From a virus (taxonomy: Duplodnaviria; Caudoviricetes): a stretch of DNA of 55,462 nt. The stretch spans positions 1-55,462 of the IMG/VR virus record IMGVR_UViG_3300028388_004387. One strand, written 5' to 3'. This document shows positions 1 through 55,462 of this stretch, one piece after another. The first letter of the stretch is position 1; each line of letters opens with the position of its first letter. The translations under genes and the position numbers were made by a program. The notes beneath the pieces were generated by a model that saw nothing but the letters and a program-made list of their open reading frames with translations, did no database searches and was not told the origin of the DNA.

Positions 1-99
1 ACAATAACAAACAATAACAAACAAAAACAAACGTCATGAATCAATTTAGAGAAACTTTTGAGGAGCTTACTTGGGAGCTAACAGGTACAGTAATAGTAG
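1..99. repeat. Terminal direct repeat, left copy (assembly overlap of a circular or circularly permuted genome)
   Basis: Bases 1-99 (ACAATAACAA...GTAATAGTAG) are identical to 55364-55462; 99 is a common assembler k-mer. Confidence 0.95.
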
Positions 100-260
100 G
101 CAACCAAATCTGCTGCGACATCGAGTGGAACAACGGAGAAAAGCAAGCGCAAATGGTTACCATAGACGTGCCCGAGGACTTTGACTTAAGCGACAAAGAG
201 GCGCGTAGAGAATACTGCCTAAGCGAGCTTGGATTGGTACTTGATTACGAACCTGCATAA
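36..260 (+). CDS. Hypothetical early protein (74 aa, acidic)
   Basis: First ORF after the promoter cassette at 55327-55361 across the circular junction; leader ends CAAACGTCATG as in other cassettes. Confidence 0.75.
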   Translation: MNQFRETFEELTWELTGTVIVGNQICCDIEWNNGEKQAQMVTIDVPEDFDLSDKEARREYCLSELGLVLDYEPA

Positions 261-268
261 AACGGAAA

Positions 269-1066
269 ATGAAAGCAAACGAAACAACGCACCTCCCCTC
301 CCCTGCACAGTGGGAGGCGGATGTGCAAAGCGATGTGAAAAAGGTGCTGGAGCTATCCCAGCAAATAGAAATGTCTGACCCGCAAGACGCGGAGCAGCTA
401 AAGCACGCAGACGGCATGCGCAAAGCTCTAAAGAAGCTGCGCACTGCGATAGAGGCGCGTAGAAAGGAGCTCACGGCTCCAGCGCTGCAATACCAGCGAG
501 ACCTTAAGAAAGTTGCTGACACGCTTATGATGCCGCTGAGAAAAAGAGAAAACCAGATACAAGCGTTCTGCGACGAAGCAGCAAGGATTGAAGAGGAGAA
601 AAAGCGAGAGCAGGAGCGCCTACGCCAGGAGGAGATGAACCGCAGGCTGCAATACCTTAAGGAGCTGCGCGGGTATGTAGACCACGGTGCCGGGCAAGTA
701 GTGCTATTCGACGGGACGAATATCAGCTTAGCGGAATGGCAAGCAATGCCGCCCGAAGAGTTTGACGCTTACATTGCAAAAGTGCGCCCAGCTATTGTTG
801 AGGAGATACGCCAAATGGAGGTGTTGCAGCAGCAGCTTAAAGAGAAGAAAGAAGCTGAAGCACGCGCAGCTAAACAGCAACCTGAGGAACCGGCATCAGC
901 TACGCCAAAAGCGCAGCAGCCAAACCCGGCAGAGGAGTCTGCTCCTCAAGTGCCTCACGGCATGCTCAAATTTGCACGCTGGTTTAAAGACAACAAATAC
1001 GTCTGCACGAAGGATGGGCAGCAGCACGATATTGAAAACGTACTAAAGGAATATATGTATGGATAA
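269..1066 (+). CDS. Coiled-coil hypothetical protein
   Basis: 265-aa ORF with long E/K/R/Q-rich helical segments (IEARRKELTAP); A-rich leader. Confidence 0.75.
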   Translation: MKANETTHLPSPAQWEADVQSDVKKVLELSQQIEMSDPQDAEQLKHADGMRKALKKLRTAIEARRKELTAPALQYQRDLKKVADTLMMPLRKRENQIQAFCDEAARIEEEKKREQERLRQEEMNRRLQYLKELRGYVDHGAGQVVLFDGTNISLAEWQAMPPEEFDAYIAKVRPAIVEEIRQMEVLQQQLKEKKEAEARAAKQQPEEPASATPKAQQPNPAEESAPQVPHGMLKFARWFKDNKYVCTKDGQQHDIENVLKEYMYG

Positions 1067-1505
1067 CCTTAAAAGCCTTGCGCCTAAAGCTCCAAAAATG
1101 CACCGGCGCATGATAATTGAAAAAGACGGCAGGAGAGTCTGCGCTTATGTTAAGGGCGCAGCTCCAGCGCTCAATATTTACATGCTGCATTATAAAGACG
1201 AGGATGGGCTTGTTTGGGCAGAGCAGACAAAAATACTGAACCCGGAGTGGGTAAAGCTGGGAGCGCTTGTGGTGCAGGTTGTGCTGTGGTTTCTTAGACG
1301 TGCAAAGATGCCTGGCTATATTTACACGCTGCATAAAGGAGAGCGCAAGATATACCAATACCGCATGTACTACGATATGAACATGTTCGTGGCAGAGTAC
1401 AGCACAAAAGACGGCGAGGTAGTCGCGCGTGAAAAAGGCGAAACAGAAAGGGAAGCAAAAAAGAGGCTTTATGACACCATTGACGCGCTCGGCTTTCTGT
1501 ATTAA
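1059..1505 (+). CDS. Hypothetical protein
   Basis: 148-aa ORF overlapping the upstream stop by 8 nt. Confidence 0.7.
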   Translation: MDNLKSLAPKAPKMHRRMIIEKDGRRVCAYVKGAAPALNIYMLHYKDEDGLVWAEQTKILNPEWVKLGALVVQVVLWFLRRAKMPGYIYTLHKGERKIYQYRMYYDMNMFVAEYSTKDGEVVAREKGETEREAKKRLYDTIDALGFLY

Positions 1506-1518
1506 GCTTGGGAGATAT

Positions 1519-1788
1519 GTGTGGCTAAGCGCGCAGGAAATGCAAGGCGAAAGCTTAGACAAAGACATGCACGTTTCGCTTTATGTTAACCCAAGTAAAG
1601 GTACCTACCTATTAGAATTTTTTGTAAATTGTGTAGGTCACTCGCGGCTTCTAACCAGTGATGTAGAGTTAGTGGGTGAGCTGATTGATTATAGCACAGG
1701 TAAAAACATTCAACAGGCGTTATTTCAATACCCGACTTCGATGCGGGAGAGCTCCCTTATTGGTGATAAAGCTATCCAGCTACTTTGA
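1519..1788 (+). CDS. Hypothetical protein (start uncertain)
   Basis: Distal part of ORF 1429-1788; in-frame GTG at 1519 or ATG at 1540 avoids a long overlap. Confidence 0.5.
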   Translation: MWLSAQEMQGESLDKDMHVSLYVNPSKGTYLLEFFVNCVGHSRLLTSDVELVGELIDYSTGKNIQQALFQYPTSMRESSLIGDKAIQLL

Positions 1789-1795
1789 AGTAGGA

Positions 1796-1969
1796 ATGAA
1801 GCCGCCTGCTAAGCTGCTAAGCACTTGCCAGCTACTGCACCCAGAATATTTCTACAAAGAGCCGTTCTGGAGGAGGTGGTATAATAGTTGGAAGGCGGCA
1901 AGGGAGTTTAACCAAGCGATTGAAAATCTAAGCAATGACATACAGCAAACGACAAGACCAAGCGATTAA
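1796..1969 (+). CDS. Small hypothetical protein
   Basis: In-frame ATG at 1796 inside ORF 1685-1969 (MKPPAKLLSTC...). Confidence 0.45.
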   Translation: MKPPAKLLSTCQLLHPEYFYKEPFWRRWYNSWKAAREFNQAIENLSNDIQQTTRPSD

Positions 1970-2114
1970 AGAGCAGCTTTTGAACAGCGGGCAGCTAACG
2001 GAAAAGGAAGCGGAGGAGCTGCGCAAAGCACAAAGCACAGACAGCTTAGGTGCCAGGCTGCGCAAAATGATAGGCACAATCAAAAAGAAACTAAAGTCAG
2101 AACCAAAGCAATGA
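1935..2114 (+). CDS. Small hypothetical protein (59 aa, below the ORF-track cutoff)
   Basis: Hand translation MTYSKRQDQAIKEQLLNSG...KSEPKQ; stop overlaps the next start (ATGA at 2111). Confidence 0.55.
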   Translation: MTYSKRQDQAIKEQLLNSGQLTEKEAEELRKAQSTDSLGARLRKMIGTIKKKLKSEPKQ

Positions 2115-2551
2115 AGCGAATACCAGAATCAATTATCCCAGAGGATGTAAGCAAGGACTTAAGCGGAGACGAGCTTAGGCAAATGGTTGCAGATAACGCC
2201 GACGTAATTTATCCGCTACACGAGTACAAGCACACGTTCACAGAAAGAGAAGTGCAGTACATGGAGGAGGTGCTTGTTGCAAAGCAGCTTGAGCTGTACG
2301 GCTTAGAGAAGCACCTTGAGCGGATAAAGGAAGAGCATAAGCAAAAGATGGACCCGCTGAAAAGCACGATTAAGGAGTGCGTTAAAGGCTTAAGCGCAGG
2401 CAGCGAAATGAGGATGGCAGACGCTTTTGGGTACCGCCACGGAGACAAAATGGCACTGTATAACCAACACGGGAAATTGATATATGTTCGGGATGTAAAC
2501 GCTACTGAACAGCAAGGCACGCTGATGGGAGCTATCAGAGAGGAGGAATAA
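2111..2551 (+). CDS. Hypothetical protein (coiled coil plus C-terminal MALYN..GKL segment)
   Basis: 146-aa ORF with an ATGA-coupled start. Confidence 0.75.
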   Translation: MKRIPESIIPEDVSKDLSGDELRQMVADNADVIYPLHEYKHTFTEREVQYMEEVLVAKQLELYGLEKHLERIKEEHKQKMDPLKSTIKECVKGLSAGSEMRMADAFGYRHGDKMALYNQHGKLIYVRDVNATEQQGTLMGAIREEE

Positions 2552-2599
2552 GAAACGAAAAGAATGCAGAGCCATACAATATACCAAAAAGCAAAAAGA

Positions 2600-3157
2600 A
2601 TGCGAGAGAAGCTAAATCTCGCAGCGACAGCAGCAATCTTCGTTTTCCTTTTAACTGCGTTGCAAAGCATAGCTCAAAACAAGACTTTCATCTACAACGG
2701 ATATGTCAGCCACTTTAGCTTGGAGTACCAATGCCCGCTGCGCGTAACGTACAGAGTAGAGGCGAAGGAAGGAGATTGTGAGCGCGGCAGGTTTTATGCA
2801 GCAGAGGGAACGCACAAGCCAGACGCCTACTTCGGCACGGGATACGAGCGTGGGCACTGCGCTCCAGCAGCCAACTTCAAGCACGACTGTGAAATGATGG
2901 AGGAGAGCTTTAGCATGCACAACGTATTTCCACAAACACTGTTCACTAATCGCAGGAGCTGGAAATGGACAGAGGAATACGAGAGGAAGCTTGCAGAGCT
3001 CGAAGGGTGTGTGGTAGTACAAGTAGAGCTGTCATGCTTTGTGCAGTCGCAAGGCTTATGGGTGCCCACAATGCTAAGCAAAAAAGTCAGCCGGTGCTGG
3101 GAGCCGGAAATACTATTTGAATTTATTACTCCAAACCTAACATACGAAGCAAAATGA
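2600..3157 (+). CDS. DNA/RNA non-specific endonuclease (NucA/EndoG-type beta-beta-alpha-Me) with predicted Sec signal peptide
   Basis: Motifs YERGHCAPAA, ESFSMHNVFPQ, NRRSWKWTEEYER; N-terminus MREKLNLAATAAIFVFLLTALQSIA|Q. Alternative start at 2564. Confidence 0.88.
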   Translation: MREKLNLAATAAIFVFLLTALQSIAQNKTFIYNGYVSHFSLEYQCPLRVTYRVEAKEGDCERGRFYAAEGTHKPDAYFGTGYERGHCAPAANFKHDCEMMEESFSMHNVFPQTLFTNRRSWKWTEEYERKLAELEGCVVVQVELSCFVQSQGLWVPTMLSKKVSRCWEPEILFEFITPNLTYEAK

Positions 3158-3546
3158 ACGGAATGCGTAACCTACCAAAAATCGCACAGCACGAGCCTCC
3201 CTCACAACGCGGGCAAGGCTTTGTACACCAAAACAGATATCGCCCACCACGAAAGATTGTGCCCTGGAGCGAGTTGTACCGTAAAGTGCAGATGGGTATT
3301 GAGCTAAACCCAATAGAACGTTTTGTCTATCTGCACGAACCGCATCGCTGCGACGACAACCTGTGGGACTTAGCTTTGTTTGAAGCGCTTATGTATGCTC
3401 AAAAGCAAAGTGATGTAAAACAGCTAAAGGGCACAAAAGCACCCGCTGGCAGAGCTGCAAATATGCAAAAAAGGGGAAACGGCAAAACCGCAAGCATGCC
3501 CACTCCCGAAAAGCGTAAAGCATACAACAGCGTCGCCCATAAGTAA
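3154..3546 (+). CDS. Hypothetical protein
   Basis: 130-aa ORF with an ATGA-coupled start. Confidence 0.65.
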   Translation: MNGMRNLPKIAQHEPPSQRGQGFVHQNRYRPPRKIVPWSELYRKVQMGIELNPIERFVYLHEPHRCDDNLWDLALFEALMYAQKQSDVKQLKGTKAPAGRAANMQKRGNGKTASMPTPEKRKAYNSVAHK

Positions 3547-3587
3547 ACACCAAGCGAATAGCTTCGCTATTCCCCAACTCAAAAGCC

Positions 3588-4157
3588 ATGGCTACACTGG
3601 ATAAAGCACAAATACTCGCACAGCTCCAAAGCTCAATTTCCGTAGTAAGAAACTTCCTTGTCGAGGCACTGAAAAATGAACTCCACGCACAAGGACACGT
3701 TAACACAGGAGCGCTGGCAAACAGCATTGAAGGGCAGATAAAGCAAGTGGCAGACGTTATTGTTTTGACAGTGTGGATGAATGACTATTGGATAAACGTG
3801 AACCGCGGAGTGGGAGCGGATAAGATTCCGTACAGCCCAGGCAGCGGTGCAGGCAGTAGCAACTACATACAAGGCCTTATTGATTTCTTTATGAGCAAAG
3901 GGTTGCAGTTTGACGAGGCGCGTGGTGCTGCATTTGCAACAGCAAACGCACACAAGCGAGAGGGGATGCCCACTAAAGGGAGCTACCGCTTTTCAGATAA
4001 CGGCAGGCGTTTGGGCTTTGTTGACCACACCATAGCAGAGGAGCAACAGCGCATTGACGAGCTACTAACCAACAACACGTTCACGGGAGTTGAGAAAGCG
4101 TTTTATGACTTCCTGGGGAGGGTAGCGCAGGAGAATGGAGCAACTATAAAGCTATAA
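3588..4157 (+). CDS. Putative tail-completion/neck protein (HK97 gp10-like)
   Basis: TGALANSI motif, Y(W)INVNRG, and basic I.R.G-like segment followed by F-containing helix, typical of this family. Confidence 0.6.
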   Translation: MATLDKAQILAQLQSSISVVRNFLVEALKNELHAQGHVNTGALANSIEGQIKQVADVIVLTVWMNDYWINVNRGVGADKIPYSPGSGAGSSNYIQGLIDFFMSKGLQFDEARGAAFATANAHKREGMPTKGSYRFSDNGRRLGFVDHTIAEEQQRIDELLTNNTFTGVEKAFYDFLGRVAQENGATIKL

Positions 4158-4169
4158 AACCAAGTGACA

Positions 4170-4253
4170 ATGAACTTCCCACTTATGCTGGCGATAGTAA
4201 TAGCAGGCAATGCTGTAATGCTGTGGCTACTGTTTAAAGGAAAGAAGAAATGA
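4170..4253 (+). CDS. 27-aa single-pass membrane peptide
   Basis: Hand translation MNFPLMLAIVIAGNAVMLWLLFKGKKK; stop overlaps the start at 4250. Confidence 0.5.
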   Translation: MNFPLMLAIVIAGNAVMLWLLFKGKKK

Positions 4254-4465
4254 ATTTTGACTTTGCAGCGCGTAAAAGCGGACCGGCTACCCTGCCTGGA
4301 CGTAATATTGGAGCATGCCATAGGCTACATGAGAGGCCGAACAACGAGAGCGCTGCACAGGTTTTGGGTAAAGACCTGACCATATGCTTGTTATGGCATG
4401 CTAAAGGGCGCGCAAGCTGCGAGAGTGCTATGCGCAGGCAAATGTGTCTGCGATATTCAGCTTGA
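4250..4465 (+). CDS. Small hypothetical protein
   Basis: 71-aa ORF ending just before a terminator. Confidence 0.4.
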   Translation: MNFDFAARKSGPATLPGRNIGACHRLHERPNNESAAQVLGKDLTICLLWHAKGRASCESAMRRQMCLRYSA

Positions 4466-4470
4466 TTTGG

Positions 4471-4505
4471 GAGCCGGGTGCAGGGATGACACTCGGCTCT
4501 TTTTT
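4471..4505 (+). terminator. Intrinsic terminator
   Basis: GAGCCGGGTG-loop-CACTCGGCTC followed by a T-run, directly before a promoter cassette. Confidence 0.8.
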
Positions 4506-4521
4506 AAAAAAGCTGCAAGAT

Positions 4522-4556
4522 ACTTGCATAGTAAAGTAAAGCACTTTATATTTGTA
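4522..4556 (+). promoter_or_regulatory. Repeated early promoter/operator cassette, copy 1
   Basis: ACTTGCATAGTAAAGTAAAGCACTTTATATTTGTA; -33-like TTG and -7 TAtaTTTG (4547-4554); inverted repeat TAAAGT-N5-ACTTTA in the spacer. Confidence 0.85.
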
Positions 4557-4589
4557 ATGCAATAACGCACAAACAGCAAAACAAACGTC

Positions 4590-4862
4590 ATGATTCACGT
4601 ATTAACAGAAAAAGATTTTACCTACTGTGTCATTTGCGACTCTCAAATCCATGTTGTCGAAAAAATAAACTGGCACACCTACAAGCTTACTCGCATAAGC
4701 AGAGTCAACAACGCAAAAACCACAGGGCTTATTTCATCCTTAGATTGGGAAGACTTTGTGTACACATGCAAGGAGCACCAAATGGAAAGCACTTGCGAAA
4801 AGTGGATGGATGAATTGGTAATCGTTGATAAGGCTGTTGACAGAGCTGTAGACCCTGTCTAA
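4590..4862 (+). CDS. Hypothetical early protein
   Basis: First ORF after cassette copy 1; leader CAAACGTCATG. Confidence 0.75.
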   Translation: MIHVLTEKDFTYCVICDSQIHVVEKINWHTYKLTRISRVNNAKTTGLISSLDWEDFVYTCKEHQMESTCEKWMDELVIVDKAVDRAVDPV

Positions 4863-4924
4863 TAAAACAAGCTGCGCAGCTTCTGCATAAGCGCTGGAGC
4901 TGCGCGCTTATTAAACTAAGCCAT

Positions 4925-5677
4925 ATGGAAAGCTCGAATAACAAGGCCGTAGAAATAGCAAACGCCCTGAGCAACGGAAGCCCCATGTGTTATTATGACG
5001 TGCGGTATTTCCTAAATCAGCACCCGCGGTTTCTTAACGCGGAGTATGTGTGCACACTAAAGGAATGGCGGGAGCAAGGGAGCGTCTGCAAGGCATGGCC
5101 GTTCTGGGAAGCGTACCGCTACCTGGGGCCGCAAGATATATGTATATTCTCTTTAGGCGACAAGTATTATGCAGTAGCATGGTATGGGGTGGTGCCCACC
5201 TACACTCCCAGCGTAAGGTTCCGACGCGTGTACTTCGACCGCCAGCCGCCTCGTCGCCGGAATCAGCGCACCTACAATATCGCTGATAACACCATAATAG
5301 ATACGCAGAGCCGCGAGGATAACGATTGTCAGGTGCGTTGCCTTGCTGAAATAACTCAACGCCCGTACAGTGAAATTCTCAAGCGCATGCAGCAGCTTGG
5401 GTGGAGCGCGAAGACGCCCGGCAGGTGGGAGCAAGACAGAATAGACGCTGTGCTGAAAGCGTACGGGCTAAAGAGGGTAGAGGTGTTTGCAAAGAAGTGG
5501 AATGACAAAACCGTGCAAGCACGCAACGCTGGGAAGCTAATTGAGCAGCATCACAGCGCGTGGCATACTGTACTCGTGTCAGGGCACGTTGCAGCGTGGA
5601 AGGAAGGTATGCTGTATGACTCTTGGGATAGCGGCAGGAGGCTTGTGCTGCGCATCGAGAGAATAGAGCCTCTCTAA
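4925..5677 (+). CDS. Two-domain protein with C-terminal putative papain/C39-like Cys-His-Asp domain
   Basis: NDCQVRCLA ... GHVAAWKEGMLYDSWDS pattern in the C-terminal half. Confidence 0.55.
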   Translation: MESSNNKAVEIANALSNGSPMCYYDVRYFLNQHPRFLNAEYVCTLKEWREQGSVCKAWPFWEAYRYLGPQDICIFSLGDKYYAVAWYGVVPTYTPSVRFRRVYFDRQPPRRRNQRTYNIADNTIIDTQSREDNDCQVRCLAEITQRPYSEILKRMQQLGWSAKTPGRWEQDRIDAVLKAYGLKRVEVFAKKWNDKTVQARNAGKLIEQHHSAWHTVLVSGHVAAWKEGMLYDSWDSGRRLVLRIERIEPL

Positions 5678-5703
5678 AAAAATTTAAAATCTTTTTGGAA
5701 GAT

Positions 5704-5738
5704 ACTTGCACAGTAAAGTAAAGCACTTTATATTTGTA
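5704..5738 (+). promoter_or_regulatory. Repeated early promoter/operator cassette, copy 2
   Basis: ACTTGCACAGTAAAGTAAAGCACTTTATATTTGTA. Confidence 0.85.
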
Positions 5739-5768
5739 GTACATTAGCAAACAAACAAAACAAACGTC

Positions 5769-5981
5769 ATGAAAAAATTATTTGCAATTATCTACAGAGA
5801 AGCACAAGGATACTACGGATACAACAAAGACGTGGTAGAAATGGTTTCCGTAAAAGATGTAAACACTGCATGCAGCGAAGACGCTCGCTTTGAAGTGTAC
5901 TGCACAGAGAAGAACGATGTAGACGCATGCTTAACGCACAGAGAAGCTAAAGCATGGGCAGCTAAAAACCTAAAGAAGTAA
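5769..5981 (+). CDS. Hypothetical early protein
   Basis: First ORF after cassette copy 2; leader CAAACGTCATG. Confidence 0.75.
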   Translation: MKKLFAIIYREAQGYYGYNKDVVEMVSVKDVNTACSEDARFEVYCTEKNDVDACLTHREAKAWAAKNLKK

Positions 5982-6034
5982 ACACAATTTTCAACCCGGG
6001 GGGCGTACAGCGCCCTCCACAATACCTTTATCAA

Positions 6035-6892
6035 ATGTCAAATTTCACAAAAGAACGATTCAATTACGAAGTCCAAACTTCACCCGTCTACTTCGAGTGC
6101 GGAGGTGAGTTTTGCGAAGTGCCTAACAAGCAGATTATCAAAACCAGCGACAATAAGGTGCTTAGCATTATGAGCAAAAGCTACAACCTTTTCACCAACG
6201 AGCAGTTTTGCGACCTTGCAGAGCAAATCAGCGACACGCTAAGCTTGAAGCTGCAATGGTATGCAGACTACAAAGGAGGCAGACAAGTGCTTGCAAGCTT
6301 TAAAAACGAGAGCGAGCTTAGCATCCTGGGGCACACGTTCAACTCCAACATCGTCCTCTTTGATAGCCGAGACGGTACAACGTGCTTAGGCTTAGCTGGA
6401 GTGGGTATGCTGCACAGATGCAAGAACATGTTCACAAGCGTAAAGAACAGCAAGACGCAGTACAAAATCCGCCACAACAATAAGCTGGAGGAAATGGTAG
6501 CAGAGTTTCAGCTCAACCTTGAGATGTACCACATTGCAGCGCAGCAGCGCATCAAGCGATTGGAAGCACTTGAGGGCGTGAAAATCACAGACAAAAATGC
6601 TATGGAGTGGATAGCTAAGTGGCAGGAGACGCAAGCGGATAAAGTTGCGGGAGTGCTAAAGGGGAAAGAGGATGTCTTGGCTGAAGTTAGCACACGTAAG
6701 CAAGGGATAATCACTGACGCTTGGGAAAGCTGGAAAACAGAGAGCAACGACCTTGGGAAGAACGGCTTTGCACTTTGGAACGCCACCACCCACTACTACA
6801 CACACGCAAGAGACAAGAAGCCAACAGATTTTTTGTTCGCCGATGCAGGCTACCAAGAGGAGCGCAGCATCAAGTTCGCGGAGGCCTTATAA
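6035..6892 (+). CDS. DUF932-family protein
   Basis: Pattern Y.L.TN..F, GGRQV, L.DSRDGT, RCKN, IRH, and LWNATT.YYTH matches the DUF932 layout. Confidence 0.7.
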   Translation: MSNFTKERFNYEVQTSPVYFECGGEFCEVPNKQIIKTSDNKVLSIMSKSYNLFTNEQFCDLAEQISDTLSLKLQWYADYKGGRQVLASFKNESELSILGHTFNSNIVLFDSRDGTTCLGLAGVGMLHRCKNMFTSVKNSKTQYKIRHNNKLEEMVAEFQLNLEMYHIAAQQRIKRLEALEGVKITDKNAMEWIAKWQETQADKVAGVLKGKEDVLAEVSTRKQGIITDAWESWKTESNDLGKNGFALWNATTHYYTHARDKKPTDFLFADAGYQEERSIKFAEAL

Positions 6893-6909
6893 ACCAACCT
6901 CAAGTTCAC

Positions 6910-6942
6910 GCGCCTGGTACTGCATAGTGCCGGGCGCTCTTT
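6910..6942 (+). terminator. Probable intrinsic terminator
   Basis: GCGCCTGGTACT-GCAT-AGTGCCGGGCGC hairpin followed by TCTTT. Confidence 0.65.
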
Positions 6943-6977
6943 AGCTGTAAAAAAAATTTAAAATCTTTTTGGAAGAT

Positions 6978-7012
6978 ACTTGCACAGTAAAGTAAAGCAC
7001 TTTATATTTACA
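6978..7012 (+). promoter_or_regulatory. Repeated early promoter/operator cassette, copy 3
   Basis: ACTTGCACAGTAAAGTAAAGCACTTTATATTTACA; upstream AAAATTTAAAATCTTTTTGGAAGAT shared with copy 2. Confidence 0.82.
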
Positions 7013-7047
7013 GTACAATAACAAACAAACAACTAAAAACAAACGTC

Positions 7048-7311
7048 ATGAATCCACAAGTAAAAGTATCTTTCGCAGACAATCAAGTTACCACTACCTA
7101 CACAGCAGGAAACGCAGTCCTAATCGTTAAGCAGGACACAAAGTATAACACAAGCATAATAACCATGCAGCACATGTACGGTAGGTTTCAAGCTGTAAAA
7201 GCAGCATGCAGCCCACAGGAGGCTTCTTACATTATGTCAAACTTCTTGAACAATGAGCTGAAAGAGGCACACGGAGCTCTTAAGTGCTGCGACGGAGCTG
7301 AATTGTTTTAG
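7048..7311 (+). CDS. Hypothetical early protein, paralog of 55020-55307
   Basis: Shared GNAVL.VK, H...RFQ, S.QE....MS.FL, AH.A.K...GAE. Confidence 0.8.
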   Translation: MNPQVKVSFADNQVTTTYTAGNAVLIVKQDTKYNTSIITMQHMYGRFQAVKAACSPQEASYIMSNFLNNELKEAHGALKCCDGAELF

Positions 7312-7371
7312 TCGAAACGCGCATTGCTGCGCGTCTACGGGAATAAGCCTACCCGTACTGAAGAGACAGGC
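7311..7371 (+). ncRNA. Hammerhead ribozyme, type II, with pseudoknot
   Basis: GTC-GAAA-CGCGCA(TTGC)TGCGCG-TC-TACGGG(AATAAGCCTA)CCCGTA-CTGAAGA-GAC-AGGC; all core nucleotides and stems I-III present; loop GCCT can pair with 3' AGGC; predicted cleavage after GUC at 7335. Confidence 0.92.
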
Positions 7372-7397
7372 AATAACAAACAAACAATCAAACAGTC

Positions 7398-7697
7398 ATG
7401 GGAAAAAATTTAAGAGTTACAATCAAAGAGGAAAGAGGCATGCGCACCAGCGTCCTTTGGACGCGATACACGCAGGACAAGCTTGGATTTGAAATTCGCG
7501 GGCACAGCTTAGGTGGACAGATGTTCATTTGCAGGATGCTTGAGGAGTGGGAGCCAGACGATGAATGCGACCAGTACCGCTTTGGGAAAATTGACGAAAT
7601 GGGCTTGCTCCCTTATGAGGTAGCGTACTTGCTGGACACGGTACAAGACAAAGGTATGGAAGCTGCGCACACGTTCCTTAAAAGCTTAAACCGATGA
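7398..7697 (+). CDS. Hypothetical protein
   Basis: 99-aa ORF with an AC-rich leader just downstream of the ribozyme. Confidence 0.75.
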   Translation: MGKNLRVTIKEERGMRTSVLWTRYTQDKLGFEIRGHSLGGQMFICRMLEEWEPDDECDQYRFGKIDEMGLLPYEVAYLLDTVQDKGMEAAHTFLKSLNR

Positions 7698-7933
7698 AAA
7701 AGAAATATGACGTTTTCCAATCTATGCAGCGCGGGGTCGTGCTGTTTATCATCATCACGATACTCGTGTTCTGCATAGTTGGTGCCTTAGAGGAGTCGCT
7801 CAACCCTGCCAGCTGGAGTAATGCAGCATCAGTCGCATTCGCGGTTGGAGTGTTCTGCGCAGCACTTGTAGGCATGCAGCACGCGATAGAAATTTGTGAC
7901 TTTAAAAGCAAGGACGATGGTAAAGGGATTTGA
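7694..7933 (+). CDS. Small membrane protein (2 TM)
   Basis: Hydrophobic segments VVLFIIITILVFCIVGAL and VAFAVGVFCAALVGM. Confidence 0.7.
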   Translation: MKKKYDVFQSMQRGVVLFIIITILVFCIVGALEESLNPASWSNAASVAFAVGVFCAALVGMQHAIEICDFKSKDDGKGI

Positions 7934-8348
7934 GGAGATTACTTACGAGGTAACAGACAATGAGCGCAAGCTTGCTAAGCAGATTTGGAGGATACTGCAA
8001 TCACGCCAAGGGGAGTATGTAACCAACGACCAGCTGCAAGAGCTGTTAGGCAAGAAGGTAGGCAATGCGCGCATCAGAAAAATCATACAGCACATTCGCA
8101 AGGTAGCGGCAAGCAACACAGTGCAAAAGCCAATGCCAGCAGTCATAGGAAATAAGAACGGCTATATGATGACACGCGATTTGCAAATGCAGCACGACCA
8201 CATCATTAGCCTTGCGCAAAAGATAAGCGCGCTGCAAACAAGCTTAAGAGCTGCTGACATAATTTACCGCAGGCAGCTGGAGCTTGAGAATAAAGCTTAC
8301 CAATTGAGTATTTACGCTGAACTTGGAATAGATGCAGAAGAAGAATAA
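7917..8348 (+). CDS. Putative winged-helix DNA-binding protein
   Basis: VTNDQLQELLG..VGNARIRKIIQHIR ... VIGNKNGY resembles an HTH plus wing. Confidence 0.6.
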   Translation: MVKGFEEITYEVTDNERKLAKQIWRILQSRQGEYVTNDQLQELLGKKVGNARIRKIIQHIRKVAASNTVQKPMPAVIGNKNGYMMTRDLQMQHDHIISLAQKISALQTSLRAADIIYRRQLELENKAYQLSIYAELGIDAEEE

Positions 8349-8356
8349 TATATTTG
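8349..8356 (+). promoter_or_regulatory. Bacteroidota -7 promoter element (TAtaTTTG)
   Basis: Exact TAnnTTTG in a short intergenic gap before 8370. Confidence 0.4.
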
Positions 8357-8369
8357 TATTTTTGCCTAT

Positions 8370-8753
8370 ATGGCAGCAAAAAGCAAAACGCTAAGCATGC
8401 GCACTCAACAAATTTACGCGACAGTGCGCGAGAGATGCTTTCTGCGCTATTTAAACAGCGAAAGGGTATACGAGGTGGCGGAGAAGCGAGAAAGTGGCGA
8501 TATGAAGCTCAATGTGTGGTTGTTGGATAATGGTCTGATGAAGCTTGCACGCAAAGGAGTAGAATGCGAGTACCACATTAGCAGCTTTGAGTACGGATTG
8601 GCGAACGGTACAATCGCAGTGCTTAGCGAAGCGCCCGGTACAAAGCTGGAGCAAGAGAAAAAGAAAGTAGCCGCACGCAAGGAGCAGGTGAAAGAAATAA
8701 AGAAACAGCGCAAGCAAGCAGCGCAAGCTGCACAGTCGCCAACGCTGTTTTAA
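8370..8753 (+). CDS. Hypothetical protein with basic C-terminal tail
   Basis: 127-aa ORF. Confidence 0.7.
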   Translation: MAAKSKTLSMRTQQIYATVRERCFLRYLNSERVYEVAEKRESGDMKLNVWLLDNGLMKLARKGVECEYHISSFEYGLANGTIAVLSEAPGTKLEQEKKKVAARKEQVKEIKKQRKQAAQAAQSPTLF

Positions 8754-8834
8754 GGAATTGAAAATTGACGTTTGTTTGTTGGGCGGAGTATGCAGCGCTC
8801 GCCAGCGCTCCGCCCACTTTTAAAACCAAAGAAA

Positions 8835-9122
8835 ATGAAGCTTACTAAGCAAGAGCGAAATCACGTAACCCACTGGCACGTCAGAGGCTTGGGAGTAGGT
8901 AAGCACGGGCACATTTTGCGCGACATTCCAATAAGGAGTTACCTGGTGGAAAGGTGCCACACAGAAAGCCAAGCAGCAGTAAGAGCGCTTGAGCTTATCC
9001 CCAGTGAAGAAATTACACACTTAGTAGTAAACGGAAGCGGGTATGGAGCCCGGTATGATGTTAGCTGGATAATGACAGTCAAAGAGCTTGTGGAAATGCG
9101 GAATAAAAGCCGCGCCACGTAA
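8835..9122 (+). CDS. Hypothetical protein
   Basis: In-frame ATG at 8835 after an A-rich leader within ORF 8772-9122. Confidence 0.65.
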   Translation: MKLTKQERNHVTHWHVRGLGVGKHGHILRDIPIRSYLVERCHTESQAAVRALELIPSEEITHLVVNGSGYGARYDVSWIMTVKELVEMRNKSRAT

Positions 9123-9140
9123 CCTGCGACCAACTTGAGA

Positions 9141-9186
9141 GCGGGCAGGGTTTTTCCTCGCACGGTTTTCCCTGCTCGCATTTTTT
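9141..9186 (+). terminator. Probable terminator or large-loop hairpin
   Basis: GCGGGCAGGG ... CCCTGCTCGC followed by ATTTTTT. Confidence 0.55.
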
Positions 9187-9208
9187 GAAGCAAATCAAAA
9201 CAGCAGAA

Positions 9209-9442
9209 ATGAATGTAGTAAAGCAAACAACGACAACCGGAGAGGTGTTCTTAACACATAGCTCAGACGGCACTTGGTTTTGCGAGGTAGGCGGACATGT
9301 TCTAAAGCGGACTACAGAGCCCTTCCTCTTTCAGCAGGATGTGTCAAAGCTGCAAATATTTGAGGAGGAGGATGTGATAGTGGCAGTGGAAACGGAGGAG
9401 CAGTTTAGGTCGCAGCTTGTAAAGCTTATGCGACATGCGTAA
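9209..9442 (+). CDS. Hypothetical protein
   Basis: In-frame ATG at 9209 within ORF 9185-9442. Confidence 0.6.
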   Translation: MNVVKQTTTTGEVFLTHSSDGTWFCEVGGHVLKRTTEPFLFQQDVSKLQIFEEEDVIVAVETEEQFRSQLVKLMRHA

Positions 9443-9674
9443 ATCAACAGAGAAACAGCGATACAACATAGCCGGAGAAGTGTATAAGCGACGCATGGAA
9501 ATGGGCATTACTGCACAAGAGGTTGATGAGCGGATTAGAGCGCTTGGAGTAAACGTCCCAAAGAACTATACGTCAAACGTTGAGTCAGCAAACGTCAAGT
9601 CGCTGCACACTCTTCGCTTCACGAGCTTGCGCTTTGTGCTTGGCATGAGTAAAAGGGCATACGCGGCGAAATGA
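9435..9674 (+). CDS. Putative XRE-like HTH protein
   Basis: IAGEVYKRRMEMGITAQEV...YTSNVES resembles a Cro/C1-type HTH. Confidence 0.55.
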   Translation: MRKSTEKQRYNIAGEVYKRRMEMGITAQEVDERIRALGVNVPKNYTSNVESANVKSLHTLRFTSLRFVLGMSKRAYAAK

Positions 9675-9732
9675 TAAAGAGCAGGGGTAGGCGCGCCAGC
9701 GCTTGCTTCTTTGTTTGGTTACATTAACAGTT

Positions 9733-9769
9733 AGGAAGAGGATAGTCAAGTCTATGCTCTTCCTTTTTT
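9733..9769 (+). terminator. Intrinsic terminator
   Basis: AGGAAGAG(G)ATAG-loop-CTAT(G)CTCTTCCT followed by a T-run. Confidence 0.75.
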
Positions 9770-9786
9770 ATATGCAGTGATATAGG

Positions 9787-9794
9787 TATATTTG
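9787..9794 (+). promoter_or_regulatory. Bacteroidota -7 element upstream of the tape measure operon
   Basis: TATATTTG between a terminator and the ATG at 9814. Confidence 0.55.
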
Positions 9795-9813
9795 TTAATA
9801 CTAAAGCCGCAGC

Positions 9814-12800
9814 ATGTCAAGGACTATCGCATTCAGCTTGGAGGTACAAGCGGTTGGCAGCATCGCCAGCCAACTTAGCACAGTAGGCCAAGAGCTGGAC
9901 AAGGTTGCCAAACGTACGAGAGAAGTCCGCAAACAGCTTAACACGCTAAATCAAGGAGGCGCTGGAGCAGAGGAAGTGCGCAGGCAACTACAGGCGCAAG
10001 GGCGCAGCGTTGACGATTTGCGGAAAGAATACAAGGAGCTGATAACGGAAAGCACGCGCCTCAAACAAAGCCAAAAAGATTTACGGAAAGATTTCCGAGA
10101 CCTTGCCAAGGATGCTGCTGCGGTACGCTTCCCGAAAGGCAGCTTAGCGGACCTGGAGCAGCGATACCGCAAGCTCAGACAAGAGATTAGGCTGCTGGAT
10201 GAAACAGCACTAAAAAGCAAGGGAGGGCAGCGCTTAATCTCAGAAGCGCGACAGCTAAAAACGCAAATAGACAGCACCAATCGCAGCATAGGGATATTCA
10301 ACGGGAATGTCGGTAACTATAAGAGCGCTTTCAGCGGGCTTGCAAGTGTGGTGAAAAGCACGGTTGGCGTTTACTTTAGTGCGCAAGCTATATTCAGAGG
10401 GCTGCAAGATGCAGTCACTACCATAAGGGAGTTTGAGCAGTCGCTTGCGGAGCTGCAATCAATCCTGGGTGTAACAGACCAGGAGCTGCAATTCTTTGGA
10501 GACCAGGCGCTACTCATTGGGCGCAACTTTGGAACAAGCGCCAAGGAGATAGCTGACGGCTTTGCGCTTATAGGCTCAAAGAAGCCAGACCTGCTTGAAG
10601 ATGCTGCTGCGCTTGCTGAAGTAACAAAGCAAGCCGACATCCTTGCGAACGCTGCTGGGCTTACATTGCCGGAGGCAGCTGATGCGCTTACAAAGTCGCT
10701 AAACCAATTCCAAGCCCCTGCACGGGACGCCTCAAAGTTTGTTGATATCTTAGCTACGTCGCAGCAGCGAGGTACCGCCCGGATTGAAGCACTTAGCGCC
10801 TCGCTAAAGAACGCGGGTGCGGTAGCCAACGCTTTTGGGCTAAGCTTTGAGGATACGAACGTTGTGCTGCAAGCACTTGCGAAGGGTGGGCAGGAAGCAG
10901 AGGAAGCTGGTACCAAGCTGCGTACCTTCCTATTGAAGCTTGCTGCAACTGGCGACAAAGATTTGAACCCTGCGCTGAACAGCACAGTGAGCATCTTAGA
11001 AACGCTGAAGGAGCGTTACACAGACCAGGAAACAGGTTTGCTGAACGTTACGGAGCTGACTGAAATATTTGGCGACAGGGCAGTGGTTGCTGCTACCACC
11101 CTAATCGGGCAAATAGATGCAGTTAAGACACTTGACGGAAACCTGCTGGAGCTGGGTAACGCTTTAGGGCAAGCAAACAACAATACCAACACACTTGACG
11201 GCTCTCTCAACAAGCTGGGGCAAGCATACGACGCTCTCATCTTAAGCTTGGAGGGAGGAGAAAAAAGAGTCAGCGGAGCGCTTAAAGGACTGACAGATCA
11301 GTTCACCGACCGCCTCACAGCGCTGCAAGAGTTTAATGACGGGAACATAGGATTCGGGCAGCTTATAGCAGTCATAACCGGGCAAGTCAACCCGCAGCTC
11401 ATCCTGCTTCAAGCGGAGCTGGAGCGCGCAAAAAAGAGCGCCACTGGCTTAAGCGAGGAAAGCGGAGAGGTATCGCTGCGCTTTAGCGACAATGCTACAA
11501 AGCTAAGAGCATACAAAGAGGAGCTTGAGGAAGCAGAGCTTGCACTAAGCGGAATAGAGGAGGGGACGAAAGGGTACGAGGATGCGCTGCGCAATGTTGA
11601 GCAACTGCAAACAATAGTAGGCAGGCTGGCAGGAGAGGTAGCTGCTGAATTAGCAGGTACTGCACAGCAACCAACGGAAACAATCGCCAGTCTTAAGGAG
11701 GAGCAGAAAAAGCTTAGAGAGGAGCTGGAAAGCACAGCTATAGGCACCCAGGAATTTGACGACAAGCTGGAGGAGCTTATTGATGTGAACAATAGGCTTG
11801 ACAAAGCAACTGAAAAGCTGCGCAAAAGCGTAAAGAAAGTCAAGGAGGAAGTAGAGCCCGCAGCAGGTAGCATAGACGCGCTGAACAAAAAAATCAGGGA
11901 GCTTACAAAGGACTTTAATGCAAGCGCTGACGAGCGGGAGCGACTAAGCATACTAAACCAGATAGACGAGCTTAAAGAGGAGCTTAGGTTCCTGCAAACA
12001 GGAGCCGCTGGGAAAATCATAATACCGCTGCCTGGCTTAGACGACGCAGCACTTGAAGAAGGGATAAAGGCAGCTGGAGAAAAAGTGCTTGATTTAGACA
12101 AGCAAATCAAAGCCATAGAGGAGTTGCAGCAGCGCAGCAACCTACAGCTTTTCGAGGAGTTTGGAAGCAACTATGAAAGCATTGAGGAGGCGGAGGGGCT
12201 GCTGGCTAACTTGCGCGCGCAGTTTGAAAAGTCAAAGTTTGCTATTGAGCAGGAGATAAAAACGCAAGTTGACATCACTGACTCGCTGCGTACAGTGCGC
12301 AGGCTGCAAAAAGTGTTTGAGGATTTCCGCAACTTAGAGGACCCGCTGCAACTGTACGAGGAAGTGCAAGCAGAGAAAGATAAAGCGCTTGTAGAGGACA
12401 TAGGCGACATTATCGAGTCGCAGCAAAGGGAAATAAAAAAGAACGCTGGGAAGTACAGCATAGGAGAGGAGTATCGCAAGCAAGCAGAAAAAGCAGCAGA
12501 AGCATGGGAGCAGCTAAGCGGATTATTCGTAGATATAGCTGGAGCGCTAAGCCAAGCAATTACAGACGCACAAATATCAGACATAGAGCGGGAAGAAGAA
12601 GCGCGAATCGCTGCGTTAGAAGCGCGCTATGAACGCGAAATAGACTTGGCGGGTGATAACGCCGAGGAGCAGGAACGCCTTGAGAAAAAGCTTGAGAGGG
12701 AGCGCAAGAAAATCGAAAAGGATGCAGCTAAAGAAAAGAAACGGCTTGCGCTTATTGATGCAGCCATACAAGTTGCTTTGTCTATCATCGAAGCTTCCCC

Positions 12801-13323
12801 GGACCCGATAAGGATAGCAGGAGCAATCGCTATTGGTGCAATACAGACAGCCACCATTGCTGCGCAGCAGTTTTGGAAAGGGGGTAAGGTGAAGCCAGAG
12901 GTGCTTAATGACGGGAAGATAAACGCACGCAGTAACGTAAAGCCAGACGCCCACGGTGATAGGGTGCTTGCACTTGTAAAGCCTGGAGAGGTGATACTGA
13001 ATGAATGGCAGCAAGCTTTGCTGGGCGGAGCGGCAACTTTTAAGAGGATAGGCGTACCCGGTTTCGCAGCAGGAGGAGCGGTAGGCTCGCAAGCTACACA
13101 AACACCGTTCGTGGTGACAAGCACAATACAAGGCAGGACAGAGATATCGCCACAAAGCATAGAAATGATGAGCAGGATGGTTGCTGGTGCTGTGCTGCAA
13201 AGCTTTGGGCTGGCACAAGAAGGGCTGGCACAGTCTTTCCGTGAAAGCATACAAGAGGGGCTTGAAATAGCAAACAGAAACAGAGAAAGAAGGATAGAAG
13301 CAAGCAAGCAAAGCACTTACTAA
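9814..13323 (+). CDS. Tail tape measure protein (TP901-type core)
   Basis: 1169 aa, helical; GNVGNYKSA motif, EFEQSLAELQSILG...GTSAKEIADG...AGTKLRT core, C-terminal F..GG.V...PGEVILN motif. Confidence 0.92.
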   Translation: MSRTIAFSLEVQAVGSIASQLSTVGQELDKVAKRTREVRKQLNTLNQGGAGAEEVRRQLQAQGRSVDDLRKEYKELITESTRLKQSQKDLRKDFRDLAKDAAAVRFPKGSLADLEQRYRKLRQEIRLLDETALKSKGGQRLISEARQLKTQIDSTNRSIGIFNGNVGNYKSAFSGLASVVKSTVGVYFSAQAIFRGLQDAVTTIREFEQSLAELQSILGVTDQELQFFGDQALLIGRNFGTSAKEIADGFALIGSKKPDLLEDAAALAEVTKQADILANAAGLTLPEAADALTKSLNQFQAPARDASKFVDILATSQQRGTARIEALSASLKNAGAVANAFGLSFEDTNVVLQALAKGGQEAEEAGTKLRTFLLKLAATGDKDLNPALNSTVSILETLKERYTDQETGLLNVTELTEIFGDRAVVAATTLIGQIDAVKTLDGNLLELGNALGQANNNTNTLDGSLNKLGQAYDALILSLEGGEKRVSGALKGLTDQFTDRLTALQEFNDGNIGFGQLIAVITGQVNPQLILLQAELERAKKSATGLSEESGEVSLRFSDNATKLRAYKEELEEAELALSGIEEGTKGYEDALRNVEQLQTIVGRLAGEVAAELAGTAQQPTETIASLKEEQKKLREELESTAIGTQEFDDKLEELIDVNNRLDKATEKLRKSVKKVKEEVEPAAGSIDALNKKIRELTKDFNASADERERLSILNQIDELKEELRFLQTGAAGKIIIPLPGLDDAALEEGIKAAGEKVLDLDKQIKAIEELQQRSNLQLFEEFGSNYESIEEAEGLLANLRAQFEKSKFAIEQEIKTQVDITDSLRTVRRLQKVFEDFRNLEDPLQLYEEVQAEKDKALVEDIGDIIESQQREIKKNAGKYSIGEEYRKQAEKAAEAWEQLSGLFVDIAGALSQAITDAQISDIEREEEARIAALEARYEREIDLAGDNAEEQERLEKKLERERKKIEKDAAKEKKRLALIDAAIQVALSIIEASPDPIRIAGAIAIGAIQTATIAAQQFWKGGKVKPEVLNDGKINARSNVKPDAHGDRVLALVKPGEVILNEWQQALLGGAATFKRIGVPGFAAGGAVGSQATQTPFVVTSTIQGRTEISPQSIEMMSRMVAGAVLQSFGLAQEGLAQSFRESIQEGLEIANRNRERRIEASKQSTY

Positions 13324-13598
13324 TGAGCGAAGAGTACACAACGTGGGGCGTACTTGAGGGCGGGTGTACATATAGTTGGTTCTGTGCGCAAATCATAAGC
13401 AAGAAAACAGCGACGAAAGAAGTAAAGCTCTTGCTATATTTACTCCAAGAAGGGAGCAACACAAAACAACAAGATGAAAGCGCAAGCAATATACCAAAGA
13501 ACTATCGAGCCAGGGAGTGCAGAAATTTTGTGTTTAACGGTTTACCAAGCCCCTACAGCTCAGGATATGTTAGGCTCTACCGCCCCTTGTTTAACTGA
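13323..13598 (+). CDS. Hypothetical protein
   Basis: 91-aa ORF coupled to the TMP stop (TAATG). Confidence 0.45.
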   Translation: MSEEYTTWGVLEGGCTYSWFCAQIISKKTATKEVKLLLYLLQEGSNTKQQDESASNIPKNYRARECRNFVFNGLPSPYSSGYVRLYRPLFN

Positions 13599-13605
13599 CG
13601 AAAAA

Positions 13606-13770
13606 ATGAACAAGCAGAAGCAGCAAATAGAAGCAGAACTTAAGCGCTACCAATCGCAGCTCATAAGCGCAGCAGGCGTCAGTGTAGTGCGTGAAATTAT
13701 GCGGAACATCTATCGGCTGAAAATACAATACAGGATAATCACTAAAGCCCTTTCGCTATGCCAACAATAG
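13606..13770 (+). CDS. Small hypothetical protein (start uncertain)
   Basis: In-frame ATG at 13606 after an A-run inside ORF 13474-13770. Confidence 0.45.
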   Translation: MNKQKQQIEAELKRYQSQLISAAGVSVVREIMRNIYRLKIQYRIITKALSLCQQ

Positions 13771-14939
13771 ACCTCGAGCCTTCCGGCGTAAAAGGAGTAG
13801 GCGAATGCCTGCAATACGGAGTCAGCATGGCAAGCCTTGGCAGCGGGACAATTACGCGCAAGCTTGGGTACAGGCTTAAGGATGCTGACACAGGCGACTA
13901 CATTACAGCAGAGCGCGCAATGACTCCAAGAAGCGCAGGGTTCACAGAGTACCTGGACTTCACGCGCAACGTCAAAGGCCTCGTGTACACCACTCCGCCC
14001 TTACTGCAAAGCTGGAGCTTAACAGCAGCAGAGTCTGACGACAACTTTATGAAAAGCGTGCAGCTTGAAACAAAGGAGTACGTAGTTGAGAACGACCCAA
14101 GCGCTGACCCGCCTGTCTGCAACACAACAGAAGAGGCTGGGCCTACAAGTGCTTCGGTGCAAATAGTCAACAGCGCCACACAGAATTACCAGATATTCGT
14201 CGAGCGTATAGGCATGGCGCTAAGCATGCGCCCGGAAACGTGGAACGTCCCTCACACGACTTATCAGTGGGTGTGGACGTACGGTCCGGCGAACATTAGA
14301 TTGAATGCGTACAACAAGGAAAACGGCTTGGCGCAGCAAATTGATATCAGCGGAGCGAACAACGTGAATATCGTTCCAATAGGCCCTTTCAATAGCAGCA
14401 TTGCAAACGTGCAAAACATACGCAGAGTTGAAGTGCTGAACCTCAACTTCAGCGAGGGGGATGCGCGACGTAACATTGGGACGTATTATGTCAACATGTG
14501 CGACCACTGCCCAGAAAATATCCAGGAGATTTACTTCCTAAGCCCGCTGGGAGGATACGATACGATTACGTTTGATTGCCCTTCCGTTAGTGTAGTGAAA
14601 AACTACAAGGAAATCTGTAGGTACGACAACTGCGGCGGCACACAAATCAATAGGCTGCAAAGAGGAGGAAAGACAATCGGTGACGCAACTGCTGCAACGC
14701 AGTTCACTCTCACGCGCACAGCAGCCAATACACCCTCGCAGATAGAGTGGTTTGAGAGCTTCCTGGCGTCAACAAGCTATTACAAGCGCAGAACGGTCAA
14801 CACATTTGCGCCAGTAGACCAGGCTGTCAAGGTTTTAATAAATGGAGGGACAATCGGCATAAATGAGGACACGGGCGAGCTGGTAATGCAAGTTACGGGA
14901 AGGTACTTAGATTGGTCACTGCAAGGAAGTCAACTGTAA
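13758..14939 (+). CDS. Putative tail/baseplate (distal tail-like) structural protein
   Basis: Lies between the TMP and the giant tail protein; IYFLSPLGGYDTITF resembles the F.N..GG.D.F motif of Bacteroidota siphophage tail proteins. Confidence 0.65.
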   Translation: MPTIDLEPSGVKGVGECLQYGVSMASLGSGTITRKLGYRLKDADTGDYITAERAMTPRSAGFTEYLDFTRNVKGLVYTTPPLLQSWSLTAAESDDNFMKSVQLETKEYVVENDPSADPPVCNTTEEAGPTSASVQIVNSATQNYQIFVERIGMALSMRPETWNVPHTTYQWVWTYGPANIRLNAYNKENGLAQQIDISGANNVNIVPIGPFNSSIANVQNIRRVEVLNLNFSEGDARRNIGTYYVNMCDHCPENIQEIYFLSPLGGYDTITFDCPSVSVVKNYKEICRYDNCGGTQINRLQRGGKTIGDATAATQFTLTRTAANTPSQIEWFESFLASTSYYKRRTVNTFAPVDQAVKVLINGGTIGINEDTGELVMQVTGRYLDWSLQGSQL

Positions 14940-14940
14940 T

Positions 14941-17900
14941 ATGTCAGAGTGCTGCTTAGTCATAGAAATAATTGAAGCGCTGGAGCATGTGCCCAGCCGC
15001 TTTTATGAAAGCGATGGACGCTTAATTTTAGACTTGGATAGTGGCAGCAGCTTAAGCTTAGATAAGAAAGCAGAGGAGCTGAATGACATTAACCAAATCA
15101 GCATAGACGTTGCAGCTCCTTTCACAGTCCCCGCAAGCGATAAGAACTTTGCTATACTGCGCGAATACCTAAACGCAAATATCTGGAACCAAAACTTCAA
15201 GCCGTGGGTTGTGCGTGTAACGCAAGGAGGGGAGCCACTGCGCATGCGCTACCTTTACCCGCGTGCTTTTAACGAAGGAGCAGATTCATTTGAGCTTATT
15301 CTAAGCACGGATGAGCATTGGGTGCAAAAAGCAAGCGAGTTAAGGCTATGTGACCTAAACCTCCCTGCCATACCCGTAAGCTGCGCAACGTGGCTGGATA
15401 AGATGCAAAACAACGCGCAGTACGTAGACGGGGACGATGGGTATTGGATTCCGCTTGTAAACTACGGAGGGCAGAATGTTCTAAACTATGTGCCTATTGA
15501 ATTCCTGCGCCCGTGGTACAGCTTGCTTTACTTGCTCCAGGTTGGCTTTTGCCAAATAGGCTTTAAACTTTCAGCGCCAGCATTGGAGACAGCGTTCGGT
15601 AGACGCATTCTCTCGTACGTTTGGAGCGAGGACTACGGAAAGGACCGGTACGTGCTTGATAAGCGCAGAGCAAGCGCGAGAATGACTCTCACGGATATTC
15701 CTCCGTATGGTCAGGTACCTTTTACGATGGTAGTAACAGAGGAAGTAGGAATAAGCTCTCAAAATGAAATCCCGCTGAACGATGTGCTGCAAGACGAAAG
15801 CCAGCTGCTGCAACCAAAGCCGTCAGGGCAGTTTGGAACGTTTACTGCATATACCGGCACAGGCATTGTAGAGGTAGCGATTAAGGGGTACCTGGATAAT
15901 GTGGATTATCTGCCAGCGAGCATCATAACCAATTTGGTGCTGCACATAAGGCTCGTGAAGAGGGACCAGGACGGCAACGACATACCGCTCGAAAATCACG
16001 TCATCCCTTGGGACCCGGTAGTAGCTCCGCGCCTACAATTCAACCACACATTTGAGCCCGCTGAAGTGCTGCCCGGGGAATACCTGTTCATAGACGTAGT
16101 ATGCGACCCGGTTGGGCAGGCGTTTGGAGAAGGGCAAGCGTTTGGGATAAACATGAGCGCTGACTTTGAAACGCAGCGCGTTTTCTTTAGCGAGGGAGAG
16201 GAGATAGACCCGTCAAGCAACATTAGCTGCAAGGATAGTTTCTTAGACCTTGTCAAAGCTGCTGCGCACTTGCTGAACGCAAAGTTTGACACAAACCTTG
16301 CAAGGCAGGAGGTAGGCATGTACTGCCCGTACGATGTGGAGTGGTACGGAGAGAGTGTTGAAGGGTACTATATTGAGGATGGGGAAGTGGATGACTGGAG
16401 CGATAAAGTGCAGTGCAAAAGCGAGCGCACAACTACGCCGGAGAACAATAGGGAAAGGTATTTGAATATCGGGTTTAAAAGGAGCCAGGATAAGTACATA
16501 GACGACACGCTCAACGAGGATGAAATAGACGAGGAGTTCAATCACATACAGGACCTTGGGGAGCAGTATCGTGACGCTACAAAATCAATACGAAATCCGC
16601 TATTTGAGCCAACACTAAACGGCGACGTTTTAATCGCCAACCAGGAAGTGCAAGAGGTGCTGAATATTCCCGTGTGCTGGGACAACGAGGATGGGGAGGA
16701 GATAAGCTACAAGCTTGGATACCGTTTGCTGTACGCTCACGGCTGGGATATGCAGTATTTCGAGGAGGTGGCTCGGGAGTGGTTTTTCTGCTTGGATGGA
16801 GCAAGTTACACATCGCTGCCTCTTGCATATCAAATTCCAAACCGCCCGACAGCCATTACCGGCACCGCAACCACGCCCGACATCCCAATGTGGCGCCTGA
16901 CATACGGAGCAAGTGTCAACAGCTTGTTCAATATGTTTTACCGCAGGATAATAGCAGAGACGCTTGAAAATTACGGCATAGAGTTTTTGATTTACATAGA
17001 CGTGAACATGTGGGGGTTCATAGACTTCCGCAAGCGCTATGCAATCAACTACAAAGACACGGTCCTTGTCGCATGGATAAAGGAAATCAGAGATTGGCTT
17101 CCGTGCAGTGATGTAAGCACGCCGGTTGCATTTCGCGGAGTAAGGGAAAGCACAGACTGCCTCCCAGACCCTATACTTGCGCTACCTCCCGGAGCGGGGT
17201 TTTGTAGCGGTAATAACCCGGCTATCGTTGCAGTAAGAAATGGAAGCTGCGTAGACTTTAGCATAGGCGGTGTAAGTGTGAGCCCAATCGTCTTTCAAGA
17301 GTGGGAGTATAAGAAGGCGTCTGAGACGGTGTTTACAAGCTTCGGGACTAATCCTACCGCCAACCTGTGCACGGGCGAGAGAACCACGATAAAGCTTACT
17401 GTCGCGTATGATATAGGCCCGGATGGCTCTACATGCGAACCTAAAACAGTCATAACCGTTATCAATCCATGCGCAGACAACCGCCCTGTCGGGCTATGCG
17501 AAAGCTATCAAAACGAAGATGGAGACTGGTGCCTTAAAGCAGAGGTAGGAGGGGTTATTTTTGACCCGTACGTTGAGCAGAATTTTGAGTATAGCGTGAA
17601 CGGAGGCACAACGTGGAGCAGCTACACAAGCGGTTCTGAGCTTTGCGGCTTAGCAGGCACAGTGAATTTCCGCGTTACGTTGAACTGGAGCAATGATTGC
17701 GCAGACACGCTCCTGGAGTGGAGCTGCAACGTTGAGCCAGCCATACTTGACTGCGATGTAACTGACGCCGATGTAACATGCGCAGAGGTAGGAGGAGAGG
17801 TATGCTGCTTTGAGATAACGCCAAGCGCCACACAGTTCGCCTGCCAGGTAGCAACGGATGTGGTTTACTGGAGGGGAACGAACGATGGAAGCACATGGAC

Positions 17901-20900
17901 AGAATGGACTGAATGGGACGGCAGTAATGTGTGCGGGCACAGCAAGCTACAAGTAAAGCGCGTTATCACTTTTTGTGATGATTGCTGCCCAACGTATTGC
18001 AGCCCGATAAGCGAATGCCAGTGCTGCGATTTGACAGCAGACGCAGGCGCTGATGAAAGTATATGCCCAGGCACTATAACAACGCTCACAGCAACACCTA
18101 CAGGAGGCACAGCGCCCTACACATACGAATGGCAAGACAGTAGCGGTACAACAATAGGCACAACGCAGTCAGTCAACGTAATGCCTGCAAGCACAGAAAC
18201 ATACACGGTGATAATCACAGACGCGCTTGGATGTACTGCACAGGATAGCGTCACCATTACCGTGTACCCGGAGATGGCTTTGAGCGTAAGCGGAGACCCA
18301 GGCCTTGCAATCTGCAACGGCGGAAGCACTGATGTGGAGGTTACAGTTACGGGCGGCACAGCGCCTTTCACTTATGACTGGAGAGAGGTAGGCGGAGGTA
18401 GCTTAGGCACAACCAATCCAATCACCCTTTCCCCTGTTGTCACCACAGACTACGAGGTGGAGGTTACGGATGCAAATGGCTGCTCTAAAATCGAGCTTTT
18501 CACTATTACCGTGTACCCAGCGGTGACAGCAGACGCAGGGCCCGACGTTACAACGTGTCAGGGTACAGTTGTGCTTACGGGTACACCAGGAGGAGGCACA
18601 GCGCCTTACACAGAGGAGTGGGAAGACCCGAGCGGGATAATCACACCCGGCAACCCTTTAACCGTTTCGCCTCCTGTTACGGGCACCTACATTTATCGCG
18701 TAACCGACGCCAACGGATGCACAGCGGAAGATACTTTGCTGCTAACTGCAAGCGCAGGCCCCACTGCTGATGCTGGAGCTGACCAAACCATTTGCCCGGG
18801 CGATACTGCAACGCTATCAGGCAGCGCGACAGGCGGTACAGCACCCTACTCATACGAGTGGTTTGAAGGGGCTGTCAGCATAGGTACAACGCAAAACGTG
18901 AACGTAACGCCAGCAAGCACAACAACCTACACGCTTGAAGTAACAGACGCGAGCGGCTGCATAAGCACTGACACGGTAGAAATAATCGTAGATTCATGCG
19001 CTCCGGCGTGCGGGATTTCGTGCAGCATTGCAACCAACCCAAGCCCTGCGGAAATATGCGAAGGAGATAGTGTTGAGTTCACAGTAACTCCAGCAGGCAT
19101 GACAGGTCCTTACACTTACGAATGGGATGCGGATGGGGGCGGCTTCATGACTGGCTCCCAGACAATGGTGTTCACCTTCGTAAATGCAGGCACGTACACA
19201 GTACAGGCGCGCGTAACTGATGCAAACGGATGTATGACAACGTGCAGCGTAAGCGTTGACGTAGAGGAGCCATTATGCGACCCGGGCGCACAAGCTGCAA
19301 CCGTTTGCCAAGACTCGGGCACATATACGCTTTGGAGCTTGTTGACTTGGCCTTTTCCTTGCACGCCTCCGTCGCCTGCGACAGGGAATTGGTCGCTGGT
19401 AAGCGGAAACGCAAGTTGGTTCACACTTAGCGCCGACGGAGATCCGACTAACGACATTATAGATACCACAGGTATAGCGGGCGGAAGCACAGCAAGCTTA
19501 GACCTTACTCTAACCAATGGCGCATGCGCTGACCTGATTATACGATTAGACATAACCATTCGCTCACAATTCTTTTCCGGGCACCTTGCAGTTACTCCAG
19601 TCATCGATGTATGTGCACTTGGATTTGACGGCAAGGAATTTGACCTTAAAACGGTGTACGACACATGGCTTGCAACGCAAGGGCAGCCGCCAGCCGATGC
19701 GGGAGGAGAGTGGTGCGAGGTGAAATACGATTCTGGGTGCGTCGGTCCCTACACAACAAAGGAGGTAGATGCGGAAAGCACAGGCTGCACAACATACCCA
19801 ACAACCAGCGATATTCTTCCCGGCGGAGATAACCCGACAGTGAACTTCGAGTGTGGCGCACCTAACGACGGATGCTACCGCATAAGGTACAAAGCTCCAG
19901 CTGGAGAGTTGTGCCCAAACGACACAGTCGTAACCTTTAAGAGCGAAACCTGTACGCCAACATGTACAGCTTCCGTAACCATTACCGGAACCTGCTTGCT
20001 TACTGCAAACGTGACAGGCGGATGCCCAGGCGCTACATACCAGTGGCAGAGGTTTGTGGGAGGTAGCTGGTTCAACATTGCAGGGGCTACCAATAGCACT
20101 TACTTAAGCACCGCAAACGAAACGGTGAGAGTGCAAGTTTCATGCACGGATGGGTGTTCTTATACCAGCGCCCCCAGAACCGTTTCATGTGCGCCAGCAT
20201 GTACAGCGACAGCCACAGTCAATCAAAACTGCTGCCTGCTAACATTGATTACCACAAACTGCTCCTCTCAAACACAGCAGTGGCAGGAGTTTGTTGGAGG
20301 TAGCTGGGTGAATATTTCCGGAGCCACAGGAACCACTTTCAACGCCACAGGAAATGGCACCTATAGAGCTGCTGTAAATTGCTCGGGTTGCCCGACTATT
20401 TTTACTGCATCGCGGACGGTAAATATCAACGCTACAATCAGCGAATCAAGCTGCGTACTCACCGCAACCGTGACAGGGTGTACCAGCGTTTCAAACTACC
20501 AGTGGCAAGAGTTTACAGGAGGAACCTGGCAGAATAGAGGAAGCAACCAAAGCACGCACGACATAAGCGGTACCAATAGTACATGGCGGTGCGTTATAAC
20601 GATGGTAGGCGGATGCACATATACCTCCAACACCATATCAAAGAACTGCGTTGTAGCGTGCAGTATCTCCATATCGCTGGTTGAGCTGCCTAACGGAGAT
20701 TTGCGCGCCACTGCAAGCGGCTGCGGCACCTTAGATACTCCTCAATGGACGTATGCTACAAGCTACACTATTCCGGGCTCATGTTCGGGTGCAGGAGGCT
20801 GGTCTGCTGCGACAGGCACAACGGTAACGATAGGTAACGTATCAACGCACACACCTGCCAATGGCGCGCAGTGTTATAGAATTATTTGGAGGTGCTTAGA

Positions 20901-21924
20901 TGGAGCTACATGTATAGACGTTGAAACCATATATGCAGGCCCTTCATGCACCAACACAGTCAACGCAACACGCACAGCGCAGACATGCGATTACGAAATG
21001 TTCGACGAGCACCCGATAACAGGAGGCGCAAACTGGCGAGGGCGAGTGTTTGCAAACGTGTCGGACGCCACAGCTGAAAGGCGCTTTAGGGTTGAGAAAG
21101 ACTGCGGGGGAACGGTTACAACGGTGCTGGATACAACGCGCCTTGTCCCGCTTGCGCTTAGGCATACATATTTCAGCAATGCGTGGAACGAAGGGGACGT
21201 AATTGATTACGTTCGCCTTTACGAAAACGACGGAGCGGGAACAGTTACGGGCCCGATAGATGTGGTAGTGAATGTAAGCTTCACAGCAGGGCAGTCAAAT
21301 GCAACTATACGCACCAACCTTGAAAATGCAATAGAGGGTTGGCTGACGTCAAACTATTCAGCAAGCAACGGCTCAGACTATGAGCTTGAGATAGAGGTGC
21401 AAGGGAGCGGCACGCAGCGCAATGTGTGGATTCATTTCACATGCAGGCACGTGGGGGCGCAAAACTGGTTCGGGATAAACAAGACAGACAGCAACATGCA
21501 AATCACGCAGGTAGGCGGAGCGCTGTTCAATATCCCAGCTACACAACAGGAATGGGAGCGCAGCCCTTTCAATATCCCAGACGTGCAGTACACGCTGCCC
21601 TGCGGTACCGTGCTGCGAGTGCGTGTGCTATTCACAAATCCTCCGGGTATTATTGTAGATAGCAGCAGTAATTTCGATACACTCGTCCCGCTGGACCCTG
21701 CACCTTTCTACTACATACAGGACAGGCTTGGAAGCTGCACAGAACACACGCTGACAGCAAACACCTCCGGCTGCACAGGAACGGAAACCTTCGAGTGGAG
21801 GAATCCAGCCGGCACCGTTATAGGCACAACGCGCAGCATAGTCGTAACAGCAAGCGGCACATATGAGGTGACAGTAAAGTGCCCTGGCTGCCCAGATATA
21901 ACAGACACAGTAACCGTACCATAA
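14941..21924 (+). CDS. Giant Cys-rich tail tip/adhesin protein (2327 aa): N-terminal tail hub-like region plus SprB/PKD-like Ig repeats
   Basis: N-terminal LDL...L.L.K....L.DI...F.VP....N and PLVNYG hub-type motifs; repeats ADAG.D..IC.G...GGTAPYTYEW...TY.V.VTDA.GC. Confidence 0.8.
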   Translation: MSECCLVIEIIEALEHVPSRFYESDGRLILDLDSGSSLSLDKKAEELNDINQISIDVAAPFTVPASDKNFAILREYLNANIWNQNFKPWVVRVTQGGEPLRMRYLYPRAFNEGADSFELILSTDEHWVQKASELRLCDLNLPAIPVSCATWLDKMQNNAQYVDGDDGYWIPLVNYGGQNVLNYVPIEFLRPWYSLLYLLQVGFCQIGFKLSAPALETAFGRRILSYVWSEDYGKDRYVLDKRRASARMTLTDIPPYGQVPFTMVVTEEVGISSQNEIPLNDVLQDESQLLQPKPSGQFGTFTAYTGTGIVEVAIKGYLDNVDYLPASIITNLVLHIRLVKRDQDGNDIPLENHVIPWDPVVAPRLQFNHTFEPAEVLPGEYLFIDVVCDPVGQAFGEGQAFGINMSADFETQRVFFSEGEEIDPSSNISCKDSFLDLVKAAAHLLNAKFDTNLARQEVGMYCPYDVEWYGESVEGYYIEDGEVDDWSDKVQCKSERTTTPENNRERYLNIGFKRSQDKYIDDTLNEDEIDEEFNHIQDLGEQYRDATKSIRNPLFEPTLNGDVLIANQEVQEVLNIPVCWDNEDGEEISYKLGYRLLYAHGWDMQYFEEVAREWFFCLDGASYTSLPLAYQIPNRPTAITGTATTPDIPMWRLTYGASVNSLFNMFYRRIIAETLENYGIEFLIYIDVNMWGFIDFRKRYAINYKDTVLVAWIKEIRDWLPCSDVSTPVAFRGVRESTDCLPDPILALPPGAGFCSGNNPAIVAVRNGSCVDFSIGGVSVSPIVFQEWEYKKASETVFTSFGTNPTANLCTGERTTIKLTVAYDIGPDGSTCEPKTVITVINPCADNRPVGLCESYQNEDGDWCLKAEVGGVIFDPYVEQNFEYSVNGGTTWSSYTSGSELCGLAGTVNFRVTLNWSNDCADTLLEWSCNVEPAILDCDVTDADVTCAEVGGEVCCFEITPSATQFACQVATDVVYWRGTNDGSTWTEWTEWDGSNVCGHSKLQVKRVITFCDDCCPTYCSPISECQCCDLTADAGADESICPGTITTLTATPTGGTAPYTYEWQDSSGTTIGTTQSVNVMPASTETYTVIITDALGCTAQDSVTITVYPEMALSVSGDPGLAICNGGSTDVEVTVTGGTAPFTYDWREVGGGSLGTTNPITLSPVVTTDYEVEVTDANGCSKIELFTITVYPAVTADAGPDVTTCQGTVVLTGTPGGGTAPYTEEWEDPSGIITPGNPLTVSPPVTGTYIYRVTDANGCTAEDTLLLTASAGPTADAGADQTICPGDTATLSGSATGGTAPYSYEWFEGAVSIGTTQNVNVTPASTTTYTLEVTDASGCISTDTVEIIVDSCAPACGISCSIATNPSPAEICEGDSVEFTVTPAGMTGPYTYEWDADGGGFMTGSQTMVFTFVNAGTYTVQARVTDANGCMTTCSVSVDVEEPLCDPGAQAATVCQDSGTYTLWSLLTWPFPCTPPSPATGNWSLVSGNASWFTLSADGDPTNDIIDTTGIAGGSTASLDLTLTNGACADLIIRLDITIRSQFFSGHLAVTPVIDVCALGFDGKEFDLKTVYDTWLATQGQPPADAGGEWCEVKYDSGCVGPYTTKEVDAESTGCTTYPTTSDILPGGDNPTVNFECGAPNDGCYRIRYKAPAGELCPNDTVVTFKSETCTPTCTASVTITGTCLLTANVTGGCPGATYQWQRFVGGSWFNIAGATNSTYLSTANETVRVQVSCTDGCSYTSAPRTVSCAPACTATATVNQNCCLLTLITTNCSSQTQQWQEFVGGSWVNISGATGTTFNATGNGTYRAAVNCSGCPTIFTASRTVNINATISESSCVLTATVTGCTSVSNYQWQEFTGGTWQNRGSNQSTHDISGTNSTWRCVITMVGGCTYTSNTISKNCVVACSISISLVELPNGDLRATASGCGTLDTPQWTYATSYTIPGSCSGAGGWSAATGTTVTIGNVSTHTPANGAQCYRIIWRCLDGATCIDVETIYAGPSCTNTVNATRTAQTCDYEMFDEHPITGGANWRGRVFANVSDATAERRFRVEKDCGGTVTTVLDTTRLVPLALRHTYFSNAWNEGDVIDYVRLYENDGAGTVTGPIDVVVNVSFTAGQSNATIRTNLENAIEGWLTSNYSASNGSDYELEIEVQGSGTQRNVWIHFTCRHVGAQNWFGINKTDSNMQITQVGGALFNIPATQQEWERSPFNIPDVQYTLPCGTVLRVRVLFTNPPGIIVDSSSNFDTLVPLDPAPFYYIQDRLGSCTEHTLTANTSGCTGTETFEWRNPAGTVIGTTRSIVVTASGTYEVTVKCPGCPDITDTVTVP
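18028..19270 (+). repeat. Five tandem SprB/PKD-like Ig repeats (about 80 aa each) inside the giant tail protein
   Basis: Recurring GGTAP(Y/F)(T/S)(Y/E)(E/D)W (GMTGPYTYEW in the fifth) and (V/I)TDA(N/L/S)GC motifs. Confidence 0.8.
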
Positions 21925-21934
21925 AACGATTGAA

Positions 21935-22441
21935 ATGGCATACTACAATTTGATTGAAATTAAGGATGACAGGATGGTAATTGTGAAGCAAGCGCTAAGC
22001 CGGGAGGAGTACGAAGCAAACCCTCATGTCAGCTCTGGCGTGCAAACCTTCTGGAGCGTAACGCAAAACGATACAGAGCAAGCAAGCTTAGAGGACCAGG
22101 TTAACAGCTTCACAACCGCGTTGCAGAACAGCGCAGTAATGGAAGCCAAGAAAAAAGACCCAGCCAACGGAGCAGGCGGCGGCATTATACCTCCCTCAGA
22201 GGTAGTGATAGGGCAAGCAACGCCACAGCCTTCTGCACAAACAGTAGACATTGAACTTGACTTATCCAAGCTAAGCAAACAGCAAAAAGCAGAGGCGGAG
22301 AGGATAGCAAATGAGGGCACAGATAACGAAGCGTTCTTCTTTGCTAAGCAACATAAAATCGCCAACATTGATTTGTGCTGCTCGGGCTTTGCAAAAAGCG
22401 TAATGGCTGCGCTTAAAAGTTCACTTAAAAGCGAGGAGTAA
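21935..22441 (+). CDS. Hypothetical protein
   Basis: 168-aa ORF; C-terminal LCCSG. Confidence 0.7.
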   Translation: MAYYNLIEIKDDRMVIVKQALSREEYEANPHVSSGVQTFWSVTQNDTEQASLEDQVNSFTTALQNSAVMEAKKKDPANGAGGGIIPPSEVVIGQATPQPSAQTVDIELDLSKLSKQQKAEAERIANEGTDNEAFFFAKQHKIANIDLCCSGFAKSVMAALKSSLKSEE

Positions 22442-22647
22442 TGTGGGACTGGAGCAAGCTACCAAAGGAGGAACACGAAGCAGCGATTGAAGCGTACAGC
22501 TATGGGCGCTGGAGCGTGCTGCGGCAACTGCATGACAAGTATAGCTTGAGCCCCTACTCTTATTGCTGCGACACCAAAGGAATAATCAATCACTTCAAAC
22601 ACGCAATCGAAAATGGAATACTCCAAGGAAGAGCTGTCGAAGCGTAA
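22441..22647 (+). CDS. Small hypothetical protein
   Basis: 68-aa ORF with a TAATG-coupled start; SYCCD motif. Confidence 0.65.
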   Translation: MWDWSKLPKEEHEAAIEAYSYGRWSVLRQLHDKYSLSPYSYCCDTKGIINHFKHAIENGILQGRAVEA

Positions 22648-22882
22648 AAAAGCAATCGCTAAGTTTCTAAGCGCAGTAACACCCGAGAGATATATGCCAG
22701 AGGACGTGACAGAAGCGCATCTCGCGTTTTTTAGCGCATATCGCCTAAAAGAGCTGGTGAAGCCTCTTGTCGTGCGAGACAAGCGAAAAAAACCAACTGC
22801 CACTGAAGGGCAGCTTGCAAACAAGTACGGCATAAAGCCAACACAGGTCCAGTACATGTTCCGTCAGTGTAAGCGCAGCTAA
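22613..22882 (+). CDS. Small HTH protein (Mor-like late regulator candidate)
   Basis: TEGQLANKYGIKPTQVQYMF helix-turn-helix directly upstream of the head operon. Confidence 0.55.
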   Translation: MEYSKEELSKRKKAIAKFLSAVTPERYMPEDVTEAHLAFFSAYRLKELVKPLVVRDKRKKPTATEGQLANKYGIKPTQVQYMFRQCKRS

Positions 22883-22988
22883 AGAAGTTCCGTAATTTTT
22901 ATTCGCTACTAAGGAAATCGCTTGCCTGTATAAATTCCTTTCCTTTACTTCGTTGAGACGGATTTAGTTACCCGAAACAAAAAGCAGT

Positions 22989-24065
22989 ATGAGTCAAACC
23001 TTAGAGATACAAATTTTTGAAGAGATAGGTGGCTGGGGCTTCGGCATGCGCGACTTAGTTGAGCAGCTAAGAGGCTTCACCGGAACCAACATCCGCGTCC
23101 CTATTAACTCCTATGGAGGAGTTGTTACAGAGGGCATTTCAATTTACAACGTACTGAAAGGGAGGAAGGAGCATGTAGAGGCTCATATTGTAGGCTATGC
23201 AATGAGCATGGGTACAGTAATTGCCATGGCAGCGGATACTGTAACGATGCCCGAAAACGGCTACTTTATGATACATGAGCCGTGGGGCGTTGAAGTAGGC
23301 GACGCAGAGGAGATGGAAAAGATGAGCTCGCTGCTTGAGAAAATGGCGGAAATGCTTGCCAAAATATACAGCGAGAAGACAGGGCTCACTGTTAATCGCG
23401 TGAGGAAAATGATGAAAGAGGAGACGTGGCTTACTGCAAAAGAAGCGAAAGCGCTTGGCTTTGTAGACAAGCTCACTAAGGGTGCAGAAATTACTGCTGC
23501 ATACCATGTACAAAATCAGGAAATCCTGGCAGCTTGCAACAAGTTGCCTAAACCTATTTATAATTCACTTAAATCCACGGAAATGGAAAATACGTTTTTG
23601 AACAAAATCGGAAAGATTCTGGGTTTGGTAGGTGAAGGCACGGAGCCAATCACTGAGGACCAAGCAGAAGCAAAGCTCCAGGAGTTAGTTGAGCAAGCGC
23701 AAGCAAGCACGCAAAACACCGAGGAGCTGAGCAAGTTCCAGAACAATGTCAAAGACCTGTTCGGTAAAATGAACGAGGAGTTTGGCACCAAGCTCAAAGC
23801 TGTCCAAGACGAGTTAAGCGAAGTGAAAGCTGCCGCTGACAAATTCAAGGAAAGCAACGACGAGCTGACCACCAACTACAATGCGCTCCAGGAGGAGCTC
23901 AAGGAGTTGAAAGGCCAAGCCAGCGGAGGGCAAACCAAAGGCGACGGTGCTCCGCCGGCCCGGAAAACAGGTGCCGCTGCTGAAGGCGGTGCGACAGTCA
24001 TTGCTGCAAGCATGATTGACGAAATGCTCGGGAGCGATGTAAAAATCGTAAGGCCTGGAGCTTAA
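22989..24065 (+). CDS. ClpP-type prohead protease with C-terminal coiled-coil scaffold
   Basis: INSYGG.V.EG, G.AMSMGTVIAMA, FMIHEPW, ETWLTAKEAKALGFVD; coiled-coil C-terminal half. Confidence 0.92.
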   Translation: MSQTLEIQIFEEIGGWGFGMRDLVEQLRGFTGTNIRVPINSYGGVVTEGISIYNVLKGRKEHVEAHIVGYAMSMGTVIAMAADTVTMPENGYFMIHEPWGVEVGDAEEMEKMSSLLEKMAEMLAKIYSEKTGLTVNRVRKMMKEETWLTAKEAKALGFVDKLTKGAEITAAYHVQNQEILAACNKLPKPIYNSLKSTEMENTFLNKIGKILGLVGEGTEPITEDQAEAKLQELVEQAQASTQNTEELSKFQNNVKDLFGKMNEEFGTKLKAVQDELSEVKAAADKFKESNDELTTNYNALQEELKELKGQASGGQTKGDGAPPARKTGAAAEGGATVIAASMIDEMLGSDVKIVRPGA

Positions 24066-24105
24066 TTTGGAACCATAGTACATAACCTACTCAATCTAAA
24101 GAAAG

Positions 24106-25302
24106 ATGATTCAATTAACAGGAGACTTTGGTAGCATGGTTTACTCCGGCAACCAAAGCGGAAGATACCTGGATATTCCTACTGAAGTAGCAATGAAGCT
24201 ATTCTCAAAGTTGGCTATCCAGAAGCCCAATATTGTGCTGAATGCTTTAGGCATGTACACTCTCGCGCCAGTAGGCCGCGACGGTAAAGCACGTTTCGCG
24301 AACCTGAGTACGCCAAGGCACCTCTTGCAAAAGAGAAACAACGGCTGCGCATGGAATGCCAAAGGCCGCACTATTATGGAAACGGATTCCATTGATACGC
24401 ATGCGGTAGAGTACAACGGAGAGCAGTGCCCAGACCACTTGTGGGAGGGTTGCTTGGAGTTGCTCGCAGGAGCTGGCAATGACGTCAAAGACGTATTTGC
24501 TACGCCCGAAAGCGCTGCTATTATGCAGCAAGTAATTGAAAGGACCTACTTGGGTCTTGGAAATTCCTTCTACGACCTAATCAACTACGGGCAGCACCCG
24601 CTCATCACGCAATCCGACACCAACGGGTGGTACAATGAGCAGGAGGATGCTTGGGATGATTTTGTTGACCAGCAGTCTATCCTGGGAGGGCACATTACGC
24701 AAATTGATGCGCTGAAGTCCTCAGGCTACGACAATTTCCAGGTCGTAATCAACGAGGGTGACACGGACGGCAATAGCAAGTTCACGGCCAACGCCACAGA
24801 CTTGTTTGACGAGGTGATTGCTCGCGGAGGAACGAAGTTGAGGATTATGGTTAAGCAAATGCAAGCAACTGGAGGAAACGACAGACCGCTTCTGCTTGTT
24901 TCTCCAAGCATCTACAACAAGTACCGGGATGAGCTCATCAACGACTACAACACCCTGCCAGAAGCGTACACGTTGCAGCTTACAGCAAGCGACGGTCGTT
25001 TCACTGCGCCAGGCGTGCTGATGTACGACGGGTTTTGGGTCGTAAGGATGGATGAGTGGGACCTGTTCGACGAAATCACGGGAACCAAAACCTTCCGATG
25101 CTTGCTTACCGTCCCGGGCAACTTTGCAGTCGCCTACGACGTCCCAAGCTTGAATCAGTTCACCGGGATGAATATGCGCATTGTGCAGAAGCTTGACCCG
25201 CCTTACAACGGGAAGGTTTACATGCACACCAATTTCAAAGTTGGTGCGGGTATCATCGATACTGAACTGATGACAATGGCAGCCTTGACCCTTACTCCTT
25301 AA
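24106..25302 (+). CDS. Major capsid protein
   Basis: 398 aa immediately after the protease/scaffold and followed by a terminator-like hairpin; C-terminal LMYDGFWV and strand pattern consistent with the HK97 fold. Confidence 0.78.
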   Translation: MIQLTGDFGSMVYSGNQSGRYLDIPTEVAMKLFSKLAIQKPNIVLNALGMYTLAPVGRDGKARFANLSTPRHLLQKRNNGCAWNAKGRTIMETDSIDTHAVEYNGEQCPDHLWEGCLELLAGAGNDVKDVFATPESAAIMQQVIERTYLGLGNSFYDLINYGQHPLITQSDTNGWYNEQEDAWDDFVDQQSILGGHITQIDALKSSGYDNFQVVINEGDTDGNSKFTANATDLFDEVIARGGTKLRIMVKQMQATGGNDRPLLLVSPSIYNKYRDELINDYNTLPEAYTLQLTASDGRFTAPGVLMYDGFWVVRMDEWDLFDEITGTKTFRCLLTVPGNFAVAYDVPSLNQFTGMNMRIVQKLDPPYNGKVYMHTNFKVGAGIIDTELMTMAALTLTP

Positions 25303-25304
25303 CT

Positions 25305-25326
25305 GGAGGGGGTCAACTCCCTTTTT
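25305..25326 (+). terminator. Probable (leaky) terminator after the capsid gene
   Basis: G-rich arm, TCAA loop, CTCCC arm and T-run. Confidence 0.5.
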
Positions 25327-25353
25327 CTTAACACCAAATAAACAAAGAACAAA

Positions 25354-26019
25354 ATGAAAATCTTTAGTTTAGTATTGGCTCTAATCACCCTTCTGGGGGC
25401 TATCATATTTCCACAATTCGCTGTTGAGCTTCTGGGTGCGTTTGCAGTGCTTGGAGTGCAGGGTGCAATGTGTACCATAATCGCACTTGACGAGCAAGCA
25501 GATTGCCCAGAGGCCCAAGGCGGTATCTACCAAAGCTACTTGACGGAGTGCAGTAACATCACTCTTTCGGGTACTGCTAAAGACGTAGACGACCAAATCA
25601 CAACGCTGGTCATGACGGGTCTGGGCCTTTGGGTAAAGTGGGTTTATGATGATGACGATACAGCCTTTTACAATGAAACCGGAGAGCGGCAGGGTAACTT
25701 GCATGTGTTCAACCAGCAGGCCTTCCTAAAGTTTGGGGGACTAACCAACACCAAGAGGAAAGTTGCTAACGGTATCAAAGACTGCTGCTGCATTGTCGCA
25801 ATCCACTTCCTAAACAACGGTACGCAAGTTGTGCAAGGGATAGAGGAGGATTCTTCCGGCAACTGGAGATATACCTCCAGGAGTAGAGCGAAAGCCACTG
25901 TCAGCTTGCTATCCGGTACCGGAGCGGAAGAGGACAGAGCAGAAATTTCAATCGACTCAATTAGCCGCGCTGGGTCCTATGTCACGACACTGGATGCAGC
26001 AGCTATTGAAGCACTCTAA
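25354..26019 (+). CDS. Probable major tail (tube) protein with a 38-aa hydrophobic N-terminal leader
   Basis: Core starts MCTIIAL...DC...GGI and ends G.SGTG.EE, resembling Bacteroidota siphophage tail tubes; leader MKIFSLVLALITLLGAIIFPQFAVELLGAFAVLGVQGA. Confidence 0.65.
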   Translation: MKIFSLVLALITLLGAIIFPQFAVELLGAFAVLGVQGAMCTIIALDEQADCPEAQGGIYQSYLTECSNITLSGTAKDVDDQITTLVMTGLGLWVKWVYDDDDTAFYNETGERQGNLHVFNQQAFLKFGGLTNTKRKVANGIKDCCCIVAIHFLNNGTQVVQGIEEDSSGNWRYTSRSRAKATVSLLSGTGAEEDRAEISIDSISRAGSYVTTLDAAAIEAL

Positions 26020-26031
26020 AACCCACGACCT

Positions 26032-26319
26032 ATGTCACTGAAAAAGTATAACTTACACCCGCGTCTTAGGAAGTCTAACCAGACAATGATTATGCCAGTG
26101 CCCGTTGTAGTAGACGGCATTGAAACGTATGCTCCTCGCATTATCCGCGGAGAGCAGAACGTAATCAAGTCAAAGGTGCCGGCTACCAAAGACCAGCCAG
26201 AGTTTGAAAAAGTAGCAACCCGAATCACTGACGAGGAGGTTGATTACTTGTTCAAAACTTATCCCGACAAAGGATACGACCAGCTTTTTGTAAAAGTTGC
26301 TCCTCCTGCGAAAGGATAA
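26032..26319 (+). CDS. Hypothetical protein (structural operon)
   Basis: 95-aa ORF. Confidence 0.7.
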   Translation: MSLKKYNLHPRLRKSNQTMIMPVPVVVDGIETYAPRIIRGEQNVIKSKVPATKDQPEFEKVATRITDEEVDYLFKTYPDKGYDQLFVKVAPPAKG

Positions 26320-26354
26320 TTGCAGTACGATAAAATCTCAACAGGTAAGAGGGT

Positions 26355-27674
26355 ATGTCAAGTTGGAATCCAAAAAAGCAATCACGTTCAGCTCCTAAAG
26401 ACAGGAGTATTGTCAAGTGGATGGACTTGGGCAGCCCCTTACCTGCTGAAATTACAGACCCGGAAGTAATACAGAAGTGGTTCAGCAACTTTCCGTTCGT
26501 GCCTTATGCTACATATTCGCACGCCACAGGACACGCGCTGCTGCACTTAATCGACGACTTGAGTGAGCTTAGCGTTACACAAAGCGCATGCCGGAACAGT
26601 ATTTGCTCGCATGTCCTTGGAGGGAAAGTGAAGCTGATAAATGCTTCAAATGAAACGTTCTTTGAGGAGGCGGCACAAGAGGCGGCAGTAGAGGCGAGCG
26701 TGCGAGAGAGCTTAATTCTCGCGCTTACGCAGCAAGTATCATACGGCAAACACAAGAACCTGCGCGGCTTTTACAAAGCTGCATTTGAAAACATGCACCG
26801 AAATGGTAATTGCTGGGTAGAGGTTGTTCAGTATTATGTAGCAGGTGTCCCTTACGTTGATTTGCATGTACACCCAATGTCAAACGTGCTGTACTATGCA
26901 ACAAGCAAAGGGGAAGATAAATACTGCGCAGTAAGCAAGACTTGGTTCTGGGAAGACATCCAGAAAAAGAAATACGACACGCTGCCTGTCTACCCTCTAT
27001 GGGCAGAGCAAAACGGAATAAGAAGGACTATGCTGCACTTCAAGCATGGGGACCTCGATTGGTACGGCAGGCCGCTGTCTTTACCAAGCTTGATTTACCA
27101 ATACCGGGAGTGGCAAGATAGCACATACTTAAGCAAGCAAGCGAACGCAAATTTTGTAGGGCAGGTATTCATGGAGCTGGAGCAAGGCGACCCAGAAACT
27201 GCCAACTTTATCGACGACGAGGCAGCCCAGGAAGCTGGGTTCCAAAGTACGCGCGATAGACTTGAACAAACGTACACAATGAAAGGAGAGAATCCTTCGG
27301 CTATGCTCGTGACGGAAAGGCCGTACAATAGCGGAAGAGCTTTCATATACCAATTCAAACCTCACACCAATCAGGATTTCTACACTAAGATTGGGAAGCT
27401 CGCTGAGGATAAAATCATTGTGGCAAATCAATGGAGCCGTAGGCTAAGCGGCTTGGATGTATCTGCCGGCTTAAACACTTCAGCGTACATAGACGAGCTG
27501 AAAATCAAAGGAGCCGGAGTGCTGCAAGACTGGAAGGAAGAAATTGACGGCATTGTGAACAAAGTTGCTCACATTGCAGTTGAACACATCCAACCAGGCG
27601 CCATGGAAGGCGTGCGCTTAAGTGCTTCAAGCCCCTACGAGCAACTGATTCAACAGGAACAATCAAACCAATAG
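26355..27674 (+). CDS. Portal protein
   Basis: 439 aa; GNCWVEV, WYGRP..LP.L, and IIVANQWS..L.G.....GL patterns typical of portals. Confidence 0.78.
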   Translation: MSSWNPKKQSRSAPKDRSIVKWMDLGSPLPAEITDPEVIQKWFSNFPFVPYATYSHATGHALLHLIDDLSELSVTQSACRNSICSHVLGGKVKLINASNETFFEEAAQEAAVEASVRESLILALTQQVSYGKHKNLRGFYKAAFENMHRNGNCWVEVVQYYVAGVPYVDLHVHPMSNVLYYATSKGEDKYCAVSKTWFWEDIQKKKYDTLPVYPLWAEQNGIRRTMLHFKHGDLDWYGRPLSLPSLIYQYREWQDSTYLSKQANANFVGQVFMELEQGDPETANFIDDEAAQEAGFQSTRDRLEQTYTMKGENPSAMLVTERPYNSGRAFIYQFKPHTNQDFYTKIGKLAEDKIIVANQWSRRLSGLDVSAGLNTSAYIDELKIKGAGVLQDWKEEIDGIVNKVAHIAVEHIQPGAMEGVRLSASSPYEQLIQQEQSNQ

Positions 27675-27678
27675 AAAA

Positions 27679-28350
27679 ATGAATTTGATAACGGGCTTCG
27701 AGGTCGTTGCAAATTCCCCAGCCAGCAGACAGTTTCCAGTGGATGATGTGTGCAAGCACATATACCGAATAGAAACCATTCAGCTAAAGCAATGCTTAGG
27801 GGAAGACGCAAGAGCATACCTAATAACAAAATTGACAGCCGTAGCAGGAGAACCAGAGGAGTGGGTAGAGGGAAATACATATGACCTTGACGAGGTAGTG
27901 ATTTACTTCGGCAGGCTGTATAAAAGCTTGGCAGCAGCAAACACAGCGCTGATAAAAGACACGTCTAAGTGGGAGCCGGTTGAAAAGTTCAACAACGCAC
28001 TGCTGAACGAGCTGTGGGTAAACGGTTTGAGGGATTGGATAGCATATCATGTGCTGGCTGCGACAGTGCCCTATGCAACGTACAAGATAGGGTCGGAAGG
28101 GGTTGCAAAAAACCTGGATAGCAGAGCAGGGATTATGTCAGCAGAGAAAGAGGAAGTGTGGGGAGTGCAGCGGCAGCTAAAAAAACAAGCAGAAGAATAT
28201 CAGGAGCTGGCTTTGTGCTACCTAAACGACAGGTACGACGACAGGGACGGGACAGAGGATATTGACTGGGATAAGTTTAGCATATTCAATGAAAGCTGTG
28301 CCAGTGGAAATTGCAGTAACACACCAGGCGGTCGAAGAGTTGCTTGGTAA
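27679..28350 (+). CDS. Head-tail adaptor-like protein with inserted CBM5/12-like (chitin-binding-type) domain
   Basis: After the portal; E...LK.CLG and ...KI...GV helical pattern; insert W..G.TY...EVV.Y.GRLY.S...N........W. Confidence 0.6.
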   Translation: MNLITGFEVVANSPASRQFPVDDVCKHIYRIETIQLKQCLGEDARAYLITKLTAVAGEPEEWVEGNTYDLDEVVIYFGRLYKSLAAANTALIKDTSKWEPVEKFNNALLNELWVNGLRDWIAYHVLAATVPYATYKIGSEGVAKNLDSRAGIMSAEKEEVWGVQRQLKKQAEEYQELALCYLNDRYDDRDGTEDIDWDKFSIFNESCASGNCSNTPGGRRVAW

Positions 28351-28362
28351 AAAACGAAAGCG

Positions 28363-28656
28363 ATGAGTTGGAGCATTGATAGGCTGCTAAAAGCAGCAGC
28401 TGAAAAAACACTTGCGGGAGAAAAAGTGCCGCCCGAGGTGAAGGAGTTTAGATTAGGCATTTGTGAAGCGAACGATTGCAATGGGTATGCAGTAGTAAGA
28501 GGAGAGAAGAGGTGCCTTTATTGTGGGTGCTACTTGGACGTGAAAGCGGGATGTGCTACAAATGTAAACCCAAAGACAATGAAGTGGGAGGTAACACATT
28601 GCCCAAAGGGGCTGTGGGACGACAAAGAGATTTTAGACTTTTATCAATCACCATAA
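28363..28656 (+). CDS. Small Cys-rich zinc-finger-like protein
   Basis: RLGICEANDC ... RCLYCGCYLDVK ... CPKGLW. Confidence 0.7.
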   Translation: MSWSIDRLLKAAAEKTLAGEKVPPEVKEFRLGICEANDCNGYAVVRGEKRCLYCGCYLDVKAGCATNVNPKTMKWEVTHCPKGLWDDKEILDFYQSP

Positions 28657-28666
28657 ATTTCGAACC

Positions 28667-29350
28667 ATGTTCAGAAAATTGTATAACCCGGATGCTCACG
28701 CAGACAACACGCTACAGATTTTGGATTCTGATAGCGGCTGCTGTGGGTCAGACGCTACTGCGTGCGCCTATACGGCTGACGATGTAGATGTCTCTACTGT
28801 GAACGGCATCATCTACATAGACGATGCTGGAGCAGAGCAAACCATTGCGTTTGCCGCTGCCGCAACCAGCTTGCCTGACTTGCGGAGAAAGCTTGCAACG
28901 GCGCTCAAAACTATCGGCTATGTCGAGGATGATGAGCGCAGTGTCCAAGCGCAAGCGAACGGCTCAAACTACGACCTTCAGGTTGTAAGTGAATTGGAGC
29001 TGCACGCTTTCACCACAACCGCTGCCGACGTGGACTTCACTAAGAAGTGTACAATGGTGCCAATTTGTAGCTACAAGGTCCTCTATGCAGGCGGTAGCAG
29101 CATCGACTTGACCGTAGACGGCTCCACTGTGGCGCTGAATACGGCCGCGTACGGAACAGCTGGAGCTACGGCTGCGCTGATTGCTGCGCTGGAAGGCGGA
29201 GGCTTTGCAGCTAAGTTTTGGAAAGTGGTTGAGAACGACACCCTGCAAAAGTGGGAAGTGTACGTGAAGGGCAACCCGAACAGCACCACAGTCGTTTACG
29301 ACGGAACAGCCGTCGAAAGATGCGACTGCTGGCAAGGATGGGAAGCGTAA
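28667..29350 (+). CDS. Putative virion structural/decoration protein
   Basis: 227 aa, beta-rich, A/T/D-rich, with SGCCGS and RCDCW; followed by a terminator. Confidence 0.55.
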   Translation: MFRKLYNPDAHADNTLQILDSDSGCCGSDATACAYTADDVDVSTVNGIIYIDDAGAEQTIAFAAAATSLPDLRRKLATALKTIGYVEDDERSVQAQANGSNYDLQVVSELELHAFTTTAADVDFTKKCTMVPICSYKVLYAGGSSIDLTVDGSTVALNTAAYGTAGATAALIAALEGGGFAAKFWKVVENDTLQKWEVYVKGNPNSTTVVYDGTAVERCDCWQGWEA

Positions 29351-29374
29351 TTGCTCCCTCAGATCTATCTTAAT

Positions 29375-29409
29375 GCGAGGAGCTGCATACCGTGGCTCTT
29401 CGCTATTTT
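29375..29409 (+). terminator. Probable intrinsic terminator
   Basis: GCGAGGAGC...GCTCTTCGC hairpin followed by TATTTT. Confidence 0.55.
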
Positions 29410-29422
29410 AAAACCATAATAT

Positions 29423-31567
29423 ATGCTCAATTATATCACTCCGGTTTTGATTGCGCTTGCACTGCACTTTAGCGCTGGGACGCCAACCGCGCCCGTCTTT
29501 GAAAGCGCTGACCCTCCAGTGCTTTTTTCCTGCTTAGATTGCGACAAAAGAATAGGACCAGATTGCGGTATTTGCGATAACCTAAACACCGCAATCGTTT
29601 TTAAAGGCATACGCTTCCAAGAGGTGTATGGTACAAGGAAAAAGGATGTCTTAATCAGGTATCCTTTTAGCATTTCATACAGCCTCACAAAGCTGACAGT
29701 CAAAAGCGCTTTTGGCGAGGAGTACAGTTTCAAAGTAACGCAAGCTTCTGGGTACAGCAACGTTCACGATATCATTGCTGCGATGTGTGCTTGTTTTGCT
29801 GTTGATGTGACACCAGGAGACTTTAGCTGCGAAGCTGCGCTGGGCTGTTCTTACATAGCTCCGCAGCGTGCAGGAGATACTTGGTATTGGATACAATATG
29901 ACACAACCAACACGCCTATAGACACAACTTCCGTCAACCCAATTCCGCACGTATTTGTCAGCCCAGAGCTGCACGCAGGAGTAGACACAACAGGGTATAG
30001 GCTTGATTGGATAGACGGTTACGACGGGGTTCAGACTTATTTGCTGCGTATCCCAGACCACGTATATGACGACAGAAGCGTATCGTGGAGCGAGACGGAC
30101 ACTTCTTTCACGATACTTACATGCACCACTCCAAGCCCAGAACGTACGAGAGAATGCGATACAATAACGATATCAAAGTATAGCATAAGCTGCACAGACA
30201 TTTGGGACCACATTACAATCATCCCCGAAGCAAACGGAGATTCAATTTATTACAAAGCATACTGCAACGGAGTCATCCAGGACACCACAGCCGTAGTACC
30301 CAGGAAGGCGCGCGAGTTGCCTAATCCCTGTGAAGCATTTTTGGAGTGCTTTAGCTTTGATACCATATGCGTAACCAACGAGCAAATCATCCTCGATACG
30401 ATGGTAAGCTGCACGCTTGAGGAGCGCTTTGATACAATCATTTCACCGCTCGACACAACCATAGTCTGCGATACCGTTTTAACGCTGTGCGACACCGTGC
30501 CATTTCCTATTGATACGATTATAAATTGCGATGATATAGCGGAGCCTGATAGTTGCGACTTTACAGCTTTTTGGTGCTGCAACACAATAAACCGCTTCCG
30601 CTTTTCAGACGACCAGGGAAGCACCTGGACAGAGCTGGCACCTCCCCTGGGGACAAACGGATGGGCAAACGCTTCGCAGCTTGGGGGCTTGCCGCCAGGT
30701 TACATTGCGTACAGAGACGCAACTCAAGGGCTATGCGAACAGATTGAGGTAATGGCTTTAGCGCTAAGCCCAATGAACAGAATTTACGAGTGCCTTGTTA
30801 CCGAGAACCCTTTTGGAGTAAGTGTAGCAGGCCGCATAAATTGCAATGCAGATTTATGGATTGACGCCCGATATGATGTTACTGCAAACTGCGATGACTG
30901 CTATGCACCCGGAGTGGGAGCTTGGTACGAGTTCATGCGCTTTGATAGCACGCGCCCGTTCTATCGCATAGAAACTATTTGTGACACCACAATCCTGTAC
31001 GATACGCTATTTGTAGGCTGCGACACCACCATTACCTGCGATACAACTATTTCGGGCGGAGACACCACGTTTGTGCCGCTGCCTGATACGCTTATCTGCG
31101 ACACCACAATAGTCAGCGACACGATTACCACTGGAGACGGGTGCTGGATAGTGCTTGTGGATAGCACAGGCATGCCTAAAGACACTATCGCTTGGCTTCC
31201 GAGCGGAGGAGGCGGAGGAGGCTTTACAACTTGTGAGCAAGTACGCGCATGCTTAAGCGTTGACACTGTTTGGCAAGACGGAGCGGAGCTGGTATTTGTA
31301 GAGGCCATACAGGGCGATACCATACGCCTAAACTTAAATACCATGCTTATTTCAGACGCTGCCTGGAGTACAGCCTGGGACGGGGATACAGCAGCAGCTA
31401 CAAAGAACGCAATTTATGACGGTGTGTGGCGCGACGTTTCTCATGGGATTTACAGCAATGACGCAGACGCGGCAGCAAACGGATGCCCTATAAATCAAAA
31501 CTATACTTTGAACAATGTAAATACCTACGGACTGCCTGCGGGTACTATTAAAAGACGAGTAAATTAA
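29423..31567 (+). CDS. Predicted secreted, Cys-rich fibre-like protein with 27 D(S/T)(A/I/L/V/M/T) sequons
   Basis: N-terminal hydrophobic stretch VLIALALHFSA; dense DT(T/I/V/L) motifs; fibre-type motifs WDGDTAAATKNAIYD and C-terminal YSNDADAAANG.P. Confidence 0.8.
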   Translation: MLNYITPVLIALALHFSAGTPTAPVFESADPPVLFSCLDCDKRIGPDCGICDNLNTAIVFKGIRFQEVYGTRKKDVLIRYPFSISYSLTKLTVKSAFGEEYSFKVTQASGYSNVHDIIAAMCACFAVDVTPGDFSCEAALGCSYIAPQRAGDTWYWIQYDTTNTPIDTTSVNPIPHVFVSPELHAGVDTTGYRLDWIDGYDGVQTYLLRIPDHVYDDRSVSWSETDTSFTILTCTTPSPERTRECDTITISKYSISCTDIWDHITIIPEANGDSIYYKAYCNGVIQDTTAVVPRKARELPNPCEAFLECFSFDTICVTNEQIILDTMVSCTLEERFDTIISPLDTTIVCDTVLTLCDTVPFPIDTIINCDDIAEPDSCDFTAFWCCNTINRFRFSDDQGSTWTELAPPLGTNGWANASQLGGLPPGYIAYRDATQGLCEQIEVMALALSPMNRIYECLVTENPFGVSVAGRINCNADLWIDARYDVTANCDDCYAPGVGAWYEFMRFDSTRPFYRIETICDTTILYDTLFVGCDTTITCDTTISGGDTTFVPLPDTLICDTTIVSDTITTGDGCWIVLVDSTGMPKDTIAWLPSGGGGGGFTTCEQVRACLSVDTVWQDGAELVFVEAIQGDTIRLNLNTMLISDAAWSTAWDGDTAAATKNAIYDGVWRDVSHGIYSNDADAAANGCPINQNYTLNNVNTYGLPAGTIKRRVN

Positions 31568-31572
31568 AGAGA

Positions 31573-34500
31573 ATGAAAAATGTAGTGTTTTCGGTTTTCT
31601 TAGCAGTTTTAAGCGCAGCGCTGTTCATCCCGGATAGTGCTGCGCAAACTGTTATTGAAGGAGGCGCTGGCGTTGTGCATGTCAGCAGCGACCCAGACTC
31701 AGATGCAGCTTTGCAAACACAAAGCCCAGACGAAGCTTTGTTGGCTATTGATAACAACGGCGGAAGCTTGTATGTTTATGACAGCTTGGCAGCTATTACG
31801 TTGCGCTGGCTTAAGCTTAACGAAGGAGTAGATTGGATAGGCACTTTCGACGGGCAAGAGGGAAGCTATTACCTTGACTATAACAACCTCACAAACCTCC
31901 CCAGCATTCCAACCGTAGACGGCACAGCCTTTGGCCCTTCATGGGATGCTAACGGCGACGCAGCGACAAAGGATGCTATCTACGATGAATTGAGCAATGT
32001 AGGCCTTGACAATTTTGACACTGATGTCGGCCAGCTGTTCGGAATTGTAAGAGGAATTTACCTTGACGACCCGGACGAATGGATTACTTCAGACGGGACT
32101 ACTGTTACGTTGAACATAGAAGCCACGGGAGGCGGCGACATAAGGATGCTATTTAGCGATGGCGTTTTCACATTAGATGCAACTCCAACAGCTACGATTG
32201 CTCTTACAGCAGGGAGCGATGTATCGCCTACTTTGAACTACATCTACATACCGCAATCCACAAAGGTTTTGACTGTTTCAACAACCGGGTGGCCTTCCAC
32301 TGAATATATCGCAGTTGGAACGGCTCTTGTACAAAGTGCTGCGTCGGTTCAAACGGATGGGGTTTACAAGTTTCATCAGTGGAGCGACCACGCTTATAAA
32401 GCCTCGAATAATACAGGCCATTTAGCTCACTTGAACTATTGGATAAGACAACAAGCGGCAACATGGACCAGCGGAGTTGCTTTGACTCCAACGGCTGGAG
32501 TTGGACAATTAGATATAACCACGACAAGCGGTAATATCTTGCAGCTTCATCCTCATGCCTTCCCTGCTTTCACGACAGTTGGAGCAACGGATGATATCTA
32601 CGTAATAAACGACCCTGATGCAGCCTATACAAAAGTAGGAGGATTAACCCAGGCAGAGGGAGTTGATAAAGACTTGAATGGAACCCTTCTTGGGGACCCC
32701 GCAACAGACTTTTATAACCTGGTATTATGGGGCGTTGTTTCGGAGGATTTGACTGACTGTAAATTGATGTTGAACTTGCCAGATGGAGCCTACGCAAATG
32801 ACAATGACCAACAGGCTACCCTTGACAGGGAAAACACAGCAGCCTACGACATCCCGATGGAATATGTAGGAACAGGGTTCCTTATTGCACGCTTAACCAT
32901 CCAGGAAAATGCTGGGACCTATACAGTTGTCAACAACGAAGATTTGAGAGGCTTATTTCCTTCAACTGCTGCTGGAGACGGTACAGGCTTAGGGCAAGGA
33001 AGTGAGTTCGCCGACAATGCGTTTAGGATACATGACGAGGCTGACATATCCAAGGAGGTAGAATTTCAACTTAACGGAGTGACTACATCCACGCTCAGAA
33101 CATTGACTGTTCCGGATGCAAGCGGTACTATCGCCCTAACGTCCGACGTATTTACTCCAAGCACATTGTTGGCTGACTACGGATTCACAGATAATTCCTC
33201 AAATTGGAATACAGCATTTGGGTGGGGCGACCATGCACTTGCAGGCTACCTGACGGATGCTCCAAGCGACGGTTCAGAGTATGTCAGGCTAAACGGAGCG
33301 TGGGCAGTAGCAAGTGGAGGCGGAGGAGGCGGTCCCACATTTGGAACAGACAACCAAATTCCGTACACCAATGCAGGTGGAACGGATTATGATTATTCAG
33401 CCAATTTCACATATGATGGAGCAGGATTATATGTGGGCGGAACAGATGTGGCACTTGATGCAACGGCCAATATAAAAAGCAGCGACGCCAAAAGCTTGAA
33501 AATAATGAACACGGCAACCTCAGGTTCGAGCGCCGGCGCCGGCATTGTCGCAATGTCAGATGATGGAAGCGCGAATGTTGCTGGTGACCGTCTTGGGTTC
33601 TTTTTGTTTGGGGGAAATAATGGGTTAGCAATAAGAAATGCAGCAGGTATTGTCGGATATTCTCAAAGCACATGGAACGGGAGCAATCAGGAAGCTAAAC
33701 TTGTAATTGAAACAAGTCCACCAAATGTGGGCAATGTGCGCGAAGAAGTAGCGGAATTTGATTACACCGGGCTAACAATGGGAACAGGCAACAAGATTGT
33801 CATTGATGGATTGACATTGGAGGATGGGAGTATTTACACAACAGCCGGCGACCTGTTTATTCAAAGTGCAACGGGGAACATGGAGTTGGGCAATATTAGG
33901 TTTGATTCATATCAAACATTAGGAGCGGCACAGCAAGATTTTGTATTCGATTATGATAATGTCAGCGGCATAGCAGCATTTAGAGAATTTGATGGAGACC
34001 ATGCTGACATCGACTACACACCAACGTTTTATACACCCACAACAGCTCCAGCAGAAGCAGCAGACGCTGACGACCTTGCCGCGCACCTTGCGGGTGTTAA
34101 TGCAGCTATTGGAGGGCTGACACCCGAAAACGATGCTTTTGATGCAACATGGGACGGGGACCTTGATGCAGCAACGAAGAACGTGATTTACGACTATGTA
34201 AGCACGCTGATTGCGGAGCTGAAAGACGACCCAACACCCGAGCTGGCTGCTAATTTGATAATGAACGGAACGGCATTTGTTGACACTGTTACGCTCGGGG
34301 AAAATGCCTCCGCAAGAGACTTGCTTACGCTCGACACTGACCTTACTGATGGCAACTATTACCTAACGGACTGCGACGACGTTTCAAGGAGTACAGGGCA
34401 CCTGGTTTTAGCACTGGAAGCTGGGCTGGCAACGGAGCAAATTCAAGTGGCGATATTGGGTAAGGTTCCCGGTTTTACTGCGTTAAGCCAAAAGCCCTAC

Positions 34501-34647
34501 TATATCAGCGCAACTCCAGGCGCAATTACAGACACTGCACCCAGCACCGAAGGACAGGTTGCTCGCATAGTAGGGCAAGGGACAGACACAAATACAATTT
34601 TTAACTTTCAACCAGCAAGTTCATGGGCTATCGTTCAAACACCTTAG
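31573..34647 (+). CDS. Fibre-like protein (1024 aa) with Sec signal peptide
   Basis: MKNVVFSVFLAVLSAALFIPDSAA|Q; phage-fibre motifs RTLTVPDASGTIALTSD, WNTAFGWGDHA.AGYL, DAPSDG..YVR..GAW; C-terminal DUF2190-like cement domain (YYISATPGAIT.TAP). Confidence 0.85.
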   Translation: MKNVVFSVFLAVLSAALFIPDSAAQTVIEGGAGVVHVSSDPDSDAALQTQSPDEALLAIDNNGGSLYVYDSLAAITLRWLKLNEGVDWIGTFDGQEGSYYLDYNNLTNLPSIPTVDGTAFGPSWDANGDAATKDAIYDELSNVGLDNFDTDVGQLFGIVRGIYLDDPDEWITSDGTTVTLNIEATGGGDIRMLFSDGVFTLDATPTATIALTAGSDVSPTLNYIYIPQSTKVLTVSTTGWPSTEYIAVGTALVQSAASVQTDGVYKFHQWSDHAYKASNNTGHLAHLNYWIRQQAATWTSGVALTPTAGVGQLDITTTSGNILQLHPHAFPAFTTVGATDDIYVINDPDAAYTKVGGLTQAEGVDKDLNGTLLGDPATDFYNLVLWGVVSEDLTDCKLMLNLPDGAYANDNDQQATLDRENTAAYDIPMEYVGTGFLIARLTIQENAGTYTVVNNEDLRGLFPSTAAGDGTGLGQGSEFADNAFRIHDEADISKEVEFQLNGVTTSTLRTLTVPDASGTIALTSDVFTPSTLLADYGFTDNSSNWNTAFGWGDHALAGYLTDAPSDGSEYVRLNGAWAVASGGGGGGPTFGTDNQIPYTNAGGTDYDYSANFTYDGAGLYVGGTDVALDATANIKSSDAKSLKIMNTATSGSSAGAGIVAMSDDGSANVAGDRLGFFLFGGNNGLAIRNAAGIVGYSQSTWNGSNQEAKLVIETSPPNVGNVREEVAEFDYTGLTMGTGNKIVIDGLTLEDGSIYTTAGDLFIQSATGNMELGNIRFDSYQTLGAAQQDFVFDYDNVSGIAAFREFDGDHADIDYTPTFYTPTTAPAEAADADDLAAHLAGVNAAIGGLTPENDAFDATWDGDLDAATKNVIYDYVSTLIAELKDDPTPELAANLIMNGTAFVDTVTLGENASARDLLTLDTDLTDGNYYLTDCDDVSRSTGHLVLALEAGLATEQIQVAILGKVPGFTALSQKPYYISATPGAITDTAPSTEGQVARIVGQGTDTNTIFNFQPASSWAIVQTP

Positions 34648-36125
34648 CGTTACTTTTTGCGCTGTGCTTAGTCGCACTGCAAGGAGCAAGCCAGGCGCAT
34701 ATGATAATCAGAGGTAACAGCACCTTGACGGATTCAATACCGGATAGCGGCGACACGCTCAACCTTAAATGGCCGGATGCTGACACTTTGGTTGGTACTG
34801 CTATTCGTTACATAGCAGCAGATGGCTCGTTTGTTTTTGATAGCGCAGGGCGATACCATGTGCAGTACACTGAAAAGCTAACAACATCCTCTACAAATAC
34901 CGCCTACCCTGTTGAACCTAAAATTGGAATTTGGCATTCAGGCCACCAATATTTTTATGGCAGAAAAACACATTGGATAAGCAAGCAGACAAGCAGCAAT
35001 TCAGCTCAAATAACCAACGCAGCGTTGATTGATGCAGCAATAGGCGATACGGTTAGGATTATAGTCGAACGAGTAGATGCAGTTGTTCAGAACGGGGAAA
35101 AGCCTGTGCGCGCAGCAGAAGAAAGCAGCGTTGTCATTTTCAAATTTCCTAACCATTGGGAATGGGCAAGCTATTTCAAAACATCAGCCCAAGCAATAGG
35201 CACCGGAATCAATGCAATCAACTACATAACCCTTGATTCAACCGCACAGGAAGGTACGCCATTCACTTTAGAGGCAAACGGATATGATGTGACAAGCGGA
35301 ACAGCTAATCATATTCTTGCTTACTTTAGTATGAGCGCAAACGGAACCGGAGCAACTGCGGACTATAACATTCAAACCCGGAACAGATTCGCAGGTAACA
35401 CCAATACATACAGGCCGTGGCTGGACAACAAATATTCAAGTTCGTCAGTGCAAAAATTATCCTTTGGGGCGTCGGGTATTTGGCCGGCATCAGTTAGTGA
35501 AACATTTGCAATGCAAACGGTAAACAGGAATGCGACGTATGGCTCAACAAATATCAATACATACGAACTACAAATGATTGAATTACCGTCTACTTCAGAA
35601 GTATTTCATGTGCGTGGCGGTAGCAACCCACAAAACGGATTGGACCAAGACTTCCTTTGGACACAAGTTTTTGAAATAGATGCGCTAACATACGACCAAC
35701 CAAACGACACATTGATAACCATTGAAAAGGCGGGGACCTATTTGTTTTTTGGTGGTTCACAGATTGGCGGAAGCGGAGGTGCTGCATATACTATACCGCG
35801 ACACCAAATAACTATTGACAATACAGTAGATACACGCTTTGGCAGCTCGGACTTCATTAGGGGTGGCTCAACGCTTGACCACATGACGACACAGTTCTCG
35901 GCGATTGTGCCGGGCATAACAGTAGGCACGGAATTAAGGTACCAAGCCAACCGGCTGGGTGCGTCGGGCGGCGGCAATTCAAACGGTGATGTTTTTCAAG
36001 GTATCAACCTAACCACCATACTTGGCAGCCCAGCAGCGCCTTCAAGCGCCTTAGGTATAAACGGAGTAGACGCTTCCACAGTAAACGGCGTCAATTATAG
36101 TTCATTTATAGGTATATCAAAGTAA
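34623..36125 (+). CDS. Predicted secreted beta-sandwich (C1q/TNF-like repeat) protein, receptor-binding candidate
   Basis: Signal-like LALLFALCLVALQGA|SQ; repeated F.F..AG.Y.V / I.I.KAGTYLF strands; C-terminal INGV....VNGV motif. Confidence 0.7.
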   Translation: MGYRSNTLALLFALCLVALQGASQAHMIIRGNSTLTDSIPDSGDTLNLKWPDADTLVGTAIRYIAADGSFVFDSAGRYHVQYTEKLTTSSTNTAYPVEPKIGIWHSGHQYFYGRKTHWISKQTSSNSAQITNAALIDAAIGDTVRIIVERVDAVVQNGEKPVRAAEESSVVIFKFPNHWEWASYFKTSAQAIGTGINAINYITLDSTAQEGTPFTLEANGYDVTSGTANHILAYFSMSANGTGATADYNIQTRNRFAGNTNTYRPWLDNKYSSSSVQKLSFGASGIWPASVSETFAMQTVNRNATYGSTNINTYELQMIELPSTSEVFHVRGGSNPQNGLDQDFLWTQVFEIDALTYDQPNDTLITIEKAGTYLFFGGSQIGGSGGAAYTIPRHQITIDNTVDTRFGSSDFIRGGSTLDHMTTQFSAIVPGITVGTELRYQANRLGASGGGNSNGDVFQGINLTTILGSPAAPSSALGINGVDASTVNGVNYSSFIGISK

Positions 36126-36130
36126 AAGAT

Positions 36131-36505
36131 ATGAAACACTTGTTGCTCTTTTTTATGCTTGCTTGTGCAGTAGCTTGCAAGCCAGCAAGCGAATCGCTCC
36201 AGCTCGATACAGTGCAGCCAGCCTTGCAAAGCGCACCTGCTTACAGTATTGGGCAGCTTGTAGAGATGAGGACGTACAGCGAGGCAAGAGGGCAAAAGGT
36301 TGCAGACGCAGACGGTAATGTAAGCTTTGGCGGGCTGGTTTTCAACATAGATATGATTCAGTATGCAGGCGATACAATGCGCGTGTCAAACGTCATTACA
36401 GAAATGCCGGGCCTAGACCCTTTGCTTTTGCCTTTGTACGAAATGGAAACGGATAACCAGGAGTGGCTTTGGCCTGAGGTTTTTATCAAAAAGAAAGCCA
36501 GGTAA
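36131..36505 (+). CDS. Predicted lipoprotein
   Basis: MKHLLLFFMLACAVA|C lipobox-type signal peptide. Confidence 0.7.
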   Translation: MKHLLLFFMLACAVACKPASESLQLDTVQPALQSAPAYSIGQLVEMRTYSEARGQKVADADGNVSFGGLVFNIDMIQYAGDTMRVSNVITEMPGLDPLLLPLYEMETDNQEWLWPEVFIKKKAR

Positions 36506-36566
36506 ATTTATTAGGGAAGCAGCAGAATTGCTTTTCCGTAAAAGCGGTTTTTAATTAAATTGCAGC

Positions 36567-36836
36567 ATGGACATAATGCAGCTGATTAAACTGGTGAATG
36601 ATTACGGCACACTGCCCGTCTTGGTGTTTGTGTGCTATATTTGTTATAAGATGTTCGTCAGCGAAAGAGCAAAAGCAGACAAGTGCGCAGAAAGAAGATT
36701 TGAGGACATCAAAGAACACACGGACGACACTAAGGCTTTACTGCAAACAACTCTTAAAGCTATCGGCGAAATGCAGCAAGCAAGCAAGCAGGTAGCTGAA
36801 GCGTGCAAAGAGATTAAAGACATTCTGACAAAATGA
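36567..36836 (+). CDS. Single-TM plus coiled-coil protein (holin-like candidate)
   Basis: YGTLPVLVFVCYICY TM segment followed by a charged helix. Confidence 0.55.
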   Translation: MDIMQLIKLVNDYGTLPVLVFVCYICYKMFVSERAKADKCAERRFEDIKEHTDDTKALLQTTLKAIGEMQQASKQVAEACKEIKDILTK

Positions 36837-37201
36837 TTAGAGCGATTTTAAGTCACTTACGGAACGACTATGCTACAGAAATCACGTGGGAAGAAATGCT
36901 AAGCATTAGCAGAACAGAATGGACACAGGTAAGTGAAGGATGCAAGGGCATACGAGTAAGAATGCCCGCTCCAAAAATTATGAGCTTTATCATTAAAATG
37001 GAACCGGGCTCGCATATACCCAATCATTGGCACGAAAAAGTGAAAGAATATTTTACGCTGCTGGAAGGAGATTGCTTTAGCAATATTTACCGGGACATGG
37101 AGACAGGTACTGCATACAAAGTGCATCCAGGTGTAGAGCATAACTTTAGCACAGAAAACGGGTGCTTGCTGCAAATGACTGCGGTACGGGTAGGGAAATA
37201 G
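36833..37201 (+). CDS. Cupin-domain protein
   Basis: PGSHIPNHWH...EYFTLLEG and VHPGVEHNF cupin metal-binding motifs. Confidence 0.8.
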   Translation: MIRAILSHLRNDYATEITWEEMLSISRTEWTQVSEGCKGIRVRMPAPKIMSFIIKMEPGSHIPNHWHEKVKEYFTLLEGDCFSNIYRDMETGTAYKVHPGVEHNFSTENGCLLQMTAVRVGK

Positions 37202-37257
37202 TTGTAGAACACCATGTAAGCCGCTATATTTAACGTCAATCAAAATCATAAAGCTTT

Positions 37258-37743
37258 ATGGAAACCCTAATGAAAATTATCGTACGAACGTTTTTCATGT
37301 TCTACGGAGACAAGCTGAAAGGCGACCGTACTGCGCTTGTAGGAGTGCTGACGGGTATTTTGGCGCTTTGGACAATGATACAAGGCGAGGGACTTTTTCA
37401 AGCGCTGTGCGACTTGGCTGCAAAGATTCCCTTCTTTAGCAAGTTCTGCGACATTGAGTCCACCGTCTATTACAGCATTATGCTGGCGCTGGTAGCAGGC
37501 GTAACAACTGCGCTGAAGTATCTGGACACAAACGAAATGGGCAAGCAGAGGATGATGTCAAGCGGATACACAGAGGGCAATTTTGCTCGGCTCGAAATTT
37601 ATGCCATTGCAGCAGCGCTTATTGTAGTGGCAGCAGTAGTAGTAGGTATATGGAAGATGGGCTTTGCTGCGCTGCTGTTTGGCCTCATTCCTATTTGGCT
37701 ATTGACAAACATATTGGGAGCGATTAAAGCCGCTACCAAGTAA
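37258..37743 (+). CDS. Multi-pass membrane protein (holin candidate)
   Basis: About four hydrophobic segments; LKGDRTALVGVL resembles the LKG.KT start seen in small phage holins. Confidence 0.55.
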   Translation: METLMKIIVRTFFMFYGDKLKGDRTALVGVLTGILALWTMIQGEGLFQALCDLAAKIPFFSKFCDIESTVYYSIMLALVAGVTTALKYLDTNEMGKQRMMSSGYTEGNFARLEIYAIAAALIVVAAVVVGIWKMGFAALLFGLIPIWLLTNILGAIKAATK

Positions 37744-37772
37744 GAAGCTTCATTTCGCATCGTTTGCTTTTA

Positions 37773-37803
37773 GGTGGGTGTCGCATAGGCGCCCACTTTT
37801 TTT
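37773..37803 (+). terminator. Intrinsic terminator
   Basis: GTGGGTGTC-GCATA-GGCGCCCAC followed by a T-run, directly before cassette copy 4. Confidence 0.8.
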
Positions 37804-37821
37804 GTGACTTTTTTGCAGAAA

Positions 37822-37856
37822 ACTTGCACAGTAAAGTAAAGCACTTTATATTTGTA
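37822..37856 (+). promoter_or_regulatory. Repeated early promoter/operator cassette, copy 4 (heads the recombination and DNA-modification region)
   Basis: ACTTGCACAGTAAAGTAAAGCACTTTATATTTGTA, continuing ATGCAATAACGCACAA as in copies 1 and 5. Confidence 0.85.
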
Positions 37857-37889
37857 ATGCAATAACGCACAAGCAACAAACAAACGCAA

Positions 37890-38087
37890 ATGACAACTTC
37901 AATCTTAAACTCGCAGTACCAATCTTACCTTTCATTCCAGCAACGCCTTAAAGAAAATGACTTCCCTTACGACCAGCCGCTCCTTACCAAGGAGGAGTTT
38001 ATCAAAAAGGAGAAAGCAAAAATGGAGAGGTTGCTTAAAGAGGAGGCAGCTCACCAGCGCAGGATAAGGTCTTTAGAACGAAGGTAG
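37890..38087 (+). CDS. Small hypothetical early protein
   Basis: First ORF after cassette copy 4; its TAG overlaps a hammerhead ribozyme. Confidence 0.75.
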   Translation: MTTSILNSQYQSYLSFQQRLKENDFPYDQPLLTKEEFIKKEKAKMERLLKEEAAHQRRIRSLERR

Positions 38088-38146
38088 CCGAAACCTCCTC
38101 CGGGAGGTCTGCTGGAAATAACCTACCAGCACTGACGAGGCAGGTT
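38087..38146 (+). ncRNA. Hammerhead ribozyme, type II, with pseudoknot
   Basis: GCC-GAAA-CCTCC(TCCG)GGAGG-TC-TGCTGG(AAATAACCTA)CCAGCA-CTGACGA-GGC-AGGTT; loop AACCT can pair with 3' AGGTT; predicted cleavage after GUC at 38109. Confidence 0.92.
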
Positions 38147-38262
38147 CCTTATGAAGCAATACAAACAAGACATTTTAGAAACTAAACTACACACCGCCCG
38201 GGAGTCCTACCACTCTCTCAACACCCTTATAAGCTCCCGGGCACTTTAAAATCAAATGCAAT

Positions 38263-39228
38263 ATGGCACAAGAAAAACAGCCGAAAAAAAGTTTTGTGGA
38301 GCGCATGCGCGACAACGTATTAAAGCCCCTGCAAGAGCTCGGGATGGAAAAGGCGCAAGCGGAGGCAGAAATACAATGGGCAGCAGAGCAGATTCTTAGC
38401 TCGGAGCAGCTTTTAAAGTGTTCAGCAAATAGCCTTTTCAATGCTGTGCTGGATACTGCACGAATGGGACTATCTCTTAACCCTTCTCGCGCTGAAGCTT
38501 ACTTAACCACAAAGTGGGATAAGGTGTCTAAATCGGCTAAGGCATATTTAGAGCCAAGCTACCGAGGCTTGACTTTGTTAGCTGCGCAATCTTGCGGAGC
38601 CAAGTACAGCATTGCTCATGTAGTGTACAGCGACGACGATTTTGTTATGCCCAATCTGCTTGACCCAAAAAGCGTTGCGGTTCATAAGCCAAGCTTAAAA
38701 AAGAGCGGAGAGCCTATAGGCGCTTATTCGCAGTTCGTTCTACCTGACGGTACTGCGCTGTTTGAGTACATGACGATTGACGAGATTAAGGAGGTGCGTA
38801 GTGCAAGCCAAGGGTGGCAGGCATTTGAGAAAAAGAAAATACAAGCAACGCCCTGGCACAATTGGTTTGGAGAAATGGCGCGCAAGACAGTAGTAAGGAG
38901 GCATATCAAATACCTACCTAAGTACGAGAACACGAAGTACGAAAAGCTGATGGCTGCTGCAAGCGCGATAGATAGCCAATACGAGTTTGAAAACACTCCG
39001 GTGGTAGTAGCAGCGGATGAGCAGGAGAACGTGCGAGAGAACGCGCGAGAAACGCTTGTGAAGCAAATTACCGAGGGCTTAAGCAAGTGCAGCAAAGAAA
39101 CACAGCAAGAGCTGAAGGAGCTGCTAAGAGAGAAAAAGGCAGCAGGAGAAATCACCTTGCAGCTACTTGAGGCAGTGGCGAAGCAAATAGAGGAAGAAAT
39201 TGCAGAATCAACAAGCACGGAGCAGTGA
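38263..39228 (+). CDS. recT: RecT-family single-strand annealing protein
   Basis: LLKCSANSL.NA....A..GLSLNP...EAYL, SYRGL, VVY..DDF, PW..WF.EMARKTVVRR..KYLP. Confidence 0.92.
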   Translation: MAQEKQPKKSFVERMRDNVLKPLQELGMEKAQAEAEIQWAAEQILSSEQLLKCSANSLFNAVLDTARMGLSLNPSRAEAYLTTKWDKVSKSAKAYLEPSYRGLTLLAAQSCGAKYSIAHVVYSDDDFVMPNLLDPKSVAVHKPSLKKSGEPIGAYSQFVLPDGTALFEYMTIDEIKEVRSASQGWQAFEKKKIQATPWHNWFGEMARKTVVRRHIKYLPKYENTKYEKLMAAASAIDSQYEFENTPVVVAADEQENVRENARETLVKQITEGLSKCSKETQQELKELLREKKAAGEITLQLLEAVAKQIEEEIAESTSTEQ

Positions 39229-39863
39229 AAATCTACGACAACATAGTGCAGGGCACTCCCGAGTGGGACGACATTAGGTGCGGCAAAATCACGGGCTCAA
39301 AAATGAATACTCTAATGCAAAAAGGCGGAGTAGGAGATGACTGGGGAGCGGGAGCTGTGACATACGCCTATGAGCTGGCGGCAGAAAGAATGCTGCTGCG
39401 CAACGAAGAGCCTAAGTTTAACCTGCCGCAATTCCAGCGAGGACATGAGGAGGAGGTGCTGGTGAAAAAGAAGCTGCTTGAGGAGTATTGGGAGCCTATA
39501 CAGGAAGTGGGTTTTATACAGCTTAACGACTACTTTGGCGTGAGCCCTGACGGTATTGTTGGCGGGGAAATATTGCTGGAGTGTAAAAGCATAGAAAGCC
39601 CAAGCAAGTTTCTTCGGTTTGTAGACGAGGAGAAAATACCTAACGACCATTACGCGCAAATGCAGGCGGGTATGTATGCAGGCAACTTTCAGTCTGCGTG
39701 GTACGTGCAGTACAACGGAGCCATGAGGAGCTTTCACCGCGTGATAGTTGCGCGAGATGAAACGTTCGTACAAGACATGGCTGTACGTATTGCAAATTTC
39801 AATCAGTACGTTGACAAGCTTAAAATGGAGCTACATGAAAAGGTACGTCAGGGGAATTTTTAG
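39225..39863 (+). CDS. YqaJ/lambda-type exonuclease
   Basis: QGTPEW...R.GKITGS, RGH..E, GVSPDG, LECK, Y.AQMQ; GTG start overlapping the recT stop. Confidence 0.92.
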   Translation: MKIYDNIVQGTPEWDDIRCGKITGSKMNTLMQKGGVGDDWGAGAVTYAYELAAERMLLRNEEPKFNLPQFQRGHEEEVLVKKKLLEEYWEPIQEVGFIQLNDYFGVSPDGIVGGEILLECKSIESPSKFLRFVDEEKIPNDHYAQMQAGMYAGNFQSAWYVQYNGAMRSFHRVIVARDETFVQDMAVRIANFNQYVDKLKMELHEKVRQGNF

Positions 39864-40311
39864 TGGAGGGCAAATGCGCTTTGATTTTATGCAGCTTACA
39901 CAGCAGGCTGAATCATTGCTAAAGGAAGGAGAGGAGTTTCTTTTAAGTATTGAAAAAGCAAAGCGATGGAAGACGCTTAAACAGTTGCGAGCGTTCCACG
40001 GGCCTGTATGCGAGCAGGTGCAAAGGTACTGGCGAGATGAACATGGAGAGTGGAAGTCGCTTGATAGGGTTAAAGAGGAGCTGAAGGATGAGTTCCTGGT
40101 TAAGAAAAAGCAATACTATGACGATGGTAGTCCTGTTTTGCTTAAGCTTCCGCACCCGAGTCATAAGAATGCAGTATATTTATGGCACCTTGAACAAACG
40201 CCCTCCCTTAAGGATTTGAGCATTGAGGAAATGACTGATTTTATTGAGCAAATAATTAACCACTACTGGCACGAAAAAGGCTGGCAAATAACGATTGAAG
40301 ATGAGCTATAA
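39835..40311 (+). CDS. NinB-like protein
   Basis: KTLKQLRAFHG, LK.EFL, and SLKDLS.EEM.DFIEQI pattern; start chosen at the in-frame ATG 39835. Confidence 0.6.
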   Translation: MKRYVRGIFSGGQMRFDFMQLTQQAESLLKEGEEFLLSIEKAKRWKTLKQLRAFHGPVCEQVQRYWRDEHGEWKSLDRVKEELKDEFLVKKKQYYDDGSPVLLKLPHPSHKNAVYLWHLEQTPSLKDLSIEEMTDFIEQIINHYWHEKGWQITIEDEL

Positions 40312-40567
40312 AAAAGTAGAACAAGCATGCAAAGAAATGTTCCAAAGCAAAGCCTACGACGAGCTTGCTTACGGCACGCAAGGAGTCGCATGGGCGACGT
40401 TTAGACGGACGTGGCAAAACGGCAAGATGGGGCTTCAAAGTATGATTACAACGCTGCGGAAGTTCCATGGCGAAAAGAATGTACAAGTATATGTCAAGCT
40501 TAAAAAGAGAACGCGCAGAGCTGCTCCTAAGCGAGTGGAAGCTATGGACAGTCGTGCTGAAGGATAG
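40301..40567 (+). CDS. Hypothetical basic protein
   Basis: About 88-aa ORF from the ATG at 40301. Confidence 0.6.
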   Translation: MSYKKVEQACKEMFQSKAYDELAYGTQGVAWATFRRTWQNGKMGLQSMITTLRKFHGEKNVQVYVKLKKRTRRAAPKRVEAMDSRAEG

Positions 40568-40805
40568 CTTCGAGCTTGACGGAGTTAAGTATGCAGCATT
40601 TCACGGAGAGTGTAGACTGGAGGATAGGGGCGGCAAGTGCTTTCTAATAGTAAAGGGAAGCGTAGGAGAGCTGGTGGTTGCTTTGAGCAATGTTGCAGAC
40701 ATGAAGTTTGGCAGCAATAAAACGTCAAAAGCAAACGTCTTAAACCTGTGCAGCACACAGGACAATCAAAACAATAAACCACAAAAAACCAATGACAACG
40801 ACTGA
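40467..40805 (+). CDS. Hypothetical protein (start uncertain)
   Basis: 112-aa ORF filling the gap before queE. Confidence 0.5.
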   Translation: MAKRMYKYMSSLKRERAELLLSEWKLWTVVLKDSFELDGVKYAAFHGECRLEDRGGKCFLIVKGSVGELVVALSNVADMKFGSNKTSKANVLNLCSTQDNQNNKPQKTNDND

Positions 40806-41595
40806 AATTTTAGGAAAAGAAAAAGCACCTATCAGCGAGTATTTTTACAGCTTGCAAGGCGAGGGGAGGTACACAGGATACCCAGCATTTTTTGTTCGGT
40901 ACCGCGGGTGTAACCTACTGTGCGGAAGGGACATGAAAACAGATAGCGAGCACCCAGACGCTGAATGGGAGTGCGACACCATTGACGTATGGCGCAAGGG
41001 CAAGATGATGACGAACAAGGAGCTGGTAGACAAAATGAACGAGGAATTTCAGTTCATTGACAGGTTGTTTAACCAGGACGCGCACCTTATCCTAACAGGC
41101 GGAGAGCCGCTTTTGCACATGCGCAGGCTGGAGTGTTTCATAGAGTATGTAGACGGCTTATTGGCAGACGAATCGTTCCCACACTTTCACACGCCTTTCG
41201 TGGAAATAGAAACCAACGGCACAATCACTCCAACAGAGTATTTGCTTAGGCGTGTAAACCAGTGGAACGTCAGCGTCAAGCTGCATAACAGCGGCCAGCC
41301 TTTAGATATGCGAGTGATAGACGATGCCTTAGAAACATTTGCACAAGCGTCAAGGGTTGCAGGTTCAGTAGATTTAAAGCCCGTCATAACACATCCAAAC
41401 GACATTTTCCAGGTGCAAGAAATTGTTGAGAAATACGGCTGGAGCGAAAGCAATGTCGTTCTAATGCCAGGAGGCAGCACGCAGCAGCAGCTTGACGAGA
41501 ACAGCAAGTTGGTTGCAGAGCAGTGCAAGGCGTTTGGGTACAGGATGAGCAGCAGATTACAAGTTATAATCTGGAATGAAGTAACCGGAGTTTAA
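40792..41595 (+). CDS. queE: 7-carboxy-7-deazaguanine synthase (radical SAM)
   Basis: FYSLQGEG...G.PAFFVR..GCNL.C...W.CDT, LTGGEPLL, IETNGT, LMP.G, S.RLQV.IW. Confidence 0.93.
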   Translation: MTTTEILGKEKAPISEYFYSLQGEGRYTGYPAFFVRYRGCNLLCGRDMKTDSEHPDAEWECDTIDVWRKGKMMTNKELVDKMNEEFQFIDRLFNQDAHLILTGGEPLLHMRRLECFIEYVDGLLADESFPHFHTPFVEIETNGTITPTEYLLRRVNQWNVSVKLHNSGQPLDMRVIDDALETFAQASRVAGSVDLKPVITHPNDIFQVQEIVEKYGWSESNVVLMPGGSTQQQLDENSKLVAEQCKAFGYRMSSRLQVIIWNEVTGV

Positions 41596-41641
41596 ATAGG
41601 AAAATCAAGTAGTAAACTTTATCTTAGCACAAACAGGAAAT

Positions 41642-42490
41642 ATGGATAAGACAAAATTAAGTTGGAACGACGTCGCCAGGATGGCTGACAACCTTAAAGC
41701 AGTGATTGCTCAAAAGGTACCTCGCCCTAAAGTGTACCCGGTACCGCGAGGAGGTATCTATGCTGCATTGCTGCTCGGGTTCGAAATAGTAGACAGCCCA
41801 GACAAAGCCAATGTCATAGTAGACGACTTGATTGATAGCGGCAGCACTAAAGCACAGCATGAAGTGCTTTACCCAGACAAACCTTTCTACGCTTTATTAA
41901 CAAAAGCACACGACGACCTATGGATAGAGTTTCCATGGGAGCGCAACCAGCGCAATCCGCACGAGAGCGTCACAGACAATGTATCGCGAATACTGCAATA
42001 CCTGGGAGAAGATGTAAGCAGAGAAGGGTTGCTTGAAACGCCAAAGCGATACATAAAAGCCATGGAGGAGTTCTTAAGCCCTCCGGAGTTCAACATGACA
42101 ACTTTCCAAGCAGACAGCCAGGACATGATAATTGTCGATAATATCACATTTGAAAGCATGTGTGAGCACCACTTGTTCCCTTTCCATGGAGTAGGCCATA
42201 TTGGATACATACCCACAGACAAGATGGTCGGCATAAGCAAGATTCCTCGCACGCTGGAGCTGTTTAGCAGACGACTGCAAAACCAAGAGCGGATAGGCTC
42301 TCAAGTTGCAGACCACCTAATGCACCACCTGCAACCAAAGGGCGTTATTGTCATTTTAGAGGCTGCTCATATGTGCATGTGCATGAGGGGAGTGAGGAAG
42401 CCTGGCGCAATGACTAAGACAAGCGCTTTGCGAGGCTTGTTTTGCACTGACAGCGATTTACGAAATGAGTTTTTACAGCTAATCAAATAA
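41642..42490 (+). CDS. folE: Fusion of Gpt-like purine phosphoribosyltransferase and GTP cyclohydrolase I
   Basis: N-terminal VPRGG, VIVDDLIDSGST, WIEFPWE; C-terminal REGLLETPKR, SMCEHHLFPF, GISKIPR, RRLQNQER, HMCMCMRGV. Confidence 0.93.
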   Translation: MDKTKLSWNDVARMADNLKAVIAQKVPRPKVYPVPRGGIYAALLLGFEIVDSPDKANVIVDDLIDSGSTKAQHEVLYPDKPFYALLTKAHDDLWIEFPWERNQRNPHESVTDNVSRILQYLGEDVSREGLLETPKRYIKAMEEFLSPPEFNMTTFQADSQDMIIVDNITFESMCEHHLFPFHGVGHIGYIPTDKMVGISKIPRTLELFSRRLQNQERIGSQVADHLMHHLQPKGVIVILEAAHMCMCMRGVRKPGAMTKTSALRGLFCTDSDLRNEFLQLIK

Positions 42491-42492
42491 GC

Positions 42493-43044
42493 ATGGAAAA
42501 GATAGTAGAATGGGTGCCCGTACCCGGTTTTGATAAGTACGAGTTCAACAAGTACGACGGGCAAATCAGACAAAAGAAAAACGGCAAGGTGCTTGAAGCA
42601 AGCACAAAAGGATGGACTGTAAGGCTAAGAACCAGCGACGGTAGCCGTAAAACCGTTTCTCCGGCGCGTCTCGTGCGCGAAGGGGATTGGCCCTGGAAAA
42701 CTATCCCGGAAGGCATAAAAGCGCGAGAGAACGCAAAAGAGCCCAGCGAGAAGCCAAGTAAGAAGCAAACAAGGATTGAGCGTGACGGAGTAAGGGCGCG
42801 CAAAGCAAAAGGTCAAAAGCTTGTTCCGCGCAGCGCAGCTCCAGCCAAGCCCAAGTATGACGAGCGGACAAAGCGAAAGGTAAAGCTCAACCCTTTGCTT
42901 GCAAAAAAGATAAGAGGACTGCGCAAGGAGGGATGGTACTTAAGGGAAATCGCAGAAGAGTTTGGTGTGCATGTTAGCACGGTAAGCGAAATCTGCTCAA
43001 ATAAACTTTACAAAATCATTAAAACCACAAAACAAGATGGCTAA
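42493..43044 (+). CDS. NUMOD4-like N-terminal domain plus C-terminal HTH DNA-binding protein
   Basis: EWVPVPGFDKYEF...GQIR; IRGLRKEGWYLREIAEEFGVHVSTVSEI; no HNH motif between them. Confidence 0.7.
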   Translation: MEKIVEWVPVPGFDKYEFNKYDGQIRQKKNGKVLEASTKGWTVRLRTSDGSRKTVSPARLVREGDWPWKTIPEGIKARENAKEPSEKPSKKQTRIERDGVRARKAKGQKLVPRSAAPAKPKYDERTKRKVKLNPLLAKKIRGLRKEGWYLREIAEEFGVHVSTVSEICSNKLYKIIKTTKQDG

Positions 43045-43441
43045 AGCAGAAGGAATGAGCATCCCTTTTGAAGGGAAGGAAGCAATTATGAAAGACGTCC
43101 TTGAAACGTTTGAGTACGGAGGGGATATGTCGCAAATTATCAAAACTGAAACGCACGAGTTTAGCGCAGTATGCCCTTTCAGCGGCTTACCAGATATCGC
43201 TACGCTGCGCATTCATTATCGTCCAACCGCCAACATGTGCGTGGAGCTTAAAAGCTTGAAGTATTACACCATGTCTTACCGCAACGTAGGCCTCTACCAG
43301 GAGCATGTAACCAACGAAATTTTCAACGACATGCTGAAGTGCTTAGGCGTATCTCCTAAGGACCTGTATGTGTACACGAAGTACAATGTGCGCGGAGGCT
43401 TTTACACGGAATGTGAGCTTGGAAACAAGGAGCTGAAATGA
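43037..43441 (+). CDS. queF: NADPH-dependent preQ0 reductase
   Basis: EF.AVCPFSGLPD (catalytic Cys/Asp), QueF motif ELKSLKYY, QE..TN, RGG. Confidence 0.9.
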   Translation: MAKAEGMSIPFEGKEAIMKDVLETFEYGGDMSQIIKTETHEFSAVCPFSGLPDIATLRIHYRPTANMCVELKSLKYYTMSYRNVGLYQEHVTNEIFNDMLKCLGVSPKDLYVYTKYNVRGGFYTECELGNKELK

Positions 43442-44169
43442 AATACTTTTTCAGCAGCCCTTCCGGGCTAAAGAAAATCCTGGAACCTGGGGGCGCTCGA
43501 AATTTCCTGCTGAGCTATGCAGTAGACGCAAAGCACTGTAAGAAATTTGATGATATCAGCGACAGCGTTATCATTGATTCGGGCGCCTTTACGGTTTGGA
43601 ACAGGGGCGAGGGGGACATAGATATAGAAGCCTATGCAGATTTTTGCCTTACGCTTCCACAGGATTGGACGTTCATAAACGTGGATGTGATTCCCGAAAC
43701 AGGCAGCACAGCAGCAGACATTGAGCGCTGCTGTGAGCGCGGATACGAGAATTACAAATACCTTAAAAGCAGGATACAAAATATCATGCCGGTGTACCAC
43801 TATGGCGACAACCAGAAGTGGCTAAAAAAGTTTATGGATGAGGCGGATTACATTGGCATAAGTCCAGCCAACGACACCCACGAAAATGTCAAGCGCCAAT
43901 TCCTAAAAGAGACCTATGCTATTTGCGGCACAGACGTAAAGACTCACGCGCTTGGATACAGTAGCTTGGTTGGGCTTAGCATGTTTCCATTTTATAGTGT
44001 AGACAGCATTTCGTACAAGCGAGTGAAAGTGCTTGTTGACGGGAGTGCAAAAGCGCTATTGGTTGCAGGGGATATGAGGTACCTCGGTATTAAGAGTATC
44101 CAGGAATATTTGTACATAGAAAAATACATGACAGAGTTATGGGAAAGCAGGGGAGTTACCTGGGATTAG
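43438..44169 (+). CDS. dpdA: DNA 7-deazaguanine transglycosylase (TGT-like)
   Basis: LLSY, IDSGAFT, DVIP, MPVYHYG, YIGIS, HALG, PFYSVDS; short TGT-fold protein inside a que cluster. Confidence 0.85.
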   Translation: MKYFFSSPSGLKKILEPGGARNFLLSYAVDAKHCKKFDDISDSVIIDSGAFTVWNRGEGDIDIEAYADFCLTLPQDWTFINVDVIPETGSTAADIERCCERGYENYKYLKSRIQNIMPVYHYGDNQKWLKKFMDEADYIGISPANDTHENVKRQFLKETYAICGTDVKTHALGYSSLVGLSMFPFYSVDSISYKRVKVLVDGSAKALLVAGDMRYLGIKSIQEYLYIEKYMTELWESRGVTWD

Positions 44170-44618
44170 AAACTATCAATCTGAGCGAGGTGCAGCTAAG
44201 CGATAATTGGTTTATGCTGCCCAAGGATGCTGGGAAAATGTTCTTAGCTGCATACACATCAGAACCGGAGCTGTTTGACTTAAGGGTAGCTGAAATAGAC
44301 GGGGCATATTATGCTCTGGAAGGAGATGCTCTTTTTGCTACGCTGCTAAAGTACAAACAGTATGAAGCGCGCTGCCATGTTTACAAAGTAGACAGCCACG
44401 AAAAACTGGTAGAAATTAAAGCGATTAGACAAATCGCAAAGCCTTTTGTAAATTACGTTCAAATCGCTATTGACTTTAAAGAGGTCAGCGATAAGCTGGG
44501 CTTGAAAAAGAAGTACAGCAAAGGAGGTAAATTGTACGAGGATGTGTGCTTGCTTAGCGAGTACGATTGGGAAAAAATTTACCAGGAGCAAACAACGAAT
44601 CAAACTTCACTTTTTTAA
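44139..44618 (+). CDS. Degenerate ParB/Srx-like N-terminal domain protein
   Basis: ETINLSEV, LRVAEIDGAYYALEG, and C.V...D pattern; lacks the usual G.HR; sits next to dpdA. Confidence 0.45.
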   Translation: MGKQGSYLGLETINLSEVQLSDNWFMLPKDAGKMFLAAYTSEPELFDLRVAEIDGAYYALEGDALFATLLKYKQYEARCHVYKVDSHEKLVEIKAIRQIAKPFVNYVQIAIDFKEVSDKLGLKKKYSKGGKLYEDVCLLSEYDWEKIYQEQTTNQTSLF

Positions 44619-44629
44619 AATCAAAGAAC

Positions 44630-45358
44630 ATGGAAAAACATGCGAAACAGAAAGGAGCTTTAGTGCTGCTAAGTGGCGGGCAAGATTCAGTCACTTGTCT
44701 GTACTATGCTTTAGCATATTACGACAAGGTAGCTGCGCTAAGTTTTGACTACGGTCAAAAGCACGCTAAGGAGCTGGAGTATGCGGAAAGCTTGTGCAGC
44801 GACTTACAGGTGCCCTTCAAGCTCATTTCTGTAAAAGGAGTATTTGGCGAAAGCGCACTAACCAACCACGAGCTTGATGTGGATGGGATGCACCAGGTGA
44901 ACGAAGGGCTGCCTGCTACATTTACAGCAGGAAGAAACATGACTTTTCTTTCTATTGCTTGTGGGCTTGCGCACAGCATGGGCATGCCTACAGTCATCAC
45001 AGGGATATGCCAAACAGACTTCAGCGGTTACCCAGACTGCCGAGACAGCTTTAGAGCAGGTATGGAAATTACTGCACAGCTTGCACTTGACAACCCTGAC
45101 ATGAGGATACTGGCGCCCTTAATGTACAGAACCAAAGCTCAAACATGGCAGCTGGCAGGCGACTTGACAAAGCGATTTAAGGAGCTTGGAAAAGAAGGGG
45201 AGTTGTGGGATGTTGTAGAAGTGGTTCGTACGCGCACGCTTACTGACTACAACGGAGACCTGACGCAAAACGAATGGGGCTTAGGCAAAGCCGACAACCC
45301 TGCCAGCAGGCTTCGCAAAAAAGGGTACGAGGAGGCGAAAGAGAAAGGGTGGGTGTAG
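44630..45358 (+). CDS. queC: 7-cyano-7-deazaguanine synthase
   Basis: LLSGGQDS.TCL, FDYGQKH..E, P.TF..GRN..FL, G.CQTDFSGYPDCR, APLM..TK. Confidence 0.93.
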   Translation: MEKHAKQKGALVLLSGGQDSVTCLYYALAYYDKVAALSFDYGQKHAKELEYAESLCSDLQVPFKLISVKGVFGESALTNHELDVDGMHQVNEGLPATFTAGRNMTFLSIACGLAHSMGMPTVITGICQTDFSGYPDCRDSFRAGMEITAQLALDNPDMRILAPLMYRTKAQTWQLAGDLTKRFKELGKEGELWDVVEVVRTRTLTDYNGDLTQNEWGLGKADNPASRLRKKGYEEAKEKGWV

Positions 45359-45405
45359 CAGCACCTACCAAGCATCATTAAGGTATAAACCAAAAGCAAC
45401 AGCAA

Positions 45406-45840
45406 ATGAAAACCAAAGCAATAAGATACCACGACATCTGTGCAGGGCATCGCGTACACAATCACGAATCAAAGTGTGCGCACTTGCATGGACACAACTA
45501 CCGTTTCCACTTTACGGTAGAGGCGTTCAACGAGGATGAGCCGCTTGACGAAATTGGGCGCGTGCTTGACTTTAGCGTTATCAAGTCAAAGCTTGCAATG
45601 TGGCTTGAGGAGAATTGGGACCACAAGTTCTTAATCTGGGAGAAAGACCCGCTCTCTCGCGTTTTAAAAGCAGCGGACCAGGATGGCGTGGTGATTGTGC
45701 CGTTTAACCCGACAGCGGAGAATATCGCCCGTCATTTCGTAGATGTGGTTGCTCCTGTGCAGCTTGCGGGAACGCGCTGCAAGTTAACGGGGTGCAAAAT
45801 TGAGGAGACTCGAAAATGCAGCGCCTACTATGGAGAATAA
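45406..45840 (+). CDS. queD: 6-carboxytetrahydropterin synthase
   Basis: AGHRV....KC.HLHGHNY, DFS.IK, DHKFL, NPTAENIA, EET. Confidence 0.93.
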   Translation: MKTKAIRYHDICAGHRVHNHESKCAHLHGHNYRFHFTVEAFNEDEPLDEIGRVLDFSVIKSKLAMWLEENWDHKFLIWEKDPLSRVLKAADQDGVVIVPFNPTAENIARHFVDVVAPVQLAGTRCKLTGCKIEETRKCSAYYGE

Positions 45841-46642
45841 CAACGAAGCGAAACGAAGCAAAAGAGAGGAGCGCGGATTTAAGGGCGTATGGATTCCCGC
45901 TTACATTTACTTAGACCCTAACTTAAGCGCTTTGGAAAAGCTGCTCATAATCGAAATTGATAGCTTAGACAACGACGAGGAAAAAGGGTGCAGAGCCAGC
46001 AATGAGTACCTTGCTAAATTCATAGGAAAAAGCCCAGGCACGACCAAAAATATGATAACCAAATTAAAGAAAAATGGTTACATTGAGCAGTGCTATTTTG
46101 ACGGTAGAAACAGAGGGCTCAGAGTGTTAAAAAGTGCAAGCTGGTCGCACGTATATGTGCGAGCTGGTTGCACGGATTCGTGCGAGCAGGATGCACGGAT
46201 TCGTGCAAGCTCCGAAACTCACGTTGCTTCTTATAGTGTTAAGAATAACAGTAGTAAGAATAAAAGTAAAAAAGAGCAAAAGTCCGTTTCCGACATTTTG
46301 GCAGAAAAGGTGATTTTTTTCTTAAACGAAATGACAGGCAGGCGCTTTCGCCCAGAGGGGAAAACAATGCTTTTCGCCAGGTGCCGAGAAGGGTACACGC
46401 TTGAGCAGTTCAAAGACGTTATCGCTCTCAAATGTGCGGAGTGGCTCAACACGGAACAGGAAAAGTATTTACGCCCGGAAACCTTATTCAACAAATCCAA
46501 GTTCATAAAATACCTCGAGGATGTACAGTGGCTCAAAGAAAACCCAGCAAAGCAGACAGCTTACTTCAATCAGCAAACCGCAAAGCGAATTGGTTCAAGC
46601 AAGATTGAAGCGCTACGAGACCAAATTGCAAGCTCTATATGA
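45830..46642 (+). CDS. Replication initiator (N-terminal winged HTH plus conserved phage C-terminal domain)
   Basis: FKGVWIP, C.ASNEYLA.F, L...GYI; C-terminal W....QEKYLRPETLF..SKF..YL; carries internal iterons. Confidence 0.85.
   Translation: MENNNEAKRSKREERGFKGVWIPAYIYLDPNLSALEKLLIIEIDSLDNDEEKGCRASNEYLAKFIGKSPGTTKNMITKLKKNGYIEQCYFDGRNRGLRVLKSASWSHVYVRAGCTDSCEQDARIRASSETHVASYSVKNNSSKNKSKKEQKSVSDILAEKVIFFLNEMTGRRFRPEGKTMLFARCREGYTLEQFKDVIALKCAEWLNTEQEKYLRPETLFNKSKFIKYLEDVQWLKENPAKQTAYFNQQTAKRIGSSKIEALRDQIASSI
46134..46275. repeat. Putative replication origin: 23-bp-period iterons plus A-rich tract
   Basis: GCACG(N4)(C/T)GTGC(G/A)AGC at 46147, 46170, 46193 and a half copy at 46134, followed by TAAGAATAACAGTAG-TAAGAATAAAAGTAAAAAAG. 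Confidence 0.75.
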
Positions 46643-47129
46643 GCAGGCGTCAAGCAGCTTTAAGGCACTGCACATTTCGGACATCCGCGAAATCCTTAGA
46701 GCGGACATGCCTACCTTCGCAGACATTGAAGCTCACCGAGACCAAGCTACTGCGCTAAAGGTTGCAATGGTTGCGCTGCTAAGCTTGCAGAGGTATGGGT
46801 TGTGCAAAGACGAGGAGGATGTGTTGTGTTTGAAAGAGGTATCTAAAGACATTGTCAACTCGCCTAGGTATAGAGCCATGTCGCCTTACGATATTTGGCT
46901 CATGTGCAGGTGGGGGAGCGCGGGGAGGTTTGAGGATGACGGCAAGGTGTACAAAGTCAAGTACAACACACTGCACGGTTGGCTGGCGAAGTATAACAGC
47001 GAGCGAATCGCTTTGAAAAAAACAATCAAGCCGGCTAAAGTTTTGCAGCAGCCAAAGCAAAAAAGGAGCCCGGAGTTGGATGCAAAATTTGAGGAGCTTA
47101 AAAGGAAGCTGGATGCCAATAGAGATTAA
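46521..47129 (+). CDS. Hypothetical replication-associated protein (helicase-loader position)
   Basis: Follows the initiator; G..G.F....VY......WL..Y..ER pattern; start uncertain. Confidence 0.55.
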   Translation: MYSGSKKTQQSRQLTSISKPQSELVQARLKRYETKLQALYEQASSSFKALHISDIREILRADMPTFADIEAHRDQATALKVAMVALLSLQRYGLCKDEEDVLCLKEVSKDIVNSPRYRAMSPYDIWLMCRWGSAGRFEDDGKVYKVKYNTLHGWLAKYNSERIALKKTIKPAKVLQQPKQKRSPELDAKFEELKRKLDANRD

Positions 47130-47817
47130 GTGGGGGCAGTGTAAAGGAGAAAACTGCACAAGCAAAGGCAAGGAGGTGCCATTGGCGCATGTCAAGCTAA
47201 AGCTTTGCCAGAACTGTAACAACATTAGGAAATGGAAGCAAAGTACAAGCGCTACAAAAAGTCAGCGTTCATCAAGCAGCTGGTCGACACAGACTACTTC
47301 TCAGAAACGATTAAAGCAATCAGGCGCGCTAAGAAAAAGAAAAGGCAGCGCCCCACCAAAGACACCTCTCAAGCGTAAAAATGCGATACGCGCCAAATCT
47401 CGCACGTCATTCGCAAAGCAAAAAGAGAGGGCTTGGAACGCTTTTAGCTTGTTTGTGCGCTTACGGGATGCAGACCAAAACGGTTATTGCAAGTGCTGCA
47501 CATGCTCAAAGGTAGCTTACTTCAAAGGAAGCGGGATGCAGGCTGGGCATTTTTGGCAAAGCGGCAACTACCCGAACACCAGATACGACGAGCGAAACGT
47601 TCATGCGCAGTGTGTAGGGTGCAACGTAATGAAGAACGGGATGGAGCTTGCGCACATGATGCACATTAGAAAGAAGTACGGAGAGGAGGTGTTAAACGAG
47701 CTGGAGCAAAAAGCGCACGTACCAAGAAAATACAACGAAATAGAACTGCTCGCGATAGAAAAGCTGTACCTTAAAAAAGCAAAAGAGGAGGCAAAAAAGC
47801 GCGGTATTGTGTTGTAG
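47113..47817 (+). CDS. ninG: NinG/Rap-like HNH nuclease
   Basis: AFSLFVRLRD, C.CCTC, MQAGHF, TRYDERNVHAQC..CN, KYGEE....LE. Confidence 0.9.
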   Translation: MPIEIKWGQCKGENCTSKGKEVPLAHVKLKLCQNCNNIRKWKQSTSATKSQRSSSSWSTQTTSQKRLKQSGALRKRKGSAPPKTPLKRKNAIRAKSRTSFAKQKERAWNAFSLFVRLRDADQNGYCKCCTCSKVAYFKGSGMQAGHFWQSGNYPNTRYDERNVHAQCVGCNVMKNGMELAHMMHIRKKYGEEVLNELEQKAHVPRKYNEIELLAIEKLYLKKAKEEAKKRGIVL

Positions 47818-47824
47818 AAATACT

Positions 47825-47832
47825 TAATTTTG
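47825..47832 (+). promoter_or_regulatory. Bacteroidota -7 element before the endolysin
   Basis: TAATTTTG in the short gap before ATG 47845. Confidence 0.45.
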
Positions 47833-47844
47833 TAAAAACGATTT

Positions 47845-48333
47845 ATGAAACTTATCACTCCAATCAGCTACATAGACCAGTACCTTGCAGGGGAGACAGA
47901 AAAGTCGGGTCCAGCAAGTAACCCAGCCATACAAAAAATCATACGCGACTGTATGCCTTGGGTTGAGCCTAATGTGGACGACAGCAAGGTGGCGTGGTGT
48001 GGTTGTTTCATGCTGCACGTTTTAAGGCAGTGCGATATAGACGTCAGCCAAATTAAGCATCCCTGGAGGGCGCAGGCGTGGGTGGAGTATGGACACCCAA
48101 GCGAAAATCTCCTTTACGACAAGTGCATTGCAGTATTTAGGCGAGGGGGTAAGAATAGTGTGTATGGGCATGTTGGTTTTCCGCTAAGAGAGAAAGAGGG
48201 TAAGATACTGCTGCGTGGCGGGAATCAAAGCAACGGAGTACACGATAGATGGTACAGCAAAAAGAGCTCTTATTATGAGTTTTTAGGATATAGGTTAATA
48301 CCAGAACTAAATGAAAACTACGAACTGAAATGA
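47845..48333 (+). CDS. Endolysin candidate, CHAP/NlpC-P60-like cysteine peptidase (TIGR02594-type)
   Basis: DD..VAWC.CF, A..W..YG, IAVF.RG, GHVGF, GGNQSN. Confidence 0.85.
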   Translation: MKLITPISYIDQYLAGETEKSGPASNPAIQKIIRDCMPWVEPNVDDSKVAWCGCFMLHVLRQCDIDVSQIKHPWRAQAWVEYGHPSENLLYDKCIAVFRRGGKNSVYGHVGFPLREKEGKILLRGGNQSNGVHDRWYSKKSSYYEFLGYRLIPELNENYELK

Positions 48334-48695
48334 AAGCAATTGAACACGTAATTATCGCCCTGGGCTTAGACTCAGAGTTTCAGCAAAATTTGCAGCTATG
48401 GAACACGCTTAGCGGTAACCTTGCGCACAACATTAGGGACTACATTTTGCAGCAATGCTCAGAGGATGAGCTGTTAAGCTGGGCAGAGGAGTTTATGCAA
48501 GGGAGGTACGGACACGGAGAAAAAAGAAGCGAGATTTACTATGCAGTAGCGGCAGTCCAAATAACACTTTATGAAGAGGTTATAGACCTGATAAACACGC
48601 GAGTTGAGGAGCTGGATTCGGAATCACAATCCAGGGTCGTATCGCTTGATGTAATGGAGCAGCTTGTAAACAATTACCCAATCAACAAAAATTAG
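48330..48695 (+). CDS. Hypothetical protein
   Basis: 121-aa ORF with an ATGA-coupled start. Confidence 0.7.
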   Translation: MKAIEHVIIALGLDSEFQQNLQLWNTLSGNLAHNIRDYILQQCSEDELLSWAEEFMQGRYGHGEKRSEIYYAVAAVQITLYEEVIDLINTRVEELDSESQSRVVSLDVMEQLVNNYPINKN

Positions 48696-48699
48696 CTTT

Positions 48700-49410
48700 A
48701 TGGCTTGCGGGCACAGCACGATACCCAAAGCGTCCAACTACAAACACATAATCAAAAATAAGACAATACCTATTGAGAATGGTGTTGTCAAATGGAGCAT
48801 TTTGAACTTCAGCAGGGACATGGACCGCCTTGTTCAGCTAAGCATATTCCACGACGTGTTCCAGGAGTATGAGCGCAGGATGTGGCCTATACGTTTCCAG
48901 AAAACAGACAACCCAGATGAAGCGTATTTCAAAGTGGTGTTTGCAAACAAAGGGAAGTACCTTAATCACGAAGGCAGAGAGGTGAGCATACCCGTGCCTT
49001 TTGAGGAGGGCGTGCTTGCATACGCTTACGGCCCGTACGACAATTTTGAGTACCGCGGATGGGTGTTTGTCAATGACGACATTTTTTGGACAATGAAAGG
49101 GCAGTCGGAAGGCGGAATGAAAATACGCTTAACCTTAGACCACGAGCTTGGGCACGCAGTAAACCTCGACCATACAGATGAGGAGGCTGATTTAATGTAT
49201 TGGCAGTACGGAGAGCACCGCACCTGGACGCAAGACAGCCAAGCAGGAATTGACAGTATTTACATGAGGATAATGGTGCCTCTTTTAAACCACTTTGGAT
49301 ATGAGCAACGTTTCAGAAAGTACAAAGCCAAAGCGCAAGAAGCGCAAAAGTACCCGAAAGCCCTTGACTACATCTGTCGCAAAGCAAAACAGTTCTTTTC
49401 CAAGCTCTAA
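48700..49410 (+). CDS. Matrixin (M10/MMP-like) zinc metalloprotease
   Basis: GVLAYAY.P, HELGHAVNLDH zinc motif, Met-turn LMY, and QD..AGI.SIY C-terminal helix. Confidence 0.88.
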   Translation: MACGHSTIPKASNYKHIIKNKTIPIENGVVKWSILNFSRDMDRLVQLSIFHDVFQEYERRMWPIRFQKTDNPDEAYFKVVFANKGKYLNHEGREVSIPVPFEEGVLAYAYGPYDNFEYRGWVFVNDDIFWTMKGQSEGGMKIRLTLDHELGHAVNLDHTDEEADLMYWQYGEHRTWTQDSQAGIDSIYMRIMVPLLNHFGYEQRFRKYKAKAQEAQKYPKALDYICRKAKQFFSKL

Positions 49411-49927
49411 GCCAAGCGAGGTGTGGGTAACGGAGGACGGCAGAATCGCTTCGCGCAGTAAGAAGAAAATCGTGCCAATGCTCATTGCTGCAATGCAAGA
49501 GGTAGTGGAGGACCTTGACAACCTTATTCTCACCGTGCCGGAGCTTGTAGACGAAATCAATTACCACTTGCCTTTGCACATGCGAATAACAGCAAACACT
49601 TGGAGCAGTTGGCAAACGGAATACCGTAACGCAAATTGGGAAGATTTAACTACTGACGAAAAGAACTTTTTGCGGGAAATAAAGCGCATTATGAGGAGCA
49701 GAAAAAAGCTCATGTGGAACCGAATGCGTACCGCACAATCTCATTGGCAAAAGTGGGCTTGGTTGCTTGAGCGTAAGTACGTTGACTTGCGCGCAGTAAA
49801 CACAGTCCAGCACCAGAACCCAGACGGCACAGGCTTGTTTCAAAACAAGACAGACGAGGAGCTTGAAAAGCTGTCAAACAAGTACACAAAAATCATAGAA
49901 ATAACGGATAAAAATGATTCAGATTAG
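49301..49927 (+). CDS. terS: Terminase small subunit (putative)
   Basis: HWQKWAWLLERKY motif and G.DG-like / TDEEL tail typical of TerS; lies upstream of TerL. Confidence 0.65.
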   Translation: MSNVSESTKPKRKKRKSTRKPLTTSVAKQNSSFPSSKPSEVWVTEDGRIASRSKKKIVPMLIAAMQEVVEDLDNLILTVPELVDEINYHLPLHMRITANTWSSWQTEYRNANWEDLTTDEKNFLREIKRIMRSRKKLMWNRMRTAQSHWQKWAWLLERKYVDLRAVNTVQHQNPDGTGLFQNKTDEELEKLSNKYTKIIEITDKNDSD

Positions 49928-50345
49928 CCAACAACGATATGCAGCAGAGCTCGCTTCTTATATAGGCTGCAAAGTAAGATGGGAGGTGGAAAGCAAAGTG
50001 AAAGCCACAGGAACGCTGACAGGAGTAAGCGTCAGCAACTCGGACGAAACCTATTACGCGACAATCCTAATGAATGGCGCTCATTATGCTTGCCCGGTAA
50101 AAGAGGTTGAGGTGCTGGCGAAGCCCGCTAAGATTGCAAGTATCGCAGAGATGCGTGAAGCTTTGGAGTATGAGTGGATAATGCAGCACGCTAAAGAGTA
50201 TATCAAGCTGCGAAAAAAGGTGTCGCAAGACATACAGCGCAAAGCAGAAGCTAAAGAAGTTGAAGGGCAGCACGCCTGGAGGTTAATGGCTCAAAAAGGG
50301 TACCAAATACCCGGCCACGAAAAGATTCTTAAATTCGCGAAATAA
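49914..50345 (+). CDS. Hypothetical protein
   Basis: 143-aa ORF. Confidence 0.65.
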   Translation: MIQISQQRYAAELASYIGCKVRWEVESKVKATGTLTGVSVSNSDETYYATILMNGAHYACPVKEVEVLAKPAKIASIAEMREALEYEWIMQHAKEYIKLRKKVSQDIQRKAEAKEVEGQHAWRLMAQKGYQIPGHEKILKFAK

Positions 50346-50351
50346 AGAAGC

Positions 50352-50786
50352 ATGTACAACAAAATCACTTTAATAGGACGCCTGGGGCAAGACGTGGAAG
50401 TGTCGCACGGGCAGCATGGGGAGTATTTCACGTTCTCCTTAGCAACTTCAAAGAGCTGGAAAAACGCTCAAGGAGAATGGGTAGACAAAACGGAGTGGCA
50501 TAGCTGCATATACTCCGGGAAGTATGCAAGCAGCATGGCTAATGGGCTATTCAAAGGCAGGTTGCTTCTCGTGGAAGGGGAATTAACCTACACCAAAAAA
50601 GATAATGTCACCTACTCAAACGTCAGGGCTTATACTATTCGCAAGCTGGACAAAGAGCCGGAAATGCAGGGCACAATAAACGAGCGCCATAGCCCCTTCC
50701 CGGAACCTAAAAAAGCCGCTGACCCTTTCCCTTCTGCAAAAGGAGGCGATTGGGATGGCACGGATGAGGATGACTTGCCATTCTAA
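50352..50786 (+). CDS. ssb: Single-stranded DNA-binding protein
   Basis: NKITLIGRLGQD, FSLATS, TEWH, KG..L.VEG.L, C-terminal DDLPF. Confidence 0.95.
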   Translation: MYNKITLIGRLGQDVEVSHGQHGEYFTFSLATSKSWKNAQGEWVDKTEWHSCIYSGKYASSMANGLFKGRLLLVEGELTYTKKDNVTYSNVRAYTIRKLDKEPEMQGTINERHSPFPEPKKAADPFPSAKGGDWDGTDEDDLPF

Positions 50787-50788
50787 GT

Positions 50789-52258
50789 ATGCCCGTAAGC
50801 CACGAGCATATTATCGCAGCTAAAGCAAAAGCTATCCTGAGAGCGCGTGAGAGCTTGCTTGCTTTTACGCTTATGACTAAAGACGATTATGATGTAAACT
50901 GGCACCACAGGTACTGCTGCGACATGCTTGATAAATTTGCGTTAGGCCACGTCAAAAAGCTTATGATGTTCATGCCTCCGCAAACAGGGAAAAGCGAATT
51001 AAGTAGCAGGCGATTCCCCGCTTACCAGCTCGGTATAGACCCGTCCTGCAGGATAGCGCTATGCGGCTACGGAGACACCTTTACGCAAAAGTTTAACCGA
51101 GCAGTGCAGCGCATAATAGACACACCCGAGTACGCAGAGATTTTCCCCGAAACAAGAATCAGCAGTAAAAATGTCGCCACCTCCTCAAAGCGAAGCTGGG
51201 TGCGAACAAGCAACCTGGTAGAGGTAGTTGAAAGCGCGGGCTTTTTGTACACGACAGGAGTTGGTGGTCCGCTTACAGGTACCAGCGTAGATTGCGGCAT
51301 AATTGACGACCCTGTAAAGGACAGGCAGCAAGCAAAATCAAACGCCTTTAAGACGCAGGTATGGGAGTGGTACACAGACGTCTTTAAAACAAGGCTGCAC
51401 AATCAATCAAAGCAGCTTATATTGATGACGCGCTGGGAGCAAGACGATTTAGCCGGCCGCATACTTGACGAGGAGGGCGAGGTATCGGAAGGCGGTAGCT
51501 GGGAGGTGATACGCCTGGAAGGCATAAGGGAGGATATGAGCGACCCAAACGACCCGCGAAAATTAGGGGAAGCGCTGTGGCCCGAAAAGCACAGCTTGGA
51601 GCGCTGGATGGATATCAAAAAGCGCACGCCCAGGACCTTTACTTCAATGTACCAACAACGACCTGCGCCCCAGGACGGTGACATACTAAAGCGAGAATAT
51701 TTTGAAGTGGTTTCGCACAAGTCGTTGCCAAAAGCATTTTATGAAAAAACAGTGCATTTCACAATAGATACTGCATACACAAAATCGCAAAGCAATGACC
51801 CGTCTGCGGTGCTTGCTTTTGTGGTGTGGAAAGGAGACTTGTATGTAGTGAGCTTTTGGAAAGGGCGCCTGGAGTTTCATAGCTTACTCAAAAAGATAGT
51901 GCAGCGTGTGAACAGCATAGGCAGCCCGAACAGCGCGGTGTTCATAGAGCCAAAGGCAAGCGGGTTGTCAGTGCTGCAAGAGCTTAAGAGGCAGACAACG
52001 CTGAACGTAATGCGCCACAAAATGATAACCGGCGACAAGGAGGAGCGTGTGCAAACGCTTGAGCCCTATTTTGAATCGGGCAGAGTGAAAATAGTTGAAG
52101 GGAGCTGGACGGCAGGTTTTTTACAGCAGCTAATGATATTCCCTAACGGTAAACACGACGAGGAGGTTGATTGCTTAGTGATGGCAGTGGTAGAGGGTCT
52201 TGCGCGAGGGAAAGGGCGTAGTACAGCAGCAGTAAGAAGAACGCTTAGAAGCATGTAA
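50789..52258 (+). CDS. terL: Terminase large subunit
   Basis: Walker A MPPQTGKSE, GVGG.LTG, Walker B IIDDP.K, MTRW..DDLAG, YQQRP, nuclease IDTA and FPNGKHDE.VD. Confidence 0.95.
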   Translation: MPVSHEHIIAAKAKAILRARESLLAFTLMTKDDYDVNWHHRYCCDMLDKFALGHVKKLMMFMPPQTGKSELSSRRFPAYQLGIDPSCRIALCGYGDTFTQKFNRAVQRIIDTPEYAEIFPETRISSKNVATSSKRSWVRTSNLVEVVESAGFLYTTGVGGPLTGTSVDCGIIDDPVKDRQQAKSNAFKTQVWEWYTDVFKTRLHNQSKQLILMTRWEQDDLAGRILDEEGEVSEGGSWEVIRLEGIREDMSDPNDPRKLGEALWPEKHSLERWMDIKKRTPRTFTSMYQQRPAPQDGDILKREYFEVVSHKSLPKAFYEKTVHFTIDTAYTKSQSNDPSAVLAFVVWKGDLYVVSFWKGRLEFHSLLKKIVQRVNSIGSPNSAVFIEPKASGLSVLQELKRQTTLNVMRHKMITGDKEERVQTLEPYFESGRVKIVEGSWTAGFLQQLMIFPNGKHDEEVDCLVMAVVEGLARGKGRSTAAVRRTLRSM

Positions 52259-52267
52259 ACAAAACCA

Positions 52268-52275
52268 TATATTTG
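52268..52275 (+). promoter_or_regulatory. Bacteroidota -7 element
   Basis: TATATTTG between the terL stop and ATG 52291. Confidence 0.45.
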
Positions 52276-52290
52276 TAAAAACAATTTATC

Positions 52291-52827
52291 ATGAACAAAG
52301 AACAGGCCTTTGATTTTTTACAAGACGCACAACGCACAGCACAAGGGAGAGAGGATAGAGTGTTCGTTCGGAAAATTGCTGCGGCAATAAAACAGAGATG
52401 GAGCGGCAGAGCGGATAAGCAGCGCGTGCTTGAAATTACCAAGAGCAGAACCGTAGACGCTCCAGTGGCGAGCTCTTTAAAAGTAGCAGAGCTGAAACCC
52501 GAACACTTTGAAAGCTCGGGAAAGCGCTTGAGGCAACGCAAAGCAGAAGCTGCTGCGGATAAACCTGCGCAAGCAAAACCAGCTCCAAGCGCGCTGCCTC
52601 AAGAAGAAGACCCTGACGCTATTCCGTTGAACGCATTTGCTCATTTCGCGGAGATGTCAGACAAGGAGCTGATAAAGGAATTTGGAGAGCTGGCTGCTGT
52701 AAAAAAGTGGGCGCGGGACGTAGTTGGATTGAAGGTAAATATGACAGCTCCAGCAAAACGATTCTTCCCTTGGCTGCGTGAGCAATTAACGCCCGTGGAA
52801 GCAAACCCTTTCGAGGAAGAAGAATAG
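52291..52827 (+). CDS. Hypothetical protein
   Basis: 178-aa ORF. Confidence 0.7.
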   Translation: MNKEQAFDFLQDAQRTAQGREDRVFVRKIAAAIKQRWSGRADKQRVLEITKSRTVDAPVASSLKVAELKPEHFESSGKRLRQRKAEAAADKPAQAKPAPSALPQEEDPDAIPLNAFAHFAEMSDKELIKEFGELAAVKKWARDVVGLKVNMTAPAKRFFPWLREQLTPVEANPFEEEE

Positions 52828-52830
52828 CGT

Positions 52831-53586
52831 ATGATTGAAGTGAAGCTGACAGGGTATGAGCAAACGGTAATCAATATACCCGAAAGCCCAGATGAAGTAA
52901 GCTTGGCGCAAGGTGTTAGGTTTACAAACAAGTGGCGCCATTTCATTGCTTGGCTTGAGGAGCGCAGCGACGATGATATTGTCAGCTACAAAGGTCAGCT
53001 GGAGTATGTTAACTGGCTTGCTGATATCATTAGCAGCACGTACGACATAGACAAGGAGAAGATATTGGGGCAGCATGTAGGAGATTGGGTGGAGCATGCA
53101 AGGCGCTTAAAAGGCACGGAGGAGGAGGTTGATGTAGACAGCGCGCAGCACACGCTGCTTTGGATATTTGATAAGACTCAAAACGCAGTGCGCTACACAA
53201 GCAAAGTGAGCATAGACAAGCCGTACGAGTTTGAGCATTGGGACGTGGGGAGGAAGAAGGTTACTACCTGGTACATAGCAGCAGAAAGAGCTGCAATGCA
53301 CATGAGCGGAGCTGTGCTGCCTACGTTTACAGTTGGGCAGGTAGTTGAGGTGATGGAGACTAATCGCCTTATGAGCAGTTATAAAAGCGAGCAAGAGGAT
53401 AATGCTGAGTTCACGCGTATAGTGCGAGAGATTGCAATTCTCGCGCTTAAGCAAGGAGAATCATTCCCAGCTATGCCTGCACAGATAGACGACTTTGTGA
53501 ACACGCGCGTAAAGGTGTTCCAAGATGTTAGCTGGAAAGTAGCTTGCGACATAGGTTTTTTTTTGGAAGCTATTACTCCAAGCTAA
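52831..53586 (+). CDS. Putative tail assembly chaperone (G-like; short product)
   Basis: Ends ...IGFFL with a T9 slippery run at 53556-53564 overlapping a -1 frame ORF. Confidence 0.65.
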   Translation: MIEVKLTGYEQTVINIPESPDEVSLAQGVRFTNKWRHFIAWLEERSDDDIVSYKGQLEYVNWLADIISSTYDIDKEKILGQHVGDWVEHARRLKGTEEEVDVDSAQHTLLWIFDKTQNAVRYTSKVSIDKPYEFEHWDVGRKKVTTWYIAAERAAMHMSGAVLPTFTVGQVVEVMETNRLMSSYKSEQEDNAEFTRIVREIAILALKQGESFPAMPAQIDDFVNTRVKVFQDVSWKVACDIGFFLEAITPS

Positions 53587-53843
53587 AGAAGCAGCGCAGC
53601 ACAATGTATTTTTTCAATCCGCCGGAACCTACATTGAACAAAGGAGATATGGAGGCGTATAGCAAAGCAAAAGCTGCCAGCGAAAAAGTGTTTAAAAGGA
53701 ACGGATGGAGAAGCATTTATGGGAGGCTTGTGGAAAGTGGTTTTTTCACAGTTAGTACCATGCCGCCTATTGCTGCTGCTGTATCAGCAGACTTTCGCGA
53801 TGCGGCCATTTTAATTTCACAGGAAAATGCACAAACAACATGA
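53562..53843 (+). CDS. -1 frameshift extension (GT-like) of the tail chaperone
   Basis: ORF 53544-53843 is in the -1 frame, opens just before the T-run and has only a weak TTG start; fused product about 337 aa. Confidence 0.65.
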   Translation, partial: FGSYYSKLKKQRSTMYFFNPPEPTLNKGDMEAYSKAKAASEKVFKRNGWRSIYGRLVESGFFTVSTMPPIAAAVSADFRDAAILISQENAQTT

Positions 53844-54187
53844 AAAAGAAGCTCCTTAAAGAAATTCGCAGCTTAGCGCAGCGCCTCCCTCAAACAGCTG
53901 AAAAAGTAACTGCCGTAGAGATGCGCAAGTGGGGCGAGCTAACAAAAGAGGTTCAGCAGCAAATACGCGAAAGAGATAACATACCCGACGGTTTTGATTA
54001 TTCCTACGATAAGCTGTTTGCAGTACAAGTTGAGAAGCTGGTTTCCGTAGACCATTACAGACGCTTGAAGCGCGCCTACACAAAAGGTGGGTTTAAGCGT
54101 GTGCAAGAATATATCCAGCACGTACAAAAAAATCACCTTAAATTAGCAGCGCAGCACCCAGAGCTGTTTCAAAAAGTAGAACAATGA
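53840..54187 (+). CDS. Hypothetical protein
   Basis: 115-aa ORF with an ATGA-coupled start. Confidence 0.7.
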   Translation: MKKKLLKEIRSLAQRLPQTAEKVTAVEMRKWGELTKEVQQQIRERDNIPDGFDYSYDKLFAVQVEKLVSVDHYRRLKRAYTKGGFKRVQEYIQHVQKNHLKLAAQHPELFQKVEQ

Positions 54188-54924
54188 TTCGCAACCTCAC
54201 CTACACAGAGTTTATCGGCTTTTTCAAAACGGCTGTGCAATTTTATCCGGTAACAGAGGAGCAGTGTCAACGCCCAAACACGTTTGCAATGATAGACACG
54301 GTTGCGGATATGTCAAGCAGCAATTTAAGAAAGTCTATTTGCGACAAAGGGAAGAACTATTTTTTCAGCAGGGAGTGGGCGAACAACAAGTACAACCCGT
54401 CAAAGCTCACCTGGACTTTTCCTATTGTAATGCTGCAAGAGAACAACTTATCGGGCGCCGACATTTTCCGCAAGAATCAAAAGTGGGCATACACCTTTCA
54501 GCTTATAGTTCTCGACCAGTACGACGAAAGCAGCAGAGAGAAGCGAATGTGTGACGGCTGCAAAGGCAGGTTGATAGCGGAAATATTTTTAGACACAGAA
54601 GCAATCCTTAGAAACATACTGCGCTACATAACTACAATGAAGTACGGGCACCGCACAGGAGAAACTCCTGCGGATGCAAAGTGGTACCCGTACAACTTGA
54701 CATTGGCAGACTTTGTGGAGGATACTGCAACGGTAGCAAATTACCAGCGCATGCTAAAGAACTTGAATGCGTCAGTATCTGCACAGCGCTACCAAAGCAT
54801 CAGCATCAATAATGCCTACGGCACCAGCGTCACCGTCAATGTGAATTTCGACTACTGCAATCTACTGGAGTGGGATGTGGAGCAAAGCAGCTATATTACT
54901 ACCTACGACGAAGGGTGCTGCTAA
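54184..54924 (+). CDS. Putative tail terminator-like structural protein
   Basis: FPIVML, YTFQLIVLD, DTE.IL..I pattern; ends in GCC like other Cys-tipped structural proteins here. Confidence 0.5.
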   Translation: MIRNLTYTEFIGFFKTAVQFYPVTEEQCQRPNTFAMIDTVADMSSSNLRKSICDKGKNYFFSREWANNKYNPSKLTWTFPIVMLQENNLSGADIFRKNQKWAYTFQLIVLDQYDESSREKRMCDGCKGRLIAEIFLDTEAILRNILRYITTMKYGHRTGETPADAKWYPYNLTLADFVEDTATVANYQRMLKNLNASVSAQRYQSISINNAYGTSVTVNVNFDYCNLLEWDVEQSSYITTYDEGCC

Positions 54925-54950
54925 AAAAAATTAAAATCTTTTTGCGAGAT

Positions 54951-54985
54951 ACTTGCACAGTAAAGTAATTGGCTTTATATTTGTA
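54951..54985 (+). promoter_or_regulatory. Repeated early promoter/operator cassette, copy 5 (variant spacer)
   Basis: ACTTGCACAGTAAAGTAATTGGCTTTATATTTGTA. Confidence 0.85.
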
Positions 54986-55019
54986 ATGCAATAACGCACA
55001 AACAAACAATTTTTAAAGC

Positions 55020-55307
55020 ATGTCAAACGTCAAAGTAGAAATCAAAAGAGAGCAAACTTACACAGGTAGCTACATAACCACAACAAGGTACCAAGTAGGT
55101 AACGCAGTCCTGTTCGTTAAAACTGCAAACGAGGAGTCAAGCAGCAAGCTTATAATCAAGCACTTGAATAACAGGTTCCAAGGACATAGCGGAAGAACTT
55201 CACAACAAGAAACCGCACGCGTAATGAGCTTGTTCTTAAGCGGCGACATCGCGGCAGCACATGAAGCAGTCAAATCCAGCTACGGAGCAGAAGCTTTGCC
55301 AAGATAG
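55020..55307 (+). CDS. Hypothetical early protein, paralog of 7048-7311
   Basis: Shared motifs with 7048-7311; first ORF after cassette copy 5. Confidence 0.8.
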   Translation: MSNVKVEIKREQTYTGSYITTTRYQVGNAVLFVKTANEESSSKLIIKHLNNRFQGHSGRTSQQETARVMSLFLSGDIAAAHEAVKSSYGAEALPR

Positions 55308-55326
55308 TTAAAAAAAATTGCGAAAA

Positions 55327-55361
55327 ACTTGCATAGTAAAGTAATTGGCTTTATATTTACA
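55327..55361 (+). promoter_or_regulatory. Repeated early promoter/operator cassette, copy 6 (variant spacer)
   Basis: ACTTGCATAGTAAAGTAATTGGCTTTATATTTACA; drives ORF 36-260 across the junction. Confidence 0.82.
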
Positions 55362-55363
55362 GC

Positions 55364-55462
55364 ACAATAACAAACAATAACAAACAAAAACAAACGTCAT
55401 GAATCAATTTAGAGAAACTTTTGAGGAGCTTACTTGGGAGCTAACAGGTACAGTAATAGTAG
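55364..55462. repeat. Terminal direct repeat, right copy
   Basis: Identical to bases 1-99. Confidence 0.95.

Follow-up and report, generated by a model that had tools for sequence, protein, structure and literature searches.

Pseudoknotted type II hammerhead ribozymes beginning within a stop codon in a phage genome, and the position of stop codons at their viral relatives

Gene organization at the locus

Here, we describe a complete pseudoknotted type II hammerhead ribozyme, read directly from the sequence at positions 7311-7371 of the plus strand (copy 1), together with a second copy and viral relatives of both. The window, i.e., the whole stretch of DNA that was analysed, comprises the entire 55,462-bp record of an uncultivated phage; it has a terminal repeat of 99 bp, and its genes all lie on the plus strand. 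Annotated genes encode a tape measure protein, a head protease, a large terminase, RecT and a YqaJ-type exonuclease, a replication initiator, and a 7-deazaguanine gene set; a tRNA scan of the window found none. Megablast of positions 5000-13000 against a phage collection gave no match, and a look-up of sequencing runs for positions 5500-9500 listed none.

An 83-nt promoter-like repeat is present in six copies, each carrying TTG, about 20 nt, and then TATATTTG or TATATTTA. Downstream of every repeat lie an A/C-rich leader and then a small first ORF, 65-95 aa in length; repeat copy 3 runs into such a leader before ORF 7048. The consensus of Bacteroides promoters is -7 TAnnTTTG and -33 TTTG, and Bacteroidetes mRNAs are described as free of classical Shine-Dalgarno (SD) sequences, according to the sections of PMC7366714 that deal with these signals. 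SD-like motifs stand at only nine of the 60 gene starts of the window, and the regions upstream of the starts are A-rich. Judged by the promoter consensus in the repeats and the scarcity of SD motifs, the host is probably a member of the Bacteroidota. Scans for sigma-70 promoters and terminators near both copies remained at shuffle level, and the informative signal is the repeat family.

Both hammerheads lie directly after the first small ORF of a promoter unit, in units 3 and 4 (Table 1). Four of the six units have no ribozyme, and the ribozyme is therefore not required for this gene layout. In two of these four, units 1 and 2, a stable hairpin, located at 4869-4909 and 5998-6018, takes the place behind the first ORF; its z values are -3.3 and -4.1, and none of 200 shuffles was as stable. 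The protein encoded upstream of copy 1 has a paralogue at 55020-55307 (41% identity, E 2e-17, BLASTP), likewise encoded by the first gene of a unit, and no ribozyme follows that gene. In an alignment, the sequence 3' of copy 1 matches the six promoter-associated leaders base for base (CAATAACAAACAAACAA ... GTCATG), and a similar stretch follows copy 2. As a candidate for the gene downstream of copy 2, an ORF of 32 aa (38151-38249) was judged doubtful, its ATG lying inside a leader-like motif.

Ordinary gene junctions of the window are spread between -17 and +13 nt with no single preferred spacing, and at 58% of 71 junctions the next gene starts at most 13 nt from the previous stop without a ribozyme. 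TAG accounts for 11 of the 60 stops. Junction spacing was used for the window only; the crude gene caller misses small genes in the loci of relatives, where the median gap is 51 nt.

Table 1. Coordinates of the two hammerhead loci and their flanking features in the 55,462-bp window
Feature	Position	Strand	Basis or remark
Promoter-like repeat, copy 3 of 6: TTG, about 20 nt, TATATTTA; one mismatch in the -7 box	6950-7032	+	Direct repeats, alignment
ORF upstream of copy 1, 87 aa, stop TAG at 7309-7311, no family match	7048-7311	+	Paralogue of ORF 55020-55307
Copy 1, stem II 5' strand, GUC	7311-7313	+	Direct read, descriptor, alignment
Copy 1, core G12 A13 A14 A15.1 (GAAA)	7314-7317	+	Direct read, Rfam alignment
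Copy 1, stem III hairpin, 7 bp including A15.1-U16.1, loop UUGC	7317-7334	+	Folding, descriptor
Copy 1, C17 (7335) and predicted scissile bond 7335/7336	7335-7336	+	Hammerhead numbering in the Methods of Perreault et al. (2011)
Copy 1, stem I hairpin, 6 bp and 10-nt loop, AAUAAGCCUA	7336-7357	+	Folding, descriptor
Copy 1, core C3 U4 G5 A6 N7 G8 A9 (CUGAAGA)	7358-7364	+	Direct read, Rfam alignment
Copy 1, stem II 3' strand, GAC	7365-7367	+	Direct read, descriptor
Copy 1, 3' tail AGGC	7368-7371	+	4-bp pseudoknot with GCCU (7347-7350) of loop I
A/C-rich leader (CAAUAACAAACAAACAAUCAAACAGUC), no Shine-Dalgarno motif	7372-7397	+	Aligns with leaders after the six promoter-like repeats
ORF downstream of copy 1, 99 aa, no family match	7398-7697	+	ORF call, family searches
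Terminator-like hairpin with T-run, overlapping the first bases of repeat copy 4	37772-37798		Terminator scan
Promoter-like repeat, copy 4	37794-37876	+	Direct repeats
ORF upstream of copy 2, 65 aa, stop TAG at 38085-38087	37890-38087	+	ORF call
Hammerhead copy 2	38087-38146	+	Descriptor, RF02276 match, covariance model
RecT-like annealing protein, first clear gene after copy 2	38263-39228	+	Family searches
YqaJ-type exonuclease, next after the RecT-like gene	39225-39863	+	Family searches

Structure of the two hammerheads

A preliminary description of copy 1 had listed a complete core, three stems, the type II topology, and a GCCU/AGGC pseudoknot, and direct reading and a structural descriptor agree with it in every detail. 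Stem II has three base pairs (G7311-C7367, U7312-A7366, C7313-G7365) and ends there because A7310 faces A7368. Stem III pairs 7317-7323 with 7328-7334, and stem I pairs 7336-7341 with 7352-7357 around loop I (7342-7351). The standard pairs next to the core are G7365-C7313 (10.1-11.1), U7336-A7357 (1.1-2.1), and A7317-U7334 (15.1-16.1). The cleavage position that had been named is right as the predicted site under hammerhead numbering. G7311 is both the third base of the TAG stop codon of the upstream ORF and the first base of stem II, which bears out the earlier claim that the stop codon and the 3-bp stem share this base.

In copy 2, stem II is GCC/GGC (38087-38089 with 38139-38141), the core consists of GAAA (38090-38093) and CUGACGA (38132-38138) with C17 at 38109, stem III occupies 38093-38108 with the loop UCCG, and stem I pairs 38110-38115 with 38126-38131. 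Its pseudoknot has 5 bp, formed by the tail AGGUU (38142-38146) and AACCU (38120-38124), and the standard pairs next to the core are G38139-C38089, U38110-A38131, and A38093-U38108. Compensatory changes distinguish the two copies in all helices, i.e., in stem II (U-A versus C-G), in stems III and I, and in the pseudoknot (G-C versus A-U). Both copies have the type II topology in the descriptor, the folds, and the Rfam alignment, with stems I and III closed by loops and stem II open and containing the 5' and 3' ends. Every position of the consensus core given by Perreault et al. (2011, PMC3088659) is fitted by both.

Folded together with 100 nt of upstream coding RNA, copy 2 swaps stem I for a long-range pairing in the minimum-energy structure; with an ensemble frequency of 0.0001, this structure is not significant. 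Relaxed descriptors and an unfiltered covariance-model search detected no third hammerhead in the 55,462-bp window. We also considered that the two ribozymes might serve splicing or circularisation and rejected this idea, given their distance of 30.8 kb and the fact that no such products are reported in the passages of Perreault et al. (2011) on these ribozymes.

Chance expectation and Rfam membership

The full structural descriptor, which demands the core, three stems, and the adjacency of these parts, matched twice in the window, both times on the plus strand, and never in 300 dinucleotide shuffles. A looser descriptor found the same two window matches only and gave 16 matches in the shuffles, distributed over 14 of the 300. 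The bare core pattern is not significant (two matches versus 0.92 expected; at least two in 26 of 100 shuffles), and neither is the folding energy of the 76-nt element of copy 1 unusual (z = -1.45).

Comparison with the Rfam hammerhead models in Infernal, which had been put forward as a check of the ribozyme, gave a full-length match to RF02276 for both copies, with scores under the gathering score of the family. In a slice of 91 nt (7295-7385), copy 1 matched at 7310-7375 with 34.8 bits (E 3.8e-6) across model positions 1-66 of 66; copy 2 matched across the same 66 positions with 36.6 bits (E 2.2e-6 in a slice, 1.8e-7 in a search of its own genome). The RF02276 search of the own genome returned copy 2 only. 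A default Rfam scan of the whole window, at gathering, gave no match, nor did an Rfam scan of a 281-nt slice (7200-7480) at E<=10. The blank result of the default scan arises because 34.8 and 36.6 bits fall under the curated gathering score of 37 bits, which is an annotation cut-off and not a biological criterion. The shortfall, 2.2 bits for copy 1 and 0.4 bits for copy 2, coincides with a single base inserted after CUGANGA, by which stem II reaches 3 bp versus 2 in the model, and with differences in the loops. On these alignments, membership of both copies in the type II hammerhead family RF02276 is confirmed at the level of sequence and predicted structure.

Covarying relatives in viral contigs

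Viral contigs were scanned with the pattern GAAAC..GTCT..ACTGANGAGNCAGG, which specifies nothing 5' of GAAAC, and at least 120 stretches matched. Among the matches listed, 120 loci held 133 pattern instances, 128 of them with at least 300 nt of upstream sequence; 118 of these 128 passed a stem test applied before the pairing filter and 10 failed. A general type II descriptor, run on the 1.14 Mb of loci among the matches listed, detected 159 hammerheads, and a reversed, non-complemented control gave none. Among these, 146 were unique and had enough upstream sequence, and 42 of the 146 fell outside the scan pattern. In tblastn, 60 window proteins gave no more than 13 distant matches (22-34% identity) in the 120 loci among the matches listed. 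Loci sought in viral contigs via the RecT and DUF932 proteins yielded pattern matches, none of which tblastn confirmed as a relative.

For an alignment of 132 type II hammerheads, 130 of the 146 were joined with the two window copies; rows were kept if they had a 3-bp stem II, a length of at most 80 nt, and a distinct core. In this alignment 95.2% of the cells are paired versus 71.4% in shuffles, and none of 500 shuffles reaches the observed value; the percentage is partly high by construction, because the rows were preselected by a descriptor that requires pairing, which does not hold for the double changes. Changes on both sides were seen in 17 of the 19 pairs, and slid controls were 32-39% paired. 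The pseudoknot between loop I and the tail covaries across the 132 relatives as well, with three of its four pairs changed on both sides. Its mean length is 5.07 bp among the matches listed versus 3.62 bp when loops are permuted between instances. With a covariance model derived from the alignment, the window copies, both of which belong to its seed, score 72.2 and 72.3 bits, and the next best hit in the window scores 9.8 bits.

An A precedes stem II in 106 of 111 hammerheads among the matches listed, whether a stop codon lies there or not. This A also leads the Rfam consensus and is therefore part of the ribozyme. The flanking ORFs among the matches listed are ordinary small phage genes, with medians of 91 aa upstream and 89.5 aa downstream, and they are of many kinds; among 136 downstream proteins, matches to 69 PHROG families were obtained at E<=1e-5. 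These families include SSB, helicase, anti-repressor, and anti-restriction proteins as well as two families that are also found next to copy 1. Many contigs among the matches listed carry arrays of ribozymes at successive gene junctions, with up to eight in one of them (L022). An SD-like motif is usually present before the next gene in this wider family, again among the matches listed.

Stop codons at the ribozyme edge

The position of the upstream stop was scored for the codon that closes the longest upstream open frame, and offset 0 denotes a stem II whose first base pair includes the third base of this codon. Among the matches listed, the 146 unique hammerheads have this stop at offset 0 in 58 cases, at -1 in 31, and at -2 to -4 in 23. 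The 42 hammerheads outside the scan pattern gave 14, 5, and 8, respectively, and the 132 sequence clusters, also among the matches listed, gave 51, 27, and 22, with the remaining 32 farther away. Decoy AG[TC]C sites on the same strands (n=5639) had a stop at offset 0 in 5.2% and at -1 in 2.9%. For sites with a frame of at least 60 codons ending at most 30 nt away, the values were 15.8% and 7.7% for decoys (n=650) and 45.5% and 21.1% for the hammerheads among the matches listed (n=123).

The choice of stop codon is biased as well. TAG makes up 58 of the 89 abutting stops among the matches listed versus 21.9% of background stops (p about 3e-18). A T stands at position -2 in 58 of 111 hammerheads among the matches listed, and in 45 of these it belongs to an in-frame TAG; it is therefore present for the stop codon. 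Positions 3' of offset 0 cannot hold a stop, since the triplets that follow start with A-G or G. Offset -2, at which no base is shared, is rare (4 of 110 among the matches listed). The start codon of the next ORF lies at a median of 28 nt after stem II (101 of 113 instances among the matches listed). Together with the stop offsets, this distance shows the ribozyme to be wedged between the stop of one gene and the ribosome-binding region of the next.

The overlap of stop codon and stem II is thus a real and family-wide feature of phage type II hammerheads. We did not find it described in the literature searched; the term 'stop codon' occurs zero times in the main texts of Perreault et al. (2011), the cyPhyRNA-seq paper, and the 2019 review, and the supplementary alignments of Perreault et al. 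may show it.

Comparison with known systems

In bacterial genomes and prophages, type II hammerheads share with the present elements the open stem II, the capped stems I and III, the invariant core, and the short stem II (RF02276; Perreault et al. 2011, PMC3088659). The type II ribozymes of that study also have a pseudoknot of loop I with the tail just 3' of stem II, of at least 4 bp in the majority of members, and lie, often in multiple copies, between co-oriented small genes of phage origin, for which a processing of long transcripts was proposed. The RF02276 consensus starts with a conserved A before stem II, as here; unlike that consensus, with its 2-bp stem II, both window copies have 3 bp and the single inserted base after CUGANGA. 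The present host, apparently a member of the Bacteroidota, differs from those of the type II set of Perreault et al. (2011), and an upstream ORF that ends on the first bases of the ribozyme is not mentioned in the main text of that paper. The earlier statement that pseudoknotted type II hammerheads occur in intergenic regions of bacteria and phages, with unclear roles, accords with the relevant parts of Perreault et al. (2011) and of the 2019 review in Nucleic Acids Research.

Functional evidence is available for related ribozymes. According to Perreault et al. (2011, PMC3088659), such ribozymes cleaved within prophage transcripts of about 2 kb in vitro and in E. coli, and the authors proposed a processing into gene-length mRNAs. 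Desulfovibrio vulgaris has three type II hammerheads whose self-cleavage was detected in total RNA by cyPhyRNA-seq, a method that captures 2',3'-cyclic phosphate and 5'-OH ends (Olzog et al. 2021, PMC8782182). They are of the same type as the elements described here, but lie in the chromosome of a cultured bacterium and have been observed directly in its RNA; for the present elements, cleavage is predicted from sequence. In haloviruses HF1 and HF2, the HHphage hammerhead precedes the first gene of an early polycistronic transcript, 13 nt before its start codon, and a mapped 5' end falls within 3 nt of its cleavage site (Perreault et al. 2011, PMC3088659). Its placement parallels that of copy 2 at the head of the RecT/exonuclease operon; HHphage belongs to an archaeal virus and is a core variant, and the passage on it describes neither an upstream ORF nor an overlap with a stop.

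Cutting between cistrons is known from other elements, too. At the intergenic RNase III sites of phage T7 and at synthetic RiboJ insulators, the message is cut between cistrons, the resulting ends are capped by hairpins, and neighbouring genes are expressed independently. The T7 sites need the host enzyme RNase III, and RiboJ is engineered. The element described here is natural and its RNA is predicted to cut itself, which makes this a likeness of function and not of membership.

Proposed function and alternative explanations

We consider it likely that both elements are active, constitutive type II hammerheads and divide a polycistronic phage transcript at the junction of two cistrons. From the observed sequence and structure, the family membership, the covariation, the stop position, and the promoter and leader context, we infer cleavage in vivo, the kind of ends produced, and an effect on expression. 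Briefly, an RNA started from the promoter-like repeat at 6950-7032 would contain ORF 7048-7311, then the ribozyme, then the genes that lie downstream. Self-cleavage after C7335 would follow as soon as both the 3' strand of stem II and the tail for the pseudoknot have been made. The upstream piece would then extend 24 nt beyond the last base of the stop codon; its end would lie in the stem III hairpin and have a 2',3'-cyclic phosphate. On the downstream piece, the 5'-OH would be located right at the stem I hairpin, and an A/C-rich leader like that of promoter-proximal genes would come next. The cut would uncouple the first small gene from the other genes of the operon and leave hairpin-capped ends on both pieces; therefore, the stability and translation of each piece should change independently. 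An altered mRNA stability due to 5'-OH ends, as the preliminary description had suggested, is plausible, and the hairpins that occupy the corresponding position in units 1 and 2 would agree with a function in protecting ends or in separation. At 4 bp, copy 1 has a short pseudoknot, which counts against efficient cleavage; in a construct of Perreault et al. (2011, PMC3088659), shortening of the pseudoknot from 6 to 4 bp lowered the rate about 20-fold.

The position of the stop at the edge of such a constitutive ribozyme could have two reasons. The ribozyme would have to stay outside the translated region, and its conserved 5' A-G would provide two thirds of a TAG, or the last A of TAA or TGA. 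With this A-G edge of its own, the tightest packing would therefore end the ORF exactly there, and the overlap can arise from the edge and tight packing together. This explanation is incomplete, as the excess of TAG and the scarcity of offset -2 fit it least well. A ribosome terminating at the TAG would have to melt stem II and the core transiently, as a consequence of the geometry.

The preliminary description had proposed that a ribosome terminating at the TAG couples cleavage to translation, which is geometrically reasonable. Taken further, this gives a translation-gated ribozyme, in which terminating ribosomes on the TAG hold stem II and the core open, the cleavage rate reports on translation of the upstream ORF, and the overlap was selected for the coupling. 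During termination, with the stop codon in the A site, about a dozen bases further downstream are covered by the ribosome; stem II, GAAA, and the first part of stem III would fall within this footprint. The counts would suit such gating, with the stop on the first base of stem II or one before it in 89 of 146 hammerheads among the matches listed, far above the decoys even when these are matched for frame. TAG, which gives the deepest possible overlap, is enriched 3-fold over background, and stops that share no base are rare. However, any stop within about 10 nt would occlude the ribozyme equally, so that exact abutment is not needed, and in about a quarter of the clusters among the matches listed (32 of 132) the stop is more than 4 nt away. 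The upstream ORFs among the matches listed, at a median of 91 aa, are ordinary genes and not leader peptides, and arrays of up to eight ribozymes at consecutive junctions fit punctuation better than sensing. Moreover, cleavage is irreversible, and a transient block would merely delay it. We therefore regard translational gating as unlikely. The same reserve applies to the wider proposition that the overlap is a selected coupling of translation to cleavage across phage type II hammerheads, and that in an SD-less host the cut also supplies a fresh 5' end for the standard leader. If selected coupling were true, the ribozyme would fold only in the gaps between terminating ribosomes; heavy translation of the upstream gene would keep the operon intact for longer, and idle genes would release the downstream message.

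A further hypothesis, which we rate as still less probable, is that the ribozyme acts as a surrogate for a promoter. By cutting, it would place a new 5' end just in front of a standard A/C-rich leader, so that the following gene is translated like a promoter-proximal one; ribozyme plus leader would be interchangeable with promoter plus leader. The base-for-base alignment of the 3' flank of copy 1 with the leaders of the six repeats, the similar stretch after copy 2, the few SD-like motifs and A-rich upstream regions in the window, and the SD-free mRNAs of Bacteroidetes are all consistent with it. However, more than half of the window junctions are tight and have no ribozyme, so a free 5' end is not generally needed, the next gene in the wider family usually has an SD-like motif among the matches listed, and the common leader may reflect duplication of a leader-plus-gene cassette. 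That the elements are chance motifs or decayed, non-cleaving relics, as the Rfam scores under gathering, a bare core expected about once per window, and the short pseudoknot of copy 1 might suggest, is very improbable in view of the full descriptor matching none of 300 shuffles, two copies with compensatory changes in every helix, core positions that all fit the consensus of Perreault et al. (2011), and an architecture common to 132 covarying relatives.

Significance

As a type II hammerhead, the element is one more member of a large known family (Perreault et al. 2011). According to the part of the 2019 review in Nucleic Acids Research that addresses function, the role of bacterial and phage hammerheads is still largely elusive. 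The phage genome analysed here offers a natural comparison within one genome: six near-identical units of promoter plus leader each have a small first gene, which is followed by a ribozyme in two of them and by a plain hairpin in two others. The first gene at 55020-55307, a paralogue of the one linked to the ribozyme, adds to this comparison. The layout of these units and the family-wide stop rule may thus serve as handles on a role of the ribozymes in cutting or stabilising messages, and on an effect of translation on them.

Putative promoter units and hairpins in the hammerhead slot

The six copies of an 83-nt promoter-like direct repeat share a layout of TTG, then about 20 nt, then TATATTTG/A, and, judged by this sequence, look like Bacteroidota-type promoters. 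On the 3' side of each of the six lies an A/C-rich leader (AACAAACAAA..CGTC-ATG), with a small first ORF after it. An SD-like motif was found at only 9 of the 60 gene starts in the window. The slot that carries the type II hammerheads in promoter units 3 and 4 is occupied in units 1 and 2 by GC-rich hairpins. The stability of these two hairpins, and of a third one 3' of the DUF932 gene, was equalled in none of 200 shuffles.

The 87-aa product of ORF 7048-7311, upstream of hammerhead copy 1, is paralogous to that of ORF 55020-55307 (41% identity, E 2e-17), and no family match was found for either of them. Both paralogues are small first genes preceded by a promoter-like repeat; only ORF 7048-7311 has a hammerhead at its 3' side. 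The terminal repeat takes in the leader of ORF 36-260 together with its first 21 codons; the predicted promoter driving this ORF, promoter-like repeat 6, lies at the opposite end of the record.

Features of the viral record
Feature	Position	Context	z
Promoter-like direct repeat, 83 nt, six copies	4494-4576, 5676-5758, 6950-7032, 37794-37876, 54923-55005, 55299-55381
GC-rich hairpin	4869-4909	3' of first ORF, promoter unit 1	-3.3
GC-rich hairpin	5998-6018	3' of first ORF, promoter unit 2	-4.1
GC-rich hairpin	6910-6937	3' of DUF932 gene	-3.35
Terminal repeat, 99 bp	1-99 and 55364-55462
2327-aa protein carrying Hoc-like (Ig-like) decoration domains	14941-21924
10-bp stem with 27-nt loop	38196-38242	shortly 5' of RecT start
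7-deazaguanine (queuosine-precursor) gene set	40792-45358	QueE-like radical SAM, GTP cyclohydrolase, queuine tRNA-ribosyltransferase-like, QueC-like

Elsewhere in the genome, the 7-deazaguanine gene set suggests that the phage DNA is modified, and the gene for the 2327-aa protein contains internal repeats (18084-19144 and 20035-20338) with a DNA-level spacing of about 240-490 nt.

Hammerheads in other viral contigs

Arrays of type II hammerheads at successive gene junctions occur in other viral contigs, with eight in L022 (8127-11325), five each in L023 and L065, and further arrays in L006, L015, and L110. Among the matches listed, 24 of 98 contigs carry at least two. Distant RecT homologues (22-33% identity) are encoded in five contigs (L028, L017, L121, L095, L034), and in at least three of these (L028, L017, L034) the homologue lies 1.5-3 kb 3' of a hammerhead, an order that recalls copy 2 heading the recombination module.

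Surroundings of copy 2

A 32-aa ORF 3' of copy 2 (within 38151-38262), with its start ATG within a leader-like motif, is unlikely to be a gene. Folding copy 2 together with the 100 nt of coding RNA 5' of it (37980-38200) gave a minimum free energy structure in which base pairing to the 3' end of the preceding ORF takes the place of stem I. With an ensemble frequency of 0.0001 and a z of -0.94, this fold is weak; should it be real, translation would promote folding of the ribozyme at copy 2 rather than hinder it.

Follow-up and report, generated by a model that had tools for sequence, protein, structure and literature searches.

The assembly of tailed phages is taught as a cytoplasmic process. 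In T4-type phages, the long tail fibres are encoded by consecutive fibre-segment genes with a small distal adhesin (gp34-37, and gp38 in T2-like phages), and these fibres follow their own assembly pathway and are attached last to otherwise finished particles. Phage T5 (Llp) and similar phages encode lipoproteins beside the receptor-binding protein gene, and the coat proteins of Inoviridae carry Sec-type signals and enter the particle from the side of the membrane or periplasm. To our knowledge, lysis and exclusion factors are the only late phage proteins that use Sec, and we know of no tailed phage that assembles virion parts from the periplasm. In the literature outside subscription journals, we found no prior description of signal-bearing tail-fibre operons or of periplasmic tailed-phage assembly. 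For the temperate phages of P. gingivalis, five Q-rule genes of unknown function were read as outer-membrane modifiers (Matrishin et al. 2023, PMC10367356), and these genes show adaptation to the export and pyroglutamate system of the host.

We analysed a stretch of 55,462 nt, hereafter the window, which is the IMG/VR record IMGVR_UViG_3300028388_004387 of a metagenomic tailed phage (Caudoviricetes). Like T4, the window has several consecutive fibre genes followed by a probable distal adhesin, with a separate pathway and last attachment as proposed below; no sequence similarity between this module and T4-type fibres was found. However, the T4 fibre proteins are cytoplasmic and signal-less, and the window adhesin is modelled as a C1q/TNF-like pseudo-trimer. 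As with T5 Llp, a small lipoprotein gene (36131) directly adjoins the adhesin gene, although T5 exports the lipoprotein only and its receptor-binding protein is cytoplasmic. The likeness to Inoviridae would lie in Sec-signalled virion proteins, which the window is proposed to encode; the Inoviridae extrude filaments without lysis, whereas the window phage has cytoplasmic heads and tails. With the P. gingivalis phages, which infect a Bacteroidota host (PMC10367356), the window shares predicted SPase I substrates with glutamine at +1. For those genes, unlike the window genes, no link to fibres or to a whole operon is described, although some of them may be fibre-like.

Gene order and transcription unit

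The genes of the unit and the hairpins on both sides of it were as follows:

29375-29403, plus strand, terminator-like hairpin with a 12-bp stem (7 G-C pairs) and a T-rich tail
29423-31567, plus strand, ORF of 714 aa
31573-34647, plus strand, ORF of 1024 aa, starting 6 nt past the preceding stop codon
34623-36125, plus strand, ORF of 500 aa, overlapping the fibre gene 31573 by 25 nt
36131-36505, plus strand, ORF of 124 aa, starting 6 nt past the preceding stop
36567-36836, plus strand, protein of 89 aa, a single membrane helix at the N-terminus followed by a helical tail
36833-37201, plus strand, 122-aa cupin protein (Cupin_2, E 1.7e-6)
37258-37743, plus strand, 161-aa protein, multi-pass by eye (hydrophobic stretches), last gene of the unit and holin candidate
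37772-37798, plus strand, terminator-like hairpin, stem of 11 bp and then TTTTTTT, closing the unit downstream

The first hairpin separates the head-module genes from the first signal-bearing gene and forms the upstream boundary. Bracketed in this way, the genes from 29423 to 37743 likely make up a single late transcription unit. The window holds no tyrosine integrase (Pfam PF00589), which, together with the tight gene coupling and the bracketing terminators, fits late lytic expression and not a lysogenic moron. A sigma-70 promoter scan stayed at chance level, with 19 promoters found and 18.6 expected.

The window also encodes a tape measure, a prohead protease, and a terminase, so that heads and tails are placed in the cytoplasm. 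The exported operon is cut off from the tail module by head genes and adjoins lysis-like genes, which counts against a virion route. Directly after the tape measure lies a signal-less tail protein of 2327 aa with PKD/Ig-like and SprB-type repeats and 94 Cys; judged from its sequence, it could be the adhesin of the phage, which likewise counts against the exported-module reading. No relatives were found for the 439-aa gene at 26355, and the P0005 scan returned only loci with a common fibre motif.

The main alternative, in our judgement rather unlikely, is that the proteins are exported and never enter virions. Re-used fibre and adhesin genes would then act on the envelope of the infected cell from the periplasm, binding or masking the receptor or its precursors (nascent surface glycans, outer-membrane proteins). 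As a result, superinfecting phages would be stopped and progeny would not be lost on the dying cell or its debris, and the adjoining lipoprotein would work like T5 Llp. The separate, signal-less giant tail adhesin candidate fits this explanation, as do the position of the operon in its own terminator-bounded unit beside lysis-type membrane proteins and the lipoprotein gene right after the adhesin gene, an order resembling that of llp/pb5 in T5. The C1q/TNF-like fold is also a binding fold, and the Q-rule signal proteins of the P. gingivalis phages were read by their authors as host-envelope modifiers (PMC10367356). However, proteins of 1000 to 2600 aa would be costly decoys. The window contains no paralogous signal-less copies of the exported proteins, and a virion copy plus a decoy copy in one genome was therefore rejected.

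Predicted export signals and their recurrence

N-termini were scored with our own crude heuristic, not SignalP, which combines n/h/c regions with the -1/-3 rule at a cut-off of 3.5. For Sec/SPase I signals, it looks, within about 35 residues, for a positive n-region, an uncharged hydrophobic h-region (8-15 residues), and a small residue at each of -1 and -3. Only 5 of the 67 window ORFs scored at least 3.5 (7694, 25354, 31573, 34623, and 36131), and the N-terminus of 7694 resembles a membrane anchor. The 31573 and 34623 proteins scored 4.3 to 4.6 and show all the Sec/SPase I sequence features:

31573-31644, plus strand, predicted Sec/SPase I signal peptide of 31573, 24 aa, ...PDSAA^QTV with glutamine at +1
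34623-34691, plus strand, predicted signal peptide of 34623, 23 aa, ...LVALQGAS^QAH

The N-terminus of 31573 reads MKNVVFS, VFLAVLSAALFI, PDSAA^Q, and the predicted signal of 34623 immediately precedes the conserved N-terminus of the adhesin family. The product of 36131 is predicted to be a lipoprotein of the SPase II type; it reads MKHLLLFFMLACAVA^C, and its lipobox AVA^C agrees with a PROSITE-style lipobox pattern. No homology was detected for this protein. The sequence-only reading had described four consecutive export signals, with that of 29423 as the weakest. The signals in 31573, 34623, and 36131 proved strong, whereas that of 29423 (MLNY, ITPVLIALALHF, SAGT) is weak indeed, with a score of 2.62 and an n-region without positive charge. 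In a clustering permutation over the 67 genes, a run of at least three among five positives gave p=0.014, and a run of at least four among six positives gave p=0.0013.

The Bacteroidota Q-rule is the occurrence of glutamine at +1 of the cleavage site (PMC5837995, PMC10653852). When signals were scored without a glutamine bonus, 9 of the 31 predicted ones had glutamine at +1, against a background of 3.8% (p 1.6e-6); in the window, these sites are SAA^Q in 31573 and GAS^Q in 34623. The host phylum is probably Bacteroidota, on the basis of the +1 glutamine, Shine-Dalgarno use, TerL, and a relative with type IX secretion (T9SS) cargo. Shine-Dalgarno use is absent (9 of 66 genes vs 25% in random 17-mers), the only TerL relative in reference genomes belongs to a Bacteroidota MAG (26% identity), and locus L226, which shares the fibre C-terminus, encodes T9SS cargo. 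Among 401 sampled Bacteroidota genomes, the fibre profile found partial matches in two.

Decoration of the infected-cell surface had been offered as an alternative to virion assembly and appears unlikely as stated. No T9SS sorting domain (Por_Secre_tail, SprB type) was found in the four proteins with NCBIfam (E up to 0.05) or Pfam, and the same method found one in the L226 protein, so such a domain is detectable. T9SS routing was thus rejected, and the exported proteins would stay periplasmic.

It seems improbable to us that the hydrophobic N-termini are something other than cleaved export signals, that is, uncleaved anchors tethering the fibres at the inner membrane, parts of the virion that enter the host membrane during infection, or stretches ahead of downstream starts (34701, or M9 of 36131), in which case part of the protein pool would be cytoplasmic. 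The missing positive n-region of 29423 agrees with such a reading, and so do the fibres of loci L217 and L231, whose N-terminal helices are long and anchor-like and show no clear cleavage site. Additionally, signal-like predictions on capsid proteins were attributed to prohead-protease cleavage by Matrishin et al. (PMC10367356). True starts further downstream had been raised earlier as a danger to the export proposal, and two starts are partly ambiguous in this respect: ATG 34701 (M27 of 34623) coincides with the conserved start of the family, and the public gene call begins 36131 at M9, which would drop the n-region. On the other hand, the 1024-aa protein has no methionine in about 100 residues past its signal (translation by eye, only ATG considered), and the closest adhesin relative, P0017, keeps the signal and has no internal ATG at the place equivalent to 34701. 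The +1 glutamine enrichment and the AF2 model of the 500-aa protein, in which helix 4-19 is of low confidence and the body is confident, also argue for cleaved signals. The small -1 and -3 residues are not independent evidence, because the scorer required them.

Relatives were found for two of the families, and in both of them the signal is confined to a minority: it occurs in 5 of 43 adhesin and 3 of 12 fibre proteins, where it sits exactly before the conserved N-terminus of the family. The 500-aa protein has 42 relatives, itself excluded, of which 26 start within about 10 residues of the conserved GDYVVRRN, and an n/h/c signal stands right before it in the window protein and four further relatives. 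When all scored loci are taken together, a signal is carried by 8 of the 98 complete ORFs of one fibre family (about 8%), so the case is not a one-off. The signals are lineage-specific add-ons to normally cytoplasmic families. In the adhesin-family tree, the signal must have been gained or lost three or more times; what switched would then seem to be the route, not the function.

Signals also recur among neighbouring genes. For proteins of at least 150 aa within two genes of a fibre, 8 of 18 were signal-bearing beside signal-bearing fibres vs 3 of 164 beside signal-less ones (Fisher 2.4e-7), a statistic that is driven by a few loci (L181, L209, L283, and L314) and comes from a viral set including duplicate signal-less loci. 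Three genes are all that the unrelated phage G001 has in common with the window, namely TerL, the adhesin, and the C-terminal part of the fibre. The two fibre-module genes of G001 are both signal-bearing and stand in the usual tail-fibre position. In L226, the gene after the signal-less fibre is also signal-less. Thus partners match in compartment, with signals on both members of the G001 pair and on neither member of the L226 pair. In locus L209, four genes in a row encode signal-bearing proteins, in which collagen repeats and a Peptidase_S74 fibre chaperone occur, and only the fibre domains of this locus match annotated tail fibres. These collagen repeats are a likeness to extracellular fibres of the BclA type, BclA being a glycosylated fibre outside the cytoplasm. 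A search of 50,697 cultured-phage records by blastn and tblastn gave no family matches.

In L181, L314, and G001, the signal-bearing fibre comes directly after the tape-measure and distal-tail genes. It takes up the only canonical fibre position there, and this speaks against proteins that work on the cell envelope and stay out of the virion, since these phages would then have no side fibre. The same explanation would need repeated neo-functionalisation for the at least three gains or losses, in which whole operons take part.

We regard it as very improbable that chance or an annotation artefact placed four hydrophobic N-termini side by side with no common meaning. One signal of the four is weak, the predictor is crude, and 47 of 1291 ORFs in the related loci (3.6%) score signal-like anyway. 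However, the permutation p values (0.0013 to 0.014), the repetition of the pattern with matched partners in independent phages, the fixed position of the signal relative to the mature N-terminus, and the enrichment of +1 glutamine all stand against this explanation.

Fibre, adhesin, and sequon-rich proteins

Two domains were delimited in the 1024-aa protein:

32050-33132, plus strand, central fibre domain of about 350 aa, about residues 160-520
34210-34644, plus strand, C-terminal domain of 31573, about 145 aa

The central domain is kept in 12 large metagenomic proteins with 34-66% identity and also occurs in 80 JGI loci and in 67 IMG/VR loci, lying in tail modules in those of the latter that were inspected. 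An NWNTAFGWGDH-type stretch of the same protein recurs in 165 viral stretches. By its homologous domains in tail-module fibre genes, the 1024-aa protein is assigned to tail fibre or receptor-binding modules.

The C-terminal domain is common to the 2589-aa signal-bearing fibre of G001 (38% identity, E 4e-24) and is also present on the signal-less L226 fibre (E 3e-6); no stand-alone homologs were found. It had been taken for a DUF2190-like capsid-cement domain, an identity that was not confirmed and was set aside: with E values of up to 10 allowed, PF09956 matched none of the C-terminal domains from the window fibre, G001, and L226, and nothing in a six-frame search of the window. What pointed to it was a weak lead from a language model, whose second-ranked cluster (score 0.91) has PF09956 on 14% of its members. 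Modelled with AF2 on an alignment of 3 rows, the domain reached pLDDT 33, too low for use, and a complex prediction of three fibre C-terminal domains with the 500-aa protein scored 0.00, which is evidence neither way.

The 714-aa protein is an orphan, with no detectable homolog, and is Cys-rich (35 Cys). It has a weak Pfam tailspike match (E 0.033) and shares the motif WDxDxAATKxAIYD with the 1024-aa protein; the WDGDTAAATKNAIYD motif occurs once in the former and twice in the latter. The fibre motifs noticed earlier in the first two genes are borne out by the central domain of the 1024-aa protein, and come down to the tailspike match and the shared motif in the orphan.

Bacteroidota O-glycosylation sequons were counted as D-(S/T)-(A/I/L/V/M/T). 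The D-(S/T)-x motif and its restriction to non-cytoplasmic proteins are taken from PMC8550257 and PMC12871550. The 714-aa protein contains 27 sequons vs 4.5 expected (z 11), with two dense arrays:

30359-30520, plus strand, first dense sequon array, residues 313-366, short CDT(T/I/V)-type repeats
30944-31189, plus strand, second dense sequon array, residues 508-589

Among 311 ORFs in related loci, the sole comparable one is an L209 protein with a strong signal and 31 sequons vs 5.7 expected. The 124-aa lipoprotein has 2 sequons vs 0.3 expected, and the 1024-aa fibre is slightly depleted (4 vs 7.1 expected). The adhesin relatives show no difference, with 0.92 sequons per 100 aa when signal-bearing vs 0.89 when signal-less, and sequon enrichment as a general trait of exported relatives was rejected on these values. 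The DT(T/I/V) arrays may be a mere structural repeat. For the O-glycosylation suggested at the outset, the extreme array of the 714-aa protein stands in favour, whereas general enrichment is lacking and the fibre is depleted.

The 500-aa protein is probably the fibre-tip adhesin. Its AF2 model (pLDDT 81, pTM 0.84) presents a single chain of three C1q/TNF-like jelly rolls, that is, a pseudo-trimer. The best Foldseek matches were single-chain APRIL-BAFF, the C1q head, and adiponectin trimers (E 5e-20 to 3e-17, TMq 0.56-0.61), and the fold matches include 7r1m and a BclA C-terminal-domain row. Among viral models of similar length, the closest came from an uncultured phage, in which it is a 'C1q domain-containing protein' of 425 aa (TMq 0.70). 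The predicted fold is like the jelly-roll C1q/TNF-like heads of BclA and ExsFA from the Bacillus exosporium; unlike these heads, which are three-chain trimers, the window protein holds three domains in one chain.

Disulfide formation had been named as a reason for export. As a general reason it was rejected, because there are 2 Cys in the 1024-aa protein and 1 in the 500-aa protein, whereas the signal-less 2327-aa protein has 94; Cys content does not discriminate.

The lipoprotein 36131 followed by the membrane protein 36567 is the reverse of the usual order of two-component spanins, without homology, and the 89-aa protein 36567 could be a holin or an i-spanin. G001 has a counterpart of 36567 (112 aa, same place and architecture, no BLASTP similarity) and a cupin-like gene at the matching place, but no lipoprotein.

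Proposed assembly route

The export of the fibre and adhesin proteins, the core of the sequence-only reading, is well supported by comparison: signals before conserved N-termini, operon-wide recurrence, +1 glutamine, and the sequon array in one protein. The host periplasm is the probable place in which these virion-type parts, normally cytoplasmic, are made. From the observed signals, recurrence, folds, and gene order, we infer cleavage, modification, and docking as follows.

The host Sec would take the first four products of the unit 29423-37743 out of the cytoplasm, namely the Cys- and sequon-rich stalk-like 714-aa protein, the 1024-aa fibre, the 500-aa adhesin, and the 124-aa lipoprotein. 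Signal peptidase I would cut the fibre and the adhesin before glutamine, which would be cyclised to pyroglutamate in Bacteroidota, and signal peptidase II would process the lipoprotein 36131. In the periplasm, the proteins would fold and then be O-glycosylated at D-(S/T)-x sequons by the general system of the host, and the fibre-adhesin complex would be assembled there. Heads and tails would be built in the cytoplasm, as usual. The two pools would not meet until infection ends and the holin opens the inner membrane, and the finished fibres would dock as the last assembly step, like free T4 tail fibres.

That the exported fibre and adhesin module joins particles once the holin opens the inner membrane has, in our estimate, a little less than an even chance. 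The wider proposal is two-compartment virion assembly in some tailed phages, mostly of Bacteroidota, in which exported, pyroglutamate-ended, O-glycosylated fibres would dock after holin action; we put it forward as a tentative and somewhat doubtful one. If it is true, free virions would bear host-made glycans on their receptor-binding apparatus, at up to 27 sites on one protein.

The finding may have one of two meanings. It may represent a new assembly route that yields virions with host-type glycans and pyroglutamate ends, which would bear on the stability, immune recognition, mucus binding, and host range of Bacteroidota phages. Alternatively, receptor-binding proteins may have given rise to a new class of large proteins that work in the periplasm against superinfection or against losses to debris. 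Under both meanings, the annotation of signal-bearing fibre genes changes.

Predicted export signals in one gene run

N-termini were graded with a simple scorer of our own rather than SignalP (n, h and c regions plus the -1/-3 rule), calibrated on the 67 ORFs of the window. Only five ORFs scored at least 3.5, namely 7694 (a small membrane protein), 25354, 31573, 34623 and 36131. The sequence-only reading had proposed four adjacent genes with export signals, forming a fibre operon routed through the host periplasm. All four ORFs exist as described, and 31573, 34623 and 36131 are above 3.5. The N-terminus of 29423 is weak and reached only 2.62, as a positive charge is missing from its n-region. 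The observation was confirmed in part, and its interpretation is supported in part. Such a run would arise by chance among window genes with p 0.0013 to 0.014.

The four genes are separated by a 6-nt gap, a 25-nt overlap and a 6-nt gap. They and the genes for a single-pass membrane protein, for a cupin and for a multi-pass membrane protein span 29423-37743, a stretch bracketed by two hairpins:

29375-29403, strong terminator-like hairpin, upstream bracket
37772-37798, strong terminator-like hairpin, downstream bracket

Given the tight packing and the bracketing hairpins, genes 29423-37743 look like one transcription unit, apart from the upstream head genes.

The AF2 model of the 500-aa adhesin (34623) is confident (pLDDT 81, pTM 0.84). 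Among PDB entries it best matches APRIL/BAFF, the C1q head and adiponectin, each in the form of an engineered single-chain trimer (E 5e-20 to 3e-17, TMq about 0.6). Viral proteins of a similar kind occur in BFVD, one of them named 'C1q domain-containing protein' and coming from an uncultured phage (TMq 0.70). From these matches, the protein is read as a single chain of three C1q/TNF-like jelly rolls, a predicted binding head; the PDB chains are engineered, whereas the phage chain would be natural. The 1024-aa protein (31573) is a modular fibre. No HMM search supported the DUF2190-like capsid-cement C-terminus suggested for it, and the language-model lead was weak. The 714-aa protein (29423) is an orphan with no homolog detected; it contains 35 cysteines, and short DT(T/I/V) repeats form two arrays in it. 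For the 124-aa protein (36131), which carries a lipobox, no family could be recognised.

Two other N-termini were recorded. The 221-aa product of 25354-26019 (+), directly after the likely capsid gene, has no family match; its N-terminus is hydrophobic over about 38 residues (score 4.24) and may act as a signal, anchor the protein in a membrane or be a capsid segment that a protease removes. The 197-aa DNA/RNA non-specific endonuclease at 2564-3157 (+) (Endonuclease_NS, E 9e-14), when read from internal Met13, begins like a classical signal peptide followed by glutamine at +1 (…LQSIA^QNK), and it would then be an exported phage nuclease.

Signals in relatives and their neighbours

The strongest case for real signals lies in the relatives. 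With the 500-aa adhesin as query, an exhaustive HMMER search (E up to 1e-3) resulted in 43 proteins, query counted. In 26 of the 42 non-self relatives, the match begins at about residue 6 of the relative and residue 27 of the query; these lack a signal and open with 'MAAGDYVVRRNNANTD...'. An n/h/c segment stands directly ahead of the conserved start in P0017, P0020, P0022, P0030 and the window protein, so cleavage would restore the native N-terminus of the family. The maximum-likelihood tree of 28 members needs four signal-state changes, at least three of which are forced by well-supported branches; therefore, the signal was gained or lost repeatedly.

The fibre repeats this pattern. Its central domain (about 350 aa) is common to 12 large proteins, three of which (P0005, P0009 and P0010) carry classical signals. 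A profile of this domain matched 67 loci in IMG/VR and 80 in JGI metagenomes. Of the complete family ORFs, 5 of the 57 viral ones bear a signal (threshold 2.8), as do 3 of the 41 metagenomic ones left after removal of duplicates (threshold 3.5). Locus L190, signal-like but with an ORF running past the locus end, was left out of these counts. A 1335-aa member (L269, 2283-6290, +) starts with a lipoprotein-type signal (…LLLFISGC) and would be a lipid-anchored fibre. The fibre-family proteins at L217 8588-11950 and L231 9530-13219 (both +) have N-termini that resemble uncleaved membrane anchors, not cleaved signals; the L231 protein also shares the N-terminal domain of the mature window fibre (E 5e-9).

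The signal trait is operon-wide. Signal-bearing neighbours (at least 150 aa, within two genes) numbered 8 of 18 beside signal-bearing fibres versus 3 of 164 beside signal-less fibres (Fisher 2.4e-7), an effect carried by L181, L209, L283 and L314 with duplicate signal-less viral loci retained. L209 has signals on four consecutive proteins (959, 1037, 624 and 538 aa), in which collagen repeats occur, as does a Peptidase_S74 fibre chaperone; the 1037-aa protein has parts that match tail fibres annotated in cultured phages. At L181 and L314, tape-measure and distal-tail genes are followed by a signal-bearing fibre, two further signal-bearing genes and later a lipoprotein.

The adhesin relative P0030 belongs to the IMG/VR record G001 (35.5 kb), an unrelated phage that looks like a temperate siphovirus and has its genes in the canonical order. 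Downstream of the tape measure and three tail genes, G001 encodes a fibre of 2589 aa that starts with a classical signal (…GGAAA^QVD) and whose C-terminal ~145 residues are 38% identical to the C-terminus of the window fibre. The next genes encode an adhesin that bears a signal, a single-pass membrane protein, a cupin, a protein with signal plus anchor, and a small protein, peptidase-like by eye, which may be the endolysin. By BLASTP, the window and G001 have only TerL, the fibre C-terminal domain and the adhesin in common, which points to fibre tip and adhesin as a mobile two-gene module. Both partners bear signals in the window and in G001. In L226, the same C-terminal domain lies on a signal-less fibre, and the next gene is likewise signal-less. 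Such matched states are expected if the partners must share a compartment.

Glutamine, glycosylation sequons and host

Glutamine lies exactly at +1 in 9 of 31 predicted signals (proteins of at least 150 aa, scored without a glutamine bonus) versus a background frequency of 3.8% (p 1.6e-6), and several other signals have an alternative cleavage site ahead of a glutamine. This corresponds to the Bacteroidota Q-rule as outlined in PMC5837995 and PMC10653852. General O-glycosylation in Bacteroidota is described for non-cytoplasmic proteins at D-(S/T)-(A/I/L/V/M/T), and engineered motifs were glycosylated (PMC8550257, PMC12871550); a review of the process makes no mention of phages.

The three largest sequon excesses among the 67 window genes were in 29423 (27 versus 4.5 expected, z 11), 34623 (7 versus 2.0, z 3.9) and 36131 (2 versus 0.3, z 3.5). 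All others had z of at most 2.6, and the fibre 31573 was slightly poor (4 versus 7.1). Among ORFs of at least 300 aa in related loci, only 1 of 311 reached z of at least 4, the 959-aa protein of L209 (31 versus 5.7). It has DT/DS repeats of the 29423 kind and a strong signal with glutamine at +1, a likeness that speaks indirectly for export of 29423, whose own signal is weak. Signal-bearing and signal-less adhesin relatives showed no sequon difference, and the enrichment is not family-wide. The arrays could be a purely structural repeat.

The record is complete (55,462 bases, direct terminal repeats present), and the + strand holds nearly all genes. Its landmarks are:

9814-13323, tape measure (phrog_28, E 8e-42)
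14941-21924, +, 2327-aa protein with PKD, Hoc-like Ig and sub-threshold SprB repeats
22989-24065, prohead protease (phrog_94, E 2e-61)
50789-52258, large terminase

The order in 9814-29350 is unusual, with tape measure and tail-tip genes ahead of prohead protease and capsid genes. The 2327-aa protein, placed after the tape measure, has 94 cysteines (4.0%) and no signal peptide, and is likely a tail-tip adhesin. No portal gene was recognised in the window by Pfam or PHROGs, no tyrosine integrase (Pfam PF00589) was found there, and no relative was found among 50,697 cultured-phage records. A weak CHAP match (47845-48333, +, E 0.0015) and a matrixin-type Peptidase_M10 match (48700-49410, +, E 5.5e-17) were obtained; either product could be the endolysin, and the fibre unit itself has none. 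By eye, the N-termini at 40792-41595, 44567-45358 and 45406-45840 (all +) resemble QueE, QueC and QueD, proteins of 7-deazaguanine synthesis; if right, this would suggest DNA modification. Two small ORFs, 7048-7311 and 55020-55307 (both +), are paralogous (41% identity over 71 aa).

The host is probably of the phylum Bacteroidota, because Shine-Dalgarno-like motifs precede only 9 of 66 window genes versus 25% of random 17-mers, the sole TerL relative in reference genomes is from a Bacteroidota MAG (26% identity), glutamine follows predicted cleavage sites, and L226, a phage locus with the shared fibre C-terminus, encodes type IX secretion (T9SS) cargo. This cargo (6872-10126, +) has 1084 aa; it combines a signal peptide (MAFS^QV) with CARDB and MAM-like domains, and a T9SS sorting domain (Por_Secre_tail, E 7e-10) lies at its C-terminus.

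Possible destination of the probably exported module

Full-text literature searches turned up no earlier description of signal-bearing fibre operons. As the nearest precedent, P. gingivalis phages are described as encoding five Q-rule signal proteins of unknown function (PMC10367356).

The module proteins are likely exported. Decoration of the cell surface, proposed earlier, was not borne out: a T9SS sorting domain was looked for in the four proteins and is absent, so they should remain periplasmic. A need for disulfides as a general reason for export also found no support, as cysteine content does not set exported apart from non-exported proteins.

Tentatively, the exported module may still be a virion fibre. 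We favour this reading because in G001, L181 and L314 the signal-bearing module sits where a fibre canonically lies, the mature N-terminus is kept, whole operons change route together repeatedly, and no second, signal-less copy of the module proteins is present in the window. The main rival, which we consider less likely, is that the exported proteins act on the envelope without entering the virion; the separate signal-less giant tail protein, the lysis-type genes that the unit adjoins and the adjacent lipoprotein gene speak for it. In T4, fibre attachment is the last, spontaneous assembly step. If the module is a virion fibre, holin lesions would let periplasmic fibres and cytoplasmic particles meet before the outer membrane fails.

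Follow-up and report, generated by a model that had tools for sequence, protein, structure and literature searches.

Excess of Bacteroidota O-glycosylation sequons in a putatively exported, fibre-like protein of a tailed phage

In Tannerella forsythia, cargo of the T9SS forms the main class of glycoproteins, occupancy of the O-glycosylation sites exceeds 99%, and the sequon is wider than D[ST][AILVMT], admitting S, C, G or F at the third position too (PMC8550257). The most heavily glycosylated protein reported is the S-layer protein TfsB, 19 of whose 20 predicted sites were detected (PMC8550257). According to a review, engineered sequons become glycosylated, and known sites show a slight preference for Ser and, at the next position, for Leu over Ile, Val and Thr, in that order (PMC12871550). 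The system acts only on exported proteins, and a protein from which the signal peptide has been removed stays unglycosylated (PMC8550257; PMC12871550). Export in Bacteroidetes carries a signature of its own, the Q-rule, under which Gln follows the cleaved signal peptide in a mean of 71% of substrates (PMC5837995). Phages of Porphyromonas gingivalis encode five genes with Q-rule signal peptides, described as being of unknown function, for which the authors suggest a modification of the host envelope (PMC10367356). Among the literature matches listed, judged mostly by title and opening of the abstract, we found no description of a phage substrate of Bacteroidota O-glycosylation or of tail fibres with Sec signals. 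Assembly of tailed-phage virions takes place in the cytoplasm, and the virions of mycobacteriophages are reportedly glycosylated there by phage-encoded glycosyltransferases, as Freeman et al. are said to have described in 2023 (Cell Host Microbe).

The window analysed here is the whole stretch of 55,462 nt that makes up IMG/VR record IMGVR_UViG_3300028388_004387 (Caudoviricetes). Past the head genes, ahead of lysis-like genes and away from the tail module at 9.8–22 kb, it contains an ORF, named 29423 after its first position (as are the other ORFs below), in the product of which the excess of O-glycosylation sequons is a real anomaly. Besides that excess and its specificity, a fibre module and a run of signal-peptide-like N-termini are shown; what we infer beyond them is export of the protein, the phylum of the host, attachment of glycans and their role. 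Judged from sequence features, host O-glycosylation of an exported, fibre-like protein appears to be the best reading of the locus, and it is put forward tentatively.

The layout of the gene and of its neighbours is given in Table 1. The start codon of 29423 is fixed by an in-frame TAA two codons upstream, and the encoded protein is acidic, its mature form having about 76 kDa and a pI of about 4.2. The Cys-rich region includes a CX2C-X7-CX2C cluster (aa 37–51), and the central region a single S-x-D-x-G-x-T-W motif (aa 395–402, nt 30605–30628), which we take to be Asp-box-like; Pfam gave no match to the BNR family in this protein. The G6 run recurs in neighbour 31573, at its aa 582.

Table 1. 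Features of gene 29423 and of the three genes that follow it (positions in the window)
Feature	Position (nt)	Strand	Description
Gene 29423	29423..31567	+	714-aa orphan protein, 35 Cys, 27 sequons
N-terminal hydrophobic segment, aa 1–19	29423..29479	+	Putative Sec signal peptide
N-terminal Cys-rich region, aa 20–312	29480..30358	+	6 scattered sequons; no family or homologue
Sequon tract 1, aa 313–376	30359..30550	+	7 sequons
Central region, aa 377–507	30551..30943	+	Sequon-free
Sequon tract 2, aa 508–592	30944..31198	+	11 sequons
Hexaglycine hinge, aa 595–600	31205..31222	+	G6 run
C-terminal fibre-like domain, aa 601–714	31223..31564	+	Sole part with relatives
Fibre module, aa 647–666	31361..31420	+	Inside the C-terminal domain
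Conserved C-terminal motif, aa 672–714	31436..31564	+	
Neighbour 31573	31573..34647	+	1024 aa, canonical signal peptide, Gln after likely cleavage site
Neighbour 34623	34623..36125	+	500 aa, signal peptide, Gln after likely cleavage site
Neighbour 36131	36131..36505	+	124-aa lipoprotein, lipobox with Cys16

Sequon excess and the nature of the tracts

The initial annotation had counted 27 of the 30 D[ST] dipeptides of the 29423 protein as fitting D[ST][AILVMT], and our recount agrees; the exceptions are DTW152, DTS226 and DSC376, and 29 of the 30 fit the wider T. forsythia motif. Nine of the sequons lie outside the two tracts. The test that had been proposed, shuffling the residues at constant composition, was run and placed the count far above expectation: 20000 shuffles gave a mean of 4.65 (sd 2.0, maximum 15), none of them reaching 27, and a second set gave 4.60 ± 1.98 (z 11.3; 0/5000 reaching 27). 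With 37.8 sequons per 1000 aa, the protein heads the 54 plus-strand ORFs of at least 100 aa over which densities in the window were ranked, followed by 36131 (16.1, n = 2) and 34623 (14.0, n = 7), for both of which the earlier counts hold as well. It is also the sole density outlier among 1027 ORFs of at least 100 aa from the window and 71 related viral loci, where the next ORF of at least 150 aa has 18.0 per 1000 aa (n = 3).

The excess is directional and motif-specific. Control motifs are flat in the same protein (E[ST][AILVMT], 2 against 1.9 expected; N[ST][AILVMT], 3 against 2.2; the reversed motif, 2 against 4.7), and a depletion is seen where the residue after D[ST] does not complete a sequon (3 against 6.7). 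Outside the two tracts the nine sequons compare with 2.58 expected, a number reached in 3 of 5000 shuffles. Among the neighbours, 34623 has 7 against 1.98 expected (1/2000 shuffles) and 36131 has 2 against 0.28 (55/2000). In 31573 the sequons are, if anything, depleted (4 against 7.3 expected), which counts against a glycosylation reading, and in the 2327-aa tail protein, which has no signal peptide, they are not enriched (13 against 10.8).

These figures bear on the main alternative, namely that 29423 encodes an ordinary cytoplasmic virion fibre in which DT(T/I/V)(I/F/V) units with Cys form a shaft repeat, for example a beta-rich or a metal- or disulfide-stapled stalk, the sequon being a by-product and neither export nor glycan being involved. 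We regard it as unlikely, though it is the rival that survives best. The avoidance of non-sequon D[ST]x, the excess outside the repeats and that in two neighbours with signal peptides all speak against it. However, the enrichment concerns DT alone (26 against 7.5 expected), DS not being in excess (4 against 3.9), and this favours a shaft and counts against glycosylation. The residue after D[ST] is Thr in 12 cases, Ile in 8, Val in 3 and Leu in 2, which, like the lack of a DS excess, departs from the preferences at known sites (PMC12871550) and counts against glycosylation. In favour of it, the commonest triplet is DTT (n = 10), and the title of Plummer et al. 1995, a paper on Flavobacterium meningosepticum, reportedly names Asp-Thr-Thr as a consensus site.

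The label 'mucin-like' that had been given to the protein suits it poorly, since Ile, Val, Leu and Cys, together with Thr and Asp, abound in the tracts, in contrast to the Pro/Thr/Ser-rich tandem repeats of low hydrophobicity that mark a mucin-like domain, and the DNA that encodes the tracts has no tandem repeats. The only tandem repeat in the gene is the run of Gly codons, and the codons of the D[ST] dipeptides are mixed (GAT 16, GAC 14, with all four ACN used); thus it is in the protein that the motif is conserved, with units that differ in length and in their flanks, and a recent expansion of DNA repeats as the origin of the tracts was rejected.

The spacing of the units is nonetheless constrained. 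In tract 1, the starts of the last five sequons (aa 337–364) are 6–7 aa apart and the earlier ones 12 aa, and in tract 2 they follow one another at 5–8 aa from aa 521 to 566, often with Cys directly before Asp. Cys occupies the position right before Asp in 7 of the 30 dipeptides, and Ile the second position after Thr (+3 from Asp) in 8 of 30. As these constraints go beyond what a sequon needs, the units look like a structural repeat, which counts against glycosylation and argues for the shaft, as do the regular 5–8 aa spacing and the prevalence of strong beta-formers instead of Pro, Ser and Gly. Against it, D-T-x is all that is kept throughout, and no repeat fold was obtained with AlphaFold, although the model of the whole protein as a single sequence (pLDDT 32, pTM 0.21) is uninformative; an analogous Bacteroidales tract, described below, was modelled at a pLDDT of about 21.

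Export, neighbouring genes and host

The initial annotation had further proposed that the phage uses the glycosylation system of its host to coat a fibre. The specific excess, the probable host, the C-terminal fibre module with its predicted trimerisation and the absence of a transferase among the phage proteins scanned fit this proposal, which had however overlooked the requirement for export. Tailed-phage virions are assembled in the cytoplasm and the system modifies exported proteins only, which counts against the proposal. Gene 29423 heads a run of four consecutive genes with hydrophobic Sec-type N-termini, the other three being canonical, and with such N-termini throughout the block the periplasmic glycosylation machinery could reach the 29423 protein; this arrangement is not expected of a cytoplasmic shaft. 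By a hydropathy heuristic and reading by eye, its own N-terminus has a hydropathy of 2.12 over 12 aa (aa 5–16) and a cleavage region of small residues. It has no Lys or Arg ahead of the hydrophobic core, which counts against export and in favour of the cytoplasmic fibre.

The CX2C-X7-CX2C cluster could be a zinc site, and zinc sites are commoner in cytoplasmic proteins, so that the cluster counts against export and glycosylation; moreover, the 2327-aa tail protein is also Cys-rich (94 Cys) and has no signal peptide. Both points favour the cytoplasmic fibre.

Among the co-oriented neighbours, 31573 has a conserved core of 350 aa that makes it a member of a widespread family of phage tail fibres, and 34623 has an Atlas model with a likeness to tandem C1q/TNF-like jelly rolls of the kind seen in fibre tips. 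Gln would be exposed after cleavage in three signal peptides of this phage (2564, 31573 and 34623), as determined by reading. No T9SS sorting domain (Por_Secre_tail or related) was matched by Pfam or NCBIfam in 29423, 31573, 34623 or 36131, and export of the 29423 protein by this system was therefore rejected. The earlier remark that no phage glycosyltransferase could be recognised proved correct in scans of the window proteins: no such family was found in 49 of them with Pfam or in 10 more with PHROGs only, mostly ORFs of at least about 95 aa.

The host is probably a member of the Bacteroidota, as suggested by the Gln after three signal peptides, by gene starts that are poor in Shine-Dalgarno sequences and A-rich, and by a terminase relative. 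Shine-Dalgarno-like words precede only 9 of 72 genes, compared with 17% of random windows, and positions −14 to −10 upstream of the phage starts are rich in A. The sole relative of the terminase found in genome contigs belongs to a Bacteroidota MAG (26% identity). A SprB repeat scored just below its cut-off (27.5 against 28), and no clues to the host were found from tRNAs or spacers.

The C-terminal module and related tracts in other genomes

The 29423 protein is an orphan over most of its length. Neither tblastn against 50,697 phage records nor megablast of the 20 kb around the gene gave a match, a word-based search of 5.8 billion proteins returned the protein itself alone, and scans of viral contigs with its peptide patterns, as well as an MCP-based search for related phages, found none. 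Pfam, PHROGs and NCBIfam gave no match either, PDB sequences gave nothing below E 1, and a search of the ESM Atlas with aa 300–600 gave a best feature score of 0.76 and a TM of at most 0.30, below the bar of the tool. With HMMER over 1.84 billion representatives, seven matches were obtained, all within aa 614–714, where fibre proteins align with E values from 7e-9 to 1e-3; no representative in that set is related to the body of the protein.

The phage tail fibres P0002, P0005, P0006 and P0008, of which P0002, one of the HMMER matches, carries Pfam BppL_N, share with the 29423 protein a W-(D/N)-G...T-K-N-A-(I/V)-Y-D module, which is repeated in them; there is one copy in 29423 (aa 647–666) and two in 31573. 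They align with only about 50 residues of the 29423 protein and differ from it in that they lack a signal peptide and that their sequon density is 0 to 10.9 per 1000 aa. A homotrimer model of aa 596–714 (three copies) scored 0.52 (0.52, 0.54 and 0.52 in the individual runs) against 0.00 for the best control, with a pLDDT of at least 50 and agreement between runs in at least 47% of contacts, and placed the predicted interface at aa 652–669, formed by the fibre module. In the calibration of this score, which used two copies, 21 of 30 solved pairs reached the mark and none of 23 single chains did; the score may reflect likeness to solved fibres. The predicted trimerisation of the C-terminal fibre module also favours the cytoplasmic reading, and the putative N-terminal signal makes a fibre of the virion the weak part of the claim. 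It should be noted that sequon DTA655 falls within the predicted interface, which counts against glycosylation.

Sequon tracts of a similar kind occur in secreted proteins of Bacteroidales. Among the matches listed, 9 of the 11 genome loci that match DTTIxxDTTI and have at least nine sequons per 100 aa are labelled Bacteroidales or Bacteroidetes, and the four of these nine that were scanned with Pfam all carry BspA-type LRR or PKD domains. A T9SS sorting domain or DUF6383 is present in three of these four (L155, L160 and L167), whereas L188 combines LRR with an InlB B-repeat and has no sorting domain; signal-peptide-like N-termini were seen in the eight analogues read except L167, which runs off the end of its locus. 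Like those of 29423, the DT(T/I/V)(I/V) tracts of such BspA-type LRR/PKD proteins from Bacteroidales and Bacteroidetes MAGs (L155, L237, L160, L167, L157, L169, L188, L195 and L225) are irregular and hydrophobic and lie between folded domains, with 10–19 sequons 6–10 aa apart; the proteins are not homologous to 29423, and next to their units stand His, Asn and Tyr in place of its Cys. In the AlphaFold model of one of them the flanking domains reach a pLDDT of 85–95, and the tract, at about 21, is without secondary structure and linker-like.

Bacteroidota account, by label, for about 27–31 of at least 120 listed DTTI matches, the upper figure including Kapaibacterium, Ignavibacteriales and Colimorpha, which we assume to belong to this phylum. 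Short DTTI repeats are also found outside it, in Selenomonadaceae, Actinomycetota, giant-virus contigs and fibre-like viral proteins, three of which (L047, L008 and L021) carry G-D-T-T-I-x-G units; this counts against glycosylation and favours the cytoplasmic shaft. A further point against glycosylation is that dense tracts are scarce within the phylum: when 400 Bacteroidota genomes were sampled, a three-unit DT pattern turned up in 4 (and in the centre genome), compared with 2 of 400 for the reversed control. A stricter pattern had no match, not even in the genome that contains L155.

The idea that exported phage fibres are selected for sequons in general was rejected: relatives of 31573 with signal peptides have an observed/expected ratio of 0.98 (n = 17) against 0.96 without (n = 102; p 0.29), and in the related loci 33 ORFs with signal-peptide-like N-termini have 1.06 against 0.96. 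The lack of excess in these exported relatives counts against glycosylation and favours a second rival, in which the protein is exported and the tracts form a folded, disulfide-stabilised stalk, with Thr buried or inaccessible and glycosylation sparse, incidental and unselected. This seems improbable: although the 35 Cys, many of them in or beside the tracts, would oxidise in the periplasm and the unit constraints exceed the needs of a sequon, accessible sites of known substrates are almost fully occupied (PMC8550257), engineered motifs are modified (PMC12871550), and both the avoidance of non-sequon D[ST]x and the excess outside the tracts are left unexplained.

Proposed function and comparison with known systems

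Under host O-glycosylation of an exported protein, the product of 29423 would be fibre-like and trimeric, and the tailed phage that encodes it would have a host among the Bacteroidota. Directed by its hydrophobic N-terminus, the protein would pass through Sec and reach the periplasm, as would those encoded by 31573, 34623 and the lipoprotein gene 36131. There the general O-glycosylation system of the host would meet up to 27 Asp-Thr/Ser sites (29 with the wide motif) and modify nearly every accessible one, as in its known substrates. The two tracts would become glycan-covered spacers that set apart the N-terminal Cys-rich part, the central region and the trimerising C-terminal domain, and the glycan load would mask these hydrophobic stretches and shield them from proteases. 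As for the fate of the protein, we find it rather probable that it acts at or from the cell envelope, and possible, if less so, that it joins virions once lysis mixes the compartments.

Homologues of fibres with Sec signal peptides were also found at the tail-fibre position in L068, L073, L092 and L101. Conceivably, though we would not expect it, these phages and the present one produce side fibres by way of the periplasm, where disulfides would form and O-glycans of the host be added before the fibres join cytoplasmic head-tail particles, which would happen only once the holin opens the inner membrane. No such assembly pathway is known for tailed phages, and it would be the first case in which the general protein glycosylation of a host serves to dress a virion. 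The recurrence of these homologues in uncultivated phages may matter more than the single protein, and raises the question of the site at which such fibres mature.

If exported and glycosylated, the 29423 protein would provide the first demonstrated case of a phage-encoded substrate for the general O-glycosylation system of Bacteroidota, and its 27 sites would exceed the 20 predicted in TfsB, the heaviest substrate reported (PMC8550257). Phages could then borrow the species-specific glycan of their host, which bears on immune recognition, protease resistance and the recognition of self and non-self in gut, oral and aquatic Bacteroidota, and the protein would offer glycoengineering a natural carrier of glycans at high density.

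Among the systems described, the Q-rule proteins of P. gingivalis phages are, as is proposed for 29423, adapted to the Sec/signal peptidase I pathway of Bacteroidota; the part of that report available to us mentions no link to fibres or glycosylation (PMC10367356). The glycosylated virions of mycobacteriophages provide the parallel of phage structural proteins that carry glycans, with the difference that in the present phage no transferase was found among the proteins scanned and the periplasmic system of the host would act. In its sites the 29423 protein resembles the S-layer proteins TfsA and TfsB of T. forsythia, substrates of the general O-glycosylation system, which are large and extracytoplasmic and have many D(S/T)(A/I/L/V/M/T) sites. 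These are, however, host proteins; as T9SS cargo they have a sorting domain, and their sites are scattered, whereas the 29423 protein, about half their size, is encoded by a phage, has no sorting domain and carries 18 of its 27 sites in two short tracts.

Sequon excess and layout of the 714-residue protein

The protein encoded at 29423 carries a real and large anomaly in its content of D[ST][AILVMT], the sequon of the general O-glycosylation system of Bacteroidota. As the initial annotation had counted, 27 of its 30 D[ST] dipeptides fit the motif, and the shuffle test of density proposed there, now run on the protein's own residues, gave 4.65 ± 2.0 sequons with a maximum of 15 in 20,000 shuffles; a second run (n = 5000) gave a z-score of 11.3. 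The two dense tracts it described are present (7 sequons in residues 313–376, 11 in residues 508–592), yet they leave out nine others, against 2.58 expected, a number reached in 3 of 5000 shuffles. The excess is motif-specific: shuffles predicted 1.9 for the Glu-for-Asp motif (2 found), 2.2 for the Asn-for-Asp motif (3 found) and 4.7 for the backward motif (2 found), and D[ST] followed by a non-sequon residue is depleted (3 against 6.7). Sequon codons are mixed and a Gly run is the sole DNA tandem repeat, which argues that the motif is maintained at the protein level. None of the others among the 1027 ORFs examined, from the window plus 71 related viral loci, approached this density.

Claimed counts for two neighbours, designated by start coordinate, were also reproduced (34623: 7 against 1.98 expected, 1 in 2000 shuffles; 36131: 2 against 0.28, 55 in 2000). 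The product of 31573 has 4 against 7.33, and the 2327-residue tail protein 13 against 10.8. The excess belongs to the 29423 protein and, more weakly, to 34623 and 36131.

From its N-terminus the 29423 protein comprises a hydrophobic stretch, a Cys-rich region, tract 1, a central region that lacks sequons and holds a single Asp-box-like motif, tract 2, a hexaglycine hinge and a fibre domain. No relatives of residues 1–610 were found in phage records, viral contigs, protein databases, Pfam, PHROGs, NCBIfam, PDB or, for residues 300–600, the ESM Atlas. Residues 614–714 matched, in a homologue search, tail-fibre proteins with a repeated W-(D/N)-G...T-K-N-A-(I/V)-Y-D module (one with Pfam BppL_N), present in two copies in 31573, and three short proteins sharing its last 40 residues. 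Modelled as three copies, residues 596–714 scored 0.52 (runs 0.52, 0.54 and 0.52; best of three controls 0.00), with partner pLDDT of at least 50 and contact agreement between runs of at least 47%; in the calibration, which used two copies only, 21 of 30 solved pairs and none of the 23 single chains attained the score mark. The predicted interface, residues 652–669, is the fibre module. This fits a trimeric fibre-like C-terminus, and the prediction may mirror likeness to solved fibres.

A CX2C-X7-CX2C cluster at residues 37–51 (window 29531–29575) could bind metal. An S-x-D-x-G-x-T-W motif occurs once, at residues 395–402 (30605–30628), and G-(S/T)-T-W stretches in the 2327-residue tail protein resemble it.

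Probable host, possible export and the neighbouring genes

The window is a complete IMG/VR virus record of 55,462 bp with direct terminal repeats and nearly all long ORFs on the plus strand. It represents a tailed phage to which none of 50,697 deposited phage records is closely related. QueE-like, GTP cyclohydrolase, QueF-like, tRNA-guanine transglycosylase-like, QueC-like and PTPS/QueD-like genes suggest a modified guanine in its DNA, and the endonuclease at 2564–3157 is apparently secreted. Directly 3' of the gene after the head protease, 25354–26019 encodes a 221-residue protein with about 35 hydrophobic residues at its N-terminus, unusual within a head module. No endolysin family was recognised in the window; candidates for lysis functions (36567–37743 and 48700–49410) are an 89-residue protein in which a single N-terminal membrane helix is joined to a charged helical tail, a 161-residue membrane protein and, further on, a matrixin-like peptidase. 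In other viral loci, proteins of 170–200 residues are laid out like unimolecular spanins, starting with a lipoprotein signal and ending in a membrane anchor, and have a run of 4–6 D(S/T)x sequons spaced 6–7 residues apart in the periplasmic part.

Coordinates of features in the window, in viral loci (L005–L101) and in genome-contig loci (L155–L237)
Source	Coordinates	Strand	Feature
Window	2564–3157		DNA/RNA non-specific endonuclease; N-terminal signal-anchor or signal peptide, then Gln
Window	9814–13323		Tape measure protein
Window	14941–21924		Tail protein, 2327 aa; PKD and Hoc-like Ig domains, 94 Cys, 272 Thr
Window	22989–24065		ClpP-type head maturation protease
Window	29423–31567	+	Sequon-rich protein, 714 aa
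Window	38263–39228		RecT
Window	40792–45840 (about 40.8–45.8 kb)		7-deazaguanine (queuosine-type) gene set
Window	50789–52258		Large terminase
L068	9320–15970		Signal-gene block, uncultivated viral genome
L073	9374–15186		Signal-gene block, uncultivated viral genome
L092	9317–14501		Signal-gene block, uncultivated viral genome
L101	9161–13019		Signal-gene block, uncultivated viral genome
L005	6428–6988	+	Spanin-like sequon protein
L009	10046–10645 (reverse-strand coordinates)	−	Spanin-like sequon protein
L027	7415–7945 (reverse-strand coordinates)	−	Spanin-like sequon protein
L036	10301–10873	+	Spanin-like sequon protein
L040	11377–11946 (reverse-strand coordinates)	−	Spanin-like sequon protein
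L155	4871–7936	−	Analogue protein
L160	2986–5436	−	Analogue protein
L167	4151–7984	−	Analogue protein
L188	928–3207	+	Analogue protein
L233	3853–4869	+	Bacteroidetes protein, 338 aa, 21 sequons, no family
L237	2647–6873	+	Analogue protein

Since the O-glycosylation system is described as acting on non-cytoplasmic proteins only (PMC8550257; PMC12871550), topology was the link missing from the initial argument for a phage fibre coated with host glycan. The start of the 29423 ORF is secure, with a stop two codons ahead of it; in residues 1–19 a hydrophobic core, with no Lys or Arg before it, leads into small residues, and a Pro/Thr-rich stretch comes next. Signal-peptide-like N-termini, called in the window by eye and with a hydropathy heuristic, occur in four consecutive gene products (29423, 31573, 34623 and the lipoprotein 36131), and cleavage, as read by eye, would expose Gln in 31573, 34623 and the nuclease. 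In Bacteroidetes, a mean of 71% of signal peptidase I substrates are reported to follow this Q-rule, which is far rarer in most other phyla (PMC5837995), and Q-rule proteins are reported as encoded by Porphyromonas phages (PMC10367356).

A Shine-Dalgarno-like word precedes 9 of 72 gene starts, against 17% in random windows, and positions −14 to −10 contain about 60% A and 4–14% G. Upstream regions poor in Shine-Dalgarno words and rich in A are typical of Bacteroidota. The sole terminase relative found in genome contigs lies in a Bacteroidota MAG (26% identity), and the 2327-residue tail protein, which lacks a signal peptide, has a SprB repeat scoring just below the cut-off. Judged from these sequence signals and the Q-rule, the host is probably a member of the Bacteroidota.

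A 350-residue core of the 31573 product recurs in at least 213 proteins and in 71 viral loci, and the product belongs to a tail-fibre family because its relatives' variable C-termini hold fibre- or spike-type domains (Peptidase_S74, collagen, beta-helix and others). Signal-peptide-like N-termini were seen in 17 of the 119 relatives listed, ten of these with a small residue then Gln. In several uncultivated viral genomes (L068, L073, L092 and L101), signal-bearing relatives, of Sec or lipoprotein type, stand in blocks that hold two to four genes of this kind, apparently where tail fibres are usually encoded; those in L068 and L073 look to come after tape-measure- and distal-tail-like genes, judged by size and order, which is an ordinary fibre position. 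Gene 34623 (34623–36125, 500 residues) shares its first 25 nt with the end of 31573. No sequence relatives of its product were found; as leads only, the Atlas model of this product (pTM 0.75) is similar to three C1q/TNF-like jelly rolls in tandem, to a Bacteroidota cluster that has PTL_trimer, and to lambda Stf-like proteins. Three such jelly rolls in one chain would make a pseudo-trimer that resembles a fibre tip. Given the fibre family of 31573, the signal-bearing blocks of its relatives and the fibre-like model of 34623, the block 29423–36505 looks like an exported fibre set, odd for a tailed phage.

The idea that sequons generally accumulate in exported phage fibres was rejected: the 17 signal-bearing relatives have no excess (observed/expected 0.98, against 0.96 in the 102 without signals; Mann–Whitney p 0.29), nor do 33 signal-peptide-like ORFs of related loci (1.06, against 0.96 in 993 other ORFs, with the 29423 protein removed).

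Host glycosylation or a structural repeat

Our best reading, tentatively held, is that the 29423 protein is exported, trimeric and fibre-like, and that once it reaches the periplasm the host system would glycosylate its DT sites. The boldest reading, in which the fibres would be matured in the periplasm and would attach to particles when the cell lyses, is a long shot.

Alternatively, the fibre would be cytoplasmic and the tracts nothing more than a structural repeat; we consider this less probable than host glycosylation but a serious contender. DT alone is enriched (26 against 7.5; DS 4 against 3.9), and the next residue is dominated by Thr (12) and Ile (8), unlike the known sites, for which a review reports a slight Ser preference and then Leu > Ile > Val > Thr (PMC12871550). 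Of 30 units, 7 have Cys just ahead of Asp and 8 have Ile after the sequon, and DTTI-type short repeats occur in fibre-like viral proteins, giant-virus contigs, Selenomonadaceae and Actinomycetota. However, unit length in the tracts varies from 5 to 8, D-T-x alone is kept across units, and the excess reaches beyond the tracts; moreover, the title of a 1995 paper on Flavobacterium meningosepticum reportedly gives Asp-Thr-Thr itself as a consensus site. That the protein is exported and glycosylated only incidentally seems improbable.

Bacteroidota analogues and known glycoproteins

Scanning genome contigs for DTTIxxDTTI gave at least 120 loci, and 11 among the matches listed had at least nine sequons within 100 residues: nine labelled Bacteroidales/Bacteroidetes, and two perfect tandem repeats in Selenomonadaceae. 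Of the eight of these nine whose sequences were inspected, all but L167, which runs off its locus, have signal-peptide-like N-termini, and they are read as secreted surface proteins; the four scanned with Pfam all have BspA-type LRR or PKD domains, and three a T9SS sorting domain or DUF6383, L188 having LRR and InlB B-repeat only. Their tracts are hydrophobic, hold 10–19 sequons and lie between folded domains. In an AlphaFold model of one analogue, from a five-sequence alignment, the flanking domains are predicted at pLDDT 85–95 and the 130-residue tract at about 21, without secondary structure. DT tracts are rare: 4 of the 400 Bacteroidota genomes sampled had a match, and the reversed control matched in 2. 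If glycosylated, the analogue tracts, L233 included, would be the densest substrates of the Bacteroidota system.

A literature search returned no report of a phage protein modified by this system or of tail fibres with Sec signals; two candidate papers mention the system only as a host trait. Mycobacteriophages have glycosylated virions, the sugars reportedly being attached by phage-encoded cytoplasmic transferases, whereas here, in keeping with the initial annotation, no phage glycosyltransferase was recognised in 49 window proteins (Pfam) and 10 more (PHROGs only). In the literature consulted, the heaviest substrate named for the Bacteroidota system is TfsB, with 19 of 20 predicted sites detected; site occupancy is given as above 99% and the average glycan as about 1.7 kDa (PMC8550257). 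The 29423 protein has 27 sites, and its 76-kDa chain, loaded to the same degree, would by arithmetic gain roughly 46 kDa.

Follow-up and report, generated by a model that had tools for sequence, protein, structure and literature searches.

A mirrored cysteine pattern in a phage fibre-like protein suggests two antiparallel, cross-linked tracts around an inserted domain

What structure would a phage protein adopt when its cysteines are spaced in near mirror image on the two sides of an inserted domain? This question is raised by a 714-aa open reading frame (ORF) in a stretch of viral DNA of 55,462 nucleotides (hereafter the window), taken from IMG/VR record IMGVR_UViG_3300028388_004387 (Duplodnaviria; Caudoviricetes). 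An earlier inspection of the letters (the sequence-only reading) had listed outgoing Cys at residues 316, 330, 349, 356 and 369 (spacings 14, 19, 7 and 13) and returning Cys at 520, 533, 539, 559 and 574 (spacings 13, 6, 20 and 15). Translation of ORF 29423..31567 reproduces both series exactly, with residue 316 starting at base 30368 and residue 574 ending at base 31144. The ORF is intact, both of its ends are conserved, and 4.9% of its residues are Cys, compared with 1.9% on average in the proteome. The features of the ends of the protein are as follows.

29423..31567, plus strand: fibre-like ORF of 714 aa with 35 Cys (4.9%); its N-terminal domain and C-terminal motifs are shared, with a unique middle between them
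29423..29494, plus strand: signal-peptide-like hydrophobic N-terminus, residues 1-24 (maximum Kyte-Doolittle 12-mer 2.13)
29519..29797, plus strand: conserved N-terminal domain, approximately residues 33-125, with Cys 37, 40, 48, 51, 122 and 124; the hallmark of the family
31295..31435, plus strand: one copy of the fibre repeat ...W(D/N)G....(P)TKNAIYD.., approximately residues 625-671
31436..31564, plus strand: C-terminal motif ND..A...G......Y.L...N.YG.P.G..K, residues 672-714

The N-terminal domain carries the family pattern FxFxC..C(D/G)IC...CxC. In alignment A2, C37, C48, C51 and C122 are at least 90% conserved and D152 is invariant. A profile of this domain, built from 10 relatives with the 714-aa protein left out and searched with filters off, returned the 714-aa ORF as the sole significant match among the 339 ORFs of the window (E 9.2e-11, 36.1 bits). 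An AlphaFold2 model of the domain from 11 sequences reached a pLDDT of 57.7, with 68-78 for 10-residue blocks across residues 61-120, and in a Foldseek search this model had no row at E <= 0.001 in either PDB or BFVD. At the other end of the protein, the TKNAIYD-type repeat is common to multi-repeat fibre proteins and to the next ORF, and occurs twice in ORF 31573-34647; moreover, two C-terminal relatives (P0002 and P0008) carry Pfam BppL_N matches.

The family comprises at least 84 modular, fibre-like proteins with signal-peptide-like N-termini, including the 714-aa protein. Most members have ~374 aa and four C-terminal ND..A motifs, whereas the 714-aa protein has one copy together with a unique 300-aa module; long members carry typical fibre repeats. 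The gene order (capsid, then genes for 183, 90, 460, 225, 100 and 230 aa, then the 714-aa gene and the long fibre gene) is kept in 14 viral loci (L038-L051) and one MAG contig (L052), and the family occupies one conserved position directly upstream of the long fibre gene. We tentatively link this phage group to Saprospiraceae. A hydrophobic segment lies upstream of FxFxC in 65 of the 72 members that have this motif, and four consecutive ORFs in the window have hydrophobic N-termini; here, “signal-peptide-like” denotes a hydrophobicity measure (Kyte-Doolittle) only. The 714-aa protein thus has in common with the family the hydrophobic N-terminus, the Cys of the N-terminal domain, the gene position and the C-terminal ND..A motif, and as judged from its sequence it is a fibre-like protein of the adhesin or receptor-binding type. 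We also observed that about 7 kb of fibre-like genes in the window start with signal-peptide-like segments, as they do in related phages.

The middle module with its two mirror-Cys tracts is unique to the 714-aa protein among the 84 family members. Its features are as follows.

30329..30349, plus strand: C-E-x4-C motif CEAFLEC, residues 303-309, directly ahead of tract A; the mirror of CEQVRAC
30359..30529, plus strand: tract A, residues 313-369, a DT-anchored unit array with Cys 316, 330, 349, 356 and 369
30530..30979, plus strand: inserted “knob” domain, residues 370-519, with 8 Cys
30605..30628, plus strand: Asp-box (BNR-type) motif SDDQGSTW, residues 395-402, within the knob (regular expression S.D.G.TW, for SxDxGxTW)
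30980..31144, plus strand: tract B, residues 520-574, a DT-anchored unit array with Cys 520, 533, 539, 559 and 574
31205..31222, plus strand: Gly6 linker at residues 595-600, with a 9-nt tandem repeat in the coding DNA
31232..31252, plus strand: C-E-x4-C motif CEQVRAC, residues 604-610

An exhaustive phmmer search gave 8 rows at E <= 0.001, one of them the protein itself, and the other 7 cover residues 614-714 only. For residues 296-616 there was no homologue among 1.84 billion representatives or in the 83 other family members, which leaves no sequences on which covariation or paired indels could be assessed. None of these 83 proteins has three DT spaced by 6-7 residues (0/83) or more than one CDT (0/83), compared with 7 CDT in the 714-aa protein. 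Pfam and PHROGs searches gave nothing above threshold (best Pfam row G7C_GBD, 14.4 bits; cut-off 27), and a PDB sequence search gave two rows only, both with E >= 1, and hence no chain match. The word-index homologue search recovered only the protein itself among 6922 candidates, and neither tblastn against 50,697 phage records nor single-protein scans of viral contigs matched the 714-aa protein or the capsid protein. At the DNA level, a degenerate pattern for C-D-T..C-D-T..D-T hit tracts A and B in the window, and its TGT-first version had no match there. The TGC-first version hit 36 stretches in viral contigs, which were all simple DNA tandem repeats or short frames, with no relatives among them. 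Structure prediction was of low confidence throughout: AlphaFold2, one of the checks that the sequence-only reading had proposed, gave a mean pLDDT of 32.3 for the full-length single sequence, and the ESM Atlas model had a pLDDT of 0.35, a best feature score of 0.76 (below the 0.9 level) and structure rows with TM <= 0.30 by query.

Tracts A and B each consist of repeated 6-7-residue units of the form x-D-T-T/hydrophobic-hydrophobic-x-C/hydrophobic. The unit lengths are 12, 12, 7, 6, 7, 7 and 6+ residues in tract A, and 6, 7, 6, 7, 8, 5, 6 and 9 residues in tract B. The protein contains 26 DT (7.5 expected) and 7 CDT (0.37 expected), and D and T together account for 32% of the residues in tract A and for 45% in tract B, in line with their earlier description as DT-rich. 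When one array is read backwards, Cys occupies the identical 4 of 8 unit-end slots in A and B (from the knob outward, C,I,C,C,L,F,C,L and C,Y,C,C,G,P,C,S). All 8 slots fall in the register i+j = 889 +/- 1, and the five Cys pairs sum to 889, 889, 888, 889 and 890. Identical occupancy is expected by chance in 1/70 of cases, or in 1/35 with the first slot fixed.

The near-mirror relation of the Cys spacings held up. The best mirrored pair of five-Cys runs has a score of 3 (the sum of spacing differences), and the best direct, non-mirrored match has a score of 18. Of 5000 random Cys placements, 1.2% reached a mirror score of <=3, as did 1.4% of 5000 shuffles of the spacings (P about 0.013). The mirror extends outward to 303/309 and 604/610, with 5 of 6 spacings within 1 over seven consecutive Cys per side (P = 0.002-0.0035, the test being chosen post hoc). 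All these P values are post hoc and uncorrected for the fact that the pattern came from a reader's scan of the whole 55-kb window. Moreover, the order of the module is mirrored rather than duplicated: CExxxxC, array, insert, array, CExxxxC. The mirror of Cys spacings is thus unlikely to have arisen by chance. DNA repeats are weak (61-77% over 31-32 nt), with a ~13-residue double unit visible at the DNA level, and we take the repeats of tract B to be old because their DNA copies are only 61-77% alike. No inverted DNA repeat was found between tracts A and B.

The domain enclosed by the tracts holds eight further Cys in residues 370-519, the number that the sequence-only reading had counted. Its Asp-box pattern was matched in 0.095% of 20000 shuffles; the motif occurs in a single copy and therefore carries no information on a propeller, and Pfam BNR gave no report at E <= 0.1 for the 714-aa protein. 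A search of the 151 genomes of the family to which the L052 MAG belongs gave weak rows only, 7 in number and spread over 6 genomes, with per-genome E of 0.015-0.096, a yield close to chance expectation. By eye, 4 of the 6 translated weak rows sit on Asp-box-like stretches of large ORFs in these Saprospiraceae-family genomes, and tract-like stretches were found in none of the weak rows.

Our leading reading, to which we assign a probability of about 0.4, is that tracts A and B pair in antiparallel orientation and are cross-linked by disulfides. The sequence pattern on which this structural claim rests, with a post hoc P of about 0.002-0.014, suggests such an arrangement. Pairing is favoured by the mirror statistics, by the match of 8 of 8 slots in one register and by the mirrored, not duplicated, order, and also by Cys parity, as cross-tract bonds would resolve the odd numbers (5 + 5 in the tracts, 8 in the insert). 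The fibre context (N-domain homology, gene order, fibre repeats and BppL_N), the signal-peptide-like N-termini and the Cys content speak for it as well. The two arrays would lie side by side, running out and back, with disulfides at matching heights: one where the insert begins and ends (369-520) and, probably, four more (356-533, 349-539, 330-559 and 316-574). The Asp-box domain would sit at the distal end, as a head that would bind glycans or a receptor, and the signal peptide would send the protein to the oxidising periplasm, where disulfides can form. We would expect a compact multi-stranded beta structure in which each unit is a short strand plus a turn, possibly within a trimer, and not a free two-stranded ribbon of 180 Angstrom. 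Pairing is weakened by the low-confidence models, by the lack of homologues and by the hydrophobic cross-pairs, which number 6 in register 889 versus 4-11 in other registers and thus show no excess. It also counts against this reading that an exported protein would have to be added to a virion whose assembly takes place in the cytoplasm.

The same idea in its literal form, as the sequence-only reading had drawn it, is a monomeric two-stranded ribbon of ~54 residues per strand with five nested disulfides and a globular knob. The mirror statistics, the constant i+j and the parity of the Cys count fit this model too, but we consider it very unlikely. Beta-sheet geometry does not allow odd Cys separations (here 13, 7, 19 and 13) all to occupy non-hydrogen-bonded pair sites, prolines stand in the proposed strands (342, 360, 362, 552 and 554), the 29-39% of hydrophobic residues would be exposed on a lone ribbon, and the hydrophobic register signal is absent. 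Furthermore, the family consists of fibres, which are usually trimers. Known cystine ladders are also far smaller: in theta-defensins and the cystine-ladder-like loop of Chlamydomonas HAP2, antiparallel strands are joined by parallel nested disulfides, and three rungs fit into an 18-residue cyclic peptide or a 37-residue loop (PMC6327110). The proposed nested topology would resemble these ladders, with Cys mirror-symmetric about the turn (i+j 888-890); however, instead of rungs at every second residue of a short hairpin, the 714-aa protein would have 5-7 rungs distributed over 55-67 residues per side, separated by 6-20 residues (in several cases an odd number), and its turn would be occupied by a 150-aa domain. 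The bovine ultralong CDR H3, to which the module had been likened, agrees in topology, in that one strand leads up to a disulfide-rich tip domain and another leads down from it, but not in the placement of the bonds or in size. In cattle, the disulfides lie in the knob and not in the stalk, and the loop has 40-70 aa within an immunoglobulin (PMC5994613), whereas the phage module has ~260-310 aa and 10 Cys in its “stalk”, and no sequence relation exists between the two.

Local Cx5-6C loops are a serious rival to tract pairing. In this case, the tracts would be independent, each folding on its own, for instance into C-x5/6-C loops or into a narrow beta-roll or beta-solenoid with ~13 residues in each coil, and the mirror would be a coincidence of equal periods, which we regard as somewhat unlikely. 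C-x5-C and C-x6-C spacings are enriched across the whole protein (7 observed versus 2.55 expected, P = 0.010), and 4 of the 7 lie outside the tracts (CEAALGC, CEAFLEC, CDFTAFWC and CEQVRAC); the seven include 349-356 and 533-539, which could be local loops instead of rungs, and this weakens the case for pairing. The ~13-residue double unit in the DNA would fit such coils, equal 6-7-residue periods yield a constant i+j automatically, so that only slot occupancy (1/70 to 1/35) is informative, and DT-hydrophobic strand starters also follow the N-domain in relatives (D152 invariant; DT motifs in loci L040 and L042). However, with five Cys, an odd number, at least one Cys per tract would have to pair elsewhere or stay free, and the mirror reaches the flanking CExxxxC motifs. 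A parallel is the Tenebrio antifreeze protein, a disulfide-braced beta-solenoid that has a TCT face and 12-residue coils, each with two Cys. It is likewise built of very short repeats rich in Thr and Cys, with a Cys spacing of 6 residues, but here only 349/356 and 533/539 fit, one Cx5-6C pair per tract, the motif is (C)DT, and no sequence or fold match was obtained.

A trimeric shaft, either a triple beta-helix or a six-stranded needle like that of T4 gp37, would use the Cys for inter-chain bonds or for axial metal and not for intra-chain rungs. Its appeal lies in the relatives, which are modular fibre proteins and include C-terminal relatives with BppL_N, and in the 6-8-residue period that is typical of triple beta-helices; in T4 gp37, moreover, the chain runs out to the tip and returns. 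That phage receptor-binding fibre likewise has regularly spaced axial ligands, namely histidines that hold seven axial iron ions in a trimer (PMC6957217). In contrast, HxH is absent anywhere in the 714-aa protein, whose His residues (15, 115, 176, 184, 213, 263 and 674) leave none between 264 and 673, and a signal peptide would point to disulfides over metal sites. Such a shaft is decidedly unlikely in our estimate. Finally, the tracts might have no defined pairing and form a fast-evolving, repeat-rich spacer whose Cys pattern is structurally meaningless. That the region is an ORFan without relatives and that predictor confidence is low would be compatible with this, but every null tried gave significance for both the Cys density and the mirror, and the ORF is intact with conserved ends, which makes a meaningless pattern hardly probable.

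Signal-peptide-like segments on fibre genes pose a question about the site of fibre folding and the route to the virion; in the literature on signal-peptide-bearing phage fibres and Saprospiraceae phages, we found no title or abstract that addresses it. In its most far-reaching form, which we hold to be distinctly unlikely, tract pairing would amount to a cystine ladder of 5-7 rungs, several times the longest described, in a rigid stapled stalk with an Asp-box head, on Sec-exported, periplasm-oxidised fibres whose addition to the virion would have to take place at lysis or outside the cytoplasm. If tracts A and B do pair, they would form by far the longest natural cystine ladder and would represent a second way, beside the iron-histidine needle of T4 gp37, of stiffening an out-and-back receptor-binding stalk in phages, and a stalk of this kind could be used as a scaffold on which binding domains are displayed.

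The open reading frame with the mirrored cysteines lies in a virus genome record that is complete at 55,462 bp and carries direct terminal repeats; nearly all of its long ORFs are on the + strand. Together with this ORF, the recognisable phage genes are:

9814-13323, tape-measure protein
14941-21924, PKD/SprB-repeat protein, 2327 aa, 94 Cys (4.0%)
22989-24065, head maturation protease
29423-31567, + strand, ORF with mirrored cysteines, 714 aa, 35 Cys
38263-39228, RecT
50789-52258, large terminase

The structural gene order at 9814-25302 is unusual: the protease and capsid genes are preceded by those for the tape measure and the giant tail protein, and the fibre-like genes come after the capsid module. 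The 2327-aa protein adjoins the tape-measure region downstream, and its PKD and SprB-type repeats each carry paired Cys.

Cysteine makes up 4.9% of the 714-aa protein versus 1.9% of the whole predicted proteome. Translation of the ORF bore out the sequence-only reading, which had reported near mirror-image runs of five Cys at residues 316, 330, 349, 356 and 369 (tract A, 313-369; spacings 14, 19, 7, 13) and 520, 533, 539, 559 and 574 (tract B, 520-574; spacings 13, 6, 20, 15): all positions and spacings are correct, its coordinates (30368-31144) correspond to residues 316-574, and the enclosed domain (370-519) contains eight Cys. The symmetry also exceeds chance. When every pair of five-Cys runs in the protein was scanned, the best mirror score was 3, versus 18 for the best direct (non-mirrored) match; random placements reached so low a value in 1.2% of cases and spacing shuffles in 1.4%. 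Like all mirror P values here, these are per protein, for a pattern itself picked from the whole window. Moreover, the mirror extends outward to CEAFLEC (303-309) before tract A and CEQVRAC (604-610) after tract B; for runs of seven Cys on each side, 5 of 6 spacings differ by at most one residue (P = 0.002-0.0035, in a test chosen post hoc).

Both tracts are repeat arrays anchored on DT, which occurs 26 times in the protein versus 7.5 expected (CDT, 7 versus 0.37). Tract A consists of the units DTICVTNEQIIL, DTMVSCTLEERF, DTIISPL, DTTIVC, DTVLTLC, DTVPFPI and DTIINC, and tract B of (C) DTTILY, DTLFVGC, DTTITC, DTTISGG, DTTFVPLP, DTLIC, DTTIVS and DTITTGDGC, with Cys as the last residue of a unit in both. 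Read from the insert outward, the unit-end slots hold C, I, C, C, L, F, C, L in tract A and C, Y, C, C, G, P, C, S in tract B; Cys occupancy is the same in 8/8 slots, and the paired positions sum to 889 ± 1 in each. Because arrays of equal period yield a constant sum automatically, slot occupancy is the informative part, and its chance of agreement is 1/70, or 1/35 with the first slot fixed. The array copies are 61-77% alike in DNA and the ORF contains no tandem DNA repeat other than that of its Gly6 linker; the repeats are therefore old, and it is their protein sequence that has been maintained. This linker (residues 595-600, window 31203-31222), which separates tract B from CEQVRAC, is encoded by 2.2 perfect copies of a 9-nt tandem unit, possibly a slippage site varying linker length. 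The insert contains a strict Asp-box, SDDQGSTW, which arises in 0.095% of shuffles. An Asp-box-like SVNGGTTW is present at residue 885 of the 2327-aa protein.

Taken alone, the 714-aa protein is an orphan: it matched no Pfam or PHROG family, and neither a word-index search nor the phage records returned a homologue. Exhaustive phmmer against 1.84 billion representatives gave matches solely to its last 100 residues, either in fibre proteins built of '...WNG....PTKNAIYDKIE' repeats, with Pfam BppL_N matches, or in proteins terminating in 'ND..A...G....Y.L...N.YG.P.G..K'. The next ORF (31573-34647, 1024 aa) carries the WNG....PTKNAIYD-type motif twice. Through capsid-protein relatives, the same gene order was found at 14 viral loci as well as on one MAG contig: capsid, then proteins of ~183, 90, 460, 225 (DUF6712), 100 (6-7 Cys) and 230 aa, a variable protein and a long fibre-like protein, the last two each with a hydrophobic N-terminus. 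The Cys of the ~100-aa ORFs are kept across these related phages. In the window, a 97-aa protein with 7 Cys (7.2%), encoded two genes upstream of the 714-aa ORF (28363-28656), resembles a mini-protein of the zinc-ribbon or disulfide type.

The variable proteins share with the 714-aa protein an N-terminal domain (F-x-F-x-C-x-C ... C-D-I-C ... S-R-x-F-x-G-L-L-I ... W-I-D-x-P-Y ... C-x-C), whose cysteines correspond to Cys 37, 40, 48, 51, 122 and 124. A profile of ten relatives alone, run with filters off on 339 six-frame window ORFs, identified the 714-aa ORF as its only significant match (E 9.2e-11, 36.1 bits). Searching with the N-domain profile yielded 84 proteins of 320-1702 aa, the 714-aa protein included; a typical member has ~374 aa and four C-terminal motif copies, and long members bear typical fibre repeats. 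Three DT at 6-7-residue spacing were found in 0/83 other members, as was more than one CDT. By sequence, therefore, the protein belongs to a modular fibre-like family, and among the 84 it alone has the mirrored-Cys module. The commonest architecture (P0103-P0185, ~374 aa), for which Pfam records no family, comprises a signal-like segment, the N-domain, a 'VDTPIIGNG..TIGQFGADTT.FLNWNG..WYP' segment and four copies of ND..A..G..Y.L..N.YG.P.G.K with conserved CGYDC and CC.

Signal-peptide-like starts, called by hydrophobicity and judgement of the n-h-c pattern, are present on four consecutive ORFs at 29423, 31573, 34623 and 36131 (714, 1024, 500 and 124 aa; window 29423-36505), and the ORF at 36131 also has a lipobox-like LACAVAC. 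Such segments are absent from the capsid, protease and tape-measure proteins. A hydrophobic 12-mer precedes FxFxC in 65 of the 72 family members bearing that motif, and the syntenic genes of the 14 viral loci have such starts as well. If the predicted export is true, disulfide formation in the 714-aa protein is plausible, an argument that would extend to the paired Cys of the PKD/SprB repeats in the 2327-aa protein.

Of the readings weighed, we favour, with a probability of roughly 0.4, a fibre or adhesin that would be exported and folded under oxidising conditions. Its two DT arrays would lie next to each other, one leading out and the other back, cross-linked at matching heights, to display the Asp-box domain as a putative binding head on a compact multi-stranded beta stalk, possibly trimeric. 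Antiparallel pairing of the tracts is favoured by the mirror statistics, by elements that are mirrored rather than duplicated (CExxxxC - array - insert - array - CExxxxC) and by Cys parity (five per tract, eight in the insert). Independent, local folding of each tract is a less probable alternative, and a doubtful one, to which C-x5-C and C-x6-C spacings point: they are enriched protein-wide (7 versus 2.55 expected, P = 0.010) and include 349-356 and 533-539.

The sequence-only reading had gone further, to a two-stranded ribbon of ~54 residues per strand with five nested disulfides and a knob at its tip. Such a literal ribbon matches the mirrored spacing but is improbable: with odd Cys separations (13, 7 and 19), successive rungs would fall by turns on non-hydrogen-bonded and hydrogen-bonded sites, the second of which are unfavourable for disulfides in beta-sheet pairs. 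The tracts contain five prolines and 29-39% hydrophobic residues, and hydrophobic cross-pairs in the register summing to 889 are not in excess. Additionally, the family is one of fibres, and fibres usually form trimers. A trimeric shaft whose Cys are inter-chain or metal-bound is unlikely, and a region without defined structure just as improbable as the ribbon. The structure models were too low in confidence to be usable for judging these readings: AF2 without alignment gave pLDDT 32.3, and the ESM Atlas model had pLDDT 0.35 and uninformative neighbours.

Among published structures, authentic cystine ladders are the theta-defensins, with 18 residues and three parallel disulfides, and algal HAP2 has a ladder-like 37-residue loop, also with three (PMC6327110); the bovine ultralong CDR H3 is described as a beta-ribbon stalk without disulfides carrying a small disulfide-bonded knob (PMC5994613), and the T4 gp37 needle as a trimer stiffened by seven histidine-bound iron ions (PMC6957217). 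Unlike gp37, the 714-aa protein has no HxH. From these comparisons, the feature is best filed with phage fibre and receptor-binding proteins, and the module may use the cystine-ladder principle on a previously undescribed scale.

Two capsid relatives occur in Saprospiraceae-named records (P0060 and the MAG contig L052, which has the same gene order and a capsid protein 45% identical to the window's). A Saprospiraceae host is tentative, because further relatives lie in records named Acinetobacter johnsonii or Candidatus Peribacteria. Fibre-like proteins that are exported, if true, would be out of the ordinary in a tailed phage.
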